DNA of 64,000 nucleotides from a virus. Lineage: Duplodnaviria > Caudoviricetes. The position numbers were made by a program, and so were the translations under genes. Under the pieces are notes generated by a model. That model was given only the letters and a program-made list of their open reading frames with translations. It searched no databases and had not been told where the DNA came from. Positions 1-64,000 of the stretch are shown one piece after another; positions within the stretch are counted from its first letter, which is position 1, and every line of letters starts with the position of its first letter. The stretch spans positions 2,655 to 66,654 of IMG/VR virus record IMGVR_UViG_3300043372_000090; one strand, written 5' to 3'.

Positions 1-63
1 ATCACCGTTTTCAGTGGTAGTTACTAACCAGCCACATTTAAAGTTTCTCGTTCTAATCATTGT

Positions 64-270
64 TTAGTAACCTAACCTCCTGCTACGTGCTGACTTCTCA
101 TCAGCAGTACGTGCATCTTGAATCATTTGATCTAACTGCCTCGTTAGACTCTTGAGATGCTCTTCGTTTGCACGTATTGTGTTGCCTGTGCGGGACCATG
201 TCTTGTACATGCACCGTGACAACTCAGATATCTCAGCTTGAAGCATGAGGATGTCGTTATTTTGTTTCAT
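64..270 (-). CDS. hypothetical protein (coiled-coil-like), first gene downstream of hammerhead HH1
   Basis: 68-aa ORF with an AAGGT SD-like element upstream; same strand as the rest of the arm. Confidence 0.7.
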   Translation of the reverse strand: MKQNNDILMLQAEISELSRCMYKTWSRTGNTIRANEEHLKSLTRQLDQMIQDARTADEKSARSRRLGY

Positions 271-302
271 AAGTGTTACCTTTGTTCTTATGTAGCCGCT
301 TG

Positions 303-374
303 TTAAGCCTGACTCATCAGTGTGGGTAGGCTAATTCCCACAGACTTCTCCGCATGGGAGAAGTTTCGTCTTAA
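303..374 (-). ncRNA. hammerhead ribozyme HH1, type II (stem II open), with loop I pseudoknot
   Basis: Minus strand reads GAC-GAAA-CUUCUCC(CAUGC)GGAGAAG-UC^-UGUGGG(AAUUAGCCUA)CCCACA-CUGAUGA-GUC-AGGCU. Full core present; GUC cleavage predicted between 343 and 342. Confidence 0.92.
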
Positions 375-814
375 ATGAGGCCCGTTGCCTTCATCGCGTA
401 GTGCTCAAGAATCTTGGCTTGCGCCACGTAGGTGCCATACCACAGAGGGTAGCCAGCACCTTTTATTGTCAACAAGCAATCAAGCTTGAAGGGATATGTG
501 TTTCGGCTCTTTTTCACGACAGCCTTTTTGTTTGTGTGTTGCTCAAGCCACACGGCAAACTCTTTTGCCTCATCCTCTGTAATGAACAGCAGCATTTGTT
601 TATGGCCTTCTGGGTTGAGGGTTATTACGTCCTCATTGTCCTCAGTTTTAAGGACAAACGGTACGTTTGGCCAATCGAGCAGTTCTTTCTCGTCATGGCC
701 AAATTCCTGAGCGTCTTGGCGAATCAGTGCCAATACGTTGTCGCGCTCAAGGCGCACCTCTTTTGCAAGGTGCGCCACTTCCATCTTCTTCTTGATCTCG
801 TTAAAAAACTTCAC
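371..814 (-). CDS. hypothetical protein
   Basis: ORF track gives 371..844; GTG at 814 preceded by GGAGA is the likelier start. Confidence 0.7.
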   Translation of the reverse strand: MKFFNEIKKKMEVAHLAKEVRLERDNVLALIRQDAQEFGHDEKELLDWPNVPFVLKTEDNEDVITLNPEGHKQMLLFITEDEAKEFAVWLEQHTNKKAVVKKSRNTYPFKLDCLLTIKGAGYPLWYGTYVAQAKILEHYAMKATGLI

Positions 815-978
815 TTTGTTTCTCCATTGCACGTACAGTTGCACGTGCGGTGCGTCTTCTTACCAGTAAGCCAAAACTCCTCCGCTGTCATGCCTTGACC
901 GCCGATAAACCCGGCAATTGAAATCATGACAAGCATAGTAACTCCTATGCCCTTCCAACTAAACTCTTTAAATCTCAT
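811..978 (-). CDS. small membrane protein (55 aa) with C-terminal CxCxC, absent from ORF track
   Basis: Reads MRFKEFSWKGIGVTMLVMISIAGFIGGQGMTAEEFWLTGKKTHRTCNCTCNGETK; ATGA overlap upstream and GTGA overlap downstream; fills the gap exactly. Confidence 0.75.
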   Translation of the reverse strand: MRFKEFSWKGIGVTMLVMISIAGFIGGQGMTAEEFWLTGKKTHRTCNCTCNGETK

Positions 979-1607
979 TTTGTTTCTTCCTTCTCATCCT
1001 CGTAGTATGTAAAATCTATGCCTTTAGCGTCGATTACTTGTTGTTTGTGTATAGCCTTGCACTTCTCAAGGTGCTCAAACCATCCACCCTTGCCATGACG
1101 CAATAACTCCATGCGGTCAATGATCGCCATTAAGTGTGTTCCGGGCCTTGTTGGATTGGTTCGGATATCAGCAATCTTGATGCTCGTTGTTGTATTACCG
1201 AACCGAGTTACGATGTCGGCAAACATGTGGACCTCCCAATCACCATCAGGCTCACATGTCATCCAAAGACAGCCAGTTGTTGTGTGAACGGTAGCTGGGT
1301 CTTGTGAACCACAGAACAACTTATGTGCCATTGCGTACCAGTTCAACGCTTCGTTGTATTCCTCATTGACAATGCACATAAATGCGCATTGAAGATACAT
1401 ACGAGCATCGCTCGTCGCATGTTCGTCAAAGTAAGTTCTTTCTTCAACTTGCTCTTCCCAGTACGTACGCTTTATCAGCACGTTCGAGAGAATAGTGGCA
1501 CAAATGCTGTCCACGTCACGCTTGGCGTCGCTATATACAACAGGGGAAGGAATATCCCCGTAGTAGGGGAAGGTTATGTTGAAACGGTTTTCCATGAGGT
1601 ACCTCAT
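975..1607 (-). CDS. hypothetical protein (true start may be ATG 1595, after GAGGT)
   Basis: 210-aa ORF immediately downstream of HH2. Confidence 0.75.
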   Translation of the reverse strand: MRYLMENRFNITFPYYGDIPSPVVYSDAKRDVDSICATILSNVLIKRTYWEEQVEERTYFDEHATSDARMYLQCAFMCIVNEEYNEALNWYAMAHKLFCGSQDPATVHTTTGCLWMTCEPDGDWEVHMFADIVTRFGNTTTSIKIADIRTNPTRPGTHLMAIIDRMELLRHGKGGWFEHLEKCKAIHKQQVIDAKGIDFTYYEDEKEETK

Positions 1608-1637
1608 TGTTTGTTTTGATATCTGATAAGTAAGTAA

Positions 1638-1696
1638 AACGTGTTTCGGCTTGACTGCCTCATCAGTCCATAGGAATCACCCTATGAATACACGTT
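1638..1696 (-). ncRNA. hammerhead ribozyme HH2, type III
   Basis: AACGUG-UA^-UUCAUAGG(GUGAUU)CCUAUGGA-CUGAUGA-GGC(AGUCAA)GCC-GAAA-CACGUU; canonical core; cleavage predicted 1689/1688; loops I and II are complementary. Confidence 0.93.
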
Positions 1697-1727
1697 GGGG
1701 TGGCACGTTAGCACCACCCCGTAGTTG

Positions 1728-1859
1728 TTAGTGACCGTATCGATGCATTGGGAGCGTTGATAGCGCCCAATACATGAACATCAACCCACCAACGATGATG
1801 ATGGCCGTAATGCCATCTAGCACGAACTGGACTAGCCAGTGGTGACGCCGTTGTTTCAT
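1728..1859 (-). CDS. small membrane protein (43 aa), absent from ORF track
   Basis: Reads MKQRRHHWLVQFVLDGITAIIIVGGLMFMYWALSTLPMHRYGH; ATGA overlap with 1856..2104. Confidence 0.7.
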   Translation of the reverse strand: MKQRRHHWLVQFVLDGITAIIIVGGLMFMYWALSTLPMHRYGH

Positions 1860-2104
1860 CTGCCACCGATCCTTCGTGCCAACGCTACAACGTCAACATC
1901 GTCTGATGCGCCCATGATGCGGGCGAGCGATACCATCTCGCGCTCCAGTTGTGCCCACGACAGGATGTGCCCAGTGAAGCCCATCTCACCATGGGCACTC
2001 TTCAACGTAATCGTTGTCTGTCCGCTAGGTGTTGGAGTCGAAATGCTAACCGAGTACTTGCGGTTTTGTGTCAGAAACAAGCCATTGAATTGCATGGCAT
2101 TCAC
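1856..2104 (-). CDS. hypothetical protein
   Basis: 82-aa ORF with GAGGTG SD directly after HH3. Confidence 0.75.
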   Translation of the reverse strand: MNAMQFNGLFLTQNRKYSVSISTPTPSGQTTITLKSAHGEMGFTGHILSWAQLEREMVSLARIMGASDDVDVVALARRIGGR

Positions 2105-2114
2105 CTCTTTGTTG

Positions 2115-2178
2115 TGTTACGTTTCGCCTGTAGACTGGCCTCGTCAGCTCATTGGCATCACCCAATGAGGACATAACA
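2115..2178 (-). ncRNA. hammerhead ribozyme HH3, type III, extra G after A9
   Basis: UGUUAUG-UC^-CUCAUUGG(GUGAUG)CCAAUGAG-CUGACGA-G-GCC(AGUCUACA)GGC-GAAA-CGUAACA; cleavage predicted 2170/2169. Confidence 0.88.
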
Positions 2179-2202
2179 AAATAAAGGGGGGCTTTCGCCC
2201 CC
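2177..2202 (-). terminator. intrinsic terminator-like hairpin abutting HH3
   Basis: GGGGGC-GAAA-GCCCCC followed by CUUUAUUUU on the minus strand. Confidence 0.7.
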
Positions 2203-2213
2203 ACATCCCGACA

Positions 2214-2495
2214 TCATCCCTTGGTGAAGGTGCAGTTGTCGTACTCGAACGTTGCAGGTGTACCATTCCAATGACGTGCAATCCAATACGCGCCTTCAAC
2301 GTCGATTGGCTTGATGGTGTGTGAACGACTTGCACATGCCAGCATCTTCAAGAGGTATGCGTCCGTCCAGTTGGACATCTGGTGTACGAATGTTTCACCA
2401 TCGTCAATGACGTATGGACCTTTAGTGGTTGTTAGCGTCCACGTAGCGACTTGATAGGGAACAGATTGTGTGTGTGTGTGTGTTGCGAATGACAT
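2214..2495 (-). CDS. hypothetical protein with an (AC)8 tract near the N-terminus
   Basis: ORF track start 2555 lies inside a terminator; ATG 2495 (MSFATHTHTQ) follows an AAGGA. Confidence 0.65.
   Translation of the reverse strand: MSFATHTHTQSVPYQVATWTLTTTKGPYVIDDGETFVHQMSNWTDAYLLKMLACASRSHTIKPIDVEGAYWIARHWNGTPATFEYDNCTFTKG
2467..2482. repeat. (TG)8 dinucleotide repeat
   Basis: tgtgtgtgtgtgtgtg read directly. Confidence 0.95.
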
Positions 2496-2527
2496 TGGCT
2501 CATTATCCTTTTGTTTTTTGTTTTCAG

Positions 2528-2563
2528 AAAAAAAGTGACACCCGGTGGATTGCACCGGGTGTC
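2528..2563 (-). terminator. intrinsic terminator
   Basis: 11-bp perfect stem GACACCCGGTG/CACCGGGTGTC, 5-nt loop, then AC-U7 on the minus strand. Confidence 0.85.
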
Positions 2564-2571
2564 TGGGGGGA

Positions 2572-2937
2572 CTATTCGTCCCCGTCTACACCCAACATAG
2601 CGGTTCCAAGGGCGTCTGCGGTGAGACCCTTGATGGATTGTGCGACAAAGTCGATATCCTTGCCGGTAGTATCCAATACAGGCGCGAGTTTAGCGGACAA
2701 TGTTGCCAGTACCGCTTTATAGTTATCAGGCGTGGTTTTACGACGCTTGATTCCTTGAATGTAGGCAGTTTCGACAGGTTGCAATACTTTGTTCGCTGTC
2801 GACTTCGACATGAGCATACCGATTGCAATGTGCGATTCTATCGCCGCGATTGCCTTAGAATATGCCGCCTGCGCGCCTGCGTAGACTGTTAGCGCGGGTT
2901 TTGATGCGGGTGTTGATGCGGGTGTTGATGTTGCCAT
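2572..2937 (-). CDS. hypothetical protein with N-terminal PAST/PASK repeats, first gene after HH4
   Basis: ATG 2937 follows GAAGGAA; the ORF-track extension to 3066 runs through the ribozyme and is unlikely to be translated. Confidence 0.75.
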   Translation of the reverse strand: MATSTPASTPASKPALTVYAGAQAAYSKAIAAIESHIAIGMLMSKSTANKVLQPVETAYIQGIKRRKTTPDNYKAVLATLSAKLAPVLDTTGKDIDFVAQSIKGLTADALGTAMLGVDGDE

Positions 2938-2959
2938 CGTTTTATGTTTCCTTCGTTTT

Positions 2960-3019
2960 GATGTTTCGGCTATAACCTGCCTTCGTCGGGCATTATCAGG
3001 TGAACGATAATACGACATC
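2960..3019 (-). ncRNA. hammerhead ribozyme HH4, type III variant (U4C core, extra A after A9)
   Basis: GAUG-UC^-GUAUUAUC(GUUCACCU)GAUAAUGC-CCGACGA-A-GGC(AGGUUAUA)GCC-GAAA-CAUC; cleavage predicted 3014/3013; loop ACCU is complementary to loop AGGU. Confidence 0.8.
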
Positions 3020-3275
3020 GGAATGGAAGAACGTAACCGAACGACCCCGGAGGGCGTCCACACCATGTATGTAGACCGGGATTTAGGGCACAGTCACGTG
3101 GGGTGGTGGGGTGGGGCTTAGACCCGGCATGGCAAGGGGGTGCCCCGGTTGGCACGGCACAGTAGTGACTCCAAACCATATATTCTCAGCTATCCTCTAT
3201 CTATTTCTCCCATCGGAGAAACTGTTTCTCCCCGTAGAAAATAGGTTCCATACGGTTTTGCTACACTTTGCACTA

Positions 3276-3284
3276 TGTTATACT
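3276..3284 (+). promoter_or_regulatory. extended -10 promoter (TGtTATACT), probably leaderless
   Basis: TGTTATACT followed by 7 nt and ATG 3292; no SD. Confidence 0.6.
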
Positions 3285-3291
3285 TTCGATT

Positions 3292-3825
3292 ATGGCTAAT
3301 CAATTTAAATCAGGTAAAGAAGCAGGTGGGTACTTATTTGATGTTGCTATCCGTAAGGGTAAGGCTGCTGCAAGGGATGAGTGGGAACGCATTGTGAGCA
3401 GCTTGCCTAAAGATCAAAAACAGGCTTTTATCGATGCGTCAATTGATATTTACGAACAAAAGCATATTAAAGAAAATGAGGGCTTAGGAGCGGCTAAGGT
3501 ACAGCGTTATCGTGAAAAAGCTGCCAAGAACATGCCAGTTGATTATGAAAAAGAGTTTGCTAAAAAACCAGAATCAAAACCAGTTGCAAAACCTACGCCT
3601 AAGCCAGCCGCAAAACCTGCAACTAAACCAGTTCCAATGGAAGATGAAAAAGGCTTTCGTCCATATGGAGGCGGTACAACCACTGGTAATACTGTACGCA
3701 AGTTGATTGATGTAAAAGCGGATAAGCCAGCTCCTAACAGTCGGCCAACAATTGGTACTGGTGCTGCAGGAATGCTAGATCTAAACGCACTTGCATTAAA
3801 ACCTAGTGGCAAGGCACCTAAATAA
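3292..3825 (+). CDS. hypothetical protein with K/P/A-rich linker (KPVAKPTPKPAAKPATKP)
   Basis: ORF track 3268..3825; ATG 3292 sits 7 nt after the -10 hexamer. Confidence 0.75.
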   Translation: MANQFKSGKEAGGYLFDVAIRKGKAAARDEWERIVSSLPKDQKQAFIDASIDIYEQKHIKENEGLGAAKVQRYREKAAKNMPVDYEKEFAKKPESKPVAKPTPKPAAKPATKPVPMEDEKGFRPYGGGTTTGNTVRKLIDVKADKPAPNSRPTIGTGAAGMLDLNALALKPSGKAPK

Positions 3826-3843
3826 GATATACTTACGGTATCT

Positions 3844-3915
3844 TCCTACTTAGCTCAGCGGTAGAGCATCCGGCTGTTAACCGGACGGTCGCTGGTTCGA
3901 TCCCAGCAGTAGGAG
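3844..3915 (+). tRNA. tRNA-Asn (GTT), CCA not encoded
   Basis: Acceptor TCCTACT/AGTAGGA, D arm GCTC..GAGC, anticodon stem TCCGG-CTGTTAA-CCGGA, T loop TTCGATC. Confidence 0.96.
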
Positions 3916-3938
3916 TATAATCGATGTGAGGTATAGAT

Positions 3939-4220
3939 ATGCATGAAGAAGGCAGACAATACAACACACCACAGCTGCAGAATAGGAATCGACGTAACGC
4001 AGAATATATCCGACATGGATTGAAAGAGGATCGTGATAAACGAGTTGAGGACATGGGAGCGCAAGCTAAACAGCATGCTGCTTATATAAATGTTATGAAC
4101 AAAACCAGTCCAGAAATCAAAGCTACTGTCAATAAACCTGTGTATACAAAGGTAAGTAACAAGCAAGCAGCAGAAGCCATGTCAGGTACATCGTATTCTA
4201 AGCTCCTCAAATTTAAATAG
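3939..4220 (+). CDS. hypothetical protein
   Basis: 93-aa ORF with TATAAT at 3916 and GAGGT SD. Confidence 0.7.
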   Translation: MHEEGRQYNTPQLQNRNRRNAEYIRHGLKEDRDKRVEDMGAQAKQHAAYINVMNKTSPEIKATVNKPVYTKVSNKQAAEAMSGTSYSKLLKFK

Positions 4221-4263
4221 ATTCCCCATGCATGTAAACGCACCGGGATGGTATAGTTAGATC

Positions 4264-4367
4264 GCCACCGAGAGGTGAGCTTTGAAAGGCCAGAAACCTC
4301 CTCTTCTTGCCCGACAAATTCTAACTCTGCAAACAATTAAGACCAGTCAGCCACGCTGGTCTTTTTT
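4264..4367 (+). ncRNA. candidate small RNA with anti-SD motif
   Basis: TGgTATAGT promoter at 4249-4257, 5' GNRA hairpin CACC-GAGA-GGTG, ACCTCCTCTTCTT segment, 3' terminator; no plausible ORF. Confidence 0.5.
4339..4367 (+). terminator. intrinsic terminator
   Basis: AAGACCAG/CTGGTCTT stem followed by a T tract. Confidence 0.8.
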
Positions 4368-4409
4368 GTTGTTATACTACAAACACCAGTTGATAGTAGG
4401 AGGCAGTCA

Positions 4410-5303
4410 ATGACAGTAATTGAATACATAACGGATCAAAGTCCATTTGTGCTGTGTTTGATGAGTGATCTACACATAGGTGGCTTACACGTAGATTACA
4501 AACTGATTGAAAAGGAATTAGCCGATGCAAAAAAGCGCGGAGCTAAGATACTTATTAATGGTGATGTATTCGACGCCATACTTCCCGGTGATCGCAAACG
4601 ATATCGCGCTAATAATCTTCACCCTCGTTTATACGACGCTGGAGACGATATGCTTGGCGAATCTATACGGTGGGCATATGAAATCCTAGCTCCATATAAA
4701 GATGACATTATTATGATTGGAGATGGAAATCATGATGATGCCGTCGCAAGATACCACCACATAGAGCCTGTTAAGCATTTAATCGTAATGCTAAATGGTG
4801 CTGACGGTAAGATTCAATATGGCGGATATCACGGCTTCATTCATGTACAACTGCGTCCTTTTAGCGACACTCATTACGGACACTACGTCATTCACTATCA
4901 CCACGGAGCCGGGGGCGCCGCGCCAGTAACTAAGGGCGCTATCACCTTTTCAAGGGCAGCTATGTGGATAGAAGGTGCAGACGCTATTTGGCGTGGGCAT
5001 ACACATCACAGGCAAGCTGGCAGGGACAACAAGGTAACGTTTAACAAGAGTGTTGTTGTGCCAGAGAACAGAGTGATGACACGAGATGTGCTTACACTGC
5101 GTACTGGATCATACTTTGACACATATGTAGGAACAACTAGCGAGCAGTTGTTAAAACATGGGCGTAGAGATTCATATGCTGCACTGTGGGATTCTCCCAC
5201 TCTCCCTAAAGGTGGACTTATGCTTACTTTAAATGCAGTCCATTCTAGGGACGTTCGCGGTAAAGGAAGTACAGTACTTGTTAAAGATACATTGGAGATG
5301 TAA
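4410..5303 (+). CDS. calcineurin-like metallophosphoesterase
   Basis: Motifs SDLH, NGDVFD, GNHD, HHG and GHTH in order; TGtTATACT promoter at 4370-4378; AGGAGG SD. Confidence 0.9.
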   Translation: MTVIEYITDQSPFVLCLMSDLHIGGLHVDYKLIEKELADAKKRGAKILINGDVFDAILPGDRKRYRANNLHPRLYDAGDDMLGESIRWAYEILAPYKDDIIMIGDGNHDDAVARYHHIEPVKHLIVMLNGADGKIQYGGYHGFIHVQLRPFSDTHYGHYVIHYHHGAGGAAPVTKGAITFSRAAMWIEGADAIWRGHTHHRQAGRDNKVTFNKSVVVPENRVMTRDVLTLRTGSYFDTYVGTTSEQLLKHGRRDSYAALWDSPTLPKGGLMLTLNAVHSRDVRGKGSTVLVKDTLEM

Positions 5304-5569
5304 TGACTATATTGCAAGCGTTTATTGTTGGTGTCGCAATAACATCGTTAGTGTTTTATGTCTATGACTACATTGCTGGGTACTTTGATTACCTGAAATT
5401 TAAAAAATGGTTGGTTGAAGTTGATGTAGACATCAGGTCATTAAGTGAATTAGACTTTGACAAGTACTTTGCAATGTGGGAAATAAGCAAATTACCAAAT
5501 ATAGTCATTGAGGAAGTAAAGGACAGGAGCAACGACAATGGCATCAGCGGAGAAAACGGATCCAAGTAA
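5303..5569 (+). CDS. small protein with N-terminal transmembrane helix
   Basis: ILQAFIVGVAITSLVFYVY hydrophobic stretch; TAATG overlap. Confidence 0.7.
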   Translation: MTILQAFIVGVAITSLVFYVYDYIAGYFDYLKFKKWLVEVDVDIRSLSELDFDKYFAMWEISKLPNIVIEEVKDRSNDNGISGENGSK

Positions 5570-5924
5570 GTGGAAAGCTATTGTCTCGCGAGTCAAATCA
5601 GGTACAAAGGGTGGAGATCCCGGCGAGTGGTCCGCCCGTAAAGCGCAACTTGCAACTCAACAGTATAAGAAGTCTGGTGGAGGCTATAAAGGCCCTAAAA
5701 CAAGCGACAATAGCCTAGCTAAATGGACAGATCAGAAGTGGAAAACCAGTGATGGGTCTCCCAGTGAAGGCAAAAAACGCTATCTCCCTGAAAAAGCGTG
5801 GGGTGCTTTATCATCCGGAGAAAAAGCTGCTACCAACCGTGCTAAAGCTGCAGGAAATAAAGCCGGAAAACAGTACGTAGCACAACCAAAATCAATTGCA
5901 CGTAAAACCCAAGGATATCGATAA
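5538..5924 (+). CDS. conserved basic phage protein (DUF5872-like)
   Basis: KGGDPGEWSARKAQL...YKKSGGGY and RYLPEKAW match a recurrent freshwater-phage family as recalled. Confidence 0.7.
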   Translation: MASAEKTDPSKWKAIVSRVKSGTKGGDPGEWSARKAQLATQQYKKSGGGYKGPKTSDNSLAKWTDQKWKTSDGSPSEGKKRYLPEKAWGALSSGEKAATNRAKAAGNKAGKQYVAQPKSIARKTQGYR

Positions 5925-5925
5925 A

Positions 5926-5951
5926 AAAAGCCCCTCTGTGAAGGGGGTTTT
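5926..5951 (+). terminator. probable bidirectional terminator
   Basis: A tract, GCCCCT...GGGGG hairpin, T tract. Confidence 0.65.
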
Positions 5952-5978
5952 ATATACTTACGGTATAATTAACCACAA

Positions 5979-6059
5979 CCCCAGTTGGTGGAATGGTAGA
6001 CACGACGGACTTAAAATCCGTTTCTGCAAAGAGTACAGGTTCGAGTCCCGTACTGGGGA
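5979..6059 (+). tRNA. tRNA-Leu (TAA), long variable arm, CCA not encoded
   Basis: Acceptor CCCCAGT/ACTGGGG, D arm GTG..CAC, anticodon stem ACGGA-CTTAAAA-TCCGT, T loop TTCGAGT. Confidence 0.93.
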
Positions 6060-6070
6060 TGGAGAAGAAT

Positions 6071-6703
6071 ATGGCAGCAACACTTAAGTACGTTCAACCC
6101 GATGCAGAAGAGTTTATGATTCACCTTGCCCGTGTTTCATCTGACAATGAAGACAACCCTGAATACGTAAGACTTTTACATTACTGTATGCGAGAAGGTC
6201 ATTGGTCTGTATTTGAAATGGTAGATGTTGTTATGGAAATCTACACATCAAGGGCTATTGCAGCACAAATCTTACGACATAGAAGTTTTCATTTTCAAGA
6301 ATTTAGCCAACGTTATGCTAATCCAAGTAAAATTGAGTTAGATCTTCCAGTAATGCGCCGTAAAGGTAGTAGTAATCGGCAAGGCAGTGTTATGTTTGAA
6401 GATCCTGAAACACAATACCAAATGGATAACAAAGCACTGGCTCCTGTGTTGGTTGCTATTCGAGCTTACGATGATCTTGTTAAATCTGGTGTGGCTTTAG
6501 AGTCAGCCCGAATGGTACTGCCACTGTGCGTCGGTACACGCCTGTACATGAAGGGTAATGTACGTGACTGGCTACATTACTGCCGAGTGCGAATGAGTGC
6601 TCATACGCAGCAAGAACACCGTGAGATTGCTAATGATTGCTGGAATGTGTTATGTAAAGTACTGCCTAACGCAACAGCAGCATTTAATGAGTACCACATG
6701 TAA
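6071..6703 (+). CDS. thyX: FAD-dependent thymidylate synthase
   Basis: HWSVFE and RHRSFHFQEFSQRY signature; ATG 6071 after GGAG (ORF-track extension overlaps the tRNA). Confidence 0.95.
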   Translation: MAATLKYVQPDAEEFMIHLARVSSDNEDNPEYVRLLHYCMREGHWSVFEMVDVVMEIYTSRAIAAQILRHRSFHFQEFSQRYANPSKIELDLPVMRRKGSSNRQGSVMFEDPETQYQMDNKALAPVLVAIRAYDDLVKSGVALESARMVLPLCVGTRLYMKGNVRDWLHYCRVRMSAHTQQEHREIANDCWNVLCKVLPNATAAFNEYHM

Positions 6704-6969
6704 TGGAATCTATGGGTTGCGTAAGCACGTTAATGATAGCACAAGGGTATGACTCAGACGTAGAAGTCATACACAGGCAAGATGACGTATATGTAATTAA
6801 GTGGAAAGATTACTCGACAGTAGTGTTTTCATTGCCAGAGGCAGTGTTATTTCTTGATACCGTACAGGGTCAGGGAGCCAAGATACCTTGGCGTTTTATG
6901 CAAGATATTGCCATCAAGGCAATCAGTAAATTAATGGAGAACCAAGATGACAATCTTAAAGAAGAGTAA
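6703..6969 (+). CDS. hypothetical protein, paralogue of 6947..7180
   Basis: 88-aa ORF, TAATG overlap. Confidence 0.7.
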   Translation: MESMGCVSTLMIAQGYDSDVEVIHRQDDVYVIKWKDYSTVVFSLPEAVLFLDTVQGQGAKIPWRFMQDIAIKAISKLMENQDDNLKEE

Positions 6970-7180
6970 TCAATCAGATATCGAAGTTGTGCAATTAACG
7001 CCAGACAAGTATGGCCTTTGGGTTAATGACAATTTGCATGGTGAATACACACTCGAAGATCTTGCTGTAACAGCAATTCTTTTAAAGAAAGATGTAAAAG
7101 TCCCAAGCAAATGGCTTAATGAATTAGCCTATGTTGCACTAAAGCACGTAATGAAGAAGCTTACGGAAACCACCGTATGA
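6947..7180 (+). CDS. hypothetical protein, paralogue of 6703..6969
   Basis: 77-aa ORF with GGAG SD. Confidence 0.7.
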   Translation: MTILKKSNQSDIEVVQLTPDKYGLWVNDNLHGEYTLEDLAVTAILLKKDVKVPSKWLNELAYVALKHVMKKLTETTV

Positions 7181-7647
7181 AATCTAAAAGCTTAGAGTTC
7201 CAATGGTGTGGTAACGATGAGCATCAAGCAGGTCACGAGCCAGTGCGCAAAACGCAACTGGCTAGTGGTCTTGATGTAAAAGCATATTTAAAAAAACAAG
7301 TTGTTATAAAGCCCGGACAAACAGCTCTTATTCCCACTGGTTGGCGAGTAAAGATGGATCCGGAATACGAACTACAAGTGCGATCACGCAGTGGTATTGC
7401 ATTAAAGTATTCAGTATATGTACTTAATTCACCGGGTACTGTAGATGCAGATTACCAAGGTGAGATTCAAGTCATATTGCATAACGCAGGTCAAGAGCAG
7501 TTTGTTGTTGTTGACTGTATGGCAATAGCACAGCTTGTATTGTGTCCTGTTGAAAGATGCCATGTAACCATTGTGCAGACTGGCAATTTGTTTGAAGAGA
7601 CGTCAGGTAGAGGTCAAGGTGGATTTGGCTCTACCGGAGAGTTTTAA
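7177..7647 (+). CDS. dut: trimeric dUTPase
   Basis: Motifs ASGLDV, RSRSG, GTVDADYQGEI, IAQLV, RGQGGFGSTG. Confidence 0.96.
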   Translation: MKSKSLEFQWCGNDEHQAGHEPVRKTQLASGLDVKAYLKKQVVIKPGQTALIPTGWRVKMDPEYELQVRSRSGIALKYSVYVLNSPGTVDADYQGEIQVILHNAGQEQFVVVDCMAIAQLVLCPVERCHVTIVQTGNLFEETSGRGQGGFGSTGEF

Positions 7648-7898
7648 TGGATAACGCCCACTATCGAAAACACAAGATTCAAACCGTGCATTGTGCATGG
7701 GAATGGGATTTAACATGGGCAGAGTTTAATGCCGTTAAATACATTGAACGCGCTGGAGATAAACCCGGTTCAACATATAACGATGACATTAATAAAGCTA
7801 TCTGGTACTTGGTTGCAACCGTTACCCATAGCGATGTGTTTGCTCAGCAGGTTGTTGATTCAATTGAAGAATACTGCAAAGCTAAAACTCAATCGTAG
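7647..7898 (+). CDS. DUF3310 (SaV-like) protein
   Basis: HY....NAVKYIER...DINKAIWYL pattern. Confidence 0.8.
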   Translation: MDNAHYRKHKIQTVHCAWEWDLTWAEFNAVKYIERAGDKPGSTYNDDINKAIWYLVATVTHSDVFAQQVVDSIEEYCKAKTQS

Positions 7899-8050
7899 TC
7901 ACAACCACATTCAGATTTCTTCTTACCGCAGCTTGGGCAAGTCTCAGTATTCTCAACTTTTTTGCCCTTCTTCATACCCTTTTTCATGCCACTCGCCATG
8001 CCGGTTTTATAGATGCCGTCTGGTTTCATCTGTTTAATTTCACGTGCCAT
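7889..8050 (-). CDS. small basic Cys-rich protein (53 aa), absent from ORF track
   Basis: Reads MAREIKQMKPDGIYKTGMASGMKKGMKKGKKVENTETCPSCGKKKSECGCDYD; divergent from ssb. Confidence 0.65.
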   Translation of the reverse strand: MAREIKQMKPDGIYKTGMASGMKKGMKKGKKVENTETCPSCGKKKSECGCDYD

Positions 8051-8083
8051 AACAAGAGTTTACTGTGAATAAAATGAACTGCA

Positions 8084-8102
8084 TATACCGTAATACGGTA
8101 TA
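8084..8102. promoter_or_regulatory. 19-bp palindrome overlapping the ssb -10 element
   Basis: TATACCGTA-A-TACGGTATA; TATAAT at 8099-8104. Confidence 0.75.
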
Positions 8103-8120
8103 ATCAAAACGGAGGAAAGA

Positions 8121-8516
8121 ATGTTTAATAACGTATCACTTGTAGGACGATTGACTGAAGATCCGTCAACAAAAGAATCACAACTTGGTAAAAGTTATAC
8201 AACCTTTTGCATTGCTGTAGATCGTAAAACCAAAGACAAAGAAGCTGACTTCTTTAACTGTACATTATTTGGAAACTCTGGTGTGGCTTTAAACGAGTAT
8301 GCACAGAAGGGTCGATTAATAGCAGTAAGCGGTAAGGTCCAGATAGACAAGTACACAAATAAAGATGGCGTAAAAATGCAAGCTATTAAAGTTATTGTAG
8401 ATAACTGGTCACTTCTTGACTCACGTAAAGAACAATCAGATGTTGTCCAACCAGTTAGTCGTAAACCAACTCAAAACAATAATCAGGATATTGAAGATCC
8501 GTTTGCTGACGATTAA
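8121..8516 (+). CDS. ssb: single-stranded DNA-binding protein
   Basis: N.VSLVGRLT.DP, IAVDR, ADFFNC, KGRLIAVSG and acidic DPFADD tail. Confidence 0.95.
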   Translation: MFNNVSLVGRLTEDPSTKESQLGKSYTTFCIAVDRKTKDKEADFFNCTLFGNSGVALNEYAQKGRLIAVSGKVQIDKYTNKDGVKMQAIKVIVDNWSLLDSRKEQSDVVQPVSRKPTQNNNQDIEDPFADD

Positions 8517-8719
8517 TCTAATAACTTATTTACTAATGCTATGTTGTAAGCTTTCTGTCTTGCGCCAACACCACTTACACCTAGTTTGAAGTAAGCGTTT
8601 TCTAAATAGAAATGTACAGTCCTTGGACTAATTTGTAGTTCAAGGGCTATTTCTTTTGACGTTTTATTTTTACCTAATAAGGTAACAACTTCTTTTTCCC
8701 GCTTGGATAATTGCATCAT
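8513..8719 (-). CDS. stand-alone LuxR/GerE-family HTH regulator
   Basis: LSKREKEVV..L...KTSKEIA.EL.IS.RTV..YL..AY.KLGV. Confidence 0.9.
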   Translation of the reverse strand: MMQLSKREKEVVTLLGKNKTSKEIALELQISPRTVHFYLENAYFKLGVSGVGARQKAYNIALVNKLLD

Positions 8720-8787
8720 ATTTCCATTCTACCGCAAGTAATGTCTTGCCATGGTAGGTAGTGTATGATAGTGCTGAGGTGCATTAA

Positions 8788-9036
8788 ATGGGTGTAGTTA
8801 AGAAGTATCAAAATCCTGCAGGTGGATTAAATGCTGCTGGTCGAGCGCACTACAATAGGACTACTGGTTCTAACTTGAAACCACCTGCTCCTAATCCTAA
8901 AACACCTAAAGATGCTGGTAGGCGCAAGTCATTTTGTGCTCGAATGGAAGGCATGAAGCGTTCGCGTACTAGCGCTAAAACGGCTAACGATCCAAATAGC
9001 CGTATCAATAAATCCTTACGAGCGTGGGACTGCTAA
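8788..9036 (+). CDS. conserved small basic phage protein (DUF6321-like)
   Basis: GGLNAAGR..YNR.TGSNLK.P...RRKSFCARM pattern. Confidence 0.75.
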   Translation: MGVVKKYQNPAGGLNAAGRAHYNRTTGSNLKPPAPNPKTPKDAGRRKSFCARMEGMKRSRTSAKTANDPNSRINKSLRAWDC

Positions 9037-9037
9037 C

Positions 9038-9136
9038 ATGGCAGTTAAATCCGCTGGAGAAATCCTAGCGTCTTCAAACCGCAATGCGTCAGCTGCGGAT
9101 AAGAAGAAAAATCCAAGACTCAATAGAGTTAAATAG
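9038..9136 (+). CDS. 32-aa basic peptide, absent from ORF track
   Basis: Reads MAVKSAGEILASSNRNASAADKKKNPRLNRVK; fills the gap between two genes. Confidence 0.55.
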   Translation: MAVKSAGEILASSNRNASAADKKKNPRLNRVK

Positions 9137-9148
9137 AGGTATAGGATA

Positions 9149-9343
9149 ATGGTGAAGAACGCAGCTGCATCACGTGGTAAAGCTATGGGTATGGCAGCAT
9201 TGTTAGGTATGGCAAAGGGAGCTAAATCAAAACCAGCTCCGGCAAAGAAAAAGGCTGCTGCTAAGGCAGGGCGTGGTGCAAAGAAGGCCATGATGCCTCC
9301 AATGGGACCAATGGGACCAATGGGGCCAATGGGGCCAATGTAA
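9149..9343 (+). CDS. small K/A/M-rich protein with C-terminal (MGP)4 repeat
   Basis: GAGGT SD upstream; atgggNcca tandem repeat at 9302-9340. Confidence 0.7.
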   Translation: MVKNAAASRGKAMGMAALLGMAKGAKSKPAPAKKKAAAKAGRGAKKAMMPPMGPMGPMGPMGPM

Positions 9344-9359
9344 TTTCAGGTAGGTAAAT

Positions 9360-12300
9360 ATGGCGTCATTACTGTCTAGTCTTATCATGGGTAATTCGGC
9401 TACTATGTCGGATAAAGATAAAGAGATACCAGCAGCACCTGCTGTTGGTGGTCCAGTGCCAACAACACAAGCACAGCAGCCACAACAACAACCTCTTCCA
9501 TCTATACCGCCAATGGCTAACCCACAGCCACAGACTACACAACCAGCGCCAGTAAAGCCACAAGGTATGCCCGGATTGCCTAGTCTTCCGGGTTTACCTC
9601 AAATGGGTGGTTTTAACTACGATCCAATGGCAGCTCTATCTAAGGGATTAGTAGATATGCCTAACGCATCAGGAGCAGGTCTCAGTACCCGTATTGATGT
9701 GGGTGGATTAGATAACGCAAGCGCACAAAAACATGCAGTTGGATTAGACATGTTTTTGCGATCAAGTAGCACTGGTAAAGTTGCATCTGGTTCTGAGTTA
9801 ATTACTAAAATGCAATCATGGCTTGGCAAAGCTACTGGTGCAAAGGATCAAACTGCAGGAACAAATAGAACCGATGTAATTGGTGACGATAAGTTTTTAC
9901 AGTTAGTCAATAAGACAGCAGAGTTATACAACACTGGTGATCCAACTAAGCGAAAGATGGCAGATGCATACGCTAACGGTGTTATGTATTTAACAACTGC
10001 TTATTCTAGGAATGATGATGCTGGTGTTTCTGGTGCAAAAGATTATCTTGAAACACTCGTTGATTATACGGATGAAGATTTTCGAGATCCTAAAACCCAA
10101 ACGTATTTAGCTCGACAGGCAGCATCTGTTATCAAGCCATATGTAACTAATAAGTCACTTGTGCAACTTGATAAAGAAAAAGCAGAAGTAAGCCCAGAAA
10201 CCGTACGAAAAAAACTTATTGGTAATGTTCTTTATGATTATGTACAAGGACGGTTTACTGAACTTAGATCAGATGCACAATCTGGATCACCTACGGCTAA
10301 TAATGCACGTAAGACATTAAACATATTTGAATCTGCATACGGTGATTTATCAAAACCAACTATTGAAGGAAATAAAGATAGACAAGTCCAGATGTTTATG
10401 GACTCACCTCAAGGGCAAGCGTTAATTGACGATGCTTATGAGCAGTTTGATGGTCAAGGTTTATTCAATACAAAAAAAGCCCAAGACTTATTAAAACGAA
10501 TGGGTGGACAAGTTCGTGGAGAACAAGGCCAAGGTGAGATTGATCCAGCTACGCAGGTTACTCCACAAGAATTAAAAGACTTCTTTGGACAGACACGTAT
10601 GAAGCGATACGTATCTGGCGCAATGAATATTGATCCATCATTAAGCGATGAAGCAGCTTCACGATTTGATCCAAATAATCCAGATAATGATGAAGTATAT
10701 TCTGCATTAACACCCGGTGGTGTAAAAGCTTTATATGGTCAAAAGGACGGAGCATTAGTAGGCGATATGTTCCGTGCAGGTAAGGAAGATCCTTACATGT
10801 ATGACATAAGCTCTAATGTATCTGGAAGTCAAACGCAATCACCGCAAGCTATTACTGGCGCAAACAGTGGACGAATTACATCTCGTGCTGAGCTTGCTGG
10901 GTCAATGGCTTCAGGTTTAAACCTTAGTGAAGCACAATTAGAACAGGTAGGACGTAAGTTATTCTCAAGCATTGACGATGTAAATGATTTTGTAACTGCT
11001 GGTATGAATAGTTACGATATTGAATCAGATATTCTACCTAAGATTACTTCAGACATTAGTTCTGTACGTGCAGGTAAAACAGGTGGCCTTGCAACAGGTG
11101 GCACATCAAAAGGTACATACAACTTAATCACTGATACTTTTAAGGCTGTAGATGCTGTTATTCCCGGTGGTGCACAGCAATCATCATGGATGAGTAAGAA
11201 GCGTGTACTCAATGATATTGCTGTGCAAGCTCGTAACTTAGAAGGCACCGCAGTTGAGCAGTCTGGTTTATCGTTTGCTAAATTACCTACGGGTGAAAAT
11301 GATTTTAACCAACCAATATTGCCAGTGCGTTCAGACCAGATTAGTCGCATCCAAGTTTTGCAGGGCATGTTTGATTATGCTGGTAAAAATGCTAGATACC
11401 GTACTGATCTACAAAATCTAATTAAAAGTGCAATAGACAAAGTTCCGTACAACGGAAACATAAAGATGACTCCATCGCAGATGTCATCGTTAGTTGGTTT
11501 ATATGCTTCACGTTTAGAAGACGCTACATATGCAAATTCAAATACTGATGAAGTCTTTCAGTCAATGTTTGGCATCAAAGCAAGTGACTACAGCAAAAAA
11601 GATTTAAGAGCCAAGATATTAAAATCACTACAAACAGGAACACCATCAAGATTTAAAGCACTTGCATCTACAATGCAAGTGACACCTGAAGGTGGAACAA
11701 GACTTATACCTACAACTACTGCTGGAACAGTAATAGATAATGCATCTGCAATACCCGGAGGTACTGGGGCTGTAGGTGGTCGTTCAAGTAAAACTGAGAG
11801 GACAGCACTCGATAGAGTACAGCGAAGCATGGATATTGTAAATACAATATTTAGCGACGCAAAAAAATCAATCCTTGGTTACACAAACAGTGTTGGCGAA
11901 CAAGTAGCTGGTGGCGAAGCACCAAAGGGTAACTTTAAAACTGAAGTCCTAAACGCATTCGATAATTCAATCAAGTCATCATTAGCTCAATTCAATATTA
12001 ATCCACAAGACAAAGTTAAGTTTGACAGTATGATCTCTAACATTAGGGAGCAGCTTGCAGAATCCGCAACTACGGAATGGATGAAGGGCACAGTCTCTGA
12101 CGCCGACATTGATGGTGTTTTTCAAAAGTATCGCCCATCAATGACTTCTATTTCTGCGCAGTATGCAGGTCGAGAAGATACAGATGTGGCCTCGCGACTT
12201 AAACCTTCTGAATCTACAAACCAAGTTCAAATTGATTCTGGTAAAAAAATCTACAATGATGCTGTTGCAGCATTAGGTGGTGAGATTGGTGGTAGTGAAA

Positions 12301-15300
12301 AGGCTGGTGATACAAAACAAATTGAAACAGTTTTGTCTGCAAAAATTGCAGCAGCTGAAAAAGCTAACAACTATGACTATGTAGAATTTACAAAACGTTG
12401 GTATGCAAATACAACAAAATCACTTGATGCAGCAAAGCGTGATGCAGATATACAAGCAGCTGTTGTAAAAAATGCTGATGCAGATATTGTTAAATTACAA
12501 GAAGCTAAGGCAAAAACTGGACAGACACCAGAAGGTTTGAAAAAAATTGATCGAGCAATTGCTGCATTAGAGCGAAAAAAAATTCAGGCAAAACAAAAGG
12601 GAACAGATGCACTTTCATTATTGCAAAGTCGCATGTATGATCTTGCCTATAATAGTCCTACAGAGGAATCTTACAGTAAAATATTAGATGACCGTAATTC
12701 TGAAACAAAAGCCAATGAGGCTATAAGCGGACGCTATAGAGATATTAGAGCGCGAGTTCGTGATAAAGGATTTGACAGCTTATCTTTAAGTGATAAACAA
12801 TTTTATTACGAGCAAAGTCTACAGCGTTACCGAGAAGGTGAATCAAACACTATAGGTGTAGGTCGGCCTACGCGTTTAGGATTTAATAGTTTTCTTGCAA
12901 GTGCACAAGGTGTCAACTGGACTGTTGTAAATCCAGAATATGAATTGATTGACGATAACGCAAGAGCACCAGCATATTTAGTAGAAGTAAAAGATGACAA
13001 AGGAAAAACTATAGGTCACAAGTTAAATGAAAATGTCAAATTTGCATTTGAATGGAAAAAGGATGCAAAGACAGGTCGTTTTACTGACGTAACAATCGTA
13101 GCTAGTGAGTATATAAAACAAGGTAATAATAGTCAGCGCACATTACGTAAACAAAAAATTGAAACTGGTTTAGAGACTGCAATCTACAAAGCAAAGAATT
13201 TTGAAGTAGATTTAAATGCATCTTTAAAAGTTCTTGACAGCACAACCACAGGTAAGACATACGGTGGTATTACTAATGGCACGAGAGTAAATAGAGGTGC
13301 ATCTAAGTTATCTGGTGCGGTTCGCGATTTACTTGATCTTACGTCTCAAGAAAATCTTAATGCTGCAAACCAAAATAACGTCAAACAATTAAAAGCTGCA
13401 GTGCTGCAAGGTTTAAAAGATTCTGGAAGAGCTAACCCAGAAGAGTATCTTAAAAACTTAATTGAAAGCAACAAGAGTAGTAAGGCTTTACTAAACTTTG
13501 CTGACACATTACGTGTGAAGATGTCAGATCGTATTGACGCATTTGCTGGTAAGGGCACTGGTCGCGTACGTACACCTCAAGAAATTCAAGATGATATTTC
13601 TAATTTTTTTAATACGACTGAAATGTCTGCCGAGGATACTGCAAAAATACGTAATGAAAAAGCTGCGTTCTTACAAAAATTTGGCTTTGACGTAAAAGAA
13701 GTAACAGACGCAGATGGTAACAAGGTTCCAAAAACATTACCTAATGATGCAGTTGGCGAGGTAATTTCAATACTTGACTCAAAAGGTAAAGTATCACTTA
13801 CTACACAAAAAGAAGATATAGCATCTTTGCGTAATGCTGTTTTTCAAAAACTACGACCGTTGCAAGAAAAGTTACAGAAAGAAGTAGATGGACTAAGTCA
13901 AGGTGATTCAGGTCGTATTGCAAAAATAGCTGAAGCTAAAAAGTTATCAGGACTTGCTGGAAAGTTAAATGCTGCGACATCTGAAGGTGAATTGACTGGT
14001 GCACTTTTAGAATTTAATACAACTAACAAGGTAATAAAATCAGCTCAGGCAGTTGCGCGTGATTGGCGTACAAGAAAAGATTTACCGTTAACTGATGTTT
14101 ACTCCCAATATAAATCACTTAAAGATAAAGCCACAGATGGAAACATATCGGACGTTGAAAGTAAACGATTAGACACACTTACTTTAGTTTTAAATAAACA
14201 TCTTAAATCTGTTGCTCCAGAACTAGGTGCAAAACCATTGTTTGAATTAAACAGGATTGACAAACTAAATAGTCAAGAATCCGGTGTTTACAATCAGGCA
14301 AATGCAGCTAAAGATAAAGTTCCATTCCAAGTACTGTTTGGTGAATCAGCTAAGAGGATAGAACGAACTAACTTACCTACGGTATACATGAGTCCAGAAG
14401 ATCAACGAAAGGCTTTTCAACAGTGGAATAAAAAATTATCTACTAACGATAAAAAGCGTTTGGCACGAGAAGTTGAGATTGCACAAATAATAGGCTTAGA
14501 TGTAGATGCTACGAAAGCAAAGCTTGGTGACTTGTGGAGATCTGTCAATAACAAGTGGCAATCAATGAACGCCAAGGAATGGGTCGAATACACTTACGGC
14601 TTACCTGATGAAGCACGGCAATATCTATTACAAGAGTATCCGTTCCAATCACAAGAACTAATGCCTAATGAATTAGGTGATGACTCAGGGCTTACACGCC
14701 AAGAAATAAATAAACGATTAAAAGATAGTGTTTCACTAACATTGACTCCGGGTGGGCATGTTGTTCCAGCTAAAAATACATTTACATTAAGCGCCCCACA
14801 ATTTGTAAAAGAAAATAGATTACCAAGTAAACCAAGATACGCAGAATCGTTACAATGGAAAATTAACAACTCAGCTGTTGAATATCTTGATGTGTTAGTT
14901 GAAAATTCAAATGATTACCGTTACGAGGTAAAGGGGCCTGATGGAAAAATATTAAAAAATCAGACTGCTAATACATTTACAACTGAACCAGATGGTAAGT
15001 CTAGAATATTAAAAAAAGGATATAAGGTTTTAGGTGCAACTGTTACGTCAGTAGATGCTGATGGCAATAAAGAAACAAAAGACGTACCTATTTCCGAAAA
15101 ATATAGAATTGGTGGAAAGCAAGTTGATGTACCTATATACAACAGGGGTGCGTTTTTGCAGTCACGGATGTTACAACCCGGATTTGACGTAGATCTAATT
15201 GATCAAAAATTAATTAAAAAAGAACCTATTGTAAAACGCCTTACATTTGAATCGGCTCCAGTTCAAGAGGGTAATCGACTAGGTTTTGAGTATGAAGGTA

Positions 15301-15689
15301 AACAGTTCTGGATTGGTAGGAGTGATTACTTGGATTTTGTAAAGCAGGTAAATGAAGGAAAAGTTGACCGAAAAAATGTACGTGAATTAGTTACTGCACT
15401 TGTTTCTCGTGTGCGAGCAAGTAAAAAATCTGGTGAAGGGGAAGTATATACTACTGTAAGTGCAAAGTCGATAAGTAAAGATAATGCCAAAGCTATTGAA
15501 GGAATCAAGATTCCAGAAGATATCCAAAATCAAATTATTGCTGACGCAGAAGCTAAAGGTTTTGGTGGGTTAATTGGAAAAGCTAAAAGAATGAGTTTTG
15601 CTGGTGTACTGCTCTTAGCCTTAAAGGAATACGGTAAACAGGCAATACGATCATTTGGCCAAGAGGAGTCTAAGAAAAATGGAAAATGA
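9360..15689 (+). CDS. giant 2109-aa protein of unknown function, possibly an internal virion/ejection protein
   Basis: Uninterrupted ORF; P/Q-rich disordered N-terminus, helical K/A/D/E-rich body; no catalytic motif recognised. Confidence 0.85.
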   Translation: MASLLSSLIMGNSATMSDKDKEIPAAPAVGGPVPTTQAQQPQQQPLPSIPPMANPQPQTTQPAPVKPQGMPGLPSLPGLPQMGGFNYDPMAALSKGLVDMPNASGAGLSTRIDVGGLDNASAQKHAVGLDMFLRSSSTGKVASGSELITKMQSWLGKATGAKDQTAGTNRTDVIGDDKFLQLVNKTAELYNTGDPTKRKMADAYANGVMYLTTAYSRNDDAGVSGAKDYLETLVDYTDEDFRDPKTQTYLARQAASVIKPYVTNKSLVQLDKEKAEVSPETVRKKLIGNVLYDYVQGRFTELRSDAQSGSPTANNARKTLNIFESAYGDLSKPTIEGNKDRQVQMFMDSPQGQALIDDAYEQFDGQGLFNTKKAQDLLKRMGGQVRGEQGQGEIDPATQVTPQELKDFFGQTRMKRYVSGAMNIDPSLSDEAASRFDPNNPDNDEVYSALTPGGVKALYGQKDGALVGDMFRAGKEDPYMYDISSNVSGSQTQSPQAITGANSGRITSRAELAGSMASGLNLSEAQLEQVGRKLFSSIDDVNDFVTAGMNSYDIESDILPKITSDISSVRAGKTGGLATGGTSKGTYNLITDTFKAVDAVIPGGAQQSSWMSKKRVLNDIAVQARNLEGTAVEQSGLSFAKLPTGENDFNQPILPVRSDQISRIQVLQGMFDYAGKNARYRTDLQNLIKSAIDKVPYNGNIKMTPSQMSSLVGLYASRLEDATYANSNTDEVFQSMFGIKASDYSKKDLRAKILKSLQTGTPSRFKALASTMQVTPEGGTRLIPTTTAGTVIDNASAIPGGTGAVGGRSSKTERTALDRVQRSMDIVNTIFSDAKKSILGYTNSVGEQVAGGEAPKGNFKTEVLNAFDNSIKSSLAQFNINPQDKVKFDSMISNIREQLAESATTEWMKGTVSDADIDGVFQKYRPSMTSISAQYAGREDTDVASRLKPSESTNQVQIDSGKKIYNDAVAALGGEIGGSEKAGDTKQIETVLSAKIAAAEKANNYDYVEFTKRWYANTTKSLDAAKRDADIQAAVVKNADADIVKLQEAKAKTGQTPEGLKKIDRAIAALERKKIQAKQKGTDALSLLQSRMYDLAYNSPTEESYSKILDDRNSETKANEAISGRYRDIRARVRDKGFDSLSLSDKQFYYEQSLQRYREGESNTIGVGRPTRLGFNSFLASAQGVNWTVVNPEYELIDDNARAPAYLVEVKDDKGKTIGHKLNENVKFAFEWKKDAKTGRFTDVTIVASEYIKQGNNSQRTLRKQKIETGLETAIYKAKNFEVDLNASLKVLDSTTTGKTYGGITNGTRVNRGASKLSGAVRDLLDLTSQENLNAANQNNVKQLKAAVLQGLKDSGRANPEEYLKNLIESNKSSKALLNFADTLRVKMSDRIDAFAGKGTGRVRTPQEIQDDISNFFNTTEMSAEDTAKIRNEKAAFLQKFGFDVKEVTDADGNKVPKTLPNDAVGEVISILDSKGKVSLTTQKEDIASLRNAVFQKLRPLQEKLQKEVDGLSQGDSGRIAKIAEAKKLSGLAGKLNAATSEGELTGALLEFNTTNKVIKSAQAVARDWRTRKDLPLTDVYSQYKSLKDKATDGNISDVESKRLDTLTLVLNKHLKSVAPELGAKPLFELNRIDKLNSQESGVYNQANAAKDKVPFQVLFGESAKRIERTNLPTVYMSPEDQRKAFQQWNKKLSTNDKKRLAREVEIAQIIGLDVDATKAKLGDLWRSVNNKWQSMNAKEWVEYTYGLPDEARQYLLQEYPFQSQELMPNELGDDSGLTRQEINKRLKDSVSLTLTPGGHVVPAKNTFTLSAPQFVKENRLPSKPRYAESLQWKINNSAVEYLDVLVENSNDYRYEVKGPDGKILKNQTANTFTTEPDGKSRILKKGYKVLGATVTSVDADGNKETKDVPISEKYRIGGKQVDVPIYNRGAFLQSRMLQPGFDVDLIDQKLIKKEPIVKRLTFESAPVQEGNRLGFEYEGKQFWIGRSDYLDFVKQVNEGKVDRKNVRELVTALVSRVRASKKSGEGEVYTTVSAKSISKDNAKAIEGIKIPEDIQNQIIADAEAKGFGGLIGKAKRMSFAGVLLLALKEYGKQAIRSFGQEESKKNGK

Positions 15690-16293
15690 TTTTACTAAAT
15701 ATCTAATGTCTAAAGTTGAAGGCATTAAAGCAAATCCAAAACGGTTGCTGGGTGCATTAGGAGAAATCCCATCTTGGTATTTTAATAGAGCACCAGATCA
15801 AGCTGATATCTTTTCTAAACCCGGTATACGAAATAAAGTAAACGCTGCTGTTGGCACAGGATTAGTTGAAGCTGCTAATTTTGGCAAAGACGCATTAGAA
15901 GAAATGATATTTAATGGAATATCCGCAGCAATGATTCCAGAAACGGGTGGCACTAGTGCATTAGGGTTTTTACCCAAAATGGTTAATCCTGCAAAGACTA
16001 TTATTAATTTTGCTACAGATGCAGCAATGGATGAATTTGTCAACCCAATGCTTTACGATCTAGCCGACAACGACATTAACCTAGGGGGGCGTTTACCAAA
16101 AGCTCCGAGTTGGTATAAAGGAAGCGGTACGCAAAAAGTAGTAAACGCTGCTGATAAAAAAATTACAGACTTTGCAAGCTTTGTTTCTAACACGCATCCT
16201 CAAAGTAATATCATCCGCAAGGCAGCTGAGTATGGAGATAAAACTGGTATTGCAGCAAGCAAGGCAAAAGATAAGATTACCAAAATACGGTAA
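15679..16293 (+). CDS. hypothetical protein, possibly virion-associated
   Basis: ATG 15679 after GAGGAG; G/A-rich hydrophobic segment. Confidence 0.7.
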   Translation: MENDFTKYLMSKVEGIKANPKRLLGALGEIPSWYFNRAPDQADIFSKPGIRNKVNAAVGTGLVEAANFGKDALEEMIFNGISAAMIPETGGTSALGFLPKMVNPAKTIINFATDAAMDEFVNPMLYDLADNDINLGGRLPKAPSWYKGSGTQKVVNAADKKITDFASFVSNTHPQSNIIRKAAEYGDKTGIAASKAKDKITKIR

Positions 16294-16311
16294 GTAGGTA
16301 TATTATGTGTT

Positions 16312-17034
16312 ATGCCAGATCAAGAGACACGGTACATAACGAACGGAAATAACAAAAAAGTTAAACTGTGCGCAGCTCAACTTGGTGAAGGGCGTCAGTG
16401 TAATGCTGCTGCAATGCGTGATAAAGATTTTTGCAAGCACCATGGTGGTAAGGCATTAGTTGGACCTGATAGTCCTACGTTTAAAACAGGATTGTGGTCT
16501 CAGCAAAGAAAAAGGTTTTCGACAGTAGCACCTCAACTACTTGAAAAGATAGAGGCACTGCGAGAAGATCCAGACTTATATTCATTACGAGATGACACTG
16601 CATACATTACTGCCGTACTTGACATACGTGCTGAAGCTGCATCTTATGGAATTAGTAAGGAGTTATACGAAGAACTACGCGACCAATATCATGTTTGTAA
16701 AGTTGCGCCAGAGGAAGCTTTTGATAAAGAGTTTAAAAAACTAGGTTCAATGATTAACAATGGTATTGATTCAATGAGGGCAAGTGATGATGTTATTGCA
16801 CTAATCCAGAAACGTGCGGACGTAATTGAAACAGAACAACGAATGGCGCATGCAAAGTCATACACTCTTGAGGTTGATCAAGCGTACAGTCTAATTATGC
16901 AAATATTAACTGTAGTTAAACAAACTGTAAGAGACCCTGAGCAAGTTAGAGCTATATCTGACGGGTTTGCAAAAATATTAAAGGTACATCAAAGTAACAC
17001 AGAGGAGATACTAGATGCAGAAGTTATTAGTTAA
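16312..17034 (+). CDS. terS: terminase small subunit (HGG-type N-terminal Cys/His domain)
   Basis: C.A....G.QC...A.....FC..HGG...GP...FKTG; directly upstream of terL. Confidence 0.75.
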   Translation: MPDQETRYITNGNNKKVKLCAAQLGEGRQCNAAAMRDKDFCKHHGGKALVGPDSPTFKTGLWSQQRKRFSTVAPQLLEKIEALREDPDLYSLRDDTAYITAVLDIRAEAASYGISKELYEELRDQYHVCKVAPEEAFDKEFKKLGSMINNGIDSMRASDDVIALIQKRADVIETEQRMAHAKSYTLEVDQAYSLIMQILTVVKQTVRDPEQVRAISDGFAKILKVHQSNTEEILDAEVIS

Positions 17035-18763
17035 TACCCGCGCTACTCCTCGTGGTTTTAAAAAGTTTGTTCGTCCCGGTAAGGATTTGTCTGTTGCTTT
17101 ACTAGAAGCTGTGACAGCTGACTTAAATGAATATGCAGACACTGGTGCATTTGATGGTGGATCAGCCTTTCCAATTCAAGGGCACGATATGCCATACATG
17201 GATTGGTTACGTGTTTACGCCCCACAATCAGCCCCAGCAAAAATGGGAGAACATCACATACGCGCATGGAATTGGGCAGAGAGTATAGAAAATGGTAATC
17301 CTCCACCTGCGCTAATTGAATGCTGGTTTCGCGGTGGTGGTAAATCAACGACAATGGAATTGATTTCTAGTAGATTAGCAGTCAAAGCATCACGACGTTT
17401 TTTGTTATATGTCTGCGCTACACAGGATGCTGCTAATCGTCACGTAAGTGATATTGCTGGTGTTATGGAACGTTGTGGTATTGAGCGAGCTGTAAACCAA
17501 TATGGTTTTTCTCGTGGATGGAATGCGCAAAAATTACGTACAGCTAATGGTTTTAACGTCTTGGCATTTGGATTAGATACCGGAGCACGTGGTGTAAAGT
17601 TAGATCACTTGCGCCCAGACATGATCATCCTTGATGATATTGATGAACTAGATGACTCAGTAAATGCTGTTGAGAAAAAGATAAGGACTATTACGGCAAC
17701 TATTCTTCCAGCTAAAAGCGTTGACTGCGCAATTGTATTTGTTCAAAACAGAATACACGCGAATAGTGTAATGTCTCGTGTTTTGTCTGGTGAACTAGAT
17801 ATGTTGCAAGACCGCATACAGTCACCAATCATTCCTGCAATTTATGATCTTATTTATGAGCCAGCGGAAAAAGATGATGGACGCATGGGGTGGAAGATTG
17901 TTTCTGGTCGTGCTGCGTGGGATCACAAGAATTTGGCAGTGTGTCAGAAAGAGATAGATGACTTTGGCTTGATTTCGTTTTTACGTGAATGCCAGCATGA
18001 CGTTGGTGTTGGTGGTTTGTTCTTTCCACAATTTAAGCCAATTGATAGCAATGGTAATGGATGGCATGTAGTAGATCACATTGATGTACAACCATGGTGG
18101 AGATTTTGGGCAAGCCACGACTTTGGAACTGGAGCACCGGCATGTTTTATTCTTTATGCAAGTGATGAACGTGAAAACGTATATGTGTTGCATGAATGGT
18201 ATGAAGCTGGAAAAACTAGCAGTATGCAAGTCGATGGCATAATTGAACTACTAAAAAAGTACAAGATAGCTGAACCTAAAAACAAAACTAATGAGAATGG
18301 TGCATATAACACTAAGTTGGAAGCTATTGCTTTTGACTGGGCAAATACTTTTCCACCTGAAAAAGTTGACCAAAGAATTGGCGAGTATCCAGTTGAGATA
18401 TGGTGGGAACGTGGTCTTCCTGCTGTGCGAGCAGTTAAAGATCGTAAAGCAGGATGGAACCGAGTTAAAGAATGGCTTATGGCATCTGAAATGGTTGACG
18501 GAAAAGTTAAACCAAAATTTGTAATTAATCGTAATGGTTGCCCAAATATTATTAAACAGTTGTCTGACACAATGACGCACACTAAAGATGCAGATGAAAT
18601 TGACTCAGGTACTAGAAATGATCACGCCATCGACAGCTTACGTTATGGATTAATGTGGCGAGAGCATCCTGTCAGATGCCCAGAAATAGATGAGCGTGAA
18701 AAACGCAATGCAAACAATAAGCCAGAGTGGTTAAAAAATAGGAACCTAGACGAATGGTTGTAA
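17015..18763 (+). CDS. terL: terminase large subunit
   Basis: FRGGGKST Walker A, IILDD Walker B, nuclease SHDFG and DHAIDSLRY. Confidence 0.93.
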   Translation: MQKLLVNTRATPRGFKKFVRPGKDLSVALLEAVTADLNEYADTGAFDGGSAFPIQGHDMPYMDWLRVYAPQSAPAKMGEHHIRAWNWAESIENGNPPPALIECWFRGGGKSTTMELISSRLAVKASRRFLLYVCATQDAANRHVSDIAGVMERCGIERAVNQYGFSRGWNAQKLRTANGFNVLAFGLDTGARGVKLDHLRPDMIILDDIDELDDSVNAVEKKIRTITATILPAKSVDCAIVFVQNRIHANSVMSRVLSGELDMLQDRIQSPIIPAIYDLIYEPAEKDDGRMGWKIVSGRAAWDHKNLAVCQKEIDDFGLISFLRECQHDVGVGGLFFPQFKPIDSNGNGWHVVDHIDVQPWWRFWASHDFGTGAPACFILYASDERENVYVLHEWYEAGKTSSMQVDGIIELLKKYKIAEPKNKTNENGAYNTKLEAIAFDWANTFPPEKVDQRIGEYPVEIWWERGLPAVRAVKDRKAGWNRVKEWLMASEMVDGKVKPKFVINRNGCPNIIKQLSDTMTHTKDADEIDSGTRNDHAIDSLRYGLMWREHPVRCPEIDEREKRNANNKPEWLKNRNLDEWL

Positions 18764-18894
18764 TTGAAATATTAAGTTTTATCTGTGCTTTATGTACATG
18801 CATTGCAAGTGTTATGTCTTATCGTATTTTGAGTGACATAAAGAACATAAAGATATACTCAAAAGAAATATATGATCGCGAGGGCTGGTTATAA
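18754..18894 (+). CDS. 46-aa membrane peptide between terL and portal, absent from ORF track
   Basis: Reads MVVIEILSFICALCTCIASVMSYRILSDIKNIKIYSKEIYDREGWL; its TAA overlaps the portal ATG. Confidence 0.65.
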   Translation: MVVIEILSFICALCTCIASVMSYRILSDIKNIKIYSKEIYDREGWL

Positions 18895-21092
18895 TGTACG
18901 ACATCAGTAAACTTTCAGCAGCAGTTAGGAATGGTAAACCACGCATCTCTGCTTTTGAAAAGAAGAATAACATTGGTACTGTCGGGTCTACTCCGTTAGA
19001 AGATTCACGACTTGATGACAAAGATAATTTAGAATTAGATGTAACACCTAAAGACTGGAAAGTAAACGAACTTGAACAACCAGAAGAAGCTCGTAAGATT
19101 ACTAAGTTCGTTCAACAACAGTTTGATAGTGCACAAAAAGCCCGAACTGACATGGAACTTGAGTGGGCATTAGCAACAGCTTTTTTTGAAGGCAGGCAGT
19201 GGTTACGTATTGGTAGTCAAGGACGTAATATTATTCGTTTGCAAAATCCAAGCGAGCCTAATCGTTATATGACTGTCAATAAACTCAGGCCATTAATTGA
19301 TGGAGTAGTTGGCAAGTTAACACAATGTGCGCCAGATGCTACTTCTGTTCCGTTATCTGATAGTCCTCAAGATAGAGCAGCTAGTGATGAAGCCAACTTT
19401 ATTGCTAAGCATTACAACAGAAAATTTGGCAGAGAAACTCAAACTAAAGAACGTGTTCGTTGGGCTTGTGTTTGCGGTACATCATTTTTAAAGGTTTATT
19501 GGGATAGTCGTAAAACACAAGTTGTTCCACAAATGGATGTTGATGGACAGAGTGTTGTTGGCCATACCGAGATGCGAGTTGGTGATGTAGTAGAACAGAT
19601 TCTTCCAGCATTTGACGTATACATTGATCCATCGGCAAAACGTGATGACGATATTCGTTGGATGATTCACGCTATGATTAAACCGCTATCGTGGTTTGTA
19701 GATTCATATGGTGAGGTTGGCAAGAAGGTTGAAGCTGATGCATTAACTGGACAATACTCAGGTTATGTAGATGCGTATATTGATGGAGCTAATGCTGGGG
19801 GTAGAGGTTGGGTTCCACCATCATCATCTACATCTAATTCAAATGAAAAGCGCAAGAATGCAGCTGTTGTTTATGAGTACTGGGAGAAGCCATCTAAGCT
19901 TTATCAGAACGGCAGATACATTGTTTCTACACAATCAACATTACTATATGCTGGTCCATGGCCATATAACAAAAAGGATTCATTCCCATTCATTCCATTA
20001 AGATGGCAGCCACGCGCAGGTACACCATACGGATATAGCCTCGGCTTTGATTTAGTGTCTTTACAAAGTACATACAATCGCATCTACAGTCGTTTACTTG
20101 AACAATTTGAAGCGCAAAAAGATTACTTACTTATTGAACGTTTATCTTCCGTTGGTGCTGATGCATACGACAAAGAGAGTGACACCGTAGAAGACAAGAA
20201 TAGGATTTACAGAAAGGTTTATTACGATCGTGGTAGTAGGCCACCAGCTGTACAGCGAGCACCCGGTATTGGAGCAGACTTATTTCCGCTACTGCAGATG
20301 ATTGAAAAAGACATGATGGATGTTGCTGGATTGCACGACGTCAGTCAAGGGATGGCACAAGCAGGAACACCTGCTGAGTCTGTGCGGTTATTACAAAAGG
20401 CTGACAACACGCAGCACTCGTATGTACGCGCCGACATTGAAATTAGCAATGCATCTATTAAAGAGTGGGAAGTAAGTCTAATTGAGCAATTTGCAATTGT
20501 CCCCTTTGTCGGAAACATCGAAGGCGGAATGTTACCTAGAGACCAAATTCAACAAGGCGTTATGCGTTTTGATGCTTTGCGCAATGGTGGGCGGTATAGG
20601 ATTGTTTATGTTCCGGGATCTAGTATGGACGAAGGACCAGATCAAAGGTTAAACAAGTATGCCACACTGCGCCAAATGGGCGTGTTTGGTGACCCAATGG
20701 ATCCTGCGACCAATAGGTTGTTTGTACAACTTGTGAACATGCCGGAAACAACCAAGATTCTTGATCACCTTGATGAACAAGAAGCAAAGATGGCTGAGGC
20801 ACAACAACAACAAATGATGATGCAGCAAGAGGCACAGGTTGCACAACAAGGACAGCAAGCGCAGGTCATGCAATTCAATATGCAAATTGAACAGGCAAAG
20901 GCGCAGGTAGAAATAGAAAAGATTAAGGCTCAGATAGCCGCAAAACTTGAGGCAGACATTGCGTTGGCAACCGCAAAGGCTGGACTTGAGGCACAGTCTA
21001 ATGAAGACTATGCGATGGTTGATATTGGTAAACAGTATGCAATGACAGACTTAGGCCCTGAATCTGGCATAAGTCAAAATGAAGGAGTATAG
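18894..21092 (+). CDS. portal protein (P22-like, with Q-rich C-terminal coiled coil)
   Basis: Position after terL; FFEGRQW, NKLRPLIDGVVG, RWACVCGTSFLKVYWD; long helical tail. Confidence 0.88.
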   Translation: MYDISKLSAAVRNGKPRISAFEKKNNIGTVGSTPLEDSRLDDKDNLELDVTPKDWKVNELEQPEEARKITKFVQQQFDSAQKARTDMELEWALATAFFEGRQWLRIGSQGRNIIRLQNPSEPNRYMTVNKLRPLIDGVVGKLTQCAPDATSVPLSDSPQDRAASDEANFIAKHYNRKFGRETQTKERVRWACVCGTSFLKVYWDSRKTQVVPQMDVDGQSVVGHTEMRVGDVVEQILPAFDVYIDPSAKRDDDIRWMIHAMIKPLSWFVDSYGEVGKKVEADALTGQYSGYVDAYIDGANAGGRGWVPPSSSTSNSNEKRKNAAVVYEYWEKPSKLYQNGRYIVSTQSTLLYAGPWPYNKKDSFPFIPLRWQPRAGTPYGYSLGFDLVSLQSTYNRIYSRLLEQFEAQKDYLLIERLSSVGADAYDKESDTVEDKNRIYRKVYYDRGSRPPAVQRAPGIGADLFPLLQMIEKDMMDVAGLHDVSQGMAQAGTPAESVRLLQKADNTQHSYVRADIEISNASIKEWEVSLIEQFAIVPFVGNIEGGMLPRDQIQQGVMRFDALRNGGRYRIVYVPGSSMDEGPDQRLNKYATLRQMGVFGDPMDPATNRLFVQLVNMPETTKILDHLDEQEAKMAEAQQQQMMMQQEAQVAQQGQQAQVMQFNMQIEQAKAQVEIEKIKAQIAAKLEADIALATAKAGLEAQSNEDYAMVDIGKQYAMTDLGPESGISQNEGV

Positions 21093-21097
21093 TTAAA

Positions 21098-21979
21098 ATG
21101 TCTGAAGAGATGGTGACACGCACCTCAGACTCACCAGCTGAGGCGTCAGACAATATTGGTCTTAGTAGTTTATTGACAAACGATAGTTCATACGCCAATG
21201 AACCTGAAACTGCACCGGCGTTAAACACCGCAGATGATACGTCAGAAACATTAGACTTTTCTTGGTTAGACGATATTGAGGTTGAGGCAACTGATCCACA
21301 GGATCTAGTCCGGCAGAAATTAACTGAAGCGTTAAGTGCTCAGAAGACTCCAGAAAGTGTCCCTTACGACAGATTTCGGGAAGTAAATGAGCAAGCTAAA
21401 GCTGCTAAGGATGTTGCATCCCAATACGAAAAATGGGCCACTGTTATTCAAGCACTCGAAGCTGATGGTTACTCATCAGGTAGTGAGTTGCAAAATGCAT
21501 GGGCACAAAAACAGCAACAAGTAAACGAAGATCAAATACGTCAGAAGTATATGCAGATGTCAGAGGCAAACATATTGTCTGAAGATGCTGCTAGAATTTC
21601 TGCAGATTTTGAAATTCAACGTATGAAATACGATGAGTTACTTGGTCAAGTAGAGCAAGCCAAGCAGTCACAAGCGTTAGAGCAAGCCTTTAAGGAATAT
21701 CCATACGCTAGGCGCGGAGAACAAATTGTTCACAATTTAGTTAAACGTGGTATTGACCCAATTGAAGCTGTGACATACGTTCATACTGAACTTGCCAATA
21801 TGGCTGAATCGCTTGTGCCGGAACTTGCTTCTATGTTTGAGGCACAGAAGAACGTTCCAATCCCCATCGACACTGCTGAATCTGCACAACCCTTAGTCCA
21901 AGAGACAACACCAACGCGAGGCTTTGGTGGTGTGTTTAGTAGACTAATGGGTATCGGCAGAAACAACAACGGAATTTGA
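21098..21979 (+). CDS. capsid scaffolding protein
   Basis: Acidic N-terminus, VPYDRFREVN, helical; lies between portal and capsid. Confidence 0.75.
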   Translation: MSEEMVTRTSDSPAEASDNIGLSSLLTNDSSYANEPETAPALNTADDTSETLDFSWLDDIEVEATDPQDLVRQKLTEALSAQKTPESVPYDRFREVNEQAKAAKDVASQYEKWATVIQALEADGYSSGSELQNAWAQKQQQVNEDQIRQKYMQMSEANILSEDAARISADFEIQRMKYDELLGQVEQAKQSQALEQAFKEYPYARRGEQIVHNLVKRGIDPIEAVTYVHTELANMAESLVPELASMFEAQKNVPIPIDTAESAQPLVQETTPTRGFGGVFSRLMGIGRNNNGI

Positions 21980-21990
21980 GAGGCTAAGAA

Positions 21991-23058
21991 ATGGCTATTG
22001 ATTTCAATGGTGCCCTTACATTAGCGGATCAGGCAATTTTGTCTAACGATCCACTCGTTAAGGAAATCACCAAGAGTTTGCATCAGACGTGGAATGCTGT
22101 AAAGGATATTCCTTTTTACACATCTCCATCCCTTCGACAGATCGGTATGCGCTATACCAACTCAGGTATTCCTACTCCTAACTGGACTGGTATTAACTCA
22201 GAACCAACTTCAGTTAAAGGTAAGCCAAAGCAGTACGAAGAGCAGATGTTCCTTCTGCGTAACAAGATTACAATTGATAAAGTTCTGCTTGAGCAGCCTA
22301 ACAATATTATTGATCCTGTAGACGCGCAAGTACAGATGTTCTTAGAGGGTTTTAGTTACGATTTTAATGACAAGTTCATTAATAACGACCCTACAAGTTC
22401 TGCTCCGGGTAACTCGGTTGACTGTTTCCCCGGACTTAAGTACCGTTTAAACAATGCTGCACAGTTTGACATGGCTACTGACATGACAATCAATGCTGCT
22501 TCTGATATGCGTTTATCCAACTTACTTGCACCATCTACAGCTACTGCTGGATCTGGTGCAGCTAATAGATTTATGTATGATATTCAAACCTTATTTGACA
22601 ACATGAACGCGCCAGATGGCGATGGTATCGTTTTGTATGTTTCAGAACAAGGTAAGAGAATTATTGAAGCATCTATTCGTGTAATGGGTATTGGTAGTGG
22701 TTTTGATATTACTCAAGATAACTACGATCGCCCAGTAGAAATGTATAAGAATGCTAAGATTCGAGTTGTTGGACGTAAATCTGATGGTTTAACATCTGTG
22801 ATTCCAAACGACGTTGCAATTGCGTCAACAACTTTATCCGATGGTAGTACTGCTGCATTGACTGGTACAACCACGATGTATGCAGTTCGCTATGGAACTG
22901 GATACGTACAAGGATGGCAGCCTAAGCCATTTAAGCCTGAGAACCTTGGTCGATCACAAGAAAATGGCATCATGCACAACATCCTCTTTGAATGGGGTTG
23001 TGGTCTTTGGATTCCTCACACTCGTGCTATTGGCCGACTTAATTTCAAGGTCAATTAA
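21991..23058 (+). CDS. major capsid protein (HK97 fold inferred)
   Basis: 355 aa, follows scaffold; F.ND.FIN.D, FPGL..RL and C-terminal EW.CGL pattern. Confidence 0.85.
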   Translation: MAIDFNGALTLADQAILSNDPLVKEITKSLHQTWNAVKDIPFYTSPSLRQIGMRYTNSGIPTPNWTGINSEPTSVKGKPKQYEEQMFLLRNKITIDKVLLEQPNNIIDPVDAQVQMFLEGFSYDFNDKFINNDPTSSAPGNSVDCFPGLKYRLNNAAQFDMATDMTINAASDMRLSNLLAPSTATAGSGAANRFMYDIQTLFDNMNAPDGDGIVLYVSEQGKRIIEASIRVMGIGSGFDITQDNYDRPVEMYKNAKIRVVGRKSDGLTSVIPNDVAIASTTLSDGSTAALTGTTTMYAVRYGTGYVQGWQPKPFKPENLGRSQENGIMHNILFEWGCGLWIPHTRAIGRLNFKVN

Positions 23059-23072
23059 TAAGGAGATAGATT

Positions 23073-23966
23073 ATGGCTAGAGATCTTAAGTTATCGTTTC
23101 GATTTGGTACTGGTGTCTTAGGCGCTTCCGCTGGGAATGTCCAGATGCCCGGTACTAACATCACATCATATGCAACATCATTTGGAGGTCTTACTGGTAC
23201 GGCAGCATCTACAACAAATGCTGTGTCCAACCAGTTGATTTCGTGTCCTTTGGCATGGGGTGGATTTAGTCAAACGGCTAATCCAGTTGGCCCTAGTTAT
23301 GCTGAAGACGTACCAAATGGTGGTGTAGTGCTTCCGGGTCATTCAAGTCGTAATGATCTAGTTGGAATTGTAGATGTAATTGTAGCTACAGCACTTACTA
23401 CTGCACAGACGTTTGTTATTCAAGCCTCTGATGATTCTACAAACTGGGTAACAATTGGTACAGCTGATGTCACGGTACCGGGTACTAACCCATCAAACGG
23501 TACTGTTGCACTAACTATTGCTGCTGGTACGTTTAACGTATTAACAGCAAGTGCTGCACACGGATTACAACCGGGAGACTTACTTGTTGTTTCTGCAGTT
23601 ACTACTTGTAACTTTAGTAATGGACATGAGAGTGTGTTGGGTGTTGCTGGAAATGTTGTGGAAGTTAATACAGTACCTTCTACAACTACATTCACAATTA
23701 AGTATCCGGGAATCGCTGGTACAACACTCAAGAGTAATGCTCTTGTTTTAAATACATTGCAAGTAGTTGCGTCTGGTACTCCAGCACTTACATTTACTAA
23801 GTGTGTAACAAGCGGAGCAAGTGTTGGTGCGCAGCTTATGATTCCACTGGCACCTACAGTAAAACCATATGTCCGCTTAGCGGCATTTGGTGGAGCTAGT
23901 GCTTCCGGATTTGCTGTTATCCGTGATGCATACATTGCGCTTGCTCGAACAGGCGTAGCTAGGTAA
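23073..23966 (+). CDS. capsid cement/decoration-like protein
   Basis: MARDLKL start, beta-rich T/G/A composition, directly after the capsid gene. Confidence 0.55.
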   Translation: MARDLKLSFRFGTGVLGASAGNVQMPGTNITSYATSFGGLTGTAASTTNAVSNQLISCPLAWGGFSQTANPVGPSYAEDVPNGGVVLPGHSSRNDLVGIVDVIVATALTTAQTFVIQASDDSTNWVTIGTADVTVPGTNPSNGTVALTIAAGTFNVLTASAAHGLQPGDLLVVSAVTTCNFSNGHESVLGVAGNVVEVNTVPSTTTFTIKYPGIAGTTLKSNALVLNTLQVVASGTPALTFTKCVTSGASVGAQLMIPLAPTVKPYVRLAAFGGASASGFAVIRDAYIALARTGVAR

Positions 23967-23971
23967 TTGAT

Positions 23972-24619
23972 ATGAATCTAGGTCAAATTAAACAGAAGGT
24001 AAGAATGATGGGCCGACATTATTTCGGCACAGACTCCGACCGTGACCCGTTTGGCCTAGAGTTTACTATCTTTGAATCAGCCAACCAGATAGCCAGAAAA
24101 ACTGACTGTCTGGTTGGTAGAAGATATCTTGATATTATTGCAGACACATCTGACTACTGTTCTCCGGATATTTATAAAATCCGCGTATTGAAAGCAAAGG
24201 ACAGTTCAGGTGAATATTTTCAACCGGAATTACTCAACTATAGTAATCAAATGGTTGACGAGTACAGACATAGAACTGCTGACTCAGTACCTGACGTAAT
24301 TGTTATTCGCGGAATGAATGCAATTATTCTTTATCCAACTCCATCCATGGCAGTGACGCAAGGACTATTAGTTGAGGGTTACGCACAGCCCGGAGCGTAC
24401 TGGGCATACGATTCAACGGGCACAGCATTAGAAAATACAGATGCAACTGAGTGTCCACTACCAGATGTTGCGCATGATTGTCTTGTGTATGGCACGTTAT
24501 ACATGAGAGCGTTACAAATGCGAGATGGTGATGGTTTGCAACTTTTTAAAACTGAATATTTAGACAGATTAGGCGCAGTTGAATCATACGCTGCTACGTA
24601 CGCAAGGAGAGCTGTCTAA
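23972..24619 (+). CDS. head-tail adaptor-like protein
   Basis: MNLGQIKQKVR start, IILYPTP, CPLPDVAHDCLVYG. Confidence 0.65.
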   Translation: MNLGQIKQKVRMMGRHYFGTDSDRDPFGLEFTIFESANQIARKTDCLVGRRYLDIIADTSDYCSPDIYKIRVLKAKDSSGEYFQPELLNYSNQMVDEYRHRTADSVPDVIVIRGMNAIILYPTPSMAVTQGLLVEGYAQPGAYWAYDSTGTALENTDATECPLPDVAHDCLVYGTLYMRALQMRDGDGLQLFKTEYLDRLGAVESYAATYARRAV

Positions 24620-25329
24620 TGGCTGTTAGCTTTAGTGATTTACGATACGAAACACTACGCCTTTTAAACGAAACAGACTTATCGGTAGTGGGTGAAATTG
24701 CTACAGGTAATGGTGCTACTGGTAGCGGTGGCGCTACGTACACAATTTCTTCTAATGAAGGACTGCTTGATTATTTAATTGAAGGTGCTAATGAAATGTG
24801 TCGGTCCTGTTGTTATCAAACAGCAACAGTTGCATTAACCACGTCAACTGCGCGTGTTAGAAGTTTTGCTGACACAGTCATTTGGTTTCCACAGATTGCA
24901 TCTATTGGTGGCACAGCATTAATTCATACTGGCGAACCAGAGCTATACGCTTACGACACATCCTACACCTTAACAACTGGGACGCCAACGCATTGGTTTA
25001 GATCTGGTCCATATGACATTGGTTTATACAAAACACCAACGTCTACTGTAATCGTAACACTTACTGGAGCCAGTACACCTACTGCAATTTTAACTGGGTC
25101 TGGTACTTATAGTTTTGCGCCCGACGATGTTCTATTAAAAGCTTTACCATGTTACGCTGCATCTAAACTTGCACTAAAGAATTTTGATGACCCATCGCTT
25201 GTAGGCAGATCTTTTTGGAAAGATTGGTACGATATTGCAAGGCTTACACTTTGGCAGCAATTGGATAATTCATTAAAAATGTCTGGTGGTCCATTTGCAG
25301 TTCCTCCAGTTCAGTTAGGTGGTAAGTGA
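24619..25329 (+). CDS. second adaptor/tail tubular-like protein
   Basis: FSDLRYETLRLLNE start, GTPTHWF, IGLYKTP; similar layout to the preceding gene. Confidence 0.6.
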   Translation: MAVSFSDLRYETLRLLNETDLSVVGEIATGNGATGSGGATYTISSNEGLLDYLIEGANEMCRSCCYQTATVALTTSTARVRSFADTVIWFPQIASIGGTALIHTGEPELYAYDTSYTLTTGTPTHWFRSGPYDIGLYKTPTSTVIVTLTGASTPTAILTGSGTYSFAPDDVLLKALPCYAASKLALKNFDDPSLVGRSFWKDWYDIARLTLWQQLDNSLKMSGGPFAVPPVQLGGK

Positions 25330-25613
25330 TGGATAAGTTTCAGATTGATTTAAATACGCTACTTGCTGGTTTTGTCGGTGCTCTTATTGGCACTGATTGG
25401 AAAAAGATTAAACATTGGCTTCAAGGAGTCATTACAGTTTTGTCTGGCACTGCGTCTGCGCTCTACCTAACTCCTATCATGGCTAATCAATTAGGTTGGG
25501 AAAAACCACATCAAATGATTGGTTTATCGTTCCTACTTGGTACTCTTGGCTTACGTACCGTACAAGCGTTTAACTTAGTTATTGAAAAGTCTCTTAAGAA
25601 GGTGAGTGAGTAA
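25326..25613 (+). CDS. putative holin
   Basis: About 95 aa, three hydrophobic segments, basic C-terminus. Confidence 0.6.
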   Translation: MMDKFQIDLNTLLAGFVGALIGTDWKKIKHWLQGVITVLSGTASALYLTPIMANQLGWEKPHQMIGLSFLLGTLGLRTVQAFNLVIEKSLKKVSE

Positions 25614-25668
25614 TGGCACAAGTAACAACAAATGTACGCCTTTTATCTGTAGAACAAACAGACACTAA

Positions 25669-25935
25669 ATGAATCTTGTAACCATAACAGAAGAATTAAA
25701 AGATGTAGATTACACAGTCGATGGATCTGTTACTTTTAAATTCGTGTCTGGTGACATGGGGTCTAAATCGGACGCCGACATGATTACATTTGCGATGAAT
25801 AAATTTGAAGATGTAAATATGTTGTTAAAGTGTTTGTTGATTTTAAATTACTATCAAAATCTAGAAGTCGAAAAAACAGCAGTAGCGGTCAATGTTACTA
25901 TAGATAACTGGGTGACTAAAAATGGCCCGTCTTGA
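25669..25935 (+). CDS. hypothetical protein
   Basis: 88-aa ORF preceded by a 19-codon ORF overlapping at ATGA. Confidence 0.55.
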   Translation: MNLVTITEELKDVDYTVDGSVTFKFVSGDMGSKSDADMITFAMNKFEDVNMLLKCLLILNYYQNLEVEKTAVAVNVTIDNWVTKNGPS

Positions 25936-27022
25936 CATAATATATCCAGCAAGACTTCCTATTACAAACTCAGTCAATACTGCTGCACAAACAACATTAC
26001 AGGCAATTGGTGATTACGTAGCAGTTATTAGGCAAGCTGAAGAAGCTGCAACTATTACTGGTGTAAGTATCCATGTAGATACACATAGTGGTGGTACAGG
26101 AAATATTGTACGTGTAGGTATACAGTCGGTTGGAGCAAATGGACATCCATCAGGTACATACTTAGGATCAGTTGATAAGGATAGAACAAACGCAAATTTT
26201 CCTTTGTTTGGTCCAACAACTCATACATTAGGTACATCTGTTAGTCTTACGCGTGGTCAACTCTACGCAATAGTTGCCGAGGCTTTGTCTGGAACATGGT
26301 CTGGAGCAGTTAACTTTCGCACTAATGATAACTATTATGTTAGTTCCGAAAATGATTTATCGTTTCCGTATTTAGCAAATAAAGTTGCGGGGGTACTTTC
26401 TAAATCTAATGGCACTGGTGCATACACTCACAGTTGTGTATCTTCAACAACTATGTACGGTACACCTCATAATCCAGCACACGTAACTTCAATAAGTAGT
26501 GCCTCATCTCCAAATGAAATTGGAAATTACTTTAGACTACCTACTGGTATTGGTACTAGTTATGCTGTCCTTGGTGTAAGACTCTACATTGGAATGACTG
26601 ATAGCGCCGGGACATTTGATATTACGCTATATGACAATGCTAGTACAGTTTTGCAACAGGTGTCTTTTACGTGCAGTAATGTTGTCGGAAATACAACAGG
26701 CGGATCACAAAGAGATTTTTACTTTGATGAAGCATCGCTTACGGCATTGACTCCGGGTACTTTTTATCGGATTGGTATAAAAGCTACTAACGCTACAGCC
26801 ATTGGTGCTATGGCAAGTATCTATGTTCCAACATCTCTTGGTATGACTGCGTATACTAGTCCTGATGGATCATTTATATACACGTCACGTAGTGGATCAG
26901 GCGGTTGGACTGACGTTGCTGGTCAGATACATTTAATGCGCTTACTAATCAGTGACGTTACTGGTGGCAGTGCTGGTCCATCTGGTGGTGGCCCAGTAGT
27001 TGGCGGGAGGTTAATCAATTGA
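25922..27022 (+). CDS. beta-rich virion appendage protein, candidate receptor-binding unit A
   Basis: T/S/G-rich, 366 aa, in the tail cluster. Confidence 0.6.
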   Translation: MARLDIIYPARLPITNSVNTAAQTTLQAIGDYVAVIRQAEEAATITGVSIHVDTHSGGTGNIVRVGIQSVGANGHPSGTYLGSVDKDRTNANFPLFGPTTHTLGTSVSLTRGQLYAIVAEALSGTWSGAVNFRTNDNYYVSSENDLSFPYLANKVAGVLSKSNGTGAYTHSCVSSTTMYGTPHNPAHVTSISSASSPNEIGNYFRLPTGIGTSYAVLGVRLYIGMTDSAGTFDITLYDNASTVLQQVSFTCSNVVGNTTGGSQRDFYFDEASLTALTPGTFYRIGIKATNATAIGAMASIYVPTSLGMTAYTSPDGSFIYTSRSGSGGWTDVAGQIHLMRLLISDVTGGSAGPSGGGPVVGGRLIN

Positions 27023-27780
27023 TTCCATACATCGGTGATTTTGTAGCCAACAGTACAGTTCGTTATTTTTTTGGTACTAATGCATCTACTGGAGCATCAG
27101 TCAACCGTACGACAGCTGGAGCAATTCGTGTATACAAAGGCACATCTGTTACAGAACGTACGTCTGTAGTTGGTATAACCGACACTAGTGGTTTTGATAG
27201 CGTTACTGGCTTGAATAGCCTGTCAATTGATCTTAGTAACAATACTGACGCTGGTTTTTACGCAGCAGGGAACGATTACGTTGTAGTGCTAGTTGGCGCA
27301 GTAATAGATACACAAACAGTAAACGTACCTTTGTTTCAATTTAGTATTGAGAACAGGTTTTCATCAATTTCAAACGCTGTATGGAACACACTTGAGTCAT
27401 CTATTACAACAGCATCTACCATAGGCTTAAAAGTTAAAACTAACCTAAATGACACAATTACTAGTCGTATGGCTACGTTTACATACACTGCACCGCCAGC
27501 AGCTAGTGATATTTGGACGTATACACCACGAACGCTAACTAGTGGTGCTGCTCCTAGTGCTACAACTATTGCAGATGCTGTTCTTAACAGGAAGTTAGAC
27601 AGCACAGGTGATGGCACAGATACACTGGATGAGCGTACTGTTCGATCTGCGTTACGTGCAATGCGTAATAAGGTAGTTGTTGCATCTGGTGTAATGACGG
27701 TGTCTAAAGAAGACGATACGGCAACGGCGTGGTCTGCTACGCTTTCCAATACTGCTAACGTCACGGTGGATCCAACCTAA
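27019..27780 (+). CDS. tail fibre/adaptor protein, paralogue of 29119..30237
   Basis: TTG start after GGGAGG; YIGDF N-terminus and RNK...SGV.TV..EDDT..AW C-terminus. Confidence 0.7.
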   Translation: MIPYIGDFVANSTVRYFFGTNASTGASVNRTTAGAIRVYKGTSVTERTSVVGITDTSGFDSVTGLNSLSIDLSNNTDAGFYAAGNDYVVVLVGAVIDTQTVNVPLFQFSIENRFSSISNAVWNTLESSITTASTIGLKVKTNLNDTITSRMATFTYTAPPAASDIWTYTPRTLTSGAAPSATTIADAVLNRKLDSTGDGTDTLDERTVRSALRAMRNKVVVASGVMTVSKEDDTATAWSATLSNTANVTVDPT

Positions 27781-28001
27781 TGACTACAGTACTTAAAAAC
27801 GTAGAGTACATACGAGTTACAGTCCCTGTACCAAACTGGATTGTAAAGGCTGATGTCTACGACACAGAAGGTAACAAGGTTGCTGACTTCGGGCCAGATG
27901 GTACTGATATTAATAGCTGGTGGAATAGTCAATCGGAAGAATTTCAACTAGATACACTGTCAGTGTTCATTAACTTTATCAAAGATGAAGTGACTCCTTA
28001 A
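27780..28001 (+). CDS. hypothetical protein
   Basis: 73 aa, TAATG overlaps at both ends. Confidence 0.7.
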   Translation: MTTVLKNVEYIRVTVPVPNWIVKADVYDTEGNKVADFGPDGTDINSWWNSQSEEFQLDTLSVFINFIKDEVTP

Positions 28002-29122
28002 TGGCTACGTACTATGTAAGAACTCCAGCAAACGGAGGTAGCGATGCTGCTGCTGGTACTAGTACTACTACAGCGTGGGCTACCTTTACTAAGGCGTTCT
28101 CAGCGTCAGGGTTTACATCGGGTGACACAGTTTATGTTGAACCGGGAGTTTATCGAGAGACGGTAAGTGCGCTTAACACATCACCTACTACAAGAGCATT
28201 TGTCATCGGTGATTATACGGGTGCAATTTTTGGGACTCCGGGTGAAGTGAGATGGTCAGGATTTTTAACAACTGATGATGCGGCTGGTACTGGCACAACC
28301 CTGTTAAACATGAACAGCAGAGACAACATTACAATTCGTGGAATTCGATTTGAAAGTGTTTCTAGATGTATTGATGTTCCAAGTGGATCGATAAACATTG
28401 ACATTGAGGACTGTGTTTTAATTAATCAAAATCAAGGCACTATAGCTATGTCATCAGCCGCAAGTGTTGCTTTAGGTTGCAATATTCGGCGGTGCATAGT
28501 AAGTGGTTTATCGGATGCAATATTGATTGTGCCAAACTTAAACGGTGGTAGCGACTGGAATTTAAATCTCAATATTGAAAACTGTGTAATATTATCGACG
28601 CAAAACCGTGGCATATTCTTTTCGTCATCGGGCAGTGGTCGTGTTGCGTCTGCTGTTACTGTGAAAAACTGCACTATACGTTCAGCCACAGGTATTCAAG
28701 CAGCTACAAACTCTTATGGAACAGGCCCAGCAGGAATTGTAGTAACAAATACTCTGTTCTATCAATGTGTTACAGGTATAACTGCTGGCTCAACAGGTCA
28801 GGTATCAGAGAACTTCAATAGATTTGCACTGTGTAGTACGCCGACAACCAACATTGCAACTAACGGTGCTAACACAAATCTTGTTGGTAATGCAAGTATA
28901 GACATGGGCAGAGCATTTCTGTTTGATCTTGATCCACGTATGCCTTGGTATATGCCTTACGTTGCTAACATTATTAATGGGGATGGTACTGCTACAAGTA
29001 TGCCAACCGATGACATACATGGCACTACAAGACCAAACCCACCGTCTATAGGTGCATCAGAACAGACTACACTGTATACAGGTGGTCTTGCGGCTAATCC
29101 ATTAGCGGGGTACGTGCGATGA
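28001..29122 (+). CDS. right-handed beta-helix (pectate-lyase-like) spike protein
   Basis: TYYVR...G.D...G.S...AWAT..KA...GDTVYVEPGVYRE leader and repeated I..C.I / V.NC.I rungs. Confidence 0.75.
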   Translation: MATYYVRTPANGGSDAAAGTSTTTAWATFTKAFSASGFTSGDTVYVEPGVYRETVSALNTSPTTRAFVIGDYTGAIFGTPGEVRWSGFLTTDDAAGTGTTLLNMNSRDNITIRGIRFESVSRCIDVPSGSINIDIEDCVLINQNQGTIAMSSAASVALGCNIRRCIVSGLSDAILIVPNLNGGSDWNLNLNIENCVILSTQNRGIFFSSSGSGRVASAVTVKNCTIRSATGIQAATNSYGTGPAGIVVTNTLFYQCVTGITAGSTGQVSENFNRFALCSTPTTNIATNGANTNLVGNASIDMGRAFLFDLDPRMPWYMPYVANIINGDGTATSMPTDDIHGTTRPNPPSIGASEQTTLYTGGLAANPLAGYVR

Positions 29123-30237
29123 GTAAATATATTGGCGATTTTAGTAAGAATGACACAATCACTTTTATGTTTACGACATTCAGGCCGTCAACAGGTGCGC
29201 CCTTTCTCTTGGCGGGAACACCTATTGTATCTGTGTACAAAGACAACAATACAACTCAGGATACAGCTGGCGTTACGCTTACAACAAACTATGATGGTGT
29301 CACAGGATTAAACTTCGTTTCCATCAGTACGAGTGGTGCGTTTTACGTTGACGGTTCGGCATATGAGTGTGTTATTACTACTGGTACAGTTGACTCTGTA
29401 AGTGTTGTAGGCTCATGCGTTGGGCGTTTCACAATGCGTGACCAAGCCTATTTGTATCCAACCACAGCTGGTCGCACACTTGATGCAAGTGCTACAGGAC
29501 AAGTTATTGTTGTAACAAACAACGACAAGACTGGCTACTCACTATCTGGCACACAGACGTTTAACGTCACAGGCAATATAACTGGTAACGTTACTGGTTC
29601 GGTGGGGTCTGTTAGTGGTGCAGTTGGGTCAGTAACAGGTGCAGTTGGAAGCGTGACAAGTGCTGTTACAGTTGGAACAATAAATTCAAACGTAATTACT
29701 GCAGCATCTATTCAGGCTGATGCTATTACCGCTGCTAAAATTGCCACTGGTGCTATTGATGCTGACTCGCTTGCTACTGACGCAGTCAATGAGATAGCAG
29801 ATGGAATACTTAACCGTAGTCTAGCAACGGCTGGATCTGCTGGAAACATAACGATTACTTCCATCGTCGCAAGTGTGTTCCAAGCATCAAACTCATTAGC
29901 TGTCAATGATCAAGTTACATTTATCGGAACGGCTCCTACTAGTTTTAATGTCGGACAAGTGTATTACGTCAATGCAAGTAGTTTGTCATCAACCACGTTT
30001 ACACTTGGAACTGCTCCGGCTGGACTTCCTAATACAACTTCATCCACTGGAGCGTTTACTGCGTCAAACATTTCTGGGCGTAACATGCTGTCGGCTATGA
30101 GAGCCATTCGCAATAAGTCAGTCATTTCATCTGGGGTATTGACTGTCTATCAAGAAGATGACACAGCAGCTGCATGGACTGCTAGTGTTGGTTCTGATCC
30201 ATCGGCTAACCCTATAATAAGTATTGATCCGGTTTAG
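29119..30237 (+). CDS. tail fibre/adaptor protein, paralogue of 27019..27780
   Basis: YIGDF N-terminus, GSVGSVSGAVGSVT repeats, shared C-terminal domain. Confidence 0.7.
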   Translation: MSKYIGDFSKNDTITFMFTTFRPSTGAPFLLAGTPIVSVYKDNNTTQDTAGVTLTTNYDGVTGLNFVSISTSGAFYVDGSAYECVITTGTVDSVSVVGSCVGRFTMRDQAYLYPTTAGRTLDASATGQVIVVTNNDKTGYSLSGTQTFNVTGNITGNVTGSVGSVSGAVGSVTGAVGSVTSAVTVGTINSNVITAASIQADAITAAKIATGAIDADSLATDAVNEIADGILNRSLATAGSAGNITITSIVASVFQASNSLAVNDQVTFIGTAPTSFNVGQVYYVNASSLSSTTFTLGTAPAGLPNTTSSTGAFTASNISGRNMLSAMRAIRNKSVISSGVLTVYQEDDTAAAWTASVGSDPSANPIISIDPV

Positions 30238-30245
30238 GAGGAATT

Positions 30246-30677
30246 ATGTCAGCATTTTCAAACTACTTGGAAGACAAGATTATTGGATGGGCGTTTAATA
30301 ACACGGCATTCCCTACACAACTTGCCACTGTTTATGTGTCACTACATACTGCTGACCCAGCAGATACTGGAGCAAATGAAGTTGTAGTAGGTGCAACTAA
30401 CTACCAACGCATTGCGGTTGCCGCTGCAGGATGGACTAAAACTACTGGTGGAACCGCAAGTGCAACAAATACAGCTGAAATTGCTTTTCCTTCATCAGGA
30501 ACCGTAACATGGAGTGCTAGTGGTTCAGGAATTACGCACGTTGGCATATGGGACGCTCAAATAGGAGTTGGCTCACCTAACTTCTTATTCGGTGGTGCGT
30601 TGACTACTTCTAGAGTTGTTGCGGTTGGTGACGTGTTTAAATTCTTAGCAAGCAACCTGACTATTAGTGTGACCTAA
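30246..30677 (+). CDS. conserved phage tail-associated protein
   Basis: FSNYLE..I....F.....P....VYVSLHTADP...GANEV....Y.R pattern. Confidence 0.7.
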   Translation: MSAFSNYLEDKIIGWAFNNTAFPTQLATVYVSLHTADPADTGANEVVVGATNYQRIAVAAAGWTKTTGGTASATNTAEIAFPSSGTVTWSASGSGITHVGIWDAQIGVGSPNFLFGGALTTSRVVAVGDVFKFLASNLTISVT

Positions 30678-32296
30678 TGGCTGACGGTTATATATCTTGG
30701 TGGGGTAAATGGGCCTTTGGTAAAGGCAGTACCGCCGGGGTCGTATCAGCCAGTGCTTCTCTTATTGCACTGGCTTCTCTTACGTCTAGTGGTCTAGTCG
30801 AAAAAAGAGGAACGGCTAGTGCTTCTGGTGTTGCAACCGTTACGTCAACGGCTCAAGCAGATAAGTTAGGTGCATCATCACTTACTGGTGTTGCAACCGT
30901 TACATCTTCTGCTGTCGTTGAAAAACTAGGGACTAGTTCACTTACTGGTGTTGCTACAGTCACTAGTGCGGGTGTTGTAGAAAAACAAGCAACATCATCA
31001 ATATCTGGTATTGCAACTATTACAGCAAATGGTGTCATTGCTGGAATCGTAAATGGCACAGCAAATATCAGTGGTGTTGCAACAGTTACTAGTGCGGGTC
31101 TTGTTGAAAAACTAGCAAGCAGCTCACTTACTGGCATTGCGTCTATAACATCAGAAGGCGTTGTTCAGAAACTCGGTAGTAGTTCACTTGCTGGTATAGC
31201 AACAGTTACGTCATCTGGCCAAGTAGACAAATTAGGCGCATCAGCTCTTACTGGCGTTGCATCAATAGCATCCACAGGTGTAGTTGAGAAACGTGCTACG
31301 TCATCAATGTCGGGCGTTGCAACAGTCGTAGCAGATGCAGTAATTTCCGGAATTGTAACTGCTACTGCCAATGTATCTGGCGTTGCATCTATAACATCCG
31401 CAGGTGTTGTTGAAAAGCAAGCTACGTCTAGTATCACAGGTATTGCTTCTGTTACAGCAAATGGAGTCATTGGCGGCATTGTAAACGGCATTGCCAATCT
31501 TACATGTGTGGCTTCTGTATCAGCTACTAGCGTTGTTGAAAAACTTGGTTCATCAAGTCTTATAGGCGTTGCAACTATAAGTGGCACGTTCACCAAAGAA
31601 GTACAAGTTACATCATCAATTACTGGTATTGCTTCTGTAGTAACAACTGGAACACGCGTACAACAAGCAAGCTCTAGTATTACTGGCATTGCAATAGTAC
31701 TGGGCACTGGGCAAAGCATTATTGCCAACTCTTCAAATATAACTGGAGTGGCAAGTATTACTGCAACTGGAACAGTTGCAGGAATTCAAGAAGCTTGCCC
31801 TTGTCCAGACTGGGAAGTCGGTGATTATGTAACTTGCAATTGGAACAATGCTGATTACACTTCCTGCGATTGGTTAGTAACTGGTGGTGTTGGTGTTGCG
31901 GTATTGCCATTTACAATTCCAGTTTTTAGGTTATTTGATTTACCAGTAGTTACAAGAACACCAGTATTTACTTGGAGTGGAACTACCGCTTGCGCATATT
32001 TTAATAGCACATTTGCGCATTTAGATTGGTTAGTTACTGGAGATTTATCTTGCACATGGATTGATCTTGGCCTTAGTTCGCAACAATGGGCACAAGCCAC
32101 ATACGGCATTGAATATCTTTTGCCACATACTTTACCTATATTCAGGTTATTTGATTACGCCACTGAAGCAGATACTTGCAATTATCAGATTAATATGGCA
32201 CCTAATGTACAATACGATATAGACAATGTAGCTTTAAGCGTTTATACCAACAATAATGTTGTAGCGTCAGGCTGGTCACGAAAAGGGTGTTCGTAA
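30677..32296 (+). CDS. fibre-like protein with about 17 tandem 20-22-aa repeats and a Cys/Trp-rich C-terminus
   Basis: Repeat consensus SSLTGVATVTSAGVVEKLG counted by eye. Confidence 0.8.
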   Translation: MADGYISWWGKWAFGKGSTAGVVSASASLIALASLTSSGLVEKRGTASASGVATVTSTAQADKLGASSLTGVATVTSSAVVEKLGTSSLTGVATVTSAGVVEKQATSSISGIATITANGVIAGIVNGTANISGVATVTSAGLVEKLASSSLTGIASITSEGVVQKLGSSSLAGIATVTSSGQVDKLGASALTGVASIASTGVVEKRATSSMSGVATVVADAVISGIVTATANVSGVASITSAGVVEKQATSSITGIASVTANGVIGGIVNGIANLTCVASVSATSVVEKLGSSSLIGVATISGTFTKEVQVTSSITGIASVVTTGTRVQQASSSITGIAIVLGTGQSIIANSSNITGVASITATGTVAGIQEACPCPDWEVGDYVTCNWNNADYTSCDWLVTGGVGVAVLPFTIPVFRLFDLPVVTRTPVFTWSGTTACAYFNSTFAHLDWLVTGDLSCTWIDLGLSSQQWAQATYGIEYLLPHTLPIFRLFDYATEADTCNYQINMAPNVQYDIDNVALSVYTNNNVVASGWSRKGCS

Positions 32297-35200
32297 TGGC
32301 AGTACGACAAGTCAGAAATAATCAACAACCATTTACGCTCGGTGATCGAAAATTCCAAGGGATTGACACTTACAACGACCCGTCGCGTATTGACGCAGGA
32401 TTTTGCCAGAGCCTAAATAATTTATTTATAACTGCTGGAACTGTTCGCCCACGTAACGGCTGGGCTTCGGTTTGGTACAACACCACGGGTTCTCCTGCAT
32501 ACGATTTTGCGTTAGCTAACCCTATTCGTGAGTTAACCGTTTTACGTGATGCTGGTCAGACTAGTAGGTTATTATTTGCTAGTGGGACCAACCTGTATAC
32601 GTATGACACCGCACAGTACAGTAGTCTTGGCACTAGATATACAACTGCTAATCAACCAGTTGTACTGAACGACAGAACAACTGGTAGTGCACTAAACATT
32701 ACTAATGCTGACAATGTGCGCATGGTGCAATACGGTCGTTATGTATATGGATGCAGTGGCTCTACTAATCAATTGTTTAGAGTGCGCATGAATGGTAGTA
32801 CTGTAGAAGCCGAGACATTACCAAACTTAAACTACGATCAAATTAAAAACGTAAAACCTGTTGCTACTGCATCGTCGTTACAGGTTATGGCTGGCGCTCA
32901 AATAGGCGCAAGAAACACAGCTCCTATTTTGACAAGTGGATTTAGTTCGCTTCCAAGTGCTTCATGGGTAAATCAAATTGGTGACCCAAGTTTTGAGTTA
33001 AATGTAAACAGTGGTTTTAACAGGTGGAACTATAACTCTACTGATGTACAAAACATATCATCTGGTGCAACAAATAAATTTGCAACAACTGCTAAAAATC
33101 CACAGAACTATATATCTACCCGTGATGGAAGCACTGGTAAACGATGTGTAAAAGTTGATCAAATCCAAGATTACTTACTTCAGGATATGGATGTTCGTTC
33201 AATTAATTTAGTTACAGATAGCGAACCATACACGTTTAGTGTTTTAGCTGGAGCTTTAAGTAACGTTGTCACAACAACTTCACACGGATTATCTATTGGT
33301 CAAAAGATTCAATTTCAAGCTACTACAGGCGGCGTATCTCTTACAACTATTTATTACGTTAGGACGATTGTCAATACAACTACGTTTACAGTCACTACGG
33401 ATAGCACGTTGTTATCTGGACCATTCGTATTTACTGCTGTGGCATCAAGTACATTTATAGTATTACGCAACGCGGGTACGTATGTGTTTACTTGCTACCT
33501 TTGGAATGAAGATGATCTAACTAATTTTATTAGTAACAACACTATAGACATACGTATCAATGCATATAAAACTACTGATGCAAGTACATTTGCTAGTAAT
33601 CAGATGATTTCTGGATCTGAGGTTTACTATAACGCTCGCCCTTCTGCTGCTCGAAACTCCAGTGACTGGCAACGGTTCGAGGTATTTGTAGACTTTAGGG
33701 AATATGCACACATCATGACGGGTATTCAAATCAGATTGAGTACTGCGTTCGACAGAGGTGGAGCAAGTTATGTATTAATTGAAGATACATCTTTGTATGC
33801 CGTTAATAGCGCACTTGCATTATCCGACCCACAAGATGACCCTACTGGCTTAGCTAAGTTAATGGGTAAGCAAGACAATACTACTTTTGAAGCAACATCT
33901 CCAATTGATACATATGCGCGATACCTAGAAGGCGAATATATAAAGATTGATTTAGGTGCGACATACTCTTTTACAGAAACTGAAAGTTTAAGTATTAGAG
34001 CATCTTTCTCGGAAGTTATTAATTCATCAATTCCACCATTTAGTCTTGGGTTCAGGATAGGTAATAAGACTGAATGGACTGGCCAGTGTTCTTACGACAA
34101 AGATAAGGGCTACCTGACATTCCAATTATTCCCCGTTTCACAGGCGTATAGAACATCTGTTCGCTATCTATATTTTAAGTTAGATTATGATTTATCTGTC
34201 TTGCGAAACAATGAATGGTGTATATCTTTCGGTGAGGTTACTAAGCAGGGTGCGTTAACACCGTCTAGTAAGTATTCATATGCACTATCTCTGTGGCGTC
34301 CTTATACGTTACCATCGTCACCAACTGCAGCAGCAGGAGTAGCAGCATGGGCAACGACACCAGAACTACCAACAGGTGATGGATTTGAAACTACACCTAC
34401 GCAATTTAGTGCGGACGTAACGATTACTGCGGCTGTTAATCAAGTTACATTGAAGTTATACGCTGGTGATTTACGGCGCATTGGCGGTGGTAACTGCACT
34501 TATAAATACGCACTGCTGTACAGAAAAAATGTATTAACCGGAGATGACGTTGGCAGACTGATTGCCATTATTGATTTAGATACTGGTGCATCGTACGTAG
34601 ATAGTACTAAGTGGAATGGTGCAACGTCTTCATTCTCAGACGTCGCAACCAACGAAATTACGTTTACCGATCAAGTACAAGATTCTGGATTACTATTTGA
34701 CAACGGCATTGGTACACGTGGATATAGATTACGATATGGCCGTGATTCATTTCCTACAGGCTGTACATCTATTGCTGTTTTTAACAGCCGATTGTTTGTC
34801 TCAGTCAACAATACTATTTACACAAGCTGGTTATTAGATCCTGCAAACGAGTACGGCATTTACACAACTAATGTCCCAGACTTCAACGACGCCATGATGA
34901 AAACTAAAGGTACGAGTTTTAGCATTTCATCTAGGACTGATGAAGAGCAGATAATGGATATGGTACCAATTGGTGGCGATGGTCTTATCCGTGAAAATAG
35001 TACATCTGCAGCTTTAGCAATTTTGCGTGAACGATCTACTTATCTCCTTACGGGAGATAATCCTTCAACGTTTGCAAGTCAAGGATTCTTGCAAGGTGAA
35101 GGGACAGGATTACTTGCTAAGCGTGGGGCTTGTATTGTCAATGGACGCCTTGTGTATCTAACGTCTTCTGGCATTATGCAACTTACTGGTATGCAATTAG

Positions 35201-35913
35201 AAGCTATTGGACTACCGCTAGAAGGTGTACTAAACATACGCAGTCAAGACTATGGGCCATTATCGTCTGCTTCATATATTAATGCCGCTGCTTATGCACA
35301 GTCTGAGTTATGTGTACACGACAGACGCATACACGTTTTAGCTCCGGTTGCTGGTGAAGCATCAGGCTCTACCTGTACTCGCATGTACGTGTACGACACA
35401 CGTATTGGTGGTTGGGTTAACTGGACAAATCCTACAGCATACACATCTATGGTGTCTGTTGAAACTGCTGATGATACACAAGAGTTATATGTAGGGAGCA
35501 GAAACGGAAAGTTATTTAGGTTGGAAGGTTTTTCGGACGTTGTATATGGTTCGTCAACAAGAGTAAGTACTGGCATAACGTGGAGTTTAGTATCCAGAGA
35601 ATATGGTCAGTCTGCAGCAGAAGGTAACATGTATTACTCTGCAAATAAACTACACAGTTTAAACTTTCATTTAAGTAACGACTCCGCAACAACCATACAG
35701 ACGAACTGGTCGTTGACTGGAATGAATGGCATTTCCAGTACAGGTTCGTATTTGTGGCCAGCAAATAAAGAAAGTGTTGTATCTCAAAGGCATATACAAC
35801 GATCTGCTGACAGACAAACATTTACTATTACTGTTAGTGGGACAACCAGTACTGCGTGGAAGTTATTTAGTTTCCACGCTACGACTACAGAAGGTAATAC
35901 ACCAAGAGCTTAA
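32296..35913 (+). CDS. tail nozzle/tubular protein B-like (P22 gp10-like) with large insertions
   Basis: F.GIDT..DP..I....C..L.N start, IAVFNSRLFV, RMYVYDTR beta-propeller-type motifs; position before ejection genes. Confidence 0.7.
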   Translation: MAVRQVRNNQQPFTLGDRKFQGIDTYNDPSRIDAGFCQSLNNLFITAGTVRPRNGWASVWYNTTGSPAYDFALANPIRELTVLRDAGQTSRLLFASGTNLYTYDTAQYSSLGTRYTTANQPVVLNDRTTGSALNITNADNVRMVQYGRYVYGCSGSTNQLFRVRMNGSTVEAETLPNLNYDQIKNVKPVATASSLQVMAGAQIGARNTAPILTSGFSSLPSASWVNQIGDPSFELNVNSGFNRWNYNSTDVQNISSGATNKFATTAKNPQNYISTRDGSTGKRCVKVDQIQDYLLQDMDVRSINLVTDSEPYTFSVLAGALSNVVTTTSHGLSIGQKIQFQATTGGVSLTTIYYVRTIVNTTTFTVTTDSTLLSGPFVFTAVASSTFIVLRNAGTYVFTCYLWNEDDLTNFISNNTIDIRINAYKTTDASTFASNQMISGSEVYYNARPSAARNSSDWQRFEVFVDFREYAHIMTGIQIRLSTAFDRGGASYVLIEDTSLYAVNSALALSDPQDDPTGLAKLMGKQDNTTFEATSPIDTYARYLEGEYIKIDLGATYSFTETESLSIRASFSEVINSSIPPFSLGFRIGNKTEWTGQCSYDKDKGYLTFQLFPVSQAYRTSVRYLYFKLDYDLSVLRNNEWCISFGEVTKQGALTPSSKYSYALSLWRPYTLPSSPTAAAGVAAWATTPELPTGDGFETTPTQFSADVTITAAVNQVTLKLYAGDLRRIGGGNCTYKYALLYRKNVLTGDDVGRLIAIIDLDTGASYVDSTKWNGATSSFSDVATNEITFTDQVQDSGLLFDNGIGTRGYRLRYGRDSFPTGCTSIAVFNSRLFVSVNNTIYTSWLLDPANEYGIYTTNVPDFNDAMMKTKGTSFSISSRTDEEQIMDMVPIGGDGLIRENSTSAALAILRERSTYLLTGDNPSTFASQGFLQGEGTGLLAKRGACIVNGRLVYLTSSGIMQLTGMQLEAIGLPLEGVLNIRSQDYGPLSSASYINAAAYAQSELCVHDRRIHVLAPVAGEASGSTCTRMYVYDTRIGGWVNWTNPTAYTSMVSVETADDTQELYVGSRNGKLFRLEGFSDVVYGSSTRVSTGITWSLVSREYGQSAAEGNMYYSANKLHSLNFHLSNDSATTIQTNWSLTGMNGISSTGSYLWPANKESVVSQRHIQRSADRQTFTITVSGTTSTAWKLFSFHATTTEGNTPRA

Positions 35914-35915
35914 TC

Positions 35916-36374
35916 ATGCCAATCATTGCTCCACTTACATACCCAAACGACTTAGGACGATCAGGACAACCAGAGCAATTATCTGGCAGAGGTAAGTCTT
36001 CTGTGTCTGTGCGTGAATCAAATTTACGTGGCCGTGACCCAGTACCATATCAACCGGCTTCTAATGCTTTGTATTACACGTCTGTGTCATTTGAAATACC
36101 TATTGCTCCATGCGTTATGATATGTGATGCAACATCAGCAGCTATTGTACTTACGTTACCATTAGCATCATCGTGTTACGGTAGGTCTATAGACGTTATT
36201 AAAACAGATACATCGGTAAACACAGTTACATTTTTAGCAACTGGTTCTGACATAGTTTCGTACAACGCTGCTTGGGTTGGATTAAACGAACAATGGGAAA
36301 CATGTCGAGTCTTAGCATTAGTAGATAGTGCAGGACAAGGTCGGTGGGTGATTATGATGGCGAGGTCAGTTTAA
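35916..36374 (+). CDS. tail needle/short fibre-like protein
   Basis: CDATSAAIVLTLP.A....GR.I.VIKTD.S.NTVT motif. Confidence 0.55.
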   Translation: MPIIAPLTYPNDLGRSGQPEQLSGRGKSSVSVRESNLRGRDPVPYQPASNALYYTSVSFEIPIAPCVMICDATSAAIVLTLPLASSCYGRSIDVIKTDTSVNTVTFLATGSDIVSYNAAWVGLNEQWETCRVLALVDSAGQGRWVIMMARSV

Positions 36375-36375
36375 A

Positions 36376-37113
36376 ATGATAGATCCAATGACTGGTTCAA
36401 TGATTATGCAGGGTGTTGGGCAACTTGCTGGCGGATTATTTAAACCACGCCGTAGTAGGACGCTCGGTATGCAAGAGCAGTATGCTCGATCAAAGATGGG
36501 TTACATTCCATACTTTGACAACATGATGAAGCAGGGTCAGGCCCAGCAAAATCAATTTATGCCCATGGCACAAAAATCAGCAGCAATGGGTATTGAGGCT
36601 GCATATAAACCCCTGACGCAAACAGATGTATTTAAAGGCACAGGGGCTGCTAACGCTATACTTCAAAATCAAGGCGATGCACAGATGTCTGCTGCACAGA
36701 TGCGTGGTTCGCAGTCTGGCCTCTACGGTCCTGCACAAGCAGGATTAATGCAAGGTACGCAGAATAGTATTAATGCTGCACAAGCTGGCAACATTGCTCA
36801 GTTTGGCGCTAACTACGAGGCGAATGCTCCGCAACGATATGCTGCTGCAACTGGCATGGCTAACCAAATGGCTGGTGCTGGAACTAATATGATGCAGGGT
36901 GGCATACAAGGTGCAACAAACTTGTACTCACAAGGCATGCAAGATCAAGCTGGTATTGGCGCACAGTATCAAGCAGCTGATGACGCAGCTCGTGGCGAGC
37001 ATGCACAATTCACATCGTTCTTAACTGGTCTACCATTTCAAATGGAAAATGCACGAAACATGAGGGCGTTAGCAAATCGGACAACTAATCCGGCAGGCAC
37101 CCCCACGAGATAA
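36376..37113 (+). CDS. putative ejection (pilot) protein
   Basis: MIDPMTGS..G.G..AGGLF start; Q/A/G/M-rich; follows the nozzle gene. Confidence 0.6.
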   Translation: MIDPMTGSMIMQGVGQLAGGLFKPRRSRTLGMQEQYARSKMGYIPYFDNMMKQGQAQQNQFMPMAQKSAAMGIEAAYKPLTQTDVFKGTGAANAILQNQGDAQMSAAQMRGSQSGLYGPAQAGLMQGTQNSINAAQAGNIAQFGANYEANAPQRYAAATGMANQMAGAGTNMMQGGIQGATNLYSQGMQDQAGIGAQYQAADDAARGEHAQFTSFLTGLPFQMENARNMRALANRTTNPAGTPTR

Positions 37114-37125
37114 CAGGAAACTACT

Positions 37126-38862
37126 ATGGCATTTAATTCCTCAGCACTTACTGCTGGCATAGGATCGATGTTGCAAGGTATGCAATCATCTGCACAACAA
37201 AAACTGCAACTTGCTCAGATGGAGCGACAGCAACGCATTGAAAATGAAAATCTTGCACAGCAACGTGCAATGGAAAAGATTGCACTTGAAGGTGCTGGTG
37301 TTGATCTTACACAAAAAAAAGCGATTAACCCTCTTCAAATACGTGATTTAACTTCGCGTGTTGACCTTACAGAAAAGATGTCTCCATTTCAAATTGAGTC
37401 TGCTAAAGTTGGAGTCGAAGGTCAAAAACTAGGTAATCGTCAGCAACTGTTTCAGCTTGATGTTGCCAACCCTCTATTAGAAAGGCAACAGCGAACAGCA
37501 GCTGAGCTTGCAGAAAAGACTTTACCTTTTAACGTAAATCTTGCAAAACAGTCAGTGGAAGGAAACCAGTTCAATTTTTTAGATAAAGCAAAGGCACGAT
37601 ATCAAGGTGCTATCGCTGGAATTAAAACAGCGCAGTCTATTTTAAATAACCCACAAGCTACTGGTCCAGATAGAGCACTTGCGTTTAAAGAATATAATAC
37701 TAATGCCGCAATATTACGTGGTGCTAGTGGTGACATTAACAATATGGCAAATCTGTCATCTTTATTTGGTGATCGAGCTGCAATTACTTCTGCTGTTAGA
37801 TCGTCGTTGAATGTGCCAGCTAGTGTTACAGATGATCAATTAGATCAATATATTCAGGGAATCACACCTGATATGAAAGCACCTAGTCCTGCTGATAATC
37901 CTGAGAGGTTTCAACATATATTAAACATGGTTAGCCAGAGATTAAATCCACTAGCATTAACACCAGAATCAGGATTTGTTGACTTTGTTCCCGGAAAATT
38001 AAAAGGCGGACGCATTATTGGTGGTAATGTTCCAGCAAAATTAAATGTAACCAAGATGGCTACAAAGGCATTGCCCGGATTTTTACAAGACATGAAAGCA
38101 GCAAAAGGTCTTGGCTATGATGCAAAAACTGTGTGGAATACAATAGGGTCTTTTCCCGATAAAGATTTTGACCCAAAAACTGGTGATTTAAATATTGCAG
38201 ACCCAGATGTAAAACGACGTGCAATCTCAGCTCTAGCTACAAATTTTAAGGCAACAGAAAAACAACAAGAAGCTTTAATGAAGTTTCAAAACACTTCTGA
38301 AGACAGACTTAAACTTGATGTACAAATGGAACTTGGAAGAATGAATAAGGACCTTGGCATTAAACAAAGTGAGACTGCTTTGAAAGCTGCGTTGGCTACT
38401 ACTGCTATGCCATTAGTAAATGTTTGGACTGACGTCTACACAAAAGCATCTGGTGAACTAACGACATTGCAAGCCAAACTTACAGGAATGAAAGCATTTG
38501 ACGCAAAGGGTGCGTTACTACCAGCGTTTATTGATAAAATTGGAAAGATGAAAGATGGTGCTGATAAAGCATACGCATTAGAAACAGTAGATCGTTACAA
38601 AAAAGTACAGGGAGCATTAAACAGTGCTTTGACAACGTTTGTTAAAACTGGTGTAAGTGATGCTATTCGTGTAGCACGATCGCTTAGATCTTTTGCAAAT
38701 ATACAGATTACACCAGTCGGAGAAATACCAGAATCTGTAAAAGAAGCATTGAAAAATGAAACTGCTCCAGATCCAAATGCAAACATTGGCATAAAAGGTG
38801 GAGACAATTTAAGAATTGATCAAATCACAATGCCGGGTGGACAACAACGTCCGCTACCGTAA
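37126..38862 (+). CDS. putative ejection protein
   Basis: ALTAGIGSMLQG start and Q-rich coiled coil; middle gene of the cluster. Confidence 0.6.
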   Translation: MAFNSSALTAGIGSMLQGMQSSAQQKLQLAQMERQQRIENENLAQQRAMEKIALEGAGVDLTQKKAINPLQIRDLTSRVDLTEKMSPFQIESAKVGVEGQKLGNRQQLFQLDVANPLLERQQRTAAELAEKTLPFNVNLAKQSVEGNQFNFLDKAKARYQGAIAGIKTAQSILNNPQATGPDRALAFKEYNTNAAILRGASGDINNMANLSSLFGDRAAITSAVRSSLNVPASVTDDQLDQYIQGITPDMKAPSPADNPERFQHILNMVSQRLNPLALTPESGFVDFVPGKLKGGRIIGGNVPAKLNVTKMATKALPGFLQDMKAAKGLGYDAKTVWNTIGSFPDKDFDPKTGDLNIADPDVKRRAISALATNFKATEKQQEALMKFQNTSEDRLKLDVQMELGRMNKDLGIKQSETALKAALATTAMPLVNVWTDVYTKASGELTTLQAKLTGMKAFDAKGALLPAFIDKIGKMKDGADKAYALETVDRYKKVQGALNSALTTFVKTGVSDAIRVARSLRSFANIQITPVGEIPESVKEALKNETAPDPNANIGIKGGDNLRIDQITMPGGQQRPLP

Positions 38863-38881
38863 AATGTAATAGGAGTAACTT

Positions 38882-41800
38882 ATGCCTCAAACAAACCAAA
38901 ACCGTAATCGCAGCCTTAGTGATTCGTATTGGCGCAAAAGATATGCGGACGCTGGCGTTGTAAAAAAACCGGGTGGTGGTGTAACAGTTACAAGACCTAG
39001 CTTACGAATTGGTTATGATAACAATCAGGAAAAAACAGATTGGTTAAAAAACAACTACGAACCTATTGCAAAGGCTATTGAATCTGGTGACTCACGCGTT
39101 ATCAGTAGTCAAGTTACGGATGTGGCTCGTTATGGATTACAGCAAGGCTTATTAACTCAAAAACAGGCTAGTTATATTTTTGACAATGTGACTAAATTCC
39201 GCAAGGCATTATCTGCACCAGTCACTATGGGTGGTAAGCCTGTTCCATTTACACGCCTTGGACAAACTGGTGCTCCCGGTAATGTTGGTGAAGTTCAAGA
39301 CACTCTTAAACATTCAGATTTAATTCGTTACAACAGCGATGGGTCATGGCAATATGACCCTTTTAATCCTAATCAAACAATTCGTGCTAATGCTTCACGG
39401 CAAAAACAAATGATTGCTGATGCACCAAAAGGTGCTTCTACAGATTTAGCTGCAGTAGGACTTGGAATATTTGCAGCAAAACCTTTACGTGTAGCAAAAG
39501 ACTTTGGCTACAATCCCACCTTTGATGAAAACACATTTTTTGGACGAGTGGGTAAAGCTGCTGAAGGTATTGAAGCTGGTGTTGAAACAGCACTTCCTAA
39601 TCTTATGTCCGGTATTAGTAACCGCACTAGATATGGAATGTCTAGATTGTATGGACGTACACCAGAAGAAGCTGAAGCAGACGCAGCAGCATTAACTAGT
39701 GAAACACCTTGGTATCAATTTTCAAATCAAGTACTTGAGCCAGCACAGACAAGTCCAAACTTCCAGATTGGTTCTGTTCTTGGCCAAGAGGCCGTTACTG
39801 CAATACCTGCTTTGTACACTAGCCTTGGTTTACTTAATGCATCTGCCTCACTTGGTGGACGCATGCTTGCTCCGCTTGGCACACAGGCTTCTAACGTAGG
39901 ACGATATGGAGGTATTGCTGCAGCCGTTGCAGCACCACCAACTATTACTGCGTTTCGCGATCAACTGACAGGTGGTAAGTCTGGAGTTTCAGAAGACGTT
40001 GTTTCTGGTATTGAAACCATCATGGATCCTATTCGATCTATGCAACAACGTGGTGTTACTGAATCTCAATCTATCGGACAACAAGAGTTTGATCCTAATA
40101 ATGTTTACGGTCAGGCTGCACAAAAAGCTGCGTTGATTGGACTCGCTAGTGGTGGCGCCAAGGAAATGTGGCGTGATGTCAAAGACAATGCATCAAAGGG
40201 TATGTGGGCTTTCCGTGGTTCTTTAAAAGAGACTGGTAATCCTTTTGTTGCTGCTAAAAGTGGTATTGCTGCGTCAGTTGAAACCGAACTTGGCAAAGCA
40301 GCTGCAGCTGACTTAGGATTTGCGTTAACTCAACCACTTGGTGATATTGGTAGATTAGTATATTCACAAACACGCCTTGATAAAACAAAACCATATCAAA
40401 CACCAAAACCTGAAGAGTTACTTGTTGATACATTAATGGGACTTGTTGCAAGTCGGCCCGGTAAAAATGCCCAGTGGATATTCCGTGGTAATCCATTAGA
40501 GCGACTTGAACCAAAGACAATGGCACTGGCATCGGCTGCTGACATAGTCAACGCTAAAACTCCTGAGATAACAAACTTACGTAAACGATTTGAGCAGTTA
40601 CGTGGGCCTGATGTAAAGCCGAATGAAGCAGACCTCAGACGTGTTGCAAGTGCAATTGCAAAAGAGAATCAATCTAATTTAGATGTCTTGTCTAGAATGG
40701 AAACATTACCTGATGGTGTTACCGTGCATCGGACAACAGATGAACACGTTAAAGCATATGTAGACGAGCCAGATACTATTGGTGCTGATGTTCGATCTCG
40801 CTACGATAATTTACTTGAGAATGTACGAGCTGATAATGAGCGCATTGATATTGATGATGATAATCCATTAAACAAAATTGAAATGCTGGACAATTATAAA
40901 AATGACCTATTCTCAAGGCGCCGACGCATTAATGAATTAGCTAAGGCAATGTTGCCTGAATACAAAAAAATGTTTGACGCGATGAAATCTGGCAAACAAC
41001 CCGTTAAGACTGATGCCAACTTCTATGGAATAGATCGTGGTGATGGCACCATGTTGGTATATAACCGTGATTTTACATCGCAAAAAATTATTCCAACTGG
41101 CGAATACAGCGACATTGAAATGTTGCGTCCTAATAGGCAGCCACGTTCTGAAACTGTAGATCTGACACCTGAACGTCGTGAACTTCATCGTTCAATTGTT
41201 GGAATGCGTGAAAACAGCGTAACTATTAATGGCATTGATATGGTTCCGTTTGGTTTTTCAAAAGATGGAATCATACTTAAAGATGGCGCTAGTAATCTTG
41301 TACGTTATACATACGACATGCTTATAGAAGAAGCTCGTAAAGCTGGTGCTGCAGGTAAATCTGAATTAGAAAACGAATTAAACAACCTTGCCGAAAACGC
41401 TAAAAGAATAAGAGACAGTGAATCACTACAAGATCAACGAAGAACTAATTCTAGAACAGTAAGTGACGGACGTTTTTCGATTGATCTTCCAGATGTCAAT
41501 GATGATATACAGGCTCGTGTTATTGATAAAGTTAACGGATTTGCAATCTTGCAGTCATCTGCTGGTGATTACTTTATTGTTCCTGCAGATCAAGTATCCA
41601 GTGTAAATGTTGAGAAGGAAATTTTAAATCCACTTGACTCTGATTATGATAATACAAATGGAAGATTAGTAATACATTTACCAGACATGGATACTGGTGA
41701 AACATATCCATTTGAAATTCGGTTATCACCAGATCAAGTAGAAGTTCTTTCTCGTGAAGGTGTACCACCAGATGCACGTGCGTTTTTGCAAGAAGCATTA

Positions 41801-44800
41801 TTAACTGCAAACGCATTTACTCGTGACATTGGAGATATTGTTACTATAGATACGGTTAATCCGTGGCGTGGAGAATCTTCATCTAGTAAATATGTAATTG
41901 TAAGTAAGTCTTCTGATCATGGAATCGCTATTCCAATTGATAATCCTGCTGGTACTGCAGTGATGTTATTTGATCATCCTGAATTAAAAGTTCAGAGGGC
42001 AAACACTGAATTTCTACTGAACGAATTAAATCAATCACGGCGCATTTCTGGTTTTGATCCAGCAACAGTGCGACCTACTGATGATCCAGTTGGAAACATT
42101 TTTAAATATGCGTTCTGGTTGTCTGCTAAAAACACAGGTGATACGCAACCTGTGCGATTAATTCCAGCCATTATGGACGCTACGGCTGTTGAATTACCTA
42201 CCGTTTTACATCAACACATTCTTGATAATCTTGATGACACAGGCGTTATACAAAATGTAGTTGGCAGTATGCGTGAATGGTTGACCAAGAATCCTGAATC
42301 AGCTGGTGATTTTGAATTTATAGTTAACCGTGCACTGTCTACAGAGCTTACTAAATCGTCTGAAGATATGAGTGTAATGGCTATTGGTCATCTATCTTCT
42401 ATTGCACATAACGCTGACCTCAATGATCTTGTAGATATTTTAATTGGTGGTTATGATTCAGATCGCCCTGTTGGTGGTGAAACATTCTTTAGTTCTAGCC
42501 CTAGACGCATTGGACGTGCTCAGGGTGAATTTCAGATTATGTTGTCTGCCGTAAACATGATTAACACTTTTATACGTAGGAAAGGACGTATGAGTGAGGA
42601 TCGTTTGAACAACATGATTGCAAACTTCCTTGGAAAACATCCAGCATTTGAAGGCAATCTAGAAAACACTGTTACTACAATCAAACGTCTATTACAGTTA
42701 TCTAGTTCAATAAACCATTTAGCCTATGGTGTTATTAGTGAAAAAGGCGCCATCTGGATGATGGAAAAGTTATCTGTATTACCACATGAAGTACAGGTGC
42801 TATCAGCATTACTTCCATTTGAAGGTATGTCTGATGCTTACATTGCTGATTTTGGTAATTGGCATACTTCTAAAACTGCATATGATTCATCTGTTTCCCG
42901 TGCCAGAGAATTATATGCTGAGGCTGCAACTCGTGGTGAAGCAGGTATTGAAGACTTACGCAACTCAATGTACGACGCTCGTTTAGGATATTTCTTTGAA
43001 GTGGCTGCTGGTGGTAACGAAATTATTAGCCGTCGCGCCAATGTGAACATTACGGATGCTACTGCTGTTGATGTTATTCGCGCTAATGCTCAACGTGCTA
43101 ACAATGCAGTTGGAGAAATGATTAAGCGTGTTGCTACTGCTAAACTTGCAGTTTTGACTAAGCGATTACAGGACAATCAAAGTTCACCTGATTCATCTGT
43201 TCCTGTACGACTTGATGAAATTGCAACATCAGCTATGCTCGCAGCTCCAGATGGTGTTCTCCATCCAGAGCAAATGTATGATCAACAAGGTATTGCTGCA
43301 GCTTTAGACAATCTACCCGCTATGATTGAGCTTGTAGGTAACGTTCGTACCTATATGGATGACGTTTCTACAAGCTCAGTTCTACCCGGTGTGACTGTTA
43401 ATTCAGTTGAAGATGCTTTGGTTGGTGCTCATCAATTACAGACAGCACAATTAGCACATGAGGAAAGACAACAGTTAAATGCTGCATTAGATGCCTTTGC
43501 TGCTTTACCAGAAAAAGCACGTGACATAGTAGCTGGACTTTCATCTCCGTTGCTTTGGTTTGTGGATGTAGTAAAGGCTGTAGAAAAATCTGGTGACAAC
43601 AATATACGTGAGTCATTGATTTTTGCTTTAGTAAATGCACAAGGTACTGATGGAAGCTCTTTAATACCTTTTACTCTGAACAAATTATTTAGGTCACAAG
43701 AAGATTTTAATAAGTTCAATGATCACGCAACTGTACTTGCAAGTAAATTAAACAGTGGAGACCCACAGCGGTTAACTTCAATTCGCGGCGCTATGGATCA
43801 ACTATTACAGTTAGTTGACACAATGGTTTCTAAAAACGCAGATCCACTTGAACCTGATGTTTCATTGCTTGATGATGCAATAAATTACTACAGTTCACAG
43901 CAAATACAACCAGCGTACATAAAGACGTTTATTGAATTTGCATCAAAAGAATTAATTACATCGTTAATTAAAAACGCAACACGTGTATCTCCGGATGCAG
44001 CAGCTGACGTACTTGGTAGCATTAACAATTACGTAGCTTCCAATAGAGAACGTATACGTCGAGCTGGTGTATTTATTGGTGAGCGTTCTTCTATTGCAGA
44101 GGCAATGCAAATTGTAGAGACTGCATCTACTGACGGACTTAAATATCTCGGCGTAACTTTTGATGGATCACGACGTAGGTTGATTCAGGACTCCGTCCAA
44201 TCATTAATCAACAACATGAATGCACGTCGCATCGAAGGCAGTTCTATAAAGCAAGCTGAGATGCTGCTCCAAGATGCCAAGACCATGGCTGCTGAGATTG
44301 CTGACTTTGTTTTAGGTGATAAGGGATTAGAAATTGGACAAGACCCTGCAGTTGCTTATACACCTGCTGTCGAAGTTCAATCAGCAAGTCTTATTGATGC
44401 ATTAAAACAAGGTATGCAGTTTGTTCGCACTGGAGAATCACCACAAACACAACCATTACTTATGGCTGGTAACCGTGCTGGCCTTGAAAAGATTATCCTA
44501 ACAACATTATTAGATGCGGCAAGTAAAGCCGAGTTAGATTACGCTGACGTTGACAAAGCATTAATGGAAGCGGTAGTCGGACCAGATGTAGCCCGACGTT
44601 ATTTTGAGCGTGTAAAACAAGAGGACTACGTAAAACGCAAAGTTGTATTTGAAAAAGATCCTGTTATGCGAGCTGCTATTATTCCGGGTATTGATGGTCA
44701 GTACACACTGCCTAGTGGTACAGCAAAAACAGAACTTGTAGAAGGTCAAGCTTTATTTAATAACTACGTCACAAAGATGTTGAATTTAATCAAGCCTCGC

Positions 44801-47800
44801 GACAAACAGAAGTTTATGGATGCATTGTCTAACTACGTAGACACAAAACGCACTGAGAGTGGAGATCAGCAATTTGTGTTTACTATGTCTGACCTTATGG
44901 CAATTGCAGAAGGCTTCAATGAAACACGTGGTGTTTTATTTAGGTCATCTGGAGATGCGTCAGAGTTCTCTTTTGGTGTAACAAATAAAGATAGCCACAA
45001 TGCTGCGTACAAAGTTAAGTCTCGTATTGCATCTATTGTTAGAGATGTTACTCAGCCATCTACTCAAAATAGATTTAGTCTTTCTGATCAATTTACAAAC
45101 CTTGGTGACACTGCAAGTTTTGTAGATAATTTTGAAGCGGTTGACATCTATCAACAGTTACCAGATGATTCTGTAACTATGAATGATGCAGAGGCACTAA
45201 CAACTCTGTATACACAGATGTCAAAAGATGCATCTTACACTGATAGCCAACAACAACAGTTTTCATCGTTAGCAAAAAACTATCGCGCAATGTCCCGTCG
45301 CAAAGATGATTCACCGACGAAGATTATTAATCGATATGCTGATGCGCGAGTTGTTGCAAGTAACCTAGCAAAAGTTTATGACACATACGCTGCTCGTATG
45401 TCTACTAAGAAAATTAGTACAGACTTAGAGTACAACTATGACATTGATGAGTACAAAGCACTAGCATCATTGCTAGGTGTGGACATGCTTACAATGTCTA
45501 AGGTTTTAGAATCGACAAATGTAAAACAAATTTTTACTGAAGAGATTCTTGACCGAGATCAACAAAGGCAACTTGTTGCTTTACGAGCAGCTCAACTTAA
45601 GCAAGACTTCTATAATCAACACCACAAATTATTTTTTGCACATGAATCTATGATGTCAGAGATGGGATACAGCCGTGTCCAATCTGGCAATGATGTCAAT
45701 GGATTTATAACACGCACTAAAATTGCTAATGCTGCATCATCAATTTTATTTATGGCAGCTTCAAAGAATTTTGGTAAAAGCGCATTAACAATGGCGCACG
45801 AGGTAAGTCATCACCTTTACTTTGCATTACCAGATACACAACAACTTAAATGGTTAAAGGCTGTTATGCCACCACTTGGTCGCAAGAAAGATGAAAGCGT
45901 TACACCTGAAGAAGAGCTGGTAAATGCTTTTATAAACAAGCAGACTAAACGACTGAATGAGTTCTCACGATTAGATGATGAGAACAACTTTAGAATGCAG
46001 AGTATAGAGGACTTTGCTGCAGCAGAAGGTGGCTTTAACGAACAACAAATTTATAACGCAAAGATGATTATTGGAGAAACAACCGCTACAAGTATGATGA
46101 ACTTTATACTTCAGAGTGGTGTGGTTCACAATCCAAATGATCGATTATCTGTTGCTGAAGACTTGACTAGTTCACTCATTAACTTACAACGTGTCCTTGC
46201 ACCTATTGCAAAGACATTGAGTAGTGAATACGGACCGTATGCAATGGTTGGTGGTAAACCCACAAACGTATTCTATTATTCTCCATCAGCTGTTTTAGTT
46301 AAAACCCCTAGCGTTATGGGTGTGAATCGACAGTTCTACCCTCTTAAGCATGGATCTTTTGTACATTTCATAAATGATGTCGGTAAGAAGTTTTCTACTG
46401 CCACGAATGTTATTGACATCCATGACGTGATTATGTCAAACAAGAATTTAATTAGTGATGGTGGACGAGATGCGTTAGTTAAGGTTCTCGACAACGTAAT
46501 TAAGGACAGGGATGTCGTTAATGAAATCGCGGACAAGTTAGTTACTCTTAGTAAAATGAGAGACCCGTCTGGTAATAAATTTGAATACGGAAAACAGTAC
46601 CGACTTAGCTTAAGTGGAAACGAAAAGTTTATAAAACAAGATAAAAATACAGCAGATGAGCAAGGTTACCCTGTTACTGGTCAAGTTGTTGGCATAGCTC
46701 GTGAACGTGTAACTGCTGGTTTAAGCGTTGATCCCTTTAAAGTCAATGGTAAAGATTGGTTTGTAAGTAGTCGCAAAAAGAGCGACGGTACACAGTGGTA
46801 TGGATTAGGCATAGTCGATATGGCAAACGGCATACGGCGTATGGTGCAAAGTCAAACACGCGGTGACTATGGTTATGTTGTTGAAAGTACTGCACAAATT
46901 CGTTTGCATACACTGTATGAAGGCAAGGATGTTGACCTTGGTGTAAACAAGATAGCCAAATTAGATGTTCCAATCAGATACATCGTTGGTCACAACTACA
47001 TAGATGGAAGTCGAAACTTCCATATGGTTGGTTCTGGAGATGGTGGTAATCCATCATTTATGTCTGTTCTATACAACATGCTTGCAAAGATTGACCAGAA
47101 TGTACTAAACATTGCTGGCCAAAGAACTTACGAGTATGAGCTGCGTGTCAATGATGCTCTTGCTGAAGCAATGCGTACAGGAGACTACACTAAGTGGGAC
47201 AAAGTTGTTTCTGCTCCGTTAGCGATGTCGCTAGATAAAGATATTGCAAACATAGTAGCAAGAACACCAGTTGCAGACATCCGTGCTGTACAGCAAACAG
47301 GTACGCACCCATGGTTACGGAATCAAAGTCACTCACGTAATCTGTATCGATGGGCACGAAACATTAAGGATGATGGCCGTAGGTCTACAGCATTAGGTTT
47401 AATAGATCGGATTACTGAAGCACATGCCTATACAGTAGGTAACTCTATGGCTGGAGACAGCAGGTTATCATTTACCGAACGACTTGGAAATGTAATCCGT
47501 GCTGGTAAAGGATGGTATTCATTCGTTCCATTTAGTGCTGATAAGCTTGCTAAGAATGGTATTGCTCCGATAGCAAATGCTGTGTTTGAACAATCATTCA
47601 GGTCTTATGAAGATTTAGAAAAGTTCTATAACGAACTGGTTAATGCAAGAGCAGAACTATTTTCTGACCCAACGGCTACAAGTCTTATCAGTGTTATGAA
47701 TAAAACTACTGCACTTGTTCCTGTTGGTGAAGCAGGTGCTGTAAATCCACGTTCATTTTTAATTAACGTTGATGGTGTTACTGTTGACGCCAGTGTTTAT

Positions 47801-50800
47801 TTTGATCAAGTTTTTGGTCTACATGTTGAAGATTTTAATCAGGCATGGAGTGGATTCTATAGTCAATGGATTGGCACACAACTTAGTGGATGGGTTGGTG
47901 AAAACAGTGGACTTGTTGAAGGCACCACTAGAAGCTTAAGTCAACGACTTGCTGAATTACACCAAGATTTACGTGGTGGATCATCTGAACCGGGGTTAGT
48001 ACCAGTGGGTGGTCTTCCACCTGTTGGTGAAAATGCTTACAACCGTTCAGGTCTTAGTAAAACATTTGTAAAGGGCGGTAAAGAAATTTCTGTTGACACT
48101 GTTCTTAGACAAATGGCAAACCGTTACAATACGCCAGAACAGTTTGAACAAGCGATTCGCTACTATGCAAACCAGAGTGATATTAAGTTACAGTTTAGTG
48201 CTCAAACTGGACTGAAGGTTGTACCTCATGCAGTGTTAGATCACGTAGCGTCTAAGATATTTACTAACGAAGCAGAGATGGTTAGATTTATGTCTGCTCT
48301 TGTTGGTGATATAGGAGATGGTGTAACTCAACCAGATGTTGTACGTGCTCGCAACTTATTCAACACAGTTGAACATATGGTTCGCACTGACGCTAAGGTA
48401 CGCAACGCTGCATTACGTAACTGGAAAAGTTACGAGTTAGTATCAACAGACGCAGACAAGTCAGAGGTAATTATTAGATCCCCGGACAGGGATATTGCAG
48501 CTGACGAGGTTGGAGCTTCCAAATCTGGTGCATTGTACAGAGTTAATATGCAGACTGGTAAAACACATCTTGTTGCCAAGTCACGAAGATTTGATTCACA
48601 AAGCAATAAATGGGTTGAGTCATATGAAAATATTCAGGATGTAGATGACTTCCTTAAATACAACTGGACTCGTAAACCGAACGACACACCTCGCAAAGAC
48701 CCATATGCATTTGATAAGAAACCAAATGCGACAAGTATAAATGCAAAGCAACTATTTGGATTTGATGGAGTAGAAAAGGTTAATGATGCTCTTGTTGCAT
48801 TAGCAGGTGAACGAGCTGCTAGTTATGGATATTTATCAGGTGAACCTATTTACTTTATGCTGCCGATATCTGTAGCTGAAATATCGGAGTTGAGTACACC
48901 AATATTTGATCCTGATGTACCAACCCCAAACACGGGTATGCATATTATCAAGGGTGAGTATGACAGCAAGGAGGCTAAGTGGTCATTTGTAGATACAAGT
49001 GACAACTGGCAGAATGCAGACAACTATCGTACTCAGATGCCTATTGGTCTTATGGATATGGTTTTGAATCCATTTGAACGTTCAAGTGCAATGACGGTAG
49101 TTGAAGAGAAACGACAAGGCGTTATCAACAATCGGATGCTACAAGAGGAATATCATGTTGCTAAGTTGCTAATGGCACAGGATAGAAATAGTGATAATCC
49201 AAAGCATGCTGAGTTTAATAAGGTTGGACAAAAAATGTTGTTCAACAATGAATCTGACTTAATGCAGGATGCAAGTACTGGTACGTGGTTCTCAAGTAGT
49301 CCTCGTTACTTTGATGGGCAACCAGACAACATACCAGAATTACGCAAGCAGACAGCATTACACATCAATGACTCAGAAGACCCATATGTTGAATCATCTA
49401 AAGGTGTATTAGATGATCTTGCTGTAGATGCGAAAGAACGAGCGTATCGCGTACCTGAAACAATCACCTATCACAGAGACCCTAAAACTAAGGGCGGCAT
49501 GCTTCAGTCTGGAGGCAAAGATAATGTTGTATTACAAGTATCAAGTGACATTTATGACAAGTTAGTTTTAGACCCATTAAAGGGTACTCCATATGAGACT
49601 ACTGTTAAAGATGGTCAAGCAATTACCCTTGATGGTAAAGATAGTGACGTTTATTTCTCGATGTCACCAAAGGTAACTGAGGCAGCACACAACGTAAATA
49701 AGTATGTGCTAAGTCCAATGCAACAAATATTTAGGGGTGTATTAGGGCTGGACTTATCATCCTTTGCAATTCAGCTTGGATCATTATTAGCACGTGCTCC
49801 TTATCAAACCTTTAAGGCTCTTGCTTTATCTGCTCCATCTCTTGTTACTTTCTCTAGTGCTGATATAGGTTTAGTGCTTGGAAGTCTGTGGCATGGTGCT
49901 CGTCATCAAAGGAGATTGGCTGGCGGTAATCAATGGACTGACAGTGCTATGAATTTAGATTCTCGTTACTACGAATTCATTATGAACCACACTGTTGACA
50001 GATTTAACGCTGTACACAACATGGGTACACCAATTAGTATGTCTGAATTGATTGACACGTATTACATGCAGAGTAGTTACTCTGACTGGTACAAGAGGTC
50101 AAAAGCAAACATGCTTGCTACTCCGGGACGATACAAGACAATTATAGATACACCATGGGAAAGTGAACGTGAAAACGTTTTTACAGCTGGTGTTCTTGGT
50201 GCAACAGTACCGTTGTGGCGCCGTGCTGAAATGACTCGTCAGTTAATTCTTGATTTATCTATGTTGCAGCAAGCCTTGTTTACAGTTAAAAGAGCACGAG
50301 AACGACAATTAGATCCTAATAACAAAGATATACAAGACTACGAAATTGACAGAGATATCAAGGCTCGCATGTCTTTGGTAGCTAAGGAAATTGGAATTGG
50401 TTCACATGCTAAAAGTAAAACACAAGCGCCTATTTGGAGAGGTCTTTCAAGTGTAGTTAATTACTTTATGACAGCACCGTCGTACACTAGAAACTTCAAT
50501 CAGTACTATGGATTTAGTGGACCGGGAGTTGCTGCCAAAAAGTCTATTAATGAATGGGCTAGAGTTGCTACAGACAAAGGACCTTGGTGGTTAAAAGGTG
50601 AGGTCTTTGATATTGAGAGTGACTTACGTATGGAGCAATACGGTACAGATTGGGCAAATAGACAAAGACGTGGAGATATCACTAAAACGCTTGTTACATG
50701 GGCTTTTCTTGGAGCATTAAACGCAACCGTAAACTTCTTACGTCATCAGAAAGAACGCCCAGACGAGGAAGAAGATAAGACTGGTTGGTTGGATATTATG

Positions 50801-51664
50801 AGCAAACGTTTAGGCTACACTGAGCTAAACGATAACTGGACCGTGCAGTTGCCTGTTCTTGGCCGCCTTGCTCAAAATATTAAACCTCTTGCTGAAGCAT
50901 ACTCTCAGGAGAACTACGGTCCAAGGGAGAAAACCGAGGCAGCCCTCAATGGATTGGCTAAACAATTAATTAAGAACAAGATTCACAACGGTGGACAATT
51001 CATCATCAGTAATTTTACTGGCAAAACGTTTAAAGGTTTACCTACATTTGAACGTGATTCTGGATTAAAACTTGCTGTAGAAAATGATGTACGAGCACCA
51101 TTCTATTTTCATCCAACAGGATATCTATTCCCACAACAAAGTAGATTGGCAATGGATACTATGACGCTTGCTCATCAGCGATCTTATTATGAAGACTTGT
51201 TGAAATTAGCCATGTTCTCAGAATCTGCTAAGCAGAACATGTCTATTGAGCAAATGATTAAAGCAGGTACTGTTCCTAATCAATTGCGAGTAAATAAAGA
51301 TCAAGCTAATGAATTATGGTGGAAGTCTACTGTTCCAAAACTATTAGGGTTCAACATTATGTATGAACCAAAGGGTTACCGAATGGTTAACAGATCACCT
51401 GTGCAAGTTGGTGAAAGCAGTATGACGTTTGGACGTTTTGCGTACATGATTAAAGACTGGTACGACTATCCAAATATATTTGAGATGCTACGAAAAGAAC
51501 CTCAAAATATATTTACTGGATGGGATGTGAAAGATCCAAGTGCTTCTACATTTGGAATTGCTGCATCAGAATCTCAAGAGAGAGAAAAGCCAAAAACGAA
51601 TATTCGTTTACCATTAAACAATGTTACTAGGGCTATGATGCAATACAACGGAGATGGCAAATAA
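38882..51664 (+). CDS. giant 4260-aa ejection/polyvalent-type protein with HExxH metallopeptidase motif
   Basis: Uninterrupted ORF; G/A-rich hydrophobic N-terminal segments; TMAHEVSHH at aa 2306; DLS..AIQ-type C-terminal region. Confidence 0.85.
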   Translation: MPQTNQNRNRSLSDSYWRKRYADAGVVKKPGGGVTVTRPSLRIGYDNNQEKTDWLKNNYEPIAKAIESGDSRVISSQVTDVARYGLQQGLLTQKQASYIFDNVTKFRKALSAPVTMGGKPVPFTRLGQTGAPGNVGEVQDTLKHSDLIRYNSDGSWQYDPFNPNQTIRANASRQKQMIADAPKGASTDLAAVGLGIFAAKPLRVAKDFGYNPTFDENTFFGRVGKAAEGIEAGVETALPNLMSGISNRTRYGMSRLYGRTPEEAEADAAALTSETPWYQFSNQVLEPAQTSPNFQIGSVLGQEAVTAIPALYTSLGLLNASASLGGRMLAPLGTQASNVGRYGGIAAAVAAPPTITAFRDQLTGGKSGVSEDVVSGIETIMDPIRSMQQRGVTESQSIGQQEFDPNNVYGQAAQKAALIGLASGGAKEMWRDVKDNASKGMWAFRGSLKETGNPFVAAKSGIAASVETELGKAAAADLGFALTQPLGDIGRLVYSQTRLDKTKPYQTPKPEELLVDTLMGLVASRPGKNAQWIFRGNPLERLEPKTMALASAADIVNAKTPEITNLRKRFEQLRGPDVKPNEADLRRVASAIAKENQSNLDVLSRMETLPDGVTVHRTTDEHVKAYVDEPDTIGADVRSRYDNLLENVRADNERIDIDDDNPLNKIEMLDNYKNDLFSRRRRINELAKAMLPEYKKMFDAMKSGKQPVKTDANFYGIDRGDGTMLVYNRDFTSQKIIPTGEYSDIEMLRPNRQPRSETVDLTPERRELHRSIVGMRENSVTINGIDMVPFGFSKDGIILKDGASNLVRYTYDMLIEEARKAGAAGKSELENELNNLAENAKRIRDSESLQDQRRTNSRTVSDGRFSIDLPDVNDDIQARVIDKVNGFAILQSSAGDYFIVPADQVSSVNVEKEILNPLDSDYDNTNGRLVIHLPDMDTGETYPFEIRLSPDQVEVLSREGVPPDARAFLQEALLTANAFTRDIGDIVTIDTVNPWRGESSSSKYVIVSKSSDHGIAIPIDNPAGTAVMLFDHPELKVQRANTEFLLNELNQSRRISGFDPATVRPTDDPVGNIFKYAFWLSAKNTGDTQPVRLIPAIMDATAVELPTVLHQHILDNLDDTGVIQNVVGSMREWLTKNPESAGDFEFIVNRALSTELTKSSEDMSVMAIGHLSSIAHNADLNDLVDILIGGYDSDRPVGGETFFSSSPRRIGRAQGEFQIMLSAVNMINTFIRRKGRMSEDRLNNMIANFLGKHPAFEGNLENTVTTIKRLLQLSSSINHLAYGVISEKGAIWMMEKLSVLPHEVQVLSALLPFEGMSDAYIADFGNWHTSKTAYDSSVSRARELYAEAATRGEAGIEDLRNSMYDARLGYFFEVAAGGNEIISRRANVNITDATAVDVIRANAQRANNAVGEMIKRVATAKLAVLTKRLQDNQSSPDSSVPVRLDEIATSAMLAAPDGVLHPEQMYDQQGIAAALDNLPAMIELVGNVRTYMDDVSTSSVLPGVTVNSVEDALVGAHQLQTAQLAHEERQQLNAALDAFAALPEKARDIVAGLSSPLLWFVDVVKAVEKSGDNNIRESLIFALVNAQGTDGSSLIPFTLNKLFRSQEDFNKFNDHATVLASKLNSGDPQRLTSIRGAMDQLLQLVDTMVSKNADPLEPDVSLLDDAINYYSSQQIQPAYIKTFIEFASKELITSLIKNATRVSPDAAADVLGSINNYVASNRERIRRAGVFIGERSSIAEAMQIVETASTDGLKYLGVTFDGSRRRLIQDSVQSLINNMNARRIEGSSIKQAEMLLQDAKTMAAEIADFVLGDKGLEIGQDPAVAYTPAVEVQSASLIDALKQGMQFVRTGESPQTQPLLMAGNRAGLEKIILTTLLDAASKAELDYADVDKALMEAVVGPDVARRYFERVKQEDYVKRKVVFEKDPVMRAAIIPGIDGQYTLPSGTAKTELVEGQALFNNYVTKMLNLIKPRDKQKFMDALSNYVDTKRTESGDQQFVFTMSDLMAIAEGFNETRGVLFRSSGDASEFSFGVTNKDSHNAAYKVKSRIASIVRDVTQPSTQNRFSLSDQFTNLGDTASFVDNFEAVDIYQQLPDDSVTMNDAEALTTLYTQMSKDASYTDSQQQQFSSLAKNYRAMSRRKDDSPTKIINRYADARVVASNLAKVYDTYAARMSTKKISTDLEYNYDIDEYKALASLLGVDMLTMSKVLESTNVKQIFTEEILDRDQQRQLVALRAAQLKQDFYNQHHKLFFAHESMMSEMGYSRVQSGNDVNGFITRTKIANAASSILFMAASKNFGKSALTMAHEVSHHLYFALPDTQQLKWLKAVMPPLGRKKDESVTPEEELVNAFINKQTKRLNEFSRLDDENNFRMQSIEDFAAAEGGFNEQQIYNAKMIIGETTATSMMNFILQSGVVHNPNDRLSVAEDLTSSLINLQRVLAPIAKTLSSEYGPYAMVGGKPTNVFYYSPSAVLVKTPSVMGVNRQFYPLKHGSFVHFINDVGKKFSTATNVIDIHDVIMSNKNLISDGGRDALVKVLDNVIKDRDVVNEIADKLVTLSKMRDPSGNKFEYGKQYRLSLSGNEKFIKQDKNTADEQGYPVTGQVVGIARERVTAGLSVDPFKVNGKDWFVSSRKKSDGTQWYGLGIVDMANGIRRMVQSQTRGDYGYVVESTAQIRLHTLYEGKDVDLGVNKIAKLDVPIRYIVGHNYIDGSRNFHMVGSGDGGNPSFMSVLYNMLAKIDQNVLNIAGQRTYEYELRVNDALAEAMRTGDYTKWDKVVSAPLAMSLDKDIANIVARTPVADIRAVQQTGTHPWLRNQSHSRNLYRWARNIKDDGRRSTALGLIDRITEAHAYTVGNSMAGDSRLSFTERLGNVIRAGKGWYSFVPFSADKLAKNGIAPIANAVFEQSFRSYEDLEKFYNELVNARAELFSDPTATSLISVMNKTTALVPVGEAGAVNPRSFLINVDGVTVDASVYFDQVFGLHVEDFNQAWSGFYSQWIGTQLSGWVGENSGLVEGTTRSLSQRLAELHQDLRGGSSEPGLVPVGGLPPVGENAYNRSGLSKTFVKGGKEISVDTVLRQMANRYNTPEQFEQAIRYYANQSDIKLQFSAQTGLKVVPHAVLDHVASKIFTNEAEMVRFMSALVGDIGDGVTQPDVVRARNLFNTVEHMVRTDAKVRNAALRNWKSYELVSTDADKSEVIIRSPDRDIAADEVGASKSGALYRVNMQTGKTHLVAKSRRFDSQSNKWVESYENIQDVDDFLKYNWTRKPNDTPRKDPYAFDKKPNATSINAKQLFGFDGVEKVNDALVALAGERAASYGYLSGEPIYFMLPISVAEISELSTPIFDPDVPTPNTGMHIIKGEYDSKEAKWSFVDTSDNWQNADNYRTQMPIGLMDMVLNPFERSSAMTVVEEKRQGVINNRMLQEEYHVAKLLMAQDRNSDNPKHAEFNKVGQKMLFNNESDLMQDASTGTWFSSSPRYFDGQPDNIPELRKQTALHINDSEDPYVESSKGVLDDLAVDAKERAYRVPETITYHRDPKTKGGMLQSGGKDNVVLQVSSDIYDKLVLDPLKGTPYETTVKDGQAITLDGKDSDVYFSMSPKVTEAAHNVNKYVLSPMQQIFRGVLGLDLSSFAIQLGSLLARAPYQTFKALALSAPSLVTFSSADIGLVLGSLWHGARHQRRLAGGNQWTDSAMNLDSRYYEFIMNHTVDRFNAVHNMGTPISMSELIDTYYMQSSYSDWYKRSKANMLATPGRYKTIIDTPWESERENVFTAGVLGATVPLWRRAEMTRQLILDLSMLQQALFTVKRARERQLDPNNKDIQDYEIDRDIKARMSLVAKEIGIGSHAKSKTQAPIWRGLSSVVNYFMTAPSYTRNFNQYYGFSGPGVAAKKSINEWARVATDKGPWWLKGEVFDIESDLRMEQYGTDWANRQRRGDITKTLVTWAFLGALNATVNFLRHQKERPDEEEDKTGWLDIMSKRLGYTELNDNWTVQLPVLGRLAQNIKPLAEAYSQENYGPREKTEAALNGLAKQLIKNKIHNGGQFIISNFTGKTFKGLPTFERDSGLKLAVENDVRAPFYFHPTGYLFPQQSRLAMDTMTLAHQRSYYEDLLKLAMFSESAKQNMSIEQMIKAGTVPNQLRVNKDQANELWWKSTVPKLLGFNIMYEPKGYRMVNRSPVQVGESSMTFGRFAYMIKDWYDYPNIFEMLRKEPQNIFTGWDVKDPSASTFGIAASESQEREKPKTNIRLPLNNVTRAMMQYNGDGK

Positions 51665-52455
51665 TGAATAATAATGATTTAGCAAAAGAGTTTTTGGCTA
51701 TTGCTAGTAAGTATGTTGGTGTATCTGAAGATCCATTTGGAAGTAATCGTGGAGATTTAATTGATAAATGGAATCGTCAAAGTAATGTCTCTGTTGGAAG
51801 TTTTTGGTGTTGCTCATTTGTTTCTGCTATGGGCAAAGAGTTTCAAGATGTTCATAACATTGATTGGCCTGTGCCTATTACTGCTGATTGTGACGTCGTT
51901 TATAGCTGGGCAAGAAGACGCCAACTACTAACGGCAGCTCCGTCTGCGGGTGACTTGTTTGTTTGCCATCGTGGTGATGATGCTTATCATATAGGTATTG
52001 TTGATAATGAAGGTGCTGATGGAGTTATTGGCAGCATAGAAGGTAACAGTAATAACAATGGTAGTCGAAATGGATATTTAGTGGCTCGACGTCCTAATGT
52101 TTTTGCAAATAGAACTGCTGATAGTTTGAAATTTATTCGATGGACATCGATTATTCAACATGATGAAGACTGGATTTTAAAGGTCAGGAACAAACAAGTT
52201 GAATGTATTAATCATGCAAGTCGTGTGTACGCTCCATTGCGTAGCACATTAAACATGTTCTTTACGTCACATGAAGTACTCGTGAATTTAAAAGCAACAG
52301 ATGATGGTGCTATGTGGGGTGATGAAATAATCCCTGCACCTTTGATTACACGAGACGGTAAACGTTATATAGGTGTCAGGGATTTATCTCTTTGGTTAAA
52401 ATGCTCTATTACAATTAATAATGTAAATAAAACAGTTACATTATTAAAGCCCTAA
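51664..52455 (+). CDS. CHAP-domain endolysin with copper-amine-oxidase-N-like C-terminal domain
   Basis: E.P.GSNRG, WCCSFV, GDL, HIGIV, IEGNS motifs; C-terminal VYAPLR and YIGVRDL repeats. Confidence 0.82.
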   Translation: MNNNDLAKEFLAIASKYVGVSEDPFGSNRGDLIDKWNRQSNVSVGSFWCCSFVSAMGKEFQDVHNIDWPVPITADCDVVYSWARRRQLLTAAPSAGDLFVCHRGDDAYHIGIVDNEGADGVIGSIEGNSNNNGSRNGYLVARRPNVFANRTADSLKFIRWTSIIQHDEDWILKVRNKQVECINHASRVYAPLRSTLNMFFTSHEVLVNLKATDDGAMWGDEIIPAPLITRDGKRYIGVRDLSLWLKCSITINNVNKTVTLLKP

Positions 52456-53820
52456 AGCATCGTATTCAGTAAATCTGGCGTACCGGGGTTCAAAGTTTAG
52501 CAATGAAACTCCGGTACGTCCATTTCTATTCTTAGCCGTAATCACCTCAGCCTTATCAATAGTCTGTTCCTCTTCACCAACCTGCTTTGATTCATAGTAT
52601 CCAGCACGATAAATAAATTGGATGACGTCTGCATCAGATTCAATATCTCCAGATTCACGTAAGTCTGACATCATTGGTCTCTTGTCTTGCCGTTGTTCTA
52701 CAGCGCGAGACAAACTAGAAAGAGCAATAACAGGACACGCAAACTCACGTGCAATATCTTTAAGACCACGACTTATAACTCCAATATCTCTAGTTCTGTT
52801 TTCAGACTTGTATGCTGATGGCATTGCAATCATCTGTAAGTAATCAACAACCACCAAGCCAACATGAAAAGATTTTTGTGTGGATGCAATGGCATCTCTG
52901 ATTCCTCCAATGGTGACAGTTTTATCTGCGACAATCCTAACATTCAGTGTCTTAGCCTCTCTAGCTACTGTGTGTAGCTGATCCTTCTGATAGTTATTCA
53001 GTTTCTTAGTCTGTATAACTTGACTATCCACTTCACTGTAGATTGATAACATACGTGCAGTGACCATGTCTTTCGACATCTCTGCACTAACAATGAGCAC
53101 ACCAGTCTTTTGATCTAAGCTTCTCATAAACTTAGCTGCATTCCATGCATATTGCAATCCAAGACTAGACTTACCCATAGATGGTCTGCCACCTAATATA
53201 ATCAATTCTCCATTTCTCCAGCCTCCTGTAATCAAATCTATCTCATTGTAACCAGAATCTATGGAATAGTCTGTTTTGTCACTCTCTCTAGCTATTGCGT
53301 CATTAGTTGTATCCCACATTAATTTAGATAAATCGTCTGTGGTGTTTCCGGAATTGATAAACGAAACAGAGTTATTTAAATCAGCAATGATTTTGTCAAT
53401 GTCAGAATCACAATCAGATGCCTTCTTGCTTGCTAACTCCGATGAGAAAATGATCTCCCTACGTCGGTGATAGTCGGTTACTAGTTTGACATAACTCTCG
53501 TAGTTCGATGTTGATGGCAGTAACTCAGCACATTGCATAATGTACGCTAGGCCACCACATGCTTCTAGTGCATTACGCCTTGTTAGCTCCTCGTTCACGG
53601 TCACAATGTCTATGTCTTGACCAGATGCATCTATGGTTGTGTAGGCCTCCCATATGAGGCTATGAGCCACCCTATAGAACATCCCTTTGTCAATGTGTGA
53701 CAGGCTTTTGAACAGCCTCTTACCACCAAGAAGAACAGACGCTACAAGTGATTGCTCACTCATAACGTCCGATGGGATTTCTATGTTGAAGCCAAGGCTT
53801 CTATTCTGAACGTTGCTCAT
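52444..53820 (-). CDS. dnaB: replicative DNA helicase
   Basis: EQSLVASVL start, GGRPSMGKS Walker A, VVVDYLQ, SLSRAVEQR.DKRP.MSDLRESG.IE.DAD, KNRNG.TG. Confidence 0.97.
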   Translation of the reverse strand: MSNVQNRSLGFNIEIPSDVMSEQSLVASVLLGGKRLFKSLSHIDKGMFYRVAHSLIWEAYTTIDASGQDIDIVTVNEELTRRNALEACGGLAYIMQCAELLPSTSNYESYVKLVTDYHRRREIIFSSELASKKASDCDSDIDKIIADLNNSVSFINSGNTTDDLSKLMWDTTNDAIARESDKTDYSIDSGYNEIDLITGGWRNGELIILGGRPSMGKSSLGLQYAWNAAKFMRSLDQKTGVLIVSAEMSKDMVTARMLSIYSEVDSQVIQTKKLNNYQKDQLHTVAREAKTLNVRIVADKTVTIGGIRDAIASTQKSFHVGLVVVDYLQMIAMPSAYKSENRTRDIGVISRGLKDIAREFACPVIALSSLSRAVEQRQDKRPMMSDLRESGDIESDADVIQFIYRAGYYESKQVGEEEQTIDKAEVITAKNRNGRTGVSLLNFEPRYARFTEYDALGL

Positions 53821-54235
53821 CTATGTGTTCCTGTATCCTTGTCAATAAGACATCATTGACCACTTCTTGTAACTGCTGCCCCTTGACTGGAGGCTCTACT
53901 CTCCATGCCTTTAGTCCACCAGTCTTGGCTACAACATGCTGAAGTGTTGGGTGCAACTTGTGGTATGGAGTACCAAGGCGAATTGCTTCAGCAATGTCAT
54001 TGATTACATTGTGAGGTAAGTAATCGCCGTACTTTACGGTTGCAATACTAATTAATACTTCCGATGGTGTTGGACGAAACTTTGCACGTGTAAGGATGCG
54101 CTTAGCTCCATCCCTTATGTCTTCATCACTAATCCCGGTAATAGCCACACGATATACCGTATCGCTTGTTGCACTCCACTGAATGCTACTTGGCAACTGT
54201 GATAGCACAGCCAATAACTTATCCGTTGTTGTCAT
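53801..54235 (-). CDS. helicase loader/replisome organiser-like protein
   Basis: Lies between initiator and dnaB; KFRPTPSE motif. Confidence 0.5.
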   Translation of the reverse strand: MTTTDKLLAVLSQLPSSIQWSATSDTVYRVAITGISDEDIRDGAKRILTRAKFRPTPSEVLISIATVKYGDYLPHNVINDIAEAIRLGTPYHKLHPTLQHVVAKTGGLKAWRVEPPVKGQQLQEVVNDVLLTRIQEHIDEQRSE

Positions 54236-54932
54236 TAAACCAATCCTCCATCACTACAACCGTCACAGGTATTTCATACTTTGGTACAGCATGTGTTTCC
54301 CAGTGCTTCCACAATGAGCGAACTGTGACCATTTCTGCATTTGTCCATTTGCTCAATAAAATACAAACACGCTGCTCTATTTCAACAGGCGTTACTCCAG
54401 CCTTATGCATCTGCCATATCGTTAGACGTACATCTTTCCACTCCTTGTCTGTAATTGCTGACTCAGACACAGCCCCCCATCGTGCTCTCTTAAATGCTTT
54501 GTATAAAGGAAATGCTGGATCATCTTCCTTGACTGCATCTGCCTTAACTTGCTTGACTGATGTAATCTTTGCGTCTGGATCGTGTTCGATAGAGTCAGGA
54601 AACAACTTGTATCCATTGCTAGTTGTTCTCCCGCTAGGAGAAGTTCTTGCATTGATCTCAAGTAATCTCTTGTCGTTTATCTTCATGCCTGTTAGATAAT
54701 GGAGAGCAGTCTTCACTGTAGTCTCCGACAATCCAGTGCATTCAACAATACGCCTTATACTAGGCCAGCAGTAACCATCGTTATCTACATGCATAACTAA
54801 TGCCATGAAGACAACAAACCCTGATGGAGTAAATGACTTTATGTGGTCAACAAGTAAACGATCTATCTGCACAAAGCCAGACGAACGCTCACCTGACAAG
54901 CCAAATGACTTGCCGTTAAATACGGTAATCAT
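54219..54932 (-). CDS. replication initiator with N-terminal winged HTH
   Basis: VFMAL..H.DN.GYCWPSIRRI...TGLSETTV..AL..L. Confidence 0.75.
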   Translation of the reverse strand: MITVFNGKSFGLSGERSSGFVQIDRLLVDHIKSFTPSGFVVFMALVMHVDNDGYCWPSIRRIVECTGLSETTVKTALHYLTGMKINDKRLLEINARTSPSGRTTSNGYKLFPDSIEHDPDAKITSVKQVKADAVKEDDPAFPLYKAFKRARWGAVSESAITDKEWKDVRLTIWQMHKAGVTPVEIEQRVCILLSKWTNAEMVTVRSLWKHWETHAVPKYEIPVTVVVMEDWFNDNNG

Positions 54933-54941
54933 GCCTTACCT

Positions 54942-55544
54942 CTAGTTGTTATATGGACATTCAGTGCAATATCTTTGCACTGTTTCTGTTTTTGTTTCTA
55001 TTGCTTCACAAAGCGCGTTAAGTCCATCCTTATATGAACTAATCATCTCCAATGCTTTATTTGCATCATCAACAGACCAACCTTCAGGGATGGTGATTTG
55101 TTTTAATGGCTTTTTCTCTTCTTCTTGCTCTCCTTTTAATTCTTTTTCAAATTCTGTTACAGATAGATTACGAGCTTTTGCTGACTCTAAGAGTTGCTTT
55201 TGTTGTTCCGTTCCCATATGCGCGACAATTCTGTGGTGAGTCCAACTGATACCTGCAATACGGTTATCAATAGGAACATTGCTAGAAACCCAACTCCAGT
55301 TAGCAAGACTCTGATAAGCGCAACCAGTAGCATCCATAGCCTGTGCATACTTTTCTCCGTATCTTTTTTGTCCGTAATTTAATGCGTCACCAATTGCAAA
55401 TTGAAATGCTGTAGTAAGTTGTTGCAGTGTAGCCATTAATCGTAGCCACTGATCGTATTCAATATCGTGATTAAACTGTAACCCTACGTCAGTTACGCTG
55501 ACAGCGTCTGGGATACTGCCTATGTAAACTAATTCATCACTCAT
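54942..55544 (-). CDS. LmbU-like DNA-binding protein
   Basis: FAIGDALNYG..RYGEKY.QA...TG..YQSL.NW.WV...V....R...ISW.HH. Confidence 0.65.
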   Translation of the reverse strand: MSDELVYIGSIPDAVSVTDVGLQFNHDIEYDQWLRLMATLQQLTTAFQFAIGDALNYGQKRYGEKYAQAMDATGCAYQSLANWSWVSSNVPIDNRIAGISWTHHRIVAHMGTEQQKQLLESAKARNLSVTEFEKELKGEQEEEKKPLKQITIPEGWSVDDANKALEMISSYKDGLNALCEAIETKTETVQRYCTECPYNN

Positions 55545-55562
55545 TTATTTTCCTTTATGGAT

Positions 55563-55638
55563 ACAAAAGGACCACGGTGTTGATGTCCGTGGTCCTTCAT
55601 TTGGTAGTTGTGCTCCGTTGGATATTGGTACGGAGCAC
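55563..55638 (-). terminator. tandem hairpins; the downstream one has a U tract
   Basis: GTGCTCCGT/ACGGAGCAC (55610-55638) and AAGGACCACGG/CCGTGGTCCTT (55567-55597). Confidence 0.7.
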
Positions 55639-55644
55639 TCAATC

Positions 55645-56208
55645 TTACGGCTCTATATCTGTAGCTGTCAATGACTTTATACTAAAGTTTTCAGATGCTT
55701 CAGTCATGCTAAATAGCTCAGGGTATTGATCGACAAGTGTAAGCTGTACTTCTTTTGGTATCTTACTTTTGTATACCTTGGCCTCAAATTTAACAGCGTC
55801 AAGATTAAGGGGAATAACCATAGCAGCCTTCTCATCGTCAAGGATCGAGAATAAAGGCGATGAAGTACGCCATGCTACTTGACCCCAAGGGCATTTCCAT
55901 GTCTTAGCTTTACCAGTCAATTGTTTCTTAGCGAAATCTGCAATCTGTGCACCATATCGTGCTTGCAGCCACTGTACTTTGCGCTCTTTGTCTTTGACCA
56001 TAGACTTACAGCGCTCTACAACAGACTGCATTGCTAACTGCTGTGCTTTAAGCTCAGTCTCGTATTGCAATAGACGTTGCATAGCCAGCAACACATCATC
56101 TTCTGTTGCTAGTTCCTCACCTAGCCAACCATCAACTGGACCGGCATATTCGCCGGTCTCAATCTCGTAATAACTATCTCCAATGATGTCAAATTTTGTC
56201 TGATCCAA
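55645..56208 (-). CDS. Mu Gam-like host-nuclease inhibitor
   Basis: Coiled coil followed by K.KTWK.PWG.V.WR. Confidence 0.65.
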   Translation of the reverse strand: MDQTKFDIIGDSYYEIETGEYAGPVDGWLGEELATEDDVLLAMQRLLQYETELKAQQLAMQSVVERCKSMVKDKERKVQWLQARYGAQIADFAKKQLTGKAKTWKCPWGQVAWRTSSPLFSILDDEKAAMVIPLNLDAVKFEAKVYKSKIPKEVQLTLVDQYPELFSMTEASENFSIKSLTATDIEP

Positions 56209-56209
56209 T

Positions 56210-56806
56210 TTATTCCTCCTCTGCCAAGAACACCGACTCTGCTTCTTCCGGTGTGTTGAAATCCATTAATACTTTTACTACTAATGTAAGATTTGTGTCG
56301 CTTGTATCGTTGTGCCCAGCCAGTTTAAAGAACACACGTTTCATGTCTGCTGGCGTAATATTAGAACCCCATATACGTTTACATTCAAGAGCAAATTGCT
56401 TACCCGGAGTTAGCGTTGTTGCAGTTCCAGTAACCTTTACTGTCTGCGGTGCATCTACAATACGCATATCACCAGATGGCGTAATAGGTTCTTCTAACTC
56501 CTGAGCAAACAACGTGCCATACCCACACAAGGCCAGTGCTCGCCCAATGGCGCCGGTTTCTGCTTTCTCTCGGTAATCAGCAAAGTGCTTCTCATGTTCT
56601 GTCTTGTGAGCTTTTGCAATTAATCGCCCATTATTATCAAGGATTTCAGCTGCAAATGTACAATAGTCAGCGCCCGAAAGTTCGGGCACTGCATACGTAT
56701 TAACTGTCCAATCTGGGCACTCATCTCTAAACCAAGCAATGCGAGCCGCAACGGGTAAATACTGTTTGCCTTTAAGGCTAATAAAGTGATCACGTGGGTT
56801 AAACAT
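56210..56806 (-). CDS. Rad52/Sak-like single-strand annealing protein
   Basis: YLPVAARIAWFR ... EKAETGAIGRALA..G. Confidence 0.7.
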   Translation of the reverse strand: MFNPRDHFISLKGKQYLPVAARIAWFRDECPDWTVNTYAVPELSGADYCTFAAEILDNNGRLIAKAHKTEHEKHFADYREKAETGAIGRALALCGYGTLFAQELEEPITPSGDMRIVDAPQTVKVTGTATTLTPGKQFALECKRIWGSNITPADMKRVFFKLAGHNDTSDTNLTLVVKVLMDFNTPEEAESVFLAEEE

Positions 56807-56810
56807 TTAT

Positions 56811-57476
56811 TTATTCTCCAAACAACTCTTTCTTCATATCGTCAGTTAATGTTTCTAAAGCTGCTTTACTACTAGTAACAGCAAGAAGTATGTCGTAGAT
56901 AGTCTCATCAAATATTCCGTATCTATATTTGTCAGCAAGTATGCCTAATGGCAATGCAGTAAACATGGTAAATCTATCTGTTGGTGAAAACATATTTACT
57001 AATTCATTAGGCGAACTACCAAAATGAACACATGTTTGACCATCAATATCAATCGTTTTACAATGTAGTTCATTGAGTGCGTATTGCTTTGGGTCAATCA
57101 ACACTGACGCCAAAATAGTCTCATTTGGATAAAGATGATTGCCAGATGCTGCAAAAACATTATCTGGCACATGATTTTCGCAACCGTACACATACATAAG
57201 TTTTTCATTGTAATGCAGTGCTCGAAACTCAGAAAGTAAAGCTTTCCACGTTATAGATATAGCATTTTTATTGAATTGTTTAAAATATTCTGGATCATCA
57301 TTTACTTCTATAAAGATCTTGTCTGCAATACTGGATGAGAACCATGATACTGAATCTCCATCTTCAGTAAATGATACATAGGTACTCTCGTACCATTTCT
57401 TTGCAACATAGTAATCCATGTACTCTGGTTCAACAGGATACAAGTATTGCTTGCGTTTATTTTTGTCTGTACTCAT
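56811..57476 (-). CDS. hypothetical protein
   Basis: 221-aa ORF in the operon. Confidence 0.75.
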   Translation of the reverse strand: MSTDKNKRKQYLYPVEPEYMDYYVAKKWYESTYVSFTEDGDSVSWFSSSIADKIFIEVNDDPEYFKQFNKNAISITWKALLSEFRALHYNEKLMYVYGCENHVPDNVFAASGNHLYPNETILASVLIDPKQYALNELHCKTIDIDGQTCVHFGSSPNELVNMFSPTDRFTMFTALPLGILADKYRYGIFDETIYDILLAVTSSKAALETLTDDMKKELFGE

Positions 57477-57888
57477 TGTCGATAAACTCCTCTAATTTTT
57501 TAATTGTGTGTTCGTTACCAATAACTAACTCTGCTGTGTGTATTGCATTTAGCACTTCATCTAAAGACCTACACACTTTAGTTACATTCATGTCTGCGAA
57601 TATTTGCTGCTCTATTTGTACTTTTCCTTTCGTTGTTTTTAACTCTATGCCAACTCCAACTGGTATCTTCCATTTAGAATTGTGAACATAAAGATCTGGT
57701 AGCCCTACACTATTACCTTGCCATCCAGTGGCATAGTGTCTTGTTTTACATGTAGGGCACATAACTTTTGACCGTGCCTTTCCTGACTCGAAAACGGTGT
57801 AACCTAACAGTCGCAACGACTGGACTACCAATTGTTGCAACTGTTTTTCTGTTAGCGATTGAACCAATAAGCGACTGCGATTAACCAT
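57457..57888 (-). CDS. VRR-NUC / PD-(D/E)xK nuclease, possible resolvase
   Basis: EKQLQ..V...L, GLPDL, IELKT.KGK....Q. Confidence 0.8.
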   Translation of the reverse strand: MVNRSRLLVQSLTEKQLQQLVVQSLRLLGYTVFESGKARSKVMCPTCKTRHYATGWQGNSVGLPDLYVHNSKWKIPVGVGIELKTTKGKVQIEQQIFADMNVTKVCRSLDEVLNAIHTAELVIGNEHTIKKLEEFIDNEYRQK

Positions 57889-57918
57889 AACACCGCAAGT
57901 ATAGGCGTTAAACAGCTT

Positions 57919-58482
57919 TCATGCAGACTCTTGTTTTCTTCTTTTTTCATGTTGTAACTTTAGGAATTTCCAGCAAGTTACTACATGCATTAGTGGCATT
58001 GAAATTGTTTTAGTAGTATTTAGATATTTGATTGCTATCTTTGCAGACTCCGCAGTTGGAGCTTGCAATACTAATTTCAATATTTCTGGTGTTGATAGTA
58101 TTGTGTTTAGTGTTTGTTTTTCTCCTTGTGTCAAATTATTGTGCATGTATTCTGCATGCCTATCGTAATGATCTGGCTTGTAATTAGTTTTTGTGTAATC
58201 AATTACGCTAATTAGCTTATTGTCTTTATAGACATATTTTGCTAGTGTTGAGCTATACCAACATCCGTTCAATAGTGAGATGATGTGACTCCGTGACCAT
58301 GCTGGCCATGGATTAGGTGCGAACACAGATTTCATCTCAACAACATCATTTCCTGATGCTTTTGACACAAATAGTTCAAAGATTAGTATGGCTGTGTATT
58401 TGTTGGATATGTGCACACCAATATTATTGACGTGCACATAATAGGCCACGGGTGCAATGTATTTCTTGCGATGTGATGCCAT
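57919..58482 (-). CDS. hypothetical protein
   Basis: 187-aa ORF. Confidence 0.7.
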   Translation of the reverse strand: MASHRKKYIAPVAYYVHVNNIGVHISNKYTAILIFELFVSKASGNDVVEMKSVFAPNPWPAWSRSHIISLLNGCWYSSTLAKYVYKDNKLISVIDYTKTNYKPDHYDRHAEYMHNNLTQGEKQTLNTILSTPEILKLVLQAPTAESAKIAIKYLNTTKTISMPLMHVVTCWKFLKLQHEKRRKQESA

Positions 58483-58883
58483 TAGAACCTTGGTTTGTAT
58501 TTACCAGCCATACGTGACATACAGTGCCCACATTTCCAAGGTGGAGTCCAATCTCCAGTTAGAAATGTATCTACAACTTCTGCCGTAGTACATCTTTCTA
58601 ACTTAGACCAGTCATGTGATTTCTCATTTGCATGGGTTCTCCATACAATACTCATATCTTTTTCCCAGTAGAGATTGTCTAAAGACTCAATGCTATTAGC
58701 TGATTCTCGTGTACCATCCCAATTCTTAGGCATTTTAAAAGCAACAACTTTTAACTTCCAAGCTGGCCAATTAAGTATGACAATTTCATTTGCACTAACG
58801 AGTGGTTCTATTTTGGCCCACCCGTCTGGGTTTTCACTACCATCTTTCATGGCGTCTAGTAATTTAATTAATTCTTGTAACAT
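58482..58883 (-). CDS. hypothetical protein
   Basis: ORF track start 58934 lies in a 15-bp hairpin; ATG 58883 is likelier. Confidence 0.65.
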   Translation of the reverse strand: MLQELIKLLDAMKDGSENPDGWAKIEPLVSANEIVILNWPAWKLKVVAFKMPKNWDGTRESANSIESLDNLYWEKDMSIVWRTHANEKSHDWSKLERCTTAEVVDTFLTGDWTPPWKCGHCMSRMAGKYKPRF

Positions 58884-58972
58884 GTAAATCTTTCGTAGTA
58901 GTTTGTGGAGCCTAAAATGCAGTTTAGACTCCACAAATTGTATGTGATACGTTTTATTGTACCGTAGGTAAT

Positions 58973-59479
58973 CTAATCACACATACACTCTTCTTCCCAT
59001 CCGTTGCAACATTCACATACTGTATAACCCATTGCTTCTTTGTCTTCATCAGTCAACTCTTCATTTACTCGCTGGACTTCGTCAAAGTAACCATCTTGTC
59101 TACTCATAGTGCCAGCAAAGCACATTCCGGGTTCTGAGTAGTGCATTACAAAATTAAGCTTGGGATACTTTGCGCTCATAGTGATAAACCACTCACGTGG
59201 TGGCCCCCATGCTGTGTCGAACGAATACCGTAACTCGTTATCGTTACCAATGCTCTCCAGTATGCATCCGTAACATGCATTCCATTTAGTCCCCCAGTTG
59301 GACAGAGACCATGTGTACCAGTTGTTTCCATCTTCTTCATCTGGCATTGGCACTGATCCATTGAAATCCACTTGGTAAAGACCGTGTTGATCTATAGTTG
59401 TGTTTTCTGTTTTCCATTTTGTTAGATCGTCAATGTTGTCACCAGAAACACTAAATGTGTTATCGCACCAATTCGGCAT
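58973..59479 (-). CDS. DUF1281/YubB ferredoxin-like-fold protein
   Basis: MPNWC.N, WY.W...NWGTKWN, FDTAW.PP, Y.EPG..F.G. Confidence 0.8.
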   Translation of the reverse strand: MPNWCDNTFSVSGDNIDDLTKWKTENTTIDQHGLYQVDFNGSVPMPDEEDGNNWYTWSLSNWGTKWNACYGCILESIGNDNELRYSFDTAWGPPREWFITMSAKYPKLNFVMHYSEPGMCFAGTMSRQDGYFDEVQRVNEELTDEDKEAMGYTVCECCNGWEEECMCD

Positions 59480-59490
59480 TGTTTTACTCC

Positions 59491-59820
59491 TTATCCGTAA
59501 ACTAACTCACCGTAGCATAGTTCTTGCCATATGCCGTCAATAATGTCGTAGTCAATATTCTGTGGTTCTACGAACGTACGATCGCCTTTTGCCCAGCACG
59601 TACGTAGATGCTCCAATACGTTTAGATCTGATATGAGATGTGTTTCATATTCACCATCAATAATCTCAATCACCCAGTTTTTATCTGTGTGTTCTACTAC
59701 TCGTACGTTATTAATCCAATCATTGTATTGGAGCATGTCCATTATCATTTCAAACCACCACTCTGTGTTGATGGATTGAATAGTGAGCGTCATGTGCTCA
59801 AATGTGTAGTTATCTATCAT
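59491..59820 (-). CDS. hypothetical acidic protein
   Basis: 109-aa ORF with GGAG SD. Confidence 0.7.
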   Translation of the reverse strand: MIDNYTFEHMTLTIQSINTEWWFEMIMDMLQYNDWINNVRVVEHTDKNWVIEIIDGEYETHLISDLNVLEHLRTCWAKGDRTFVEPQNIDYDIIDGIWQELCYGELVYG

Positions 59821-60142
59821 CTCTATTAATCTCCTTTATTGCTTGTGTGAGTCGATCCCAATTCGTACCAACATGAGCATCAAATGTGTCATGTAGTACT
59901 TCGGCTACACCTGCCCATTTATCCCAGTTATCTGCTGTAACCTGTGCAAGTTCCTCTCCTGTCGGATATCGACTATCACATCTTAGTTGCAATGCAAAAT
60001 CGTATGGCCCCCATACTTCAATGTAAAACTGCGGGTATTTCTCCCGCAGCCATCGCAACTCGTCCTGAAAGTTTTCTTCGTCTTGATCAATCTCTTCTAC
60101 TGTCAATGTGTTACCCAAAATTCTGGTTCTTCTAACTTGCAT
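59810..60142 (-). CDS. hypothetical acidic protein (start uncertain)
   Basis: 110-aa ORF overlapping both neighbours. Confidence 0.65.
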   Translation of the reverse strand: MQVRRTRILGNTLTVEEIDQDEENFQDELRWLREKYPQFYIEVWGPYDFALQLRCDSRYPTGEELAQVTADNWDKWAGVAEVLHDTFDAHVGTNWDRLTQAIKEINRDDR

Positions 60143-60516
60143 GCAAAACCTAAGTCATGCGCACTAAATATGTCATTCCACTCGCTGTATGTAGAGTCAT
60201 TGATGTACTCCCACATAGCCTCATTGAATTCTTCTATGGTGCGTTCGTGGTACACGGACTGTACTAAGGCAATGAACTTTGTGATTTCATCTTCGGTAAC
60301 TTTTACCTCTCCTTGTGCTTCTTCTTCACTGATAAAGCGACGTATTGCTGCATCGGTATATCGAATAAGGGACGTATTAAAGATACGCCTACCAATGGCT
60401 GCCATAAAGTATGCGCCATTGGCTGGTGATAGGCACTCACCGTCTTTGGTGTAGTGCCCTTGTCCGTCCCAGTGGTCAGTTGACCACTCGTCGTAATCTG
60501 CTATTGAATAGAACAT
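60103..60516 (-). CDS. hypothetical acidic protein
   Basis: 137-aa ORF with GAGGT SD. Confidence 0.7.
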   Translation of the reverse strand: MFYSIADYDEWSTDHWDGQGHYTKDGECLSPANGAYFMAAIGRRIFNTSLIRYTDAAIRRFISEEEAQGEVKVTEDEITKFIALVQSVYHERTIEEFNEAMWEYINDSTYSEWNDIFSAHDLGFACKLEEPEFWVTH

Positions 60517-60546
60517 GTTTATTTACCTCGTGTTTATTGTGTTTAA

Positions 60547-61440
60547 TTAAACCCACAGCGCAGCTGAGCCGTGGGCACGGATGACGATATCGCTATCGCC
60601 ATCACAGCGTAGAGATGCAGGACAAGTATCGCATGTAGTATGCATTTTCAGCATATTCCGCATTACTCGCATCTCGTTAATGAATGGATCGCTTGGGCAT
60701 TGTTTGGCGCCACGGGCATAGGCAGTGTGGCGCTTGTCAATATATCCATCGTGTGGGCGGACTAGGAATGTGCCCCAGCCAGCTTCTTTGGCTTCCCATC
60801 GATCGACGTATGAGTCACATGATGCCTGAAGCACACCACGGAACGGCTTGGCTATTGGCATACGCCATTGATGTGTATAGCCAGTATGACCAAGCTCATA
60901 GCGTAGCATGTCACCCCAGATTGGGAATGGCACGGCAACTGGGTCACCGTATGTACCCATGCGTAGTTTCTTGCCAGCAATCACCTGAATGGTAGCAGCA
61001 ACAGTGCTAGACACAATAGGTATGTTGCCCTTCTGGAATGACTCCCATACAGCCGAGGTGCCCTTGCCAATGTTGACGTAACAAGTACGTACATCCTTGA
61101 CCTTGGCTGTACGTGTATGGCGCTTGCGTCGCTTGCGGTGTGTGCAGTTACCACAGATACAACCATCAAGTAGCTGGTCGATTGCAACTTGTGGATGTAC
61201 ATCACGCATGATGATGTATGACTGAATCATGTCACCAGTCTTGATGTTCCAGTCCTCATTATTGGTCTGACAGTTAGACATGACACATATGATGCGCGAG
61301 CGTCGATCCAGCTGGCTAACGCCATCATAGATGCAGTACGAGTTGTACTTGGGCTTCATGTGTTTACCATTGTGTACATTGGTAAAAAGGGCTGGATTTG
61401 CATCCAGCCCGAACTTAGCGAGGTATTGTTGTGCTGTCAT
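60547..61440 (-). CDS. conserved Cys-rich phage protein, possible metal or Fe-S enzyme
   Basis: N.KTGDMIQ, ICGNC, CYV, LRMGTYGDP, GYTHQW, CP..CDTC....C. Confidence 0.7.
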   Translation of the reverse strand: MTAQQYLAKFGLDANPALFTNVHNGKHMKPKYNSYCIYDGVSQLDRRSRIICVMSNCQTNNEDWNIKTGDMIQSYIIMRDVHPQVAIDQLLDGCICGNCTHRKRRKRHTRTAKVKDVRTCYVNIGKGTSAVWESFQKGNIPIVSSTVAATIQVIAGKKLRMGTYGDPVAVPFPIWGDMLRYELGHTGYTHQWRMPIAKPFRGVLQASCDSYVDRWEAKEAGWGTFLVRPHDGYIDKRHTAYARGAKQCPSDPFINEMRVMRNMLKMHTTCDTCPASLRCDGDSDIVIRAHGSAALWV

Positions 61441-61949
61441 TAGTTTCTCTCTCTATCTTTGTTTTCTGCTACATGATCCATGTAGTTTTGTATTTGTGTT
61501 TCTTCTGTCCAGTTAGCGTCAGTAGATTCGTCTTCTTCTCGTAGTGTTTTCATCACCTCCCTCCAATTCACATCACGCAACTCATTGTTAAGAACGTCAG
61601 TGATATAAATGTTTGCGACGCCATAAATCAGCTCGCCATACATTTCCTCAAAGTAATTTTGAAGATTTGTTTCATCAACATCTTTGCGTGTGCTTGCTGG
61701 CTCATCGTAATACCAGTTCTCTACTTGCTCTTGATGATGCAGGTAAAACAACCATGTTGCGTAATTAGTCCAGCCGTTGTATGTACTCATTTGTTTTGTC
61801 TTTCTGTCTCGTCGTTGATTACTCTTGATTCTGTATATGTGTTGTTGAGACACTTTGTATTTAGTAGCAAGTGCAACTACACTTACACCATTGTTTGCTT
61901 GATGACGTATTGATTCTATTTGTTCAAGCGTCAGTTTTTTAAGTGGCAT
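61440..61949 (-). CDS. HTH domain fused in frame to a YNGWTNY.TW-type protein
   Basis: N-terminal LT.EQI..IR...S...LA.KY.VS...I..I; internal ATG 61790 begins MSTYNGWTNYATW. Confidence 0.7.
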   Translation of the reverse strand: MPLKKLTLEQIESIRHQANNGVSVVALATKYKVSQQHIYRIKSNQRRDRKTKQMSTYNGWTNYATWLFYLHHQEQVENWYYDEPASTRKDVDETNLQNYFEEMYGELIYGVANIYITDVLNNELRDVNWREVMKTLREEDESTDANWTEETQIQNYMDHVAENKDRERN

Positions 61950-62350
61950 TATTCGTAATGTGATCTTTCTGTTTGTTGATTCTCACCGGGAAACTTCTCG
62001 ATGATTACATTGTATGAATTTGGTCCATCATAACCATAATCATCAATGTCTTCACCTCGTGCATCAGCGCGTTCCATTTGACGTAAGCAGTGCTCTCCAT
62101 CTGCTATTTTTGCTTCATAGTTTAATTGTGAACACCTTTCCTGTAGTTTCTGTTGTAATTTTTCTGCTGCGTCACGATTACTGCATCGGACATATTGTTG
62201 AAGTATGTATAGGTTGCCCCACCAACCTCCTTCCTCTGGGCCACCATAATACGGCTCGACACTGTACATAGAAACAATGCACTCTTCAGCTTCTTGTGCG
62301 TCAGCCATGATTTCTTCCCATGCTTGGATCATTATTTTTCTGTCAGTCAT
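61949..62350 (-). CDS. conserved hypothetical phage protein (YGGPEEGGWW motif)
   Basis: Motif read in the translation. Confidence 0.7.
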   Translation of the reverse strand: MTDRKIMIQAWEEIMADAQEAEECIVSMYSVEPYYGGPEEGGWWGNLYILQQYVRCSNRDAAEKLQQKLQERCSQLNYEAKIADGEHCLRQMERADARGEDIDDYGYDGPNSYNVIIEKFPGENQQTERSHYE

Positions 62351-62622
62351 ATTTTTATATCGTCCTTTGTTGCTATATGTGCAAAACCAACCATGCAGTG
62401 ACGCTCACTGTATATACGATATTGATTGCCGTCGTATGATTGCTCAACACCTTGGCGTAATCTAGTGCACCCAATGTCGCTAAAGAGTTGCCGCCTAACC
62501 TTGATTAGGCTAGGCGGATTACGATACGTGTGAAAGTAAAACCTGACGAGTCTATTTGGTGTTGCATCTTGAAATGTTGACCAATACTCAAACTTATACG
62601 TTACTGGATTTGCTTCTTTCAT
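62347..62622 (-). CDS. hypothetical protein
   Basis: 91-aa ORF with ATGA overlaps. Confidence 0.65.
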   Translation of the reverse strand: MKEANPVTYKFEYWSTFQDATPNRLVRFYFHTYRNPPSLIKVRRQLFSDIGCTRLRQGVEQSYDGNQYRIYSERHCMVGFAHIATKDDIKI

Positions 62623-62864
62623 TTTGTTACCTTTATTGTTATTGTTGCTGTCTGTGCTGTGTCATCCCATTCAATGACATCATCAGAGCATTCAAGACAG
62701 TACTTGGCTGTCTTCTTGTCAGGTATCCATGCTTCCATAACACCCAAGAAATATTTCTTGTCTTTCTTCGAGCAGTTAGTCATGCGATAGAAGTGACGTG
62801 CCCATCTAAGCATTCCCGGTGCATTGAACATCTCTACGCTTACCAAACAGATAACTCGTTCCAT
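62619..62864 (-). CDS. hypothetical protein
   Basis: 81-aa ORF with AGAGGA SD. Confidence 0.65.
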   Translation of the reverse strand: MERVICLVSVEMFNAPGMLRWARHFYRMTNCSKKDKKYFLGVMEAWIPDKKTAKYCLECSDDVIEWDDTAQTATITIKVTK

Positions 62865-62866
62865 AA

Positions 62867-63145
62867 TTAAATTCCTCTAAGTGTGTTTGCTTCTTGTTTC
62901 ATTAAGTCTTGTATTATCTCAATCGATAAATCGCTTGGCCCATTAGCTTCAATAAGCAGATCAATGCTTGCTATTTGTGCTGCTTCAGCTATTTCCTGTG
63001 GTGTGTAATCGTAGTCAAGGTCAAAGTATTCCCAAAGACTAAAATCAGGTAGATCAGTACTGTTAAATCCAATAGTCTTTGTCAGCATCTCATCTACGAG
63101 TTTACGAAACGTTGGTTCTGTGTATTTCATTGTGTTTTCTTTCAT
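62867..63145 (-). CDS. hypothetical protein
   Basis: 92-aa ORF downstream of pseudoknot copy 1. Confidence 0.7.
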   Translation of the reverse strand: MKENTMKYTEPTFRKLVDEMLTKTIGFNSTDLPDFSLWEYFDLDYDYTPQEIAEAAQIASIDLLIEANGPSDLSIEIIQDLMKQEANTLRGI

Positions 63146-63154
63146 TGTGTAGTT

Positions 63155-63184
63155 GTGCGTTGTCAGTGAGTCGCACCCCTCACA
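63155..63184 (-). ncRNA. H-type pseudoknot element, copy 1
   Basis: UGUGAG-GG-GUGCG-A-CUCAC-UGACAA-CGCAC; S1 GUGAG/CUCAC, S2 GUGCG/CGCAC. Confidence 0.65.
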
Positions 63185-63189
63185 TCTGA

Positions 63190-63681
63190 TTAATCCTTGA
63201 GGGTTAATCTCTGGTGGTTACGAACACAAGTCTTCCTCACTTGACCTTCAAAGTCTGGCATTGCAGTAGCAACATACTTCCAGAAGTCAAAGCCAATGAT
63301 AGGCAACTTGACATCAATGATGACTCTTTCCAGTGTCTGGATCGCTTCATCAATCTGTTCTTCAAGAGTCTCGCTGTTAAGCTGAACCTTGATGACCTTA
63401 TTCATAAATGACGATGTTTCACGGCTATCCTTGTCAGGACGCAATGTCATAGTCACTTCAATTTGAACAAGAGGAATAGGATGAAGAGTCTTCTCTTCAC
63501 CATTAGCTACGTCCATACGCAGCTTGTAATCCATTGATATGTGATGCCCGTTAAGTTCAACGGTATCTGTATGTGAACATGTATGGTAGCCACCATACGA
63601 GTACAAGGTACCGTCTGCTACTTTTGCAGGAACAGCGAGAAGATTTTCGCGGAAATACTTTGTGTACAATTCGATAGACAT
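63190..63681 (-). CDS. hypothetical protein
   Basis: 163-aa ORF flanked by the two pseudoknot copies. Confidence 0.75.
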   Translation of the reverse strand: MSIELYTKYFRENLLAVPAKVADGTLYSYGGYHTCSHTDTVELNGHHISMDYKLRMDVANGEEKTLHPIPLVQIEVTMTLRPDKDSRETSSFMNKVIKVQLNSETLEEQIDEAIQTLERVIIDVKLPIIGFDFWKYVATAMPDFEGQVRKTCVRNHQRLTLKD

Positions 63682-63697
63682 GATTATGTTTCTTTCT

Positions 63698-63727
63698 GTG
63701 CGTTGTTAGTGAGGCGCACCCCTCACA
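63698..63727 (-). ncRNA. H-type pseudoknot element, copy 2
   Basis: UGUGAG-GG-GUGCG-C-CUCAC-UAACAA-CGCAC; 28/30 identical to copy 1, both differences outside the paired stems. Confidence 0.65.
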
Positions 63728-63733
63728 CAAACA

Positions 63734-63997
63734 TTAGATAGCGATTTTGATGTTAAACGAAAACTCGTGGTCCGTTATGTTTTCTTTTGTTCTTATGTGA
63801 TTCATTATCATTTCTGATTCAACTTCCTCAAGATTAAGAGTTACTTCATTAAGATCAATTAATACATAATTAAGAGGGTCGGTAATAGATTTAAATCTTT
63901 CCCACATATGATCATAATGATCTTTTGTTATGAGGTTTTCTCTTACTAACTCTTCAAGTACAAGTGAACCGTATAAAACTACAGGTACAAATCTCAT
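63734..63997 (-). CDS. hypothetical protein
   Basis: 87-aa ORF; TAAATG at the window edge implies an upstream gene outside the window. Confidence 0.65.
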   Translation of the reverse strand: MRFVPVVLYGSLVLEELVRENLITKDHYDHMWERFKSITDPLNYVLIDLNEVTLNLEEVESEMIMNHIRTKENITDHEFSFNIKIAI

Positions 63998-64000
63998 TTA

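Follow-up and report, generated by a model that had tools for sequence, protein, structure and literature searches.

A pseudoknotted type II hammerhead ribozyme abutting a stop codon in a phage operon

The biological role of phage hammerhead ribozymes is still called elusive in recent literature (PMC13725137). One such element, termed HH1 here, begins directly at the stop codon of a phage gene. Does this placement tie the ribozyme to the ribosome that terminates there, or does the ribozyme provide the end of the upstream message? We analysed HH1 in its window, the whole 64,000-nt stretch of DNA under study, and compared it with related loci and with phage hammerheads of all three types. The window is nearly all of a 66.6-kb IMG/VR phage record, which has 122-bp terminal repeats and encodes a large terminase, a portal, a major head protein, and a DnaB-type helicase.

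Anatomy and operon context of HH1

HH1 occupies the interval separating two small genes in a phage operon that runs leftward (Table 1) and probably consists of early genes. On the minus strand, the locus reads UUUAA-GAC-GAA-ACUUCUCC-CAUGC-GGAGAAGU-C-UGUGGG-AAUUAGCCUA-CCCACA-CUGAUGA-GUC-AGGCUUAA, and the segment from 370 to 306 is a complete type II hammerhead, with all core nucleotides and with stems I, II, and III of 6, 3, and 8 bp. All nucleotides required of the type II core (C3, U4, G5, A6, N7, G8, and A9; G12, A13, and A14; the A15.1–U16.1 pair; and an H17 that is not G) are present, as are the G10.1–C11.1 pair and the topology of circular permutation II, in which loops close off stems I and III and stem II is open. 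Folding with ViennaRNA recovers stems III and I, in the minimum-energy structure as well as in the centroid. The preliminary description of HH1 as a type II hammerhead was borne out on re-reading, letter by letter and coordinate by coordinate, and the element agrees with the class consensus as published (PMC3088659). With its stems of 6, 3, and 8 bp, HH1 was the only type II hammerhead found by a descriptor scan of both strands of the window, and none of 200 Markov-shuffled windows produced an element with stems of at least 5, 3, and 6 bp.

The genes of this region are mechanical open reading frame calls. The upstream gene gave a weak DUF3110 match as its sole Pfam result, seven neighbouring small proteins compared with PHROGs matched no families, and megablast of window positions 1 to 6000 against GenBank phages returned a tRNA match and nothing else. 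Two tRNA genes lie on the plus strand, just past the divergent start of the operon.

Table 1. Features of HH1 and its surroundings, in window coordinates
Feature	Position	Strand	Remarks
Upstream gene	371..814	minus	147 aa; GTG 814; Shine–Dalgarno GGAGA; TAA stop 373–371 (ORF list)
Stem II, 5′ strand GAC (11.3–11.1)	368..370	minus	pairs with GUC 313–311; invariant in 10 relatives; covaries in the class
Core G12 A13 A14	365..367	minus	invariant in relatives
Stem III hairpin, 8 bp	344..364	minus	A364–C357 with G351–U344; A15.1 = 364, U16.1 = 344; loop CAUGC = 356–352
C17, predicted cleavage 343/342 (GUC/U)	343	minus	position in hammerhead consensus
Stem I hairpin, 6 bp	321..342	minus	UGUGGG 342–337 with CCCACA 326–321; 10-nt loop I 336–327
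Core CUGAUGA (C3–A9)	314..320	minus	invariant in relatives
Stem II, 3′ strand GUC (10.1–10.3)	311..313	minus	pairs with GAC 370–368
3′ tail AGGCU	306..310	minus	pseudoknot with loop I AGCCU 332–328
UUAA word	303..306	minus	unsupported as helix with UUAA 374–371
Downstream gene	64..270	minus	68 aa; ATG 270; starts 40 nt past stem II
HH2, type III	1638..1696	minus	stems I/II/III 9/3/7 bp; predicted cut after A1689
GC hairpin, 10 bp	1697..1720		directly precedes HH2
HH3	2115..2202	minus	CUGACGA, with one additional G ahead of stem II
Terminator-like hairpin with U tract	2187..2202		followed by HH3
HH4	2960..3019	minus	CCGACGA core
tRNA Asn (GTT)	3843..3916	plus
tRNA Leu (TAA)	5979..6059	plus

HH1 is accompanied by further candidate ribozymes, and four hammerheads had been proposed within 2.7 kb. 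Two of these were confirmed by descriptor, and the other two were recognised by reading the sequence; the strict CUGANGA descriptor scores neither HH3 nor HH4. As judged from sequence only, the operon cluster comprises one type II and three type III elements, two of them with variant cores. HH2 lies 31 nt past the stop of a 43-aa gene.

Covariation in relatives and in the class

A contig syntenic with the HH1 phage (L051) encodes orthologues of both flanking genes, 44% (upstream) and 52% (downstream) identical, with a hammerhead between them. With stem III as the search pattern, seven further contigs came from IMG/VR and six from metagenomes, and a protein-profile search with the alignment of upstream-gene orthologues recovered exactly the same eight IMG/VR contigs; the single 147-aa upstream protein, used as query, found no related loci. 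In all eight IMG/VR contigs, the ribozyme follows the same gene, whose product is 34 to 53% identical to that of the HH1 phage. There was no ribozyme-free relative among the eight contigs recovered by the orthologue-alignment search; as all eight carry the ribozyme, every detectable relative keeps HH1. The upstream-gene orthologues all end in ATGL(I/L)-stop, directly at the ribozyme.

Alignment A2 contains ten distinct sequences, HH1 and nine further relatives. The core is invariant across the ten; pairing in stem I is complete (100%), and two of its pairs are doubly compensatory. A 5-bp pseudoknot between AGCCU of loop I and AGGCU of the 3′ tail had been proposed. The complementarity is present, and it is upheld by compensatory changes in the relatives: A332–U306 changes to G–C and G331–C307 to A–U, on both sides in each case, and the pairs 330–308 and 329–309 are kept. 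The fifth pair, U328–A310, is the part of the proposal that does not extend to the relatives; it occurs in just 3 of the 10 sequences, and the conserved pseudoknot is therefore one of 4 bp, with 5 bp in the HH1 phage. The same pseudoknot register covaries in the 11 unrelated ribozymes of alignment A5, described below.

Stem III (ACUUCUCC/GGAGAAGU) is letter-identical in all ten relatives (L051 and L123–L135), despite the 34 to 53% protein identity nearby. Its 3′ strand is Shine–Dalgarno-like and resembles the ribosome-binding site of the upstream gene, GGAGAAAC.

Beyond these direct relatives, a pattern scan of IMG/VR for GACGAAAC..GTC..CTGATGAGTC matched at least 120 contigs, which among the matches listed hold about 210 to 225 type II hammerheads, often several per contig. 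A MAFFT alignment of 28 ribozymes of mixed architecture (A3) was structurally inconsistent in stem I, and an 11-sequence subset (A5) was used in its place. This subset consists of pseudoknotted type II hammerheads from IMG/VR contigs unrelated to the HH1 phage. Covariation in A5 extends to each of the three stems and to the pseudoknot, with 95% of cells paired (versus 63% in shuffles) and both-sided changes in 18 of 21 pairs. A covariance model built from A5 (R1) scores HH1 at 64.4 bits over the full model length (window 370–303, minus strand), its sole match in the 64 kb, with an E-value of 1.4e-15 that is to be taken as rough. A pseudoknot of at least 4 bp is available to 36 of 42 type II class members among the matches listed, compared with 33% when tails are shuffled. 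The commoner short-loop type II elements (for example L012, L013, L015, and L017) have a stem I of 7 bp, a loop of 3 to 4 nt, and a stem II of 4 bp; their 3′ tail is often AUCAG or GUCAG, complementary to CUGAU or CUGAC of the core, and it changes along with core position 7. HH1 has no core-complementary tail, its tail being used for the pseudoknot.

At Rfam gathering thresholds (37 bits for RF02276, Hammerhead_II), no hammerhead was reported for HH1, and RF02276 gave no match to it at E ≤ 10. Rfam run in E-value mode on positions 200 to 480 returned a single misaligned Hammerhead_3 match of 17.3 bits, and RF02276 run over the whole phage record had one match, of 24.4 bits, on HH2 and not on HH1. 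This miss is a limit of the RF02276 model and does not contradict the features of HH1, whose lineage comprises phage type II hammerheads that Rfam's model misses. The ribozyme type, the pseudoknot, and the clustering between prophage genes have been known since 2011 (PMC3088659).

Stop codons beside phage hammerheads

HH1 had been described as fused to a stop codon, with the stop forming part of an extended stem II. The adjacency is real and conserved in position: TAA 373–371 abuts stem II of HH1, and across the ten relatives the stop is either flush with GAC (TAA or TGA) or shares 1 nt with it (UAG-AC), although the stop codon and the last residues vary. The helix is not; the stop lies outside any conserved helix. 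Pairing of UUAA 374–371 with UUAA 306–303 is at chance level, with 33% of cells paired in the 10 relatives. A 4-bp extension of stem II occurs in 5 of 34 class members among the matches listed, whereas permuting the tails yields 4.3 ± 1.7. Of 14-mers drawn at random from the window, 18% are able to pair with UUAA. The proposed extension also shares U306 with the pseudoknot. We rejected a stop codon held in a conserved helix on the grounds that most relatives do not pair the UUAA words and that the pairing shows no class enrichment.

Two other pairings of the stop region fared no better. The minimum-free-energy fold contains a core-masking helix, CUCAUU 379–374 with GAUGAG 317–312, which shows no class enrichment and which we read as a chance product of Leu-Ile codons. 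Base-pairing between the core and the end of the upstream coding sequence was likewise at chance level in a class comparison (7% versus 9%, among the matches listed).

The position of the stop was then counted across the class. In pattern scans that are neither exhaustive nor dereplicated, the type II census comprised 186 distinct phage copies with an upstream open reading frame of at least 50 codons, among the matches listed; such a frame was absent for 18 of 204 copies. The gap between stop and stem II was 0 in 40 and −1 in 41 of these matches (81 of 186 together), it lay between −3 and +2 in 117 of 186, and its median was 1 nt; the remaining 69 listed copies had no stop within 2 nt. Stops of all three kinds occur among the matches listed, and the next start follows stem II at a median distance of 23 nt in the listed members of the class. 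A stop abutting stem II is thus typical of phage type II hammerheads and not special to HH1.

Hammerhead topologies were compared with the loci already in hand (L002–L254) and a scan for CTGATGAG..CGAAAC. Among the matches listed, the median stop gap of type I hammerheads is 3 nt (n = 34), and that of type III hammerheads is 31.5 nt and never below 13 nt (n = 20, a small sample that includes relatives of the HH1 phage). Most of the type III gaps, among the matches listed, contain a stable GC-rich hairpin, which extends to the 5′ end of the ribozyme or close to it. HH2 and HH3 of the HH1 operon fit the type III pattern, a separate hairpin preceding each. The 5′ cleavage product ends in stem III for types I and II and in a bare strand for type III.

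The term "stop codon" occurs 0 times in PMC3088659, and placement on stem II is unmentioned there. A literature search of limited scope found no description of hammerhead stop-codon placement, which does not prove it unpublished. As far as we could see, the contrast between type II and type III gaps, drawn from a small sample, is an addition to what is known.

Proposed role, alternatives, and known systems

We consider it fairly probable that HH1 is a pseudoknot-stabilised hammerhead of the active type, which cuts the operon RNA and whose stem III caps the upstream message. Once transcribed through position 306, HH1 would fold and cleave the polycistronic transcript 3′ of C343. This would leave an upstream message (genes 1607–371) that ends 28 nt past its stop, in the 8-bp stem III with a 2′,3′-cyclic phosphate. 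The downstream message would begin with a 5′-OH, followed by the stem I hairpin and then the pseudoknot; the next start lies 40 nt past stem II. Since the pseudoknot lies wholly in the 3′ product, the two products would be joined by the 3-bp stem II only and should separate immediately. Mutagenesis of published ribozymes found the pseudoknot between loop I and the 3′ tail to be needed for fast cleavage at 0.5 mM Mg2+, and polycistronic RNAs of prophages were seen to be cut by clustered hammerheads, in vitro as well as in Escherichia coli (PMC3088659). Cleavage in vivo, the end-capping role, and an effect on expression of the flanking genes are what we infer for HH1. In general terms, phage hammerheads would cut operon RNA and thereby leave every upstream message with a hairpin at its end.

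The placement of the stop would follow from this role. The stop may sit on stem II because the ribozyme itself supplies the 3′-terminal hairpin of the upstream message, so that a compact genome needs no spacer. As type III elements lie at least 13 nt past the stop, mostly behind a hairpin, we read the fusion of stop and ribozyme as compaction, with stem III serving as an inbuilt 3′ hairpin, and not as ribosome gating. Several considerations weigh against this proposal: HH1 goes unreported by RF02276, the type III sample is small and includes relatives of the HH1 phage, compaction alone would likewise yield a short 5′ gap, and a purely structural cap does not explain a stem III that is letter-identical in all relatives.

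The main alternative is that translation gates the ribozyme. About 10 nt 3′ of the A-site codon lie inside the ribosome, which at HH1 would take in GAC, GAA, and the first part of stem III. On termination at UAA 373–371, the ribosome could melt stem II and part of the core and thereby time cleavage or release, a reading that we hold to be doubtful. It gains from the contact of stop and stem II in all 10 relatives, kept though the codon varies among TAA, TGA, and TAG, and from the gaps of 0 or −1 in 81 and of −3 to +2 in 117 of the 186 type II copies among the matches listed. It loses from the 69 of 186 with no stop inside 2 nt and the 18 of 204 that lack an upstream frame, again among the matches listed, and from the type III elements, HH2 and HH3 included, which are shielded by a gap of at least 13 nt, mostly with a hairpin. 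The UUAA/UUAA helix that would have drawn the stop codon into the fold is not conserved, and in a published pseudoknotted ribozyme one added stem II pair lowered activity (PMC3088659). Ribosome gating keeps a small probability at HH1, since termination there must melt stem II; the data do not require it, and it is inapplicable to the type III neighbours. The stronger form, in which the stop on stem II is a selected device, terminating ribosomes transiently unfold the ribozyme, and cleavage or release of downstream RNA reports upstream translation, we regard as unlikely. If true, it would make natural phage hammerheads translation-sensing RNA switches.

Cleavage at HH1 might also act as an attenuator that uncouples gene 270–64 and lowers or resets its expression, through lost translational coupling or through a different decay of the 5′-OH RNA. 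The intergenic site 40 nt before the next start, an arrangement conserved in the relatives, would suit this role, as would the median distance of 23 nt from stem II to the start across the class among the matches listed; the sequence is silent on the direction of any effect, and attenuation is compatible with end-capping and does not exclude it. As an explanation of the locus, we find it quite improbable. Two ribozymes flank three genes, and joint cleavage at HH2 (1689/1688) and HH1 (343/342) could free an RNA of about 1.35 kb, possibly circularised by an RtcB-type ligase; ribozyme-flanked circular RNAs are known in eukaryotic retrozymes (PMC4918200). What would be freed, however, is ordinary coding sequence that has ribosome-binding sites of its own, and published prophage clusters are described as cutting polycistronic RNA into pieces (PMC3088659), which makes excision highly improbable. 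That HH1 is a chance or decayed, inactive motif could be argued from the Rfam thresholds that it does not reach, yet this is barely credible in the face of 0 of 200 comparable shuffles, 64 bits from an independent covariance model, and an invariant core with compensatory helix changes next to a gene whose product has diverged to as little as 34% identity.

The end-capping role is the reading that we favour. HH1 alone adds little, being one more phage type II hammerhead. More useful is the rule of position, by which types I and II lie on the stop and type III lies behind a hairpin, as it offers a concrete idea of phage hammerhead function.

Engineered insulators placed between cistrons, such as RiboJ, use a self-cleaving hammerhead-type RNA that separates expression units and leaves an end hairpin. 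These insulators are synthetic, and their topology and sequence differ from those of HH1. The three type II hammerheads of Desulfovibrio vulgaris that cleave in vivo, as detected by cyPhyRNA-seq (PMC8782182), are of the same ribozyme type as HH1 but lie at chromosomal bacterial loci, and we liken them by type only. Compared with the pseudoknotted type II hammerheads of Perreault et al. 2011 (PMC3088659; RF02276), HH1 has the full consensus core and shares the short stem II (3 bp) and the loop I pseudoknot of 4 to 5 bp immediately 3′ of stem II; it is likewise intergenic, in a phage operon with several hammerheads. Its lack of a match at E ≤ 10 sets it apart from RF02276 members. Unlike the prophage triple around ardA in Agrobacterium tumefaciens (PMC3088659), the HH1 cluster of candidate ribozymes combines a single type II element with three of type III. 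In both, several ribozymes punctuate one polycistronic unit, and the HH1 operon, like ardA-type prophage clusters, consists of small genes mostly of unknown function.

Follow-up and report, generated by a model that had tools for sequence, protein, structure and literature searches.

Hammerhead ribozymes that flank prophage genes have been described, several of which cleave in vitro, and it was proposed that they cut long transcripts into gene-length RNAs (PMC3088659). The biological role of bacterial and phage hammerheads has been called largely elusive (PMC6765202). Natural departures from the consensus core are also on record. An intergenic hammerhead of phage Bcep176 carries an A6C substitution and has lowered activity with Mg2+ (PMC3088659; PMC7151607), and the section of PMC3088659 that summarizes Ambros and Flores (1998) relates that a viroid U4C variant, although considerably less active in vitro, is active enough in vivo. 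A recent survey writes the core motif as CYGANGA (PMC13481778).

The window analyzed here is a stretch of 64,000 nucleotides, corresponding to bases 2655-66654 of a 66,654-bp phage genome in IMG/VR, which is complete, carries direct terminal repeats and comes from freshwater metagenomes. Its portal protein is at best 21-27% identical to that of cultured phages, the nearest of which are actinobacterial, and a blastn search of positions 2400-3400 of the window against cultured phages gave no match. Genes at 1-2937 are read leftward (minus strand), and genes from about 3292 are read rightward. The 354-nt divergent intergenic region between them, directly upstream of the first leftward gene, is the site of an RNA element that we call HH4. 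Its position at the head of the leftward arm, in the 5' leader of gene 2572-2937, is as an initial annotation had given it. HH4 is best read as a working hammerhead with a recurrent phage core variant, for which cleavage is predicted. The features of the element and of the gene that follows it are these:

2960..3019, minus strand: HH4, a complete type III hammerhead with stem III open (descriptor match, reading, minimum-energy fold and covariation among orthologs)
3014, minus strand: C17, the predicted cleavage site, with the cut between 3014 and 3013 after a GUC triplet (placed from the A15.1(2964)-U16.1(3015) pair)
2990..3013, minus strand: stem I hairpin of 8-9 bp (3013-3005 with 2998-2990) with loop I GUUCACCU; 100% of cells paired
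2983..2989, minus strand: core strand CCGACGA, with C4 at 2988 in place of consensus U4 (sequence reading)
2982, minus strand: inserted A between A9 and G10.1 (sequence reading)
2968..2981, minus strand: stem II, GGC/GCC (2981-2979 with 2970-2968), with loop II AGGUUAUA (sequence reading)
2960..2967, minus strand: G12-A13-A14 (2967-2965) and the 3' strand of stem III, ACAUC (2964-2960) (sequence reading)
2954-2948 and 2937-2935, minus strand: Shine-Dalgarno sequence (SD) GAAGGAA and ATG of gene 1 (sequence reading)
2572..2937, minus strand: gene 1 of the arm, encoding 121 aa; in relatives, the ribozyme precedes homologs whose identity ranges from 70% down to 27%
2537..2563, minus strand: terminator-like hairpin and U run after gene 1 (from sequence)

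Three helices meet at the junction, stems I and II closed by loops and stem III open, which is the type III topology. Stem III is completed by its 5' strand GAUGU (3019-3015), and stem I is formed by GUAUUAUC(G), the loop UUCACC and (U)GAUAAUGC. G12-A13-A14, the A15.1-U16.1 pair and a position 17 other than G are all present (2967-2964, U3015, C3014), as is the C3-G8 tertiary pair. Six of the seven letters of the strict core C3-U4-G5-A6-N7-G8-A9 fit, and the C at position 4 agrees with the broader CYGANGA. The pair G10.1-C11.1 is found as G2981-C2968, with A2982 intervening between it and A9. Thus, the double variant that had been annotated, C4 plus an extra A within three intact stems, is borne out by reading, by descriptor and by folding. 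The annotated span of 2945-3030 is wider than the ribozyme proper (2960-3019), and its remainder consists of the SD and a supposed anti-SD. The annotated contact between ACCU of loop I (3001-2998) and AGGU of loop II (2978-2975) is likewise present as complementary sequence, and three of its four pairs, ACC 2999-3001 with GGU 2975-2977, are conserved, in keeping with a tertiary contact between the loops. The same three-way junction is the minimum-energy structure (RNAfold), the energy alone being unremarkable (z = -0.8). As had been anticipated, a strict CUGANGA search misses HH4. Rfam misses it as well: no hammerhead model, including RF00008, reaches the gathering score, and a cutoff of E<=10, applied to the whole window or to the 101 nt from 2940 to 3040, likewise gives no match to HH4. 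Because both kinds of search overlook this form, current counts of phage ribozymes are underestimates.

HH4 resembles the phage and prophage clusters (types II and III) of Perreault et al. 2011 (PMC3088659; RF00008, RF02276) in its three-way junction, its Watson-Crick loop-loop contact (many of those ribozymes have a pseudoknot between loops I and II), its type III topology and its occurrence as one of several copies among small co-directional phage genes. Unlike those clusters, it carries C4 and a nucleotide after A9, goes unscored by Rfam models, and stands at a transcript head, where it is preceded by a conserved leader and not by another gene. It has the same position-4 substitution as the viroid U4C variant, as far as that variant is summarized in PMC3088659. 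The initial annotation had supposed that HH4 may be slower or conditionally active, an idea whose basis is this viroid precedent. HH4 lies in an mRNA leader of a DNA phage, unlike the viroid, which is an RNA replicon. We know of no post-A9 insertion that accompanies the viroid U4C variant. The (+) hammerhead of CChMVd, which De la Pena and Flores are said to have described in 2001, is reportedly a natural, active type III ribozyme with an extra A between A9 and G10.1. HH4 would share that extra A; in contrast to the viroid ribozyme with its canonical U4, it has C4, and the inserted nucleotide in phages is mostly U. The Bcep176 A6C ribozyme is, like HH4, a natural intergenic phage hammerhead with a core substitution, and it is a precedent for changed metal preference. 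The changes in HH4 are at positions 4 and 9a, unlike that at A6, and a preference for Mn2+ is established only for A6C.

An exact 27-mer of HH4 has no match in IMG/VR. Relatives were found in three ways. The closest, L002/L005, was found by way of the downstream protein (70% identity by blastp, 73% over the best tblastn segment) and carries the same four ribozymes in the same order as the window phage. A search pattern in which any letter was allowed at position 4, at N7 and for the inserted base retrieved L003, L004 (identical to L006, L008 and L009) and L007 from IMG/VR. This pattern fixed G5, A6, G8, A9, stem II, loop II and GAAA, and therefore the invariance of those parts in L003, L004 and L007 is uninformative. 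Two more phages, L264 and L265, were found through an invariant motif 150 nt upstream, independently of the ribozyme. The only unbiased relatives are thus L002/L005, L264 and L265.

C4 is kept in L003, L004, L005 and L007, in which N7 is C or U. All seven orthologs have an inserted nucleotide, A or U, and all seven have C at position 17 and retain G12-A13-A14 and A15.1-U16.1. When five orthologs are aligned without gaps, 92.7% of cells fall in pairs, versus 31-41% when partners are slid, and nine pairs are changed on both sides, four of them in stem I, which is fully paired, and five in stem III. Freshwater runs X4 and X5 (DNA contigs) add two further relatives with no change at 2981-2989.

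The hammerhead at the same site in L265 (7717-7811) has the core CUGACGA+U, that is, the canonical U4 with an inserted U. That in L264 (1234-1298, minus strand) has UUGAUAA+U, in which U3-A8 replaces C3-G8, with a stem II of GAC/GUC (one compensatory change), a two-part stem I and a three-way junction as its minimum-energy fold. The C3-G8 pair is accordingly C-G in six orthologs and U-A in L264. Covariation of this kind has been described in natural hammerheads (PMC3088659). A compensatory change of this sort is hard to understand unless selection acts on the active site. The loop-loop contact also covaries: loop I ACC faces loop II GGU in five orthologs, and the two are swapped to GGU/ACC in L264 and L265, so that the pairs are AU/CG/CG in five sequences versus GC/UA(/UA) in the other two. 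Judged by these comparisons, the site holds a hammerhead in every relative, in three core forms that are known or plausibly active, all with the insertion.

The initial annotation had allowed that HH4 might be decaying, and had suggested a relaxed-core search in related phages, where a variant that was not conserved would point to a degenerate copy. The variant is conserved. Four related phages and two freshwater runs retain both C4 and the insertion, together with compensatory stem changes, and the reading as a decaying copy is therefore rejected. The comparative evidence indicates that HH4 is a real, evolutionarily maintained hammerhead whose odd core letters are a recurring natural variant, and HH4 thereby makes the case that a supposedly crippling U4C is maintained by selection. 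The downstream protein of ~115 aa has meanwhile diverged to 27-37% identity while the ribozyme persists.

In L265, the ribozyme is directly followed by ACGUCAGUG, which can base-pair with the 3' strand of stem I plus the core, CACUGACG. This pairing wins in the minimum-energy structure and could represent an alternative fold that sequesters the core.

The frequency of C4 was estimated from IMG/VR scans in which stem II was fixed as GGC-N8-GCC and candidates then had to pass our own stem I/III test; the scans thus describe one stem II class. Among the matches listed, at least 50 distinct candidates have an insertion, 43 with U4 and 7 with C4, and at least 72 distinct candidates lack one, all with U4. 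The association of C4 with the insertion among these matches gives Fisher p = 0.0015 overall and p = 0.017 for type III alone, on counts that come from our own descriptor and are partly non-independent (related sequences, such as three in L052). A4 and G4 served as an internal false-positive control: among the matches listed, 0/24 raw matches with an insertion and 0/12 without passed the stem test, and the pattern-seeded candidates that did pass have either U or C there. A complete scan for C4 with an insertion gave 46 raw matches and 12 distinct passing candidates, all type III; the HH4 family accounts for four of these and other lineages for eight. The complete C4 scan without an insertion gave 18 raw matches and 2 distinct passing candidates, both type I. 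When all hammerheads in the fetched loci were counted, unconstrained by the pattern, C4 occurred in 5/28 with an insertion versus 2/67 without (p = 0.022); the 28 comprise C4 and U4 forms only, and one A4 form with very long loops that also passed is probably a false positive. The inserted base is U (43) or A (7) among the IMG/VR candidates listed. The other hammerheads with C4 and an insertion have close flanking ORFs on the same strand, according to an ORF-overlap test on contigs that are GC-rich.

By these counts, C4 is a recurrent phage variant and is about 5-10 times commoner in insertion-bearing hammerheads, within the one stem II class. The double variant annotated as rare is therefore rare only in relative terms; the same combination recurs in other phages. 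C4 and the inserted nucleotide are apparently a linked natural variant. A stronger proposal is that the two are functionally coupled and define a distinct core subclass, widespread among phages but unseen by Rfam, in which the A9/G10.1 metal site is reshaped by the insertion so that C4 becomes tolerable or useful; as a whole this is a conjecture that we rate as unlikely. The hint behind it is that U4C goes together with an insertion at that site, where the A9 phosphate and G10.1 N7 bind a metal (PMC7151607). Metal use or rate could conceivably be affected, because the insertion lies at this site and A6C shifts metal preference (PMC7151607). A literature search found no description of a coupling between C4 and the insertion. 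If the proposal were true, kinetics or metal dependence would be altered, and phages could use this to time or tune how the first early mRNA is freed of its leader. Such cores would form a natural series of graded or condition-dependent self-cleaving modules, of interest to RNA enzymologists and to builders of RiboJ-type insulators. If it were false, HH4 would be one more phage hammerhead.

Two IMG/VR contigs, L052 and L120, carry several hammerheads close together in which U4 and C4 cores are mixed. L052 has three copies with C4 and an insertion, and L120 has CUGACGA+U and CCGAUGA+U side by side.

HH4 opens a series of four intergenic hammerheads along the leftward arm and has no gene upstream of it. 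A descriptor that specifies C-N-G-A-N-G-A, 0 or 1 inserted nucleotide, GAAA, any of the three topologies and minimal stems of 4/3/3 bp was run on both strands of the 66.6-kb genome. It produced exactly four matches, all on the minus strand, intergenic and within 2.7 kb (genome positions 2965 to 5673), versus a chance level of 0.32 matches per genome in 60 dinucleotide shuffles. The other three are as follows:

2115..2178, minus strand: HH3, type III, CUGACGA with an inserted G (descriptor; kept in L002 at 4712-4771)
1638..1696, minus strand: HH2, type III, canonical core (descriptor; weak Rfam match of 24.4 bits)
311..370, minus strand: HH1, type II, canonical core (descriptor)

The inserted G of HH3, which is conserved in L002, occupies the same spot between A9 and G10.1 as the inserted A of HH4. 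Each ribozyme of the arm ends roughly 10-30 nt ahead of the next start codon. In all relatives, AAGGA lies 8-14 nt ahead of the ATG of the gene that follows HH4.

Several features of the arm near these ribozymes may be recorded separately. A second strong terminator-like hairpin with a U run (2187-2202, minus strand) adjoins the 5' strand of HH3 stem III. The listed GTG start of the second gene, at 2555, falls inside the terminator hairpin at 2537-2563, and the ATG at 2495-2493 is for this reason the likelier start. It is preceded by an SD, AAGGA, at ~2506-2510, and a run of CA dinucleotides (~2467-2486, minus strand) begins just past it.

HH4 is probably a functional self-cleaving type III hammerhead, with C4 and the insertion as a natural core variant, that trims the leader of the first leftward mRNA during transcription. 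The orientation of the genes suggests that HH4 is transcribed, and it would be made as part of the leftward early transcript and fold as it emerges, its active shape being held by the 3-bp Watson-Crick contact between loop I and loop II. A cut after C3014 would release a conserved 5' leader of ~150-250 nt that carries a 2',3'-cyclic phosphate at its 3' end. The new 5' end of the first mRNA would bear a 5'-OH and the hairpin of stem I, and would lie ~60 nt ahead of the SD and 76 nt ahead of the ATG. A 5'-OH and a 5' hairpin should guard a bacterial RNA from 5'-end-dependent RNases and insulate its ribosome-binding site; the cut may thus affect mRNA stability or translation. Together with HH3, HH2 and HH1, HH4 would split the arm into RNAs of one or two genes, with 5' ends protected by hairpins and insulated from upstream sequence. 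HH4 and gene 1 may be largely a unit of their own because of the terminator-like hairpin that follows the gene (2563-2537).

The leader that would be removed coincides with a second conserved element, located as follows:

3036..3260, minus strand: conserved non-coding block, presumed leader and/or promoter (from an alignment of five phages plus L264 and L265)
Corresponding block in relatives: L005 3440-3660; L004 950-1166; L003 2593-2810; L007 5530-5742; also present in L264 and L265

This block of ~230 nt is the best conserved DNA of the locus in the seven phages, far above the flanking genes. It contains a hairpin (3039-3059), a GC-rich stretch, an invariant 28-mer (3167-3194) that is unique in the window, and two TTTCTCC-N4-GGAGAAA inverted repeats (3204-3221 and 3225-3240). 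It adjoins the ribozyme in all relatives, so that HH4 is tied not to any one gene but to a leader that is non-coding and strongly conserved. A coding reading of the leader was considered and rejected. An ORF runs through 2970-3179, and an ATG at 3066 is in frame with gene 1, but the window and L005 differ by a 1-nt indel that disrupts the frame of this sole ORF through the block, and the ribozyme stems covary as RNA. The block is on that account non-coding.

These properties bear on another reading, in which the ribozyme mainly serves the RNA upstream of it, by giving a leader RNA of ~150-250 nt with a function of its own a precise 3' end (a 2',3'-cyclic phosphate), and mRNA trimming is secondary. 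This reading is compatible with cleavage that trims the mRNA, and both may hold; as the main purpose of HH4 it is possible, on the lesser side of probability. In its favor, the non-coding block is far better conserved in seven phages than the gene downstream, and it stays beside the ribozyme in all of them. However, the RNA fold of the block (RNAalifold) shows little covariation, with an unfavorable covariation term and only the hairpin 3039-3059 well kept, and the block has no match to any Rfam family. Moreover, it lies between divergent genes and may equally be promoter or operator DNA, a reading to which the two inverted repeats point. Thus, the block may be promoter/operator DNA, or RNA whose 3' end HH4 makes.

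The initial annotation had noted that UUCCAUUC, upstream of HH4, is nearly complementary to the SD GAAGGAA, and had supposed that cleavage exposes the SD. The segment concerned is:

3021..3031, minus strand: proposed anti-SD UUCUUCCAUUC (pairs with the SD in the minimum-energy fold of the precursor; no better than shuffles and not conserved)

As a switch, UUCUUCC(A)UUC would pair with the SD before the cut, and cleavage would free the SD and turn on translation of gene 1. Both sequences are indeed present, a 6-bp helix of UUCUUC with GAAGGA extends stem III in the minimum-energy structure of a 138-nt precursor, and the closest relative, L005, has a similar complementarity of UUCCCUUU with AAAAGGAA. 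The pairing energy is nevertheless no better than that of shuffled controls: in the window, the duplex of the 30 nt upstream with the SD region is matched by 30% of shuffles. None of the relatives stands out in this respect either, and a UCC-type anti-SD is absent from L003, L004 and L007. Unmasking of the SD would therefore be surprising at this locus, and the annotated exposure of the SD by cleavage is not upheld.

That HH4 is an inactive relic or a purely structural element of the 5' UTR, its fold kept as a stabilizing cluster of hairpins around a C4 core that no longer cuts, is highly improbable. In its favor, few core positions are as well conserved as U4, U4C is described as less active in vitro (PMC3088659), and no Rfam model recognizes HH4. 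Against it, the variant is conserved rather than scattered, each core form seen among the orthologs is one that is known to be active or would be expected to be, C17, the A15.1-U16.1 pair and the contact between the loops persist, and C is the sole non-U letter at position 4 among the pattern-seeded, stem-passing candidates listed.

Searches of PHROGs and Pfam assigned no family or function to gene 1, to the other small proteins of the arm or to two giant ORFs on the plus strand, 9360-15689 (2109 aa) and 38882-51664 (4260 aa). Two tRNA genes, tRNA-Asn(GUU) at 3843-3916 and tRNA-Leu(UAA) at 5979-6059 (plus strand), are among the first genes of the rightward arm. The tRNA-Leu gene overlaps the listed start of a thymidylate synthase ORF (5993-6703), whose family match begins at residue 24.
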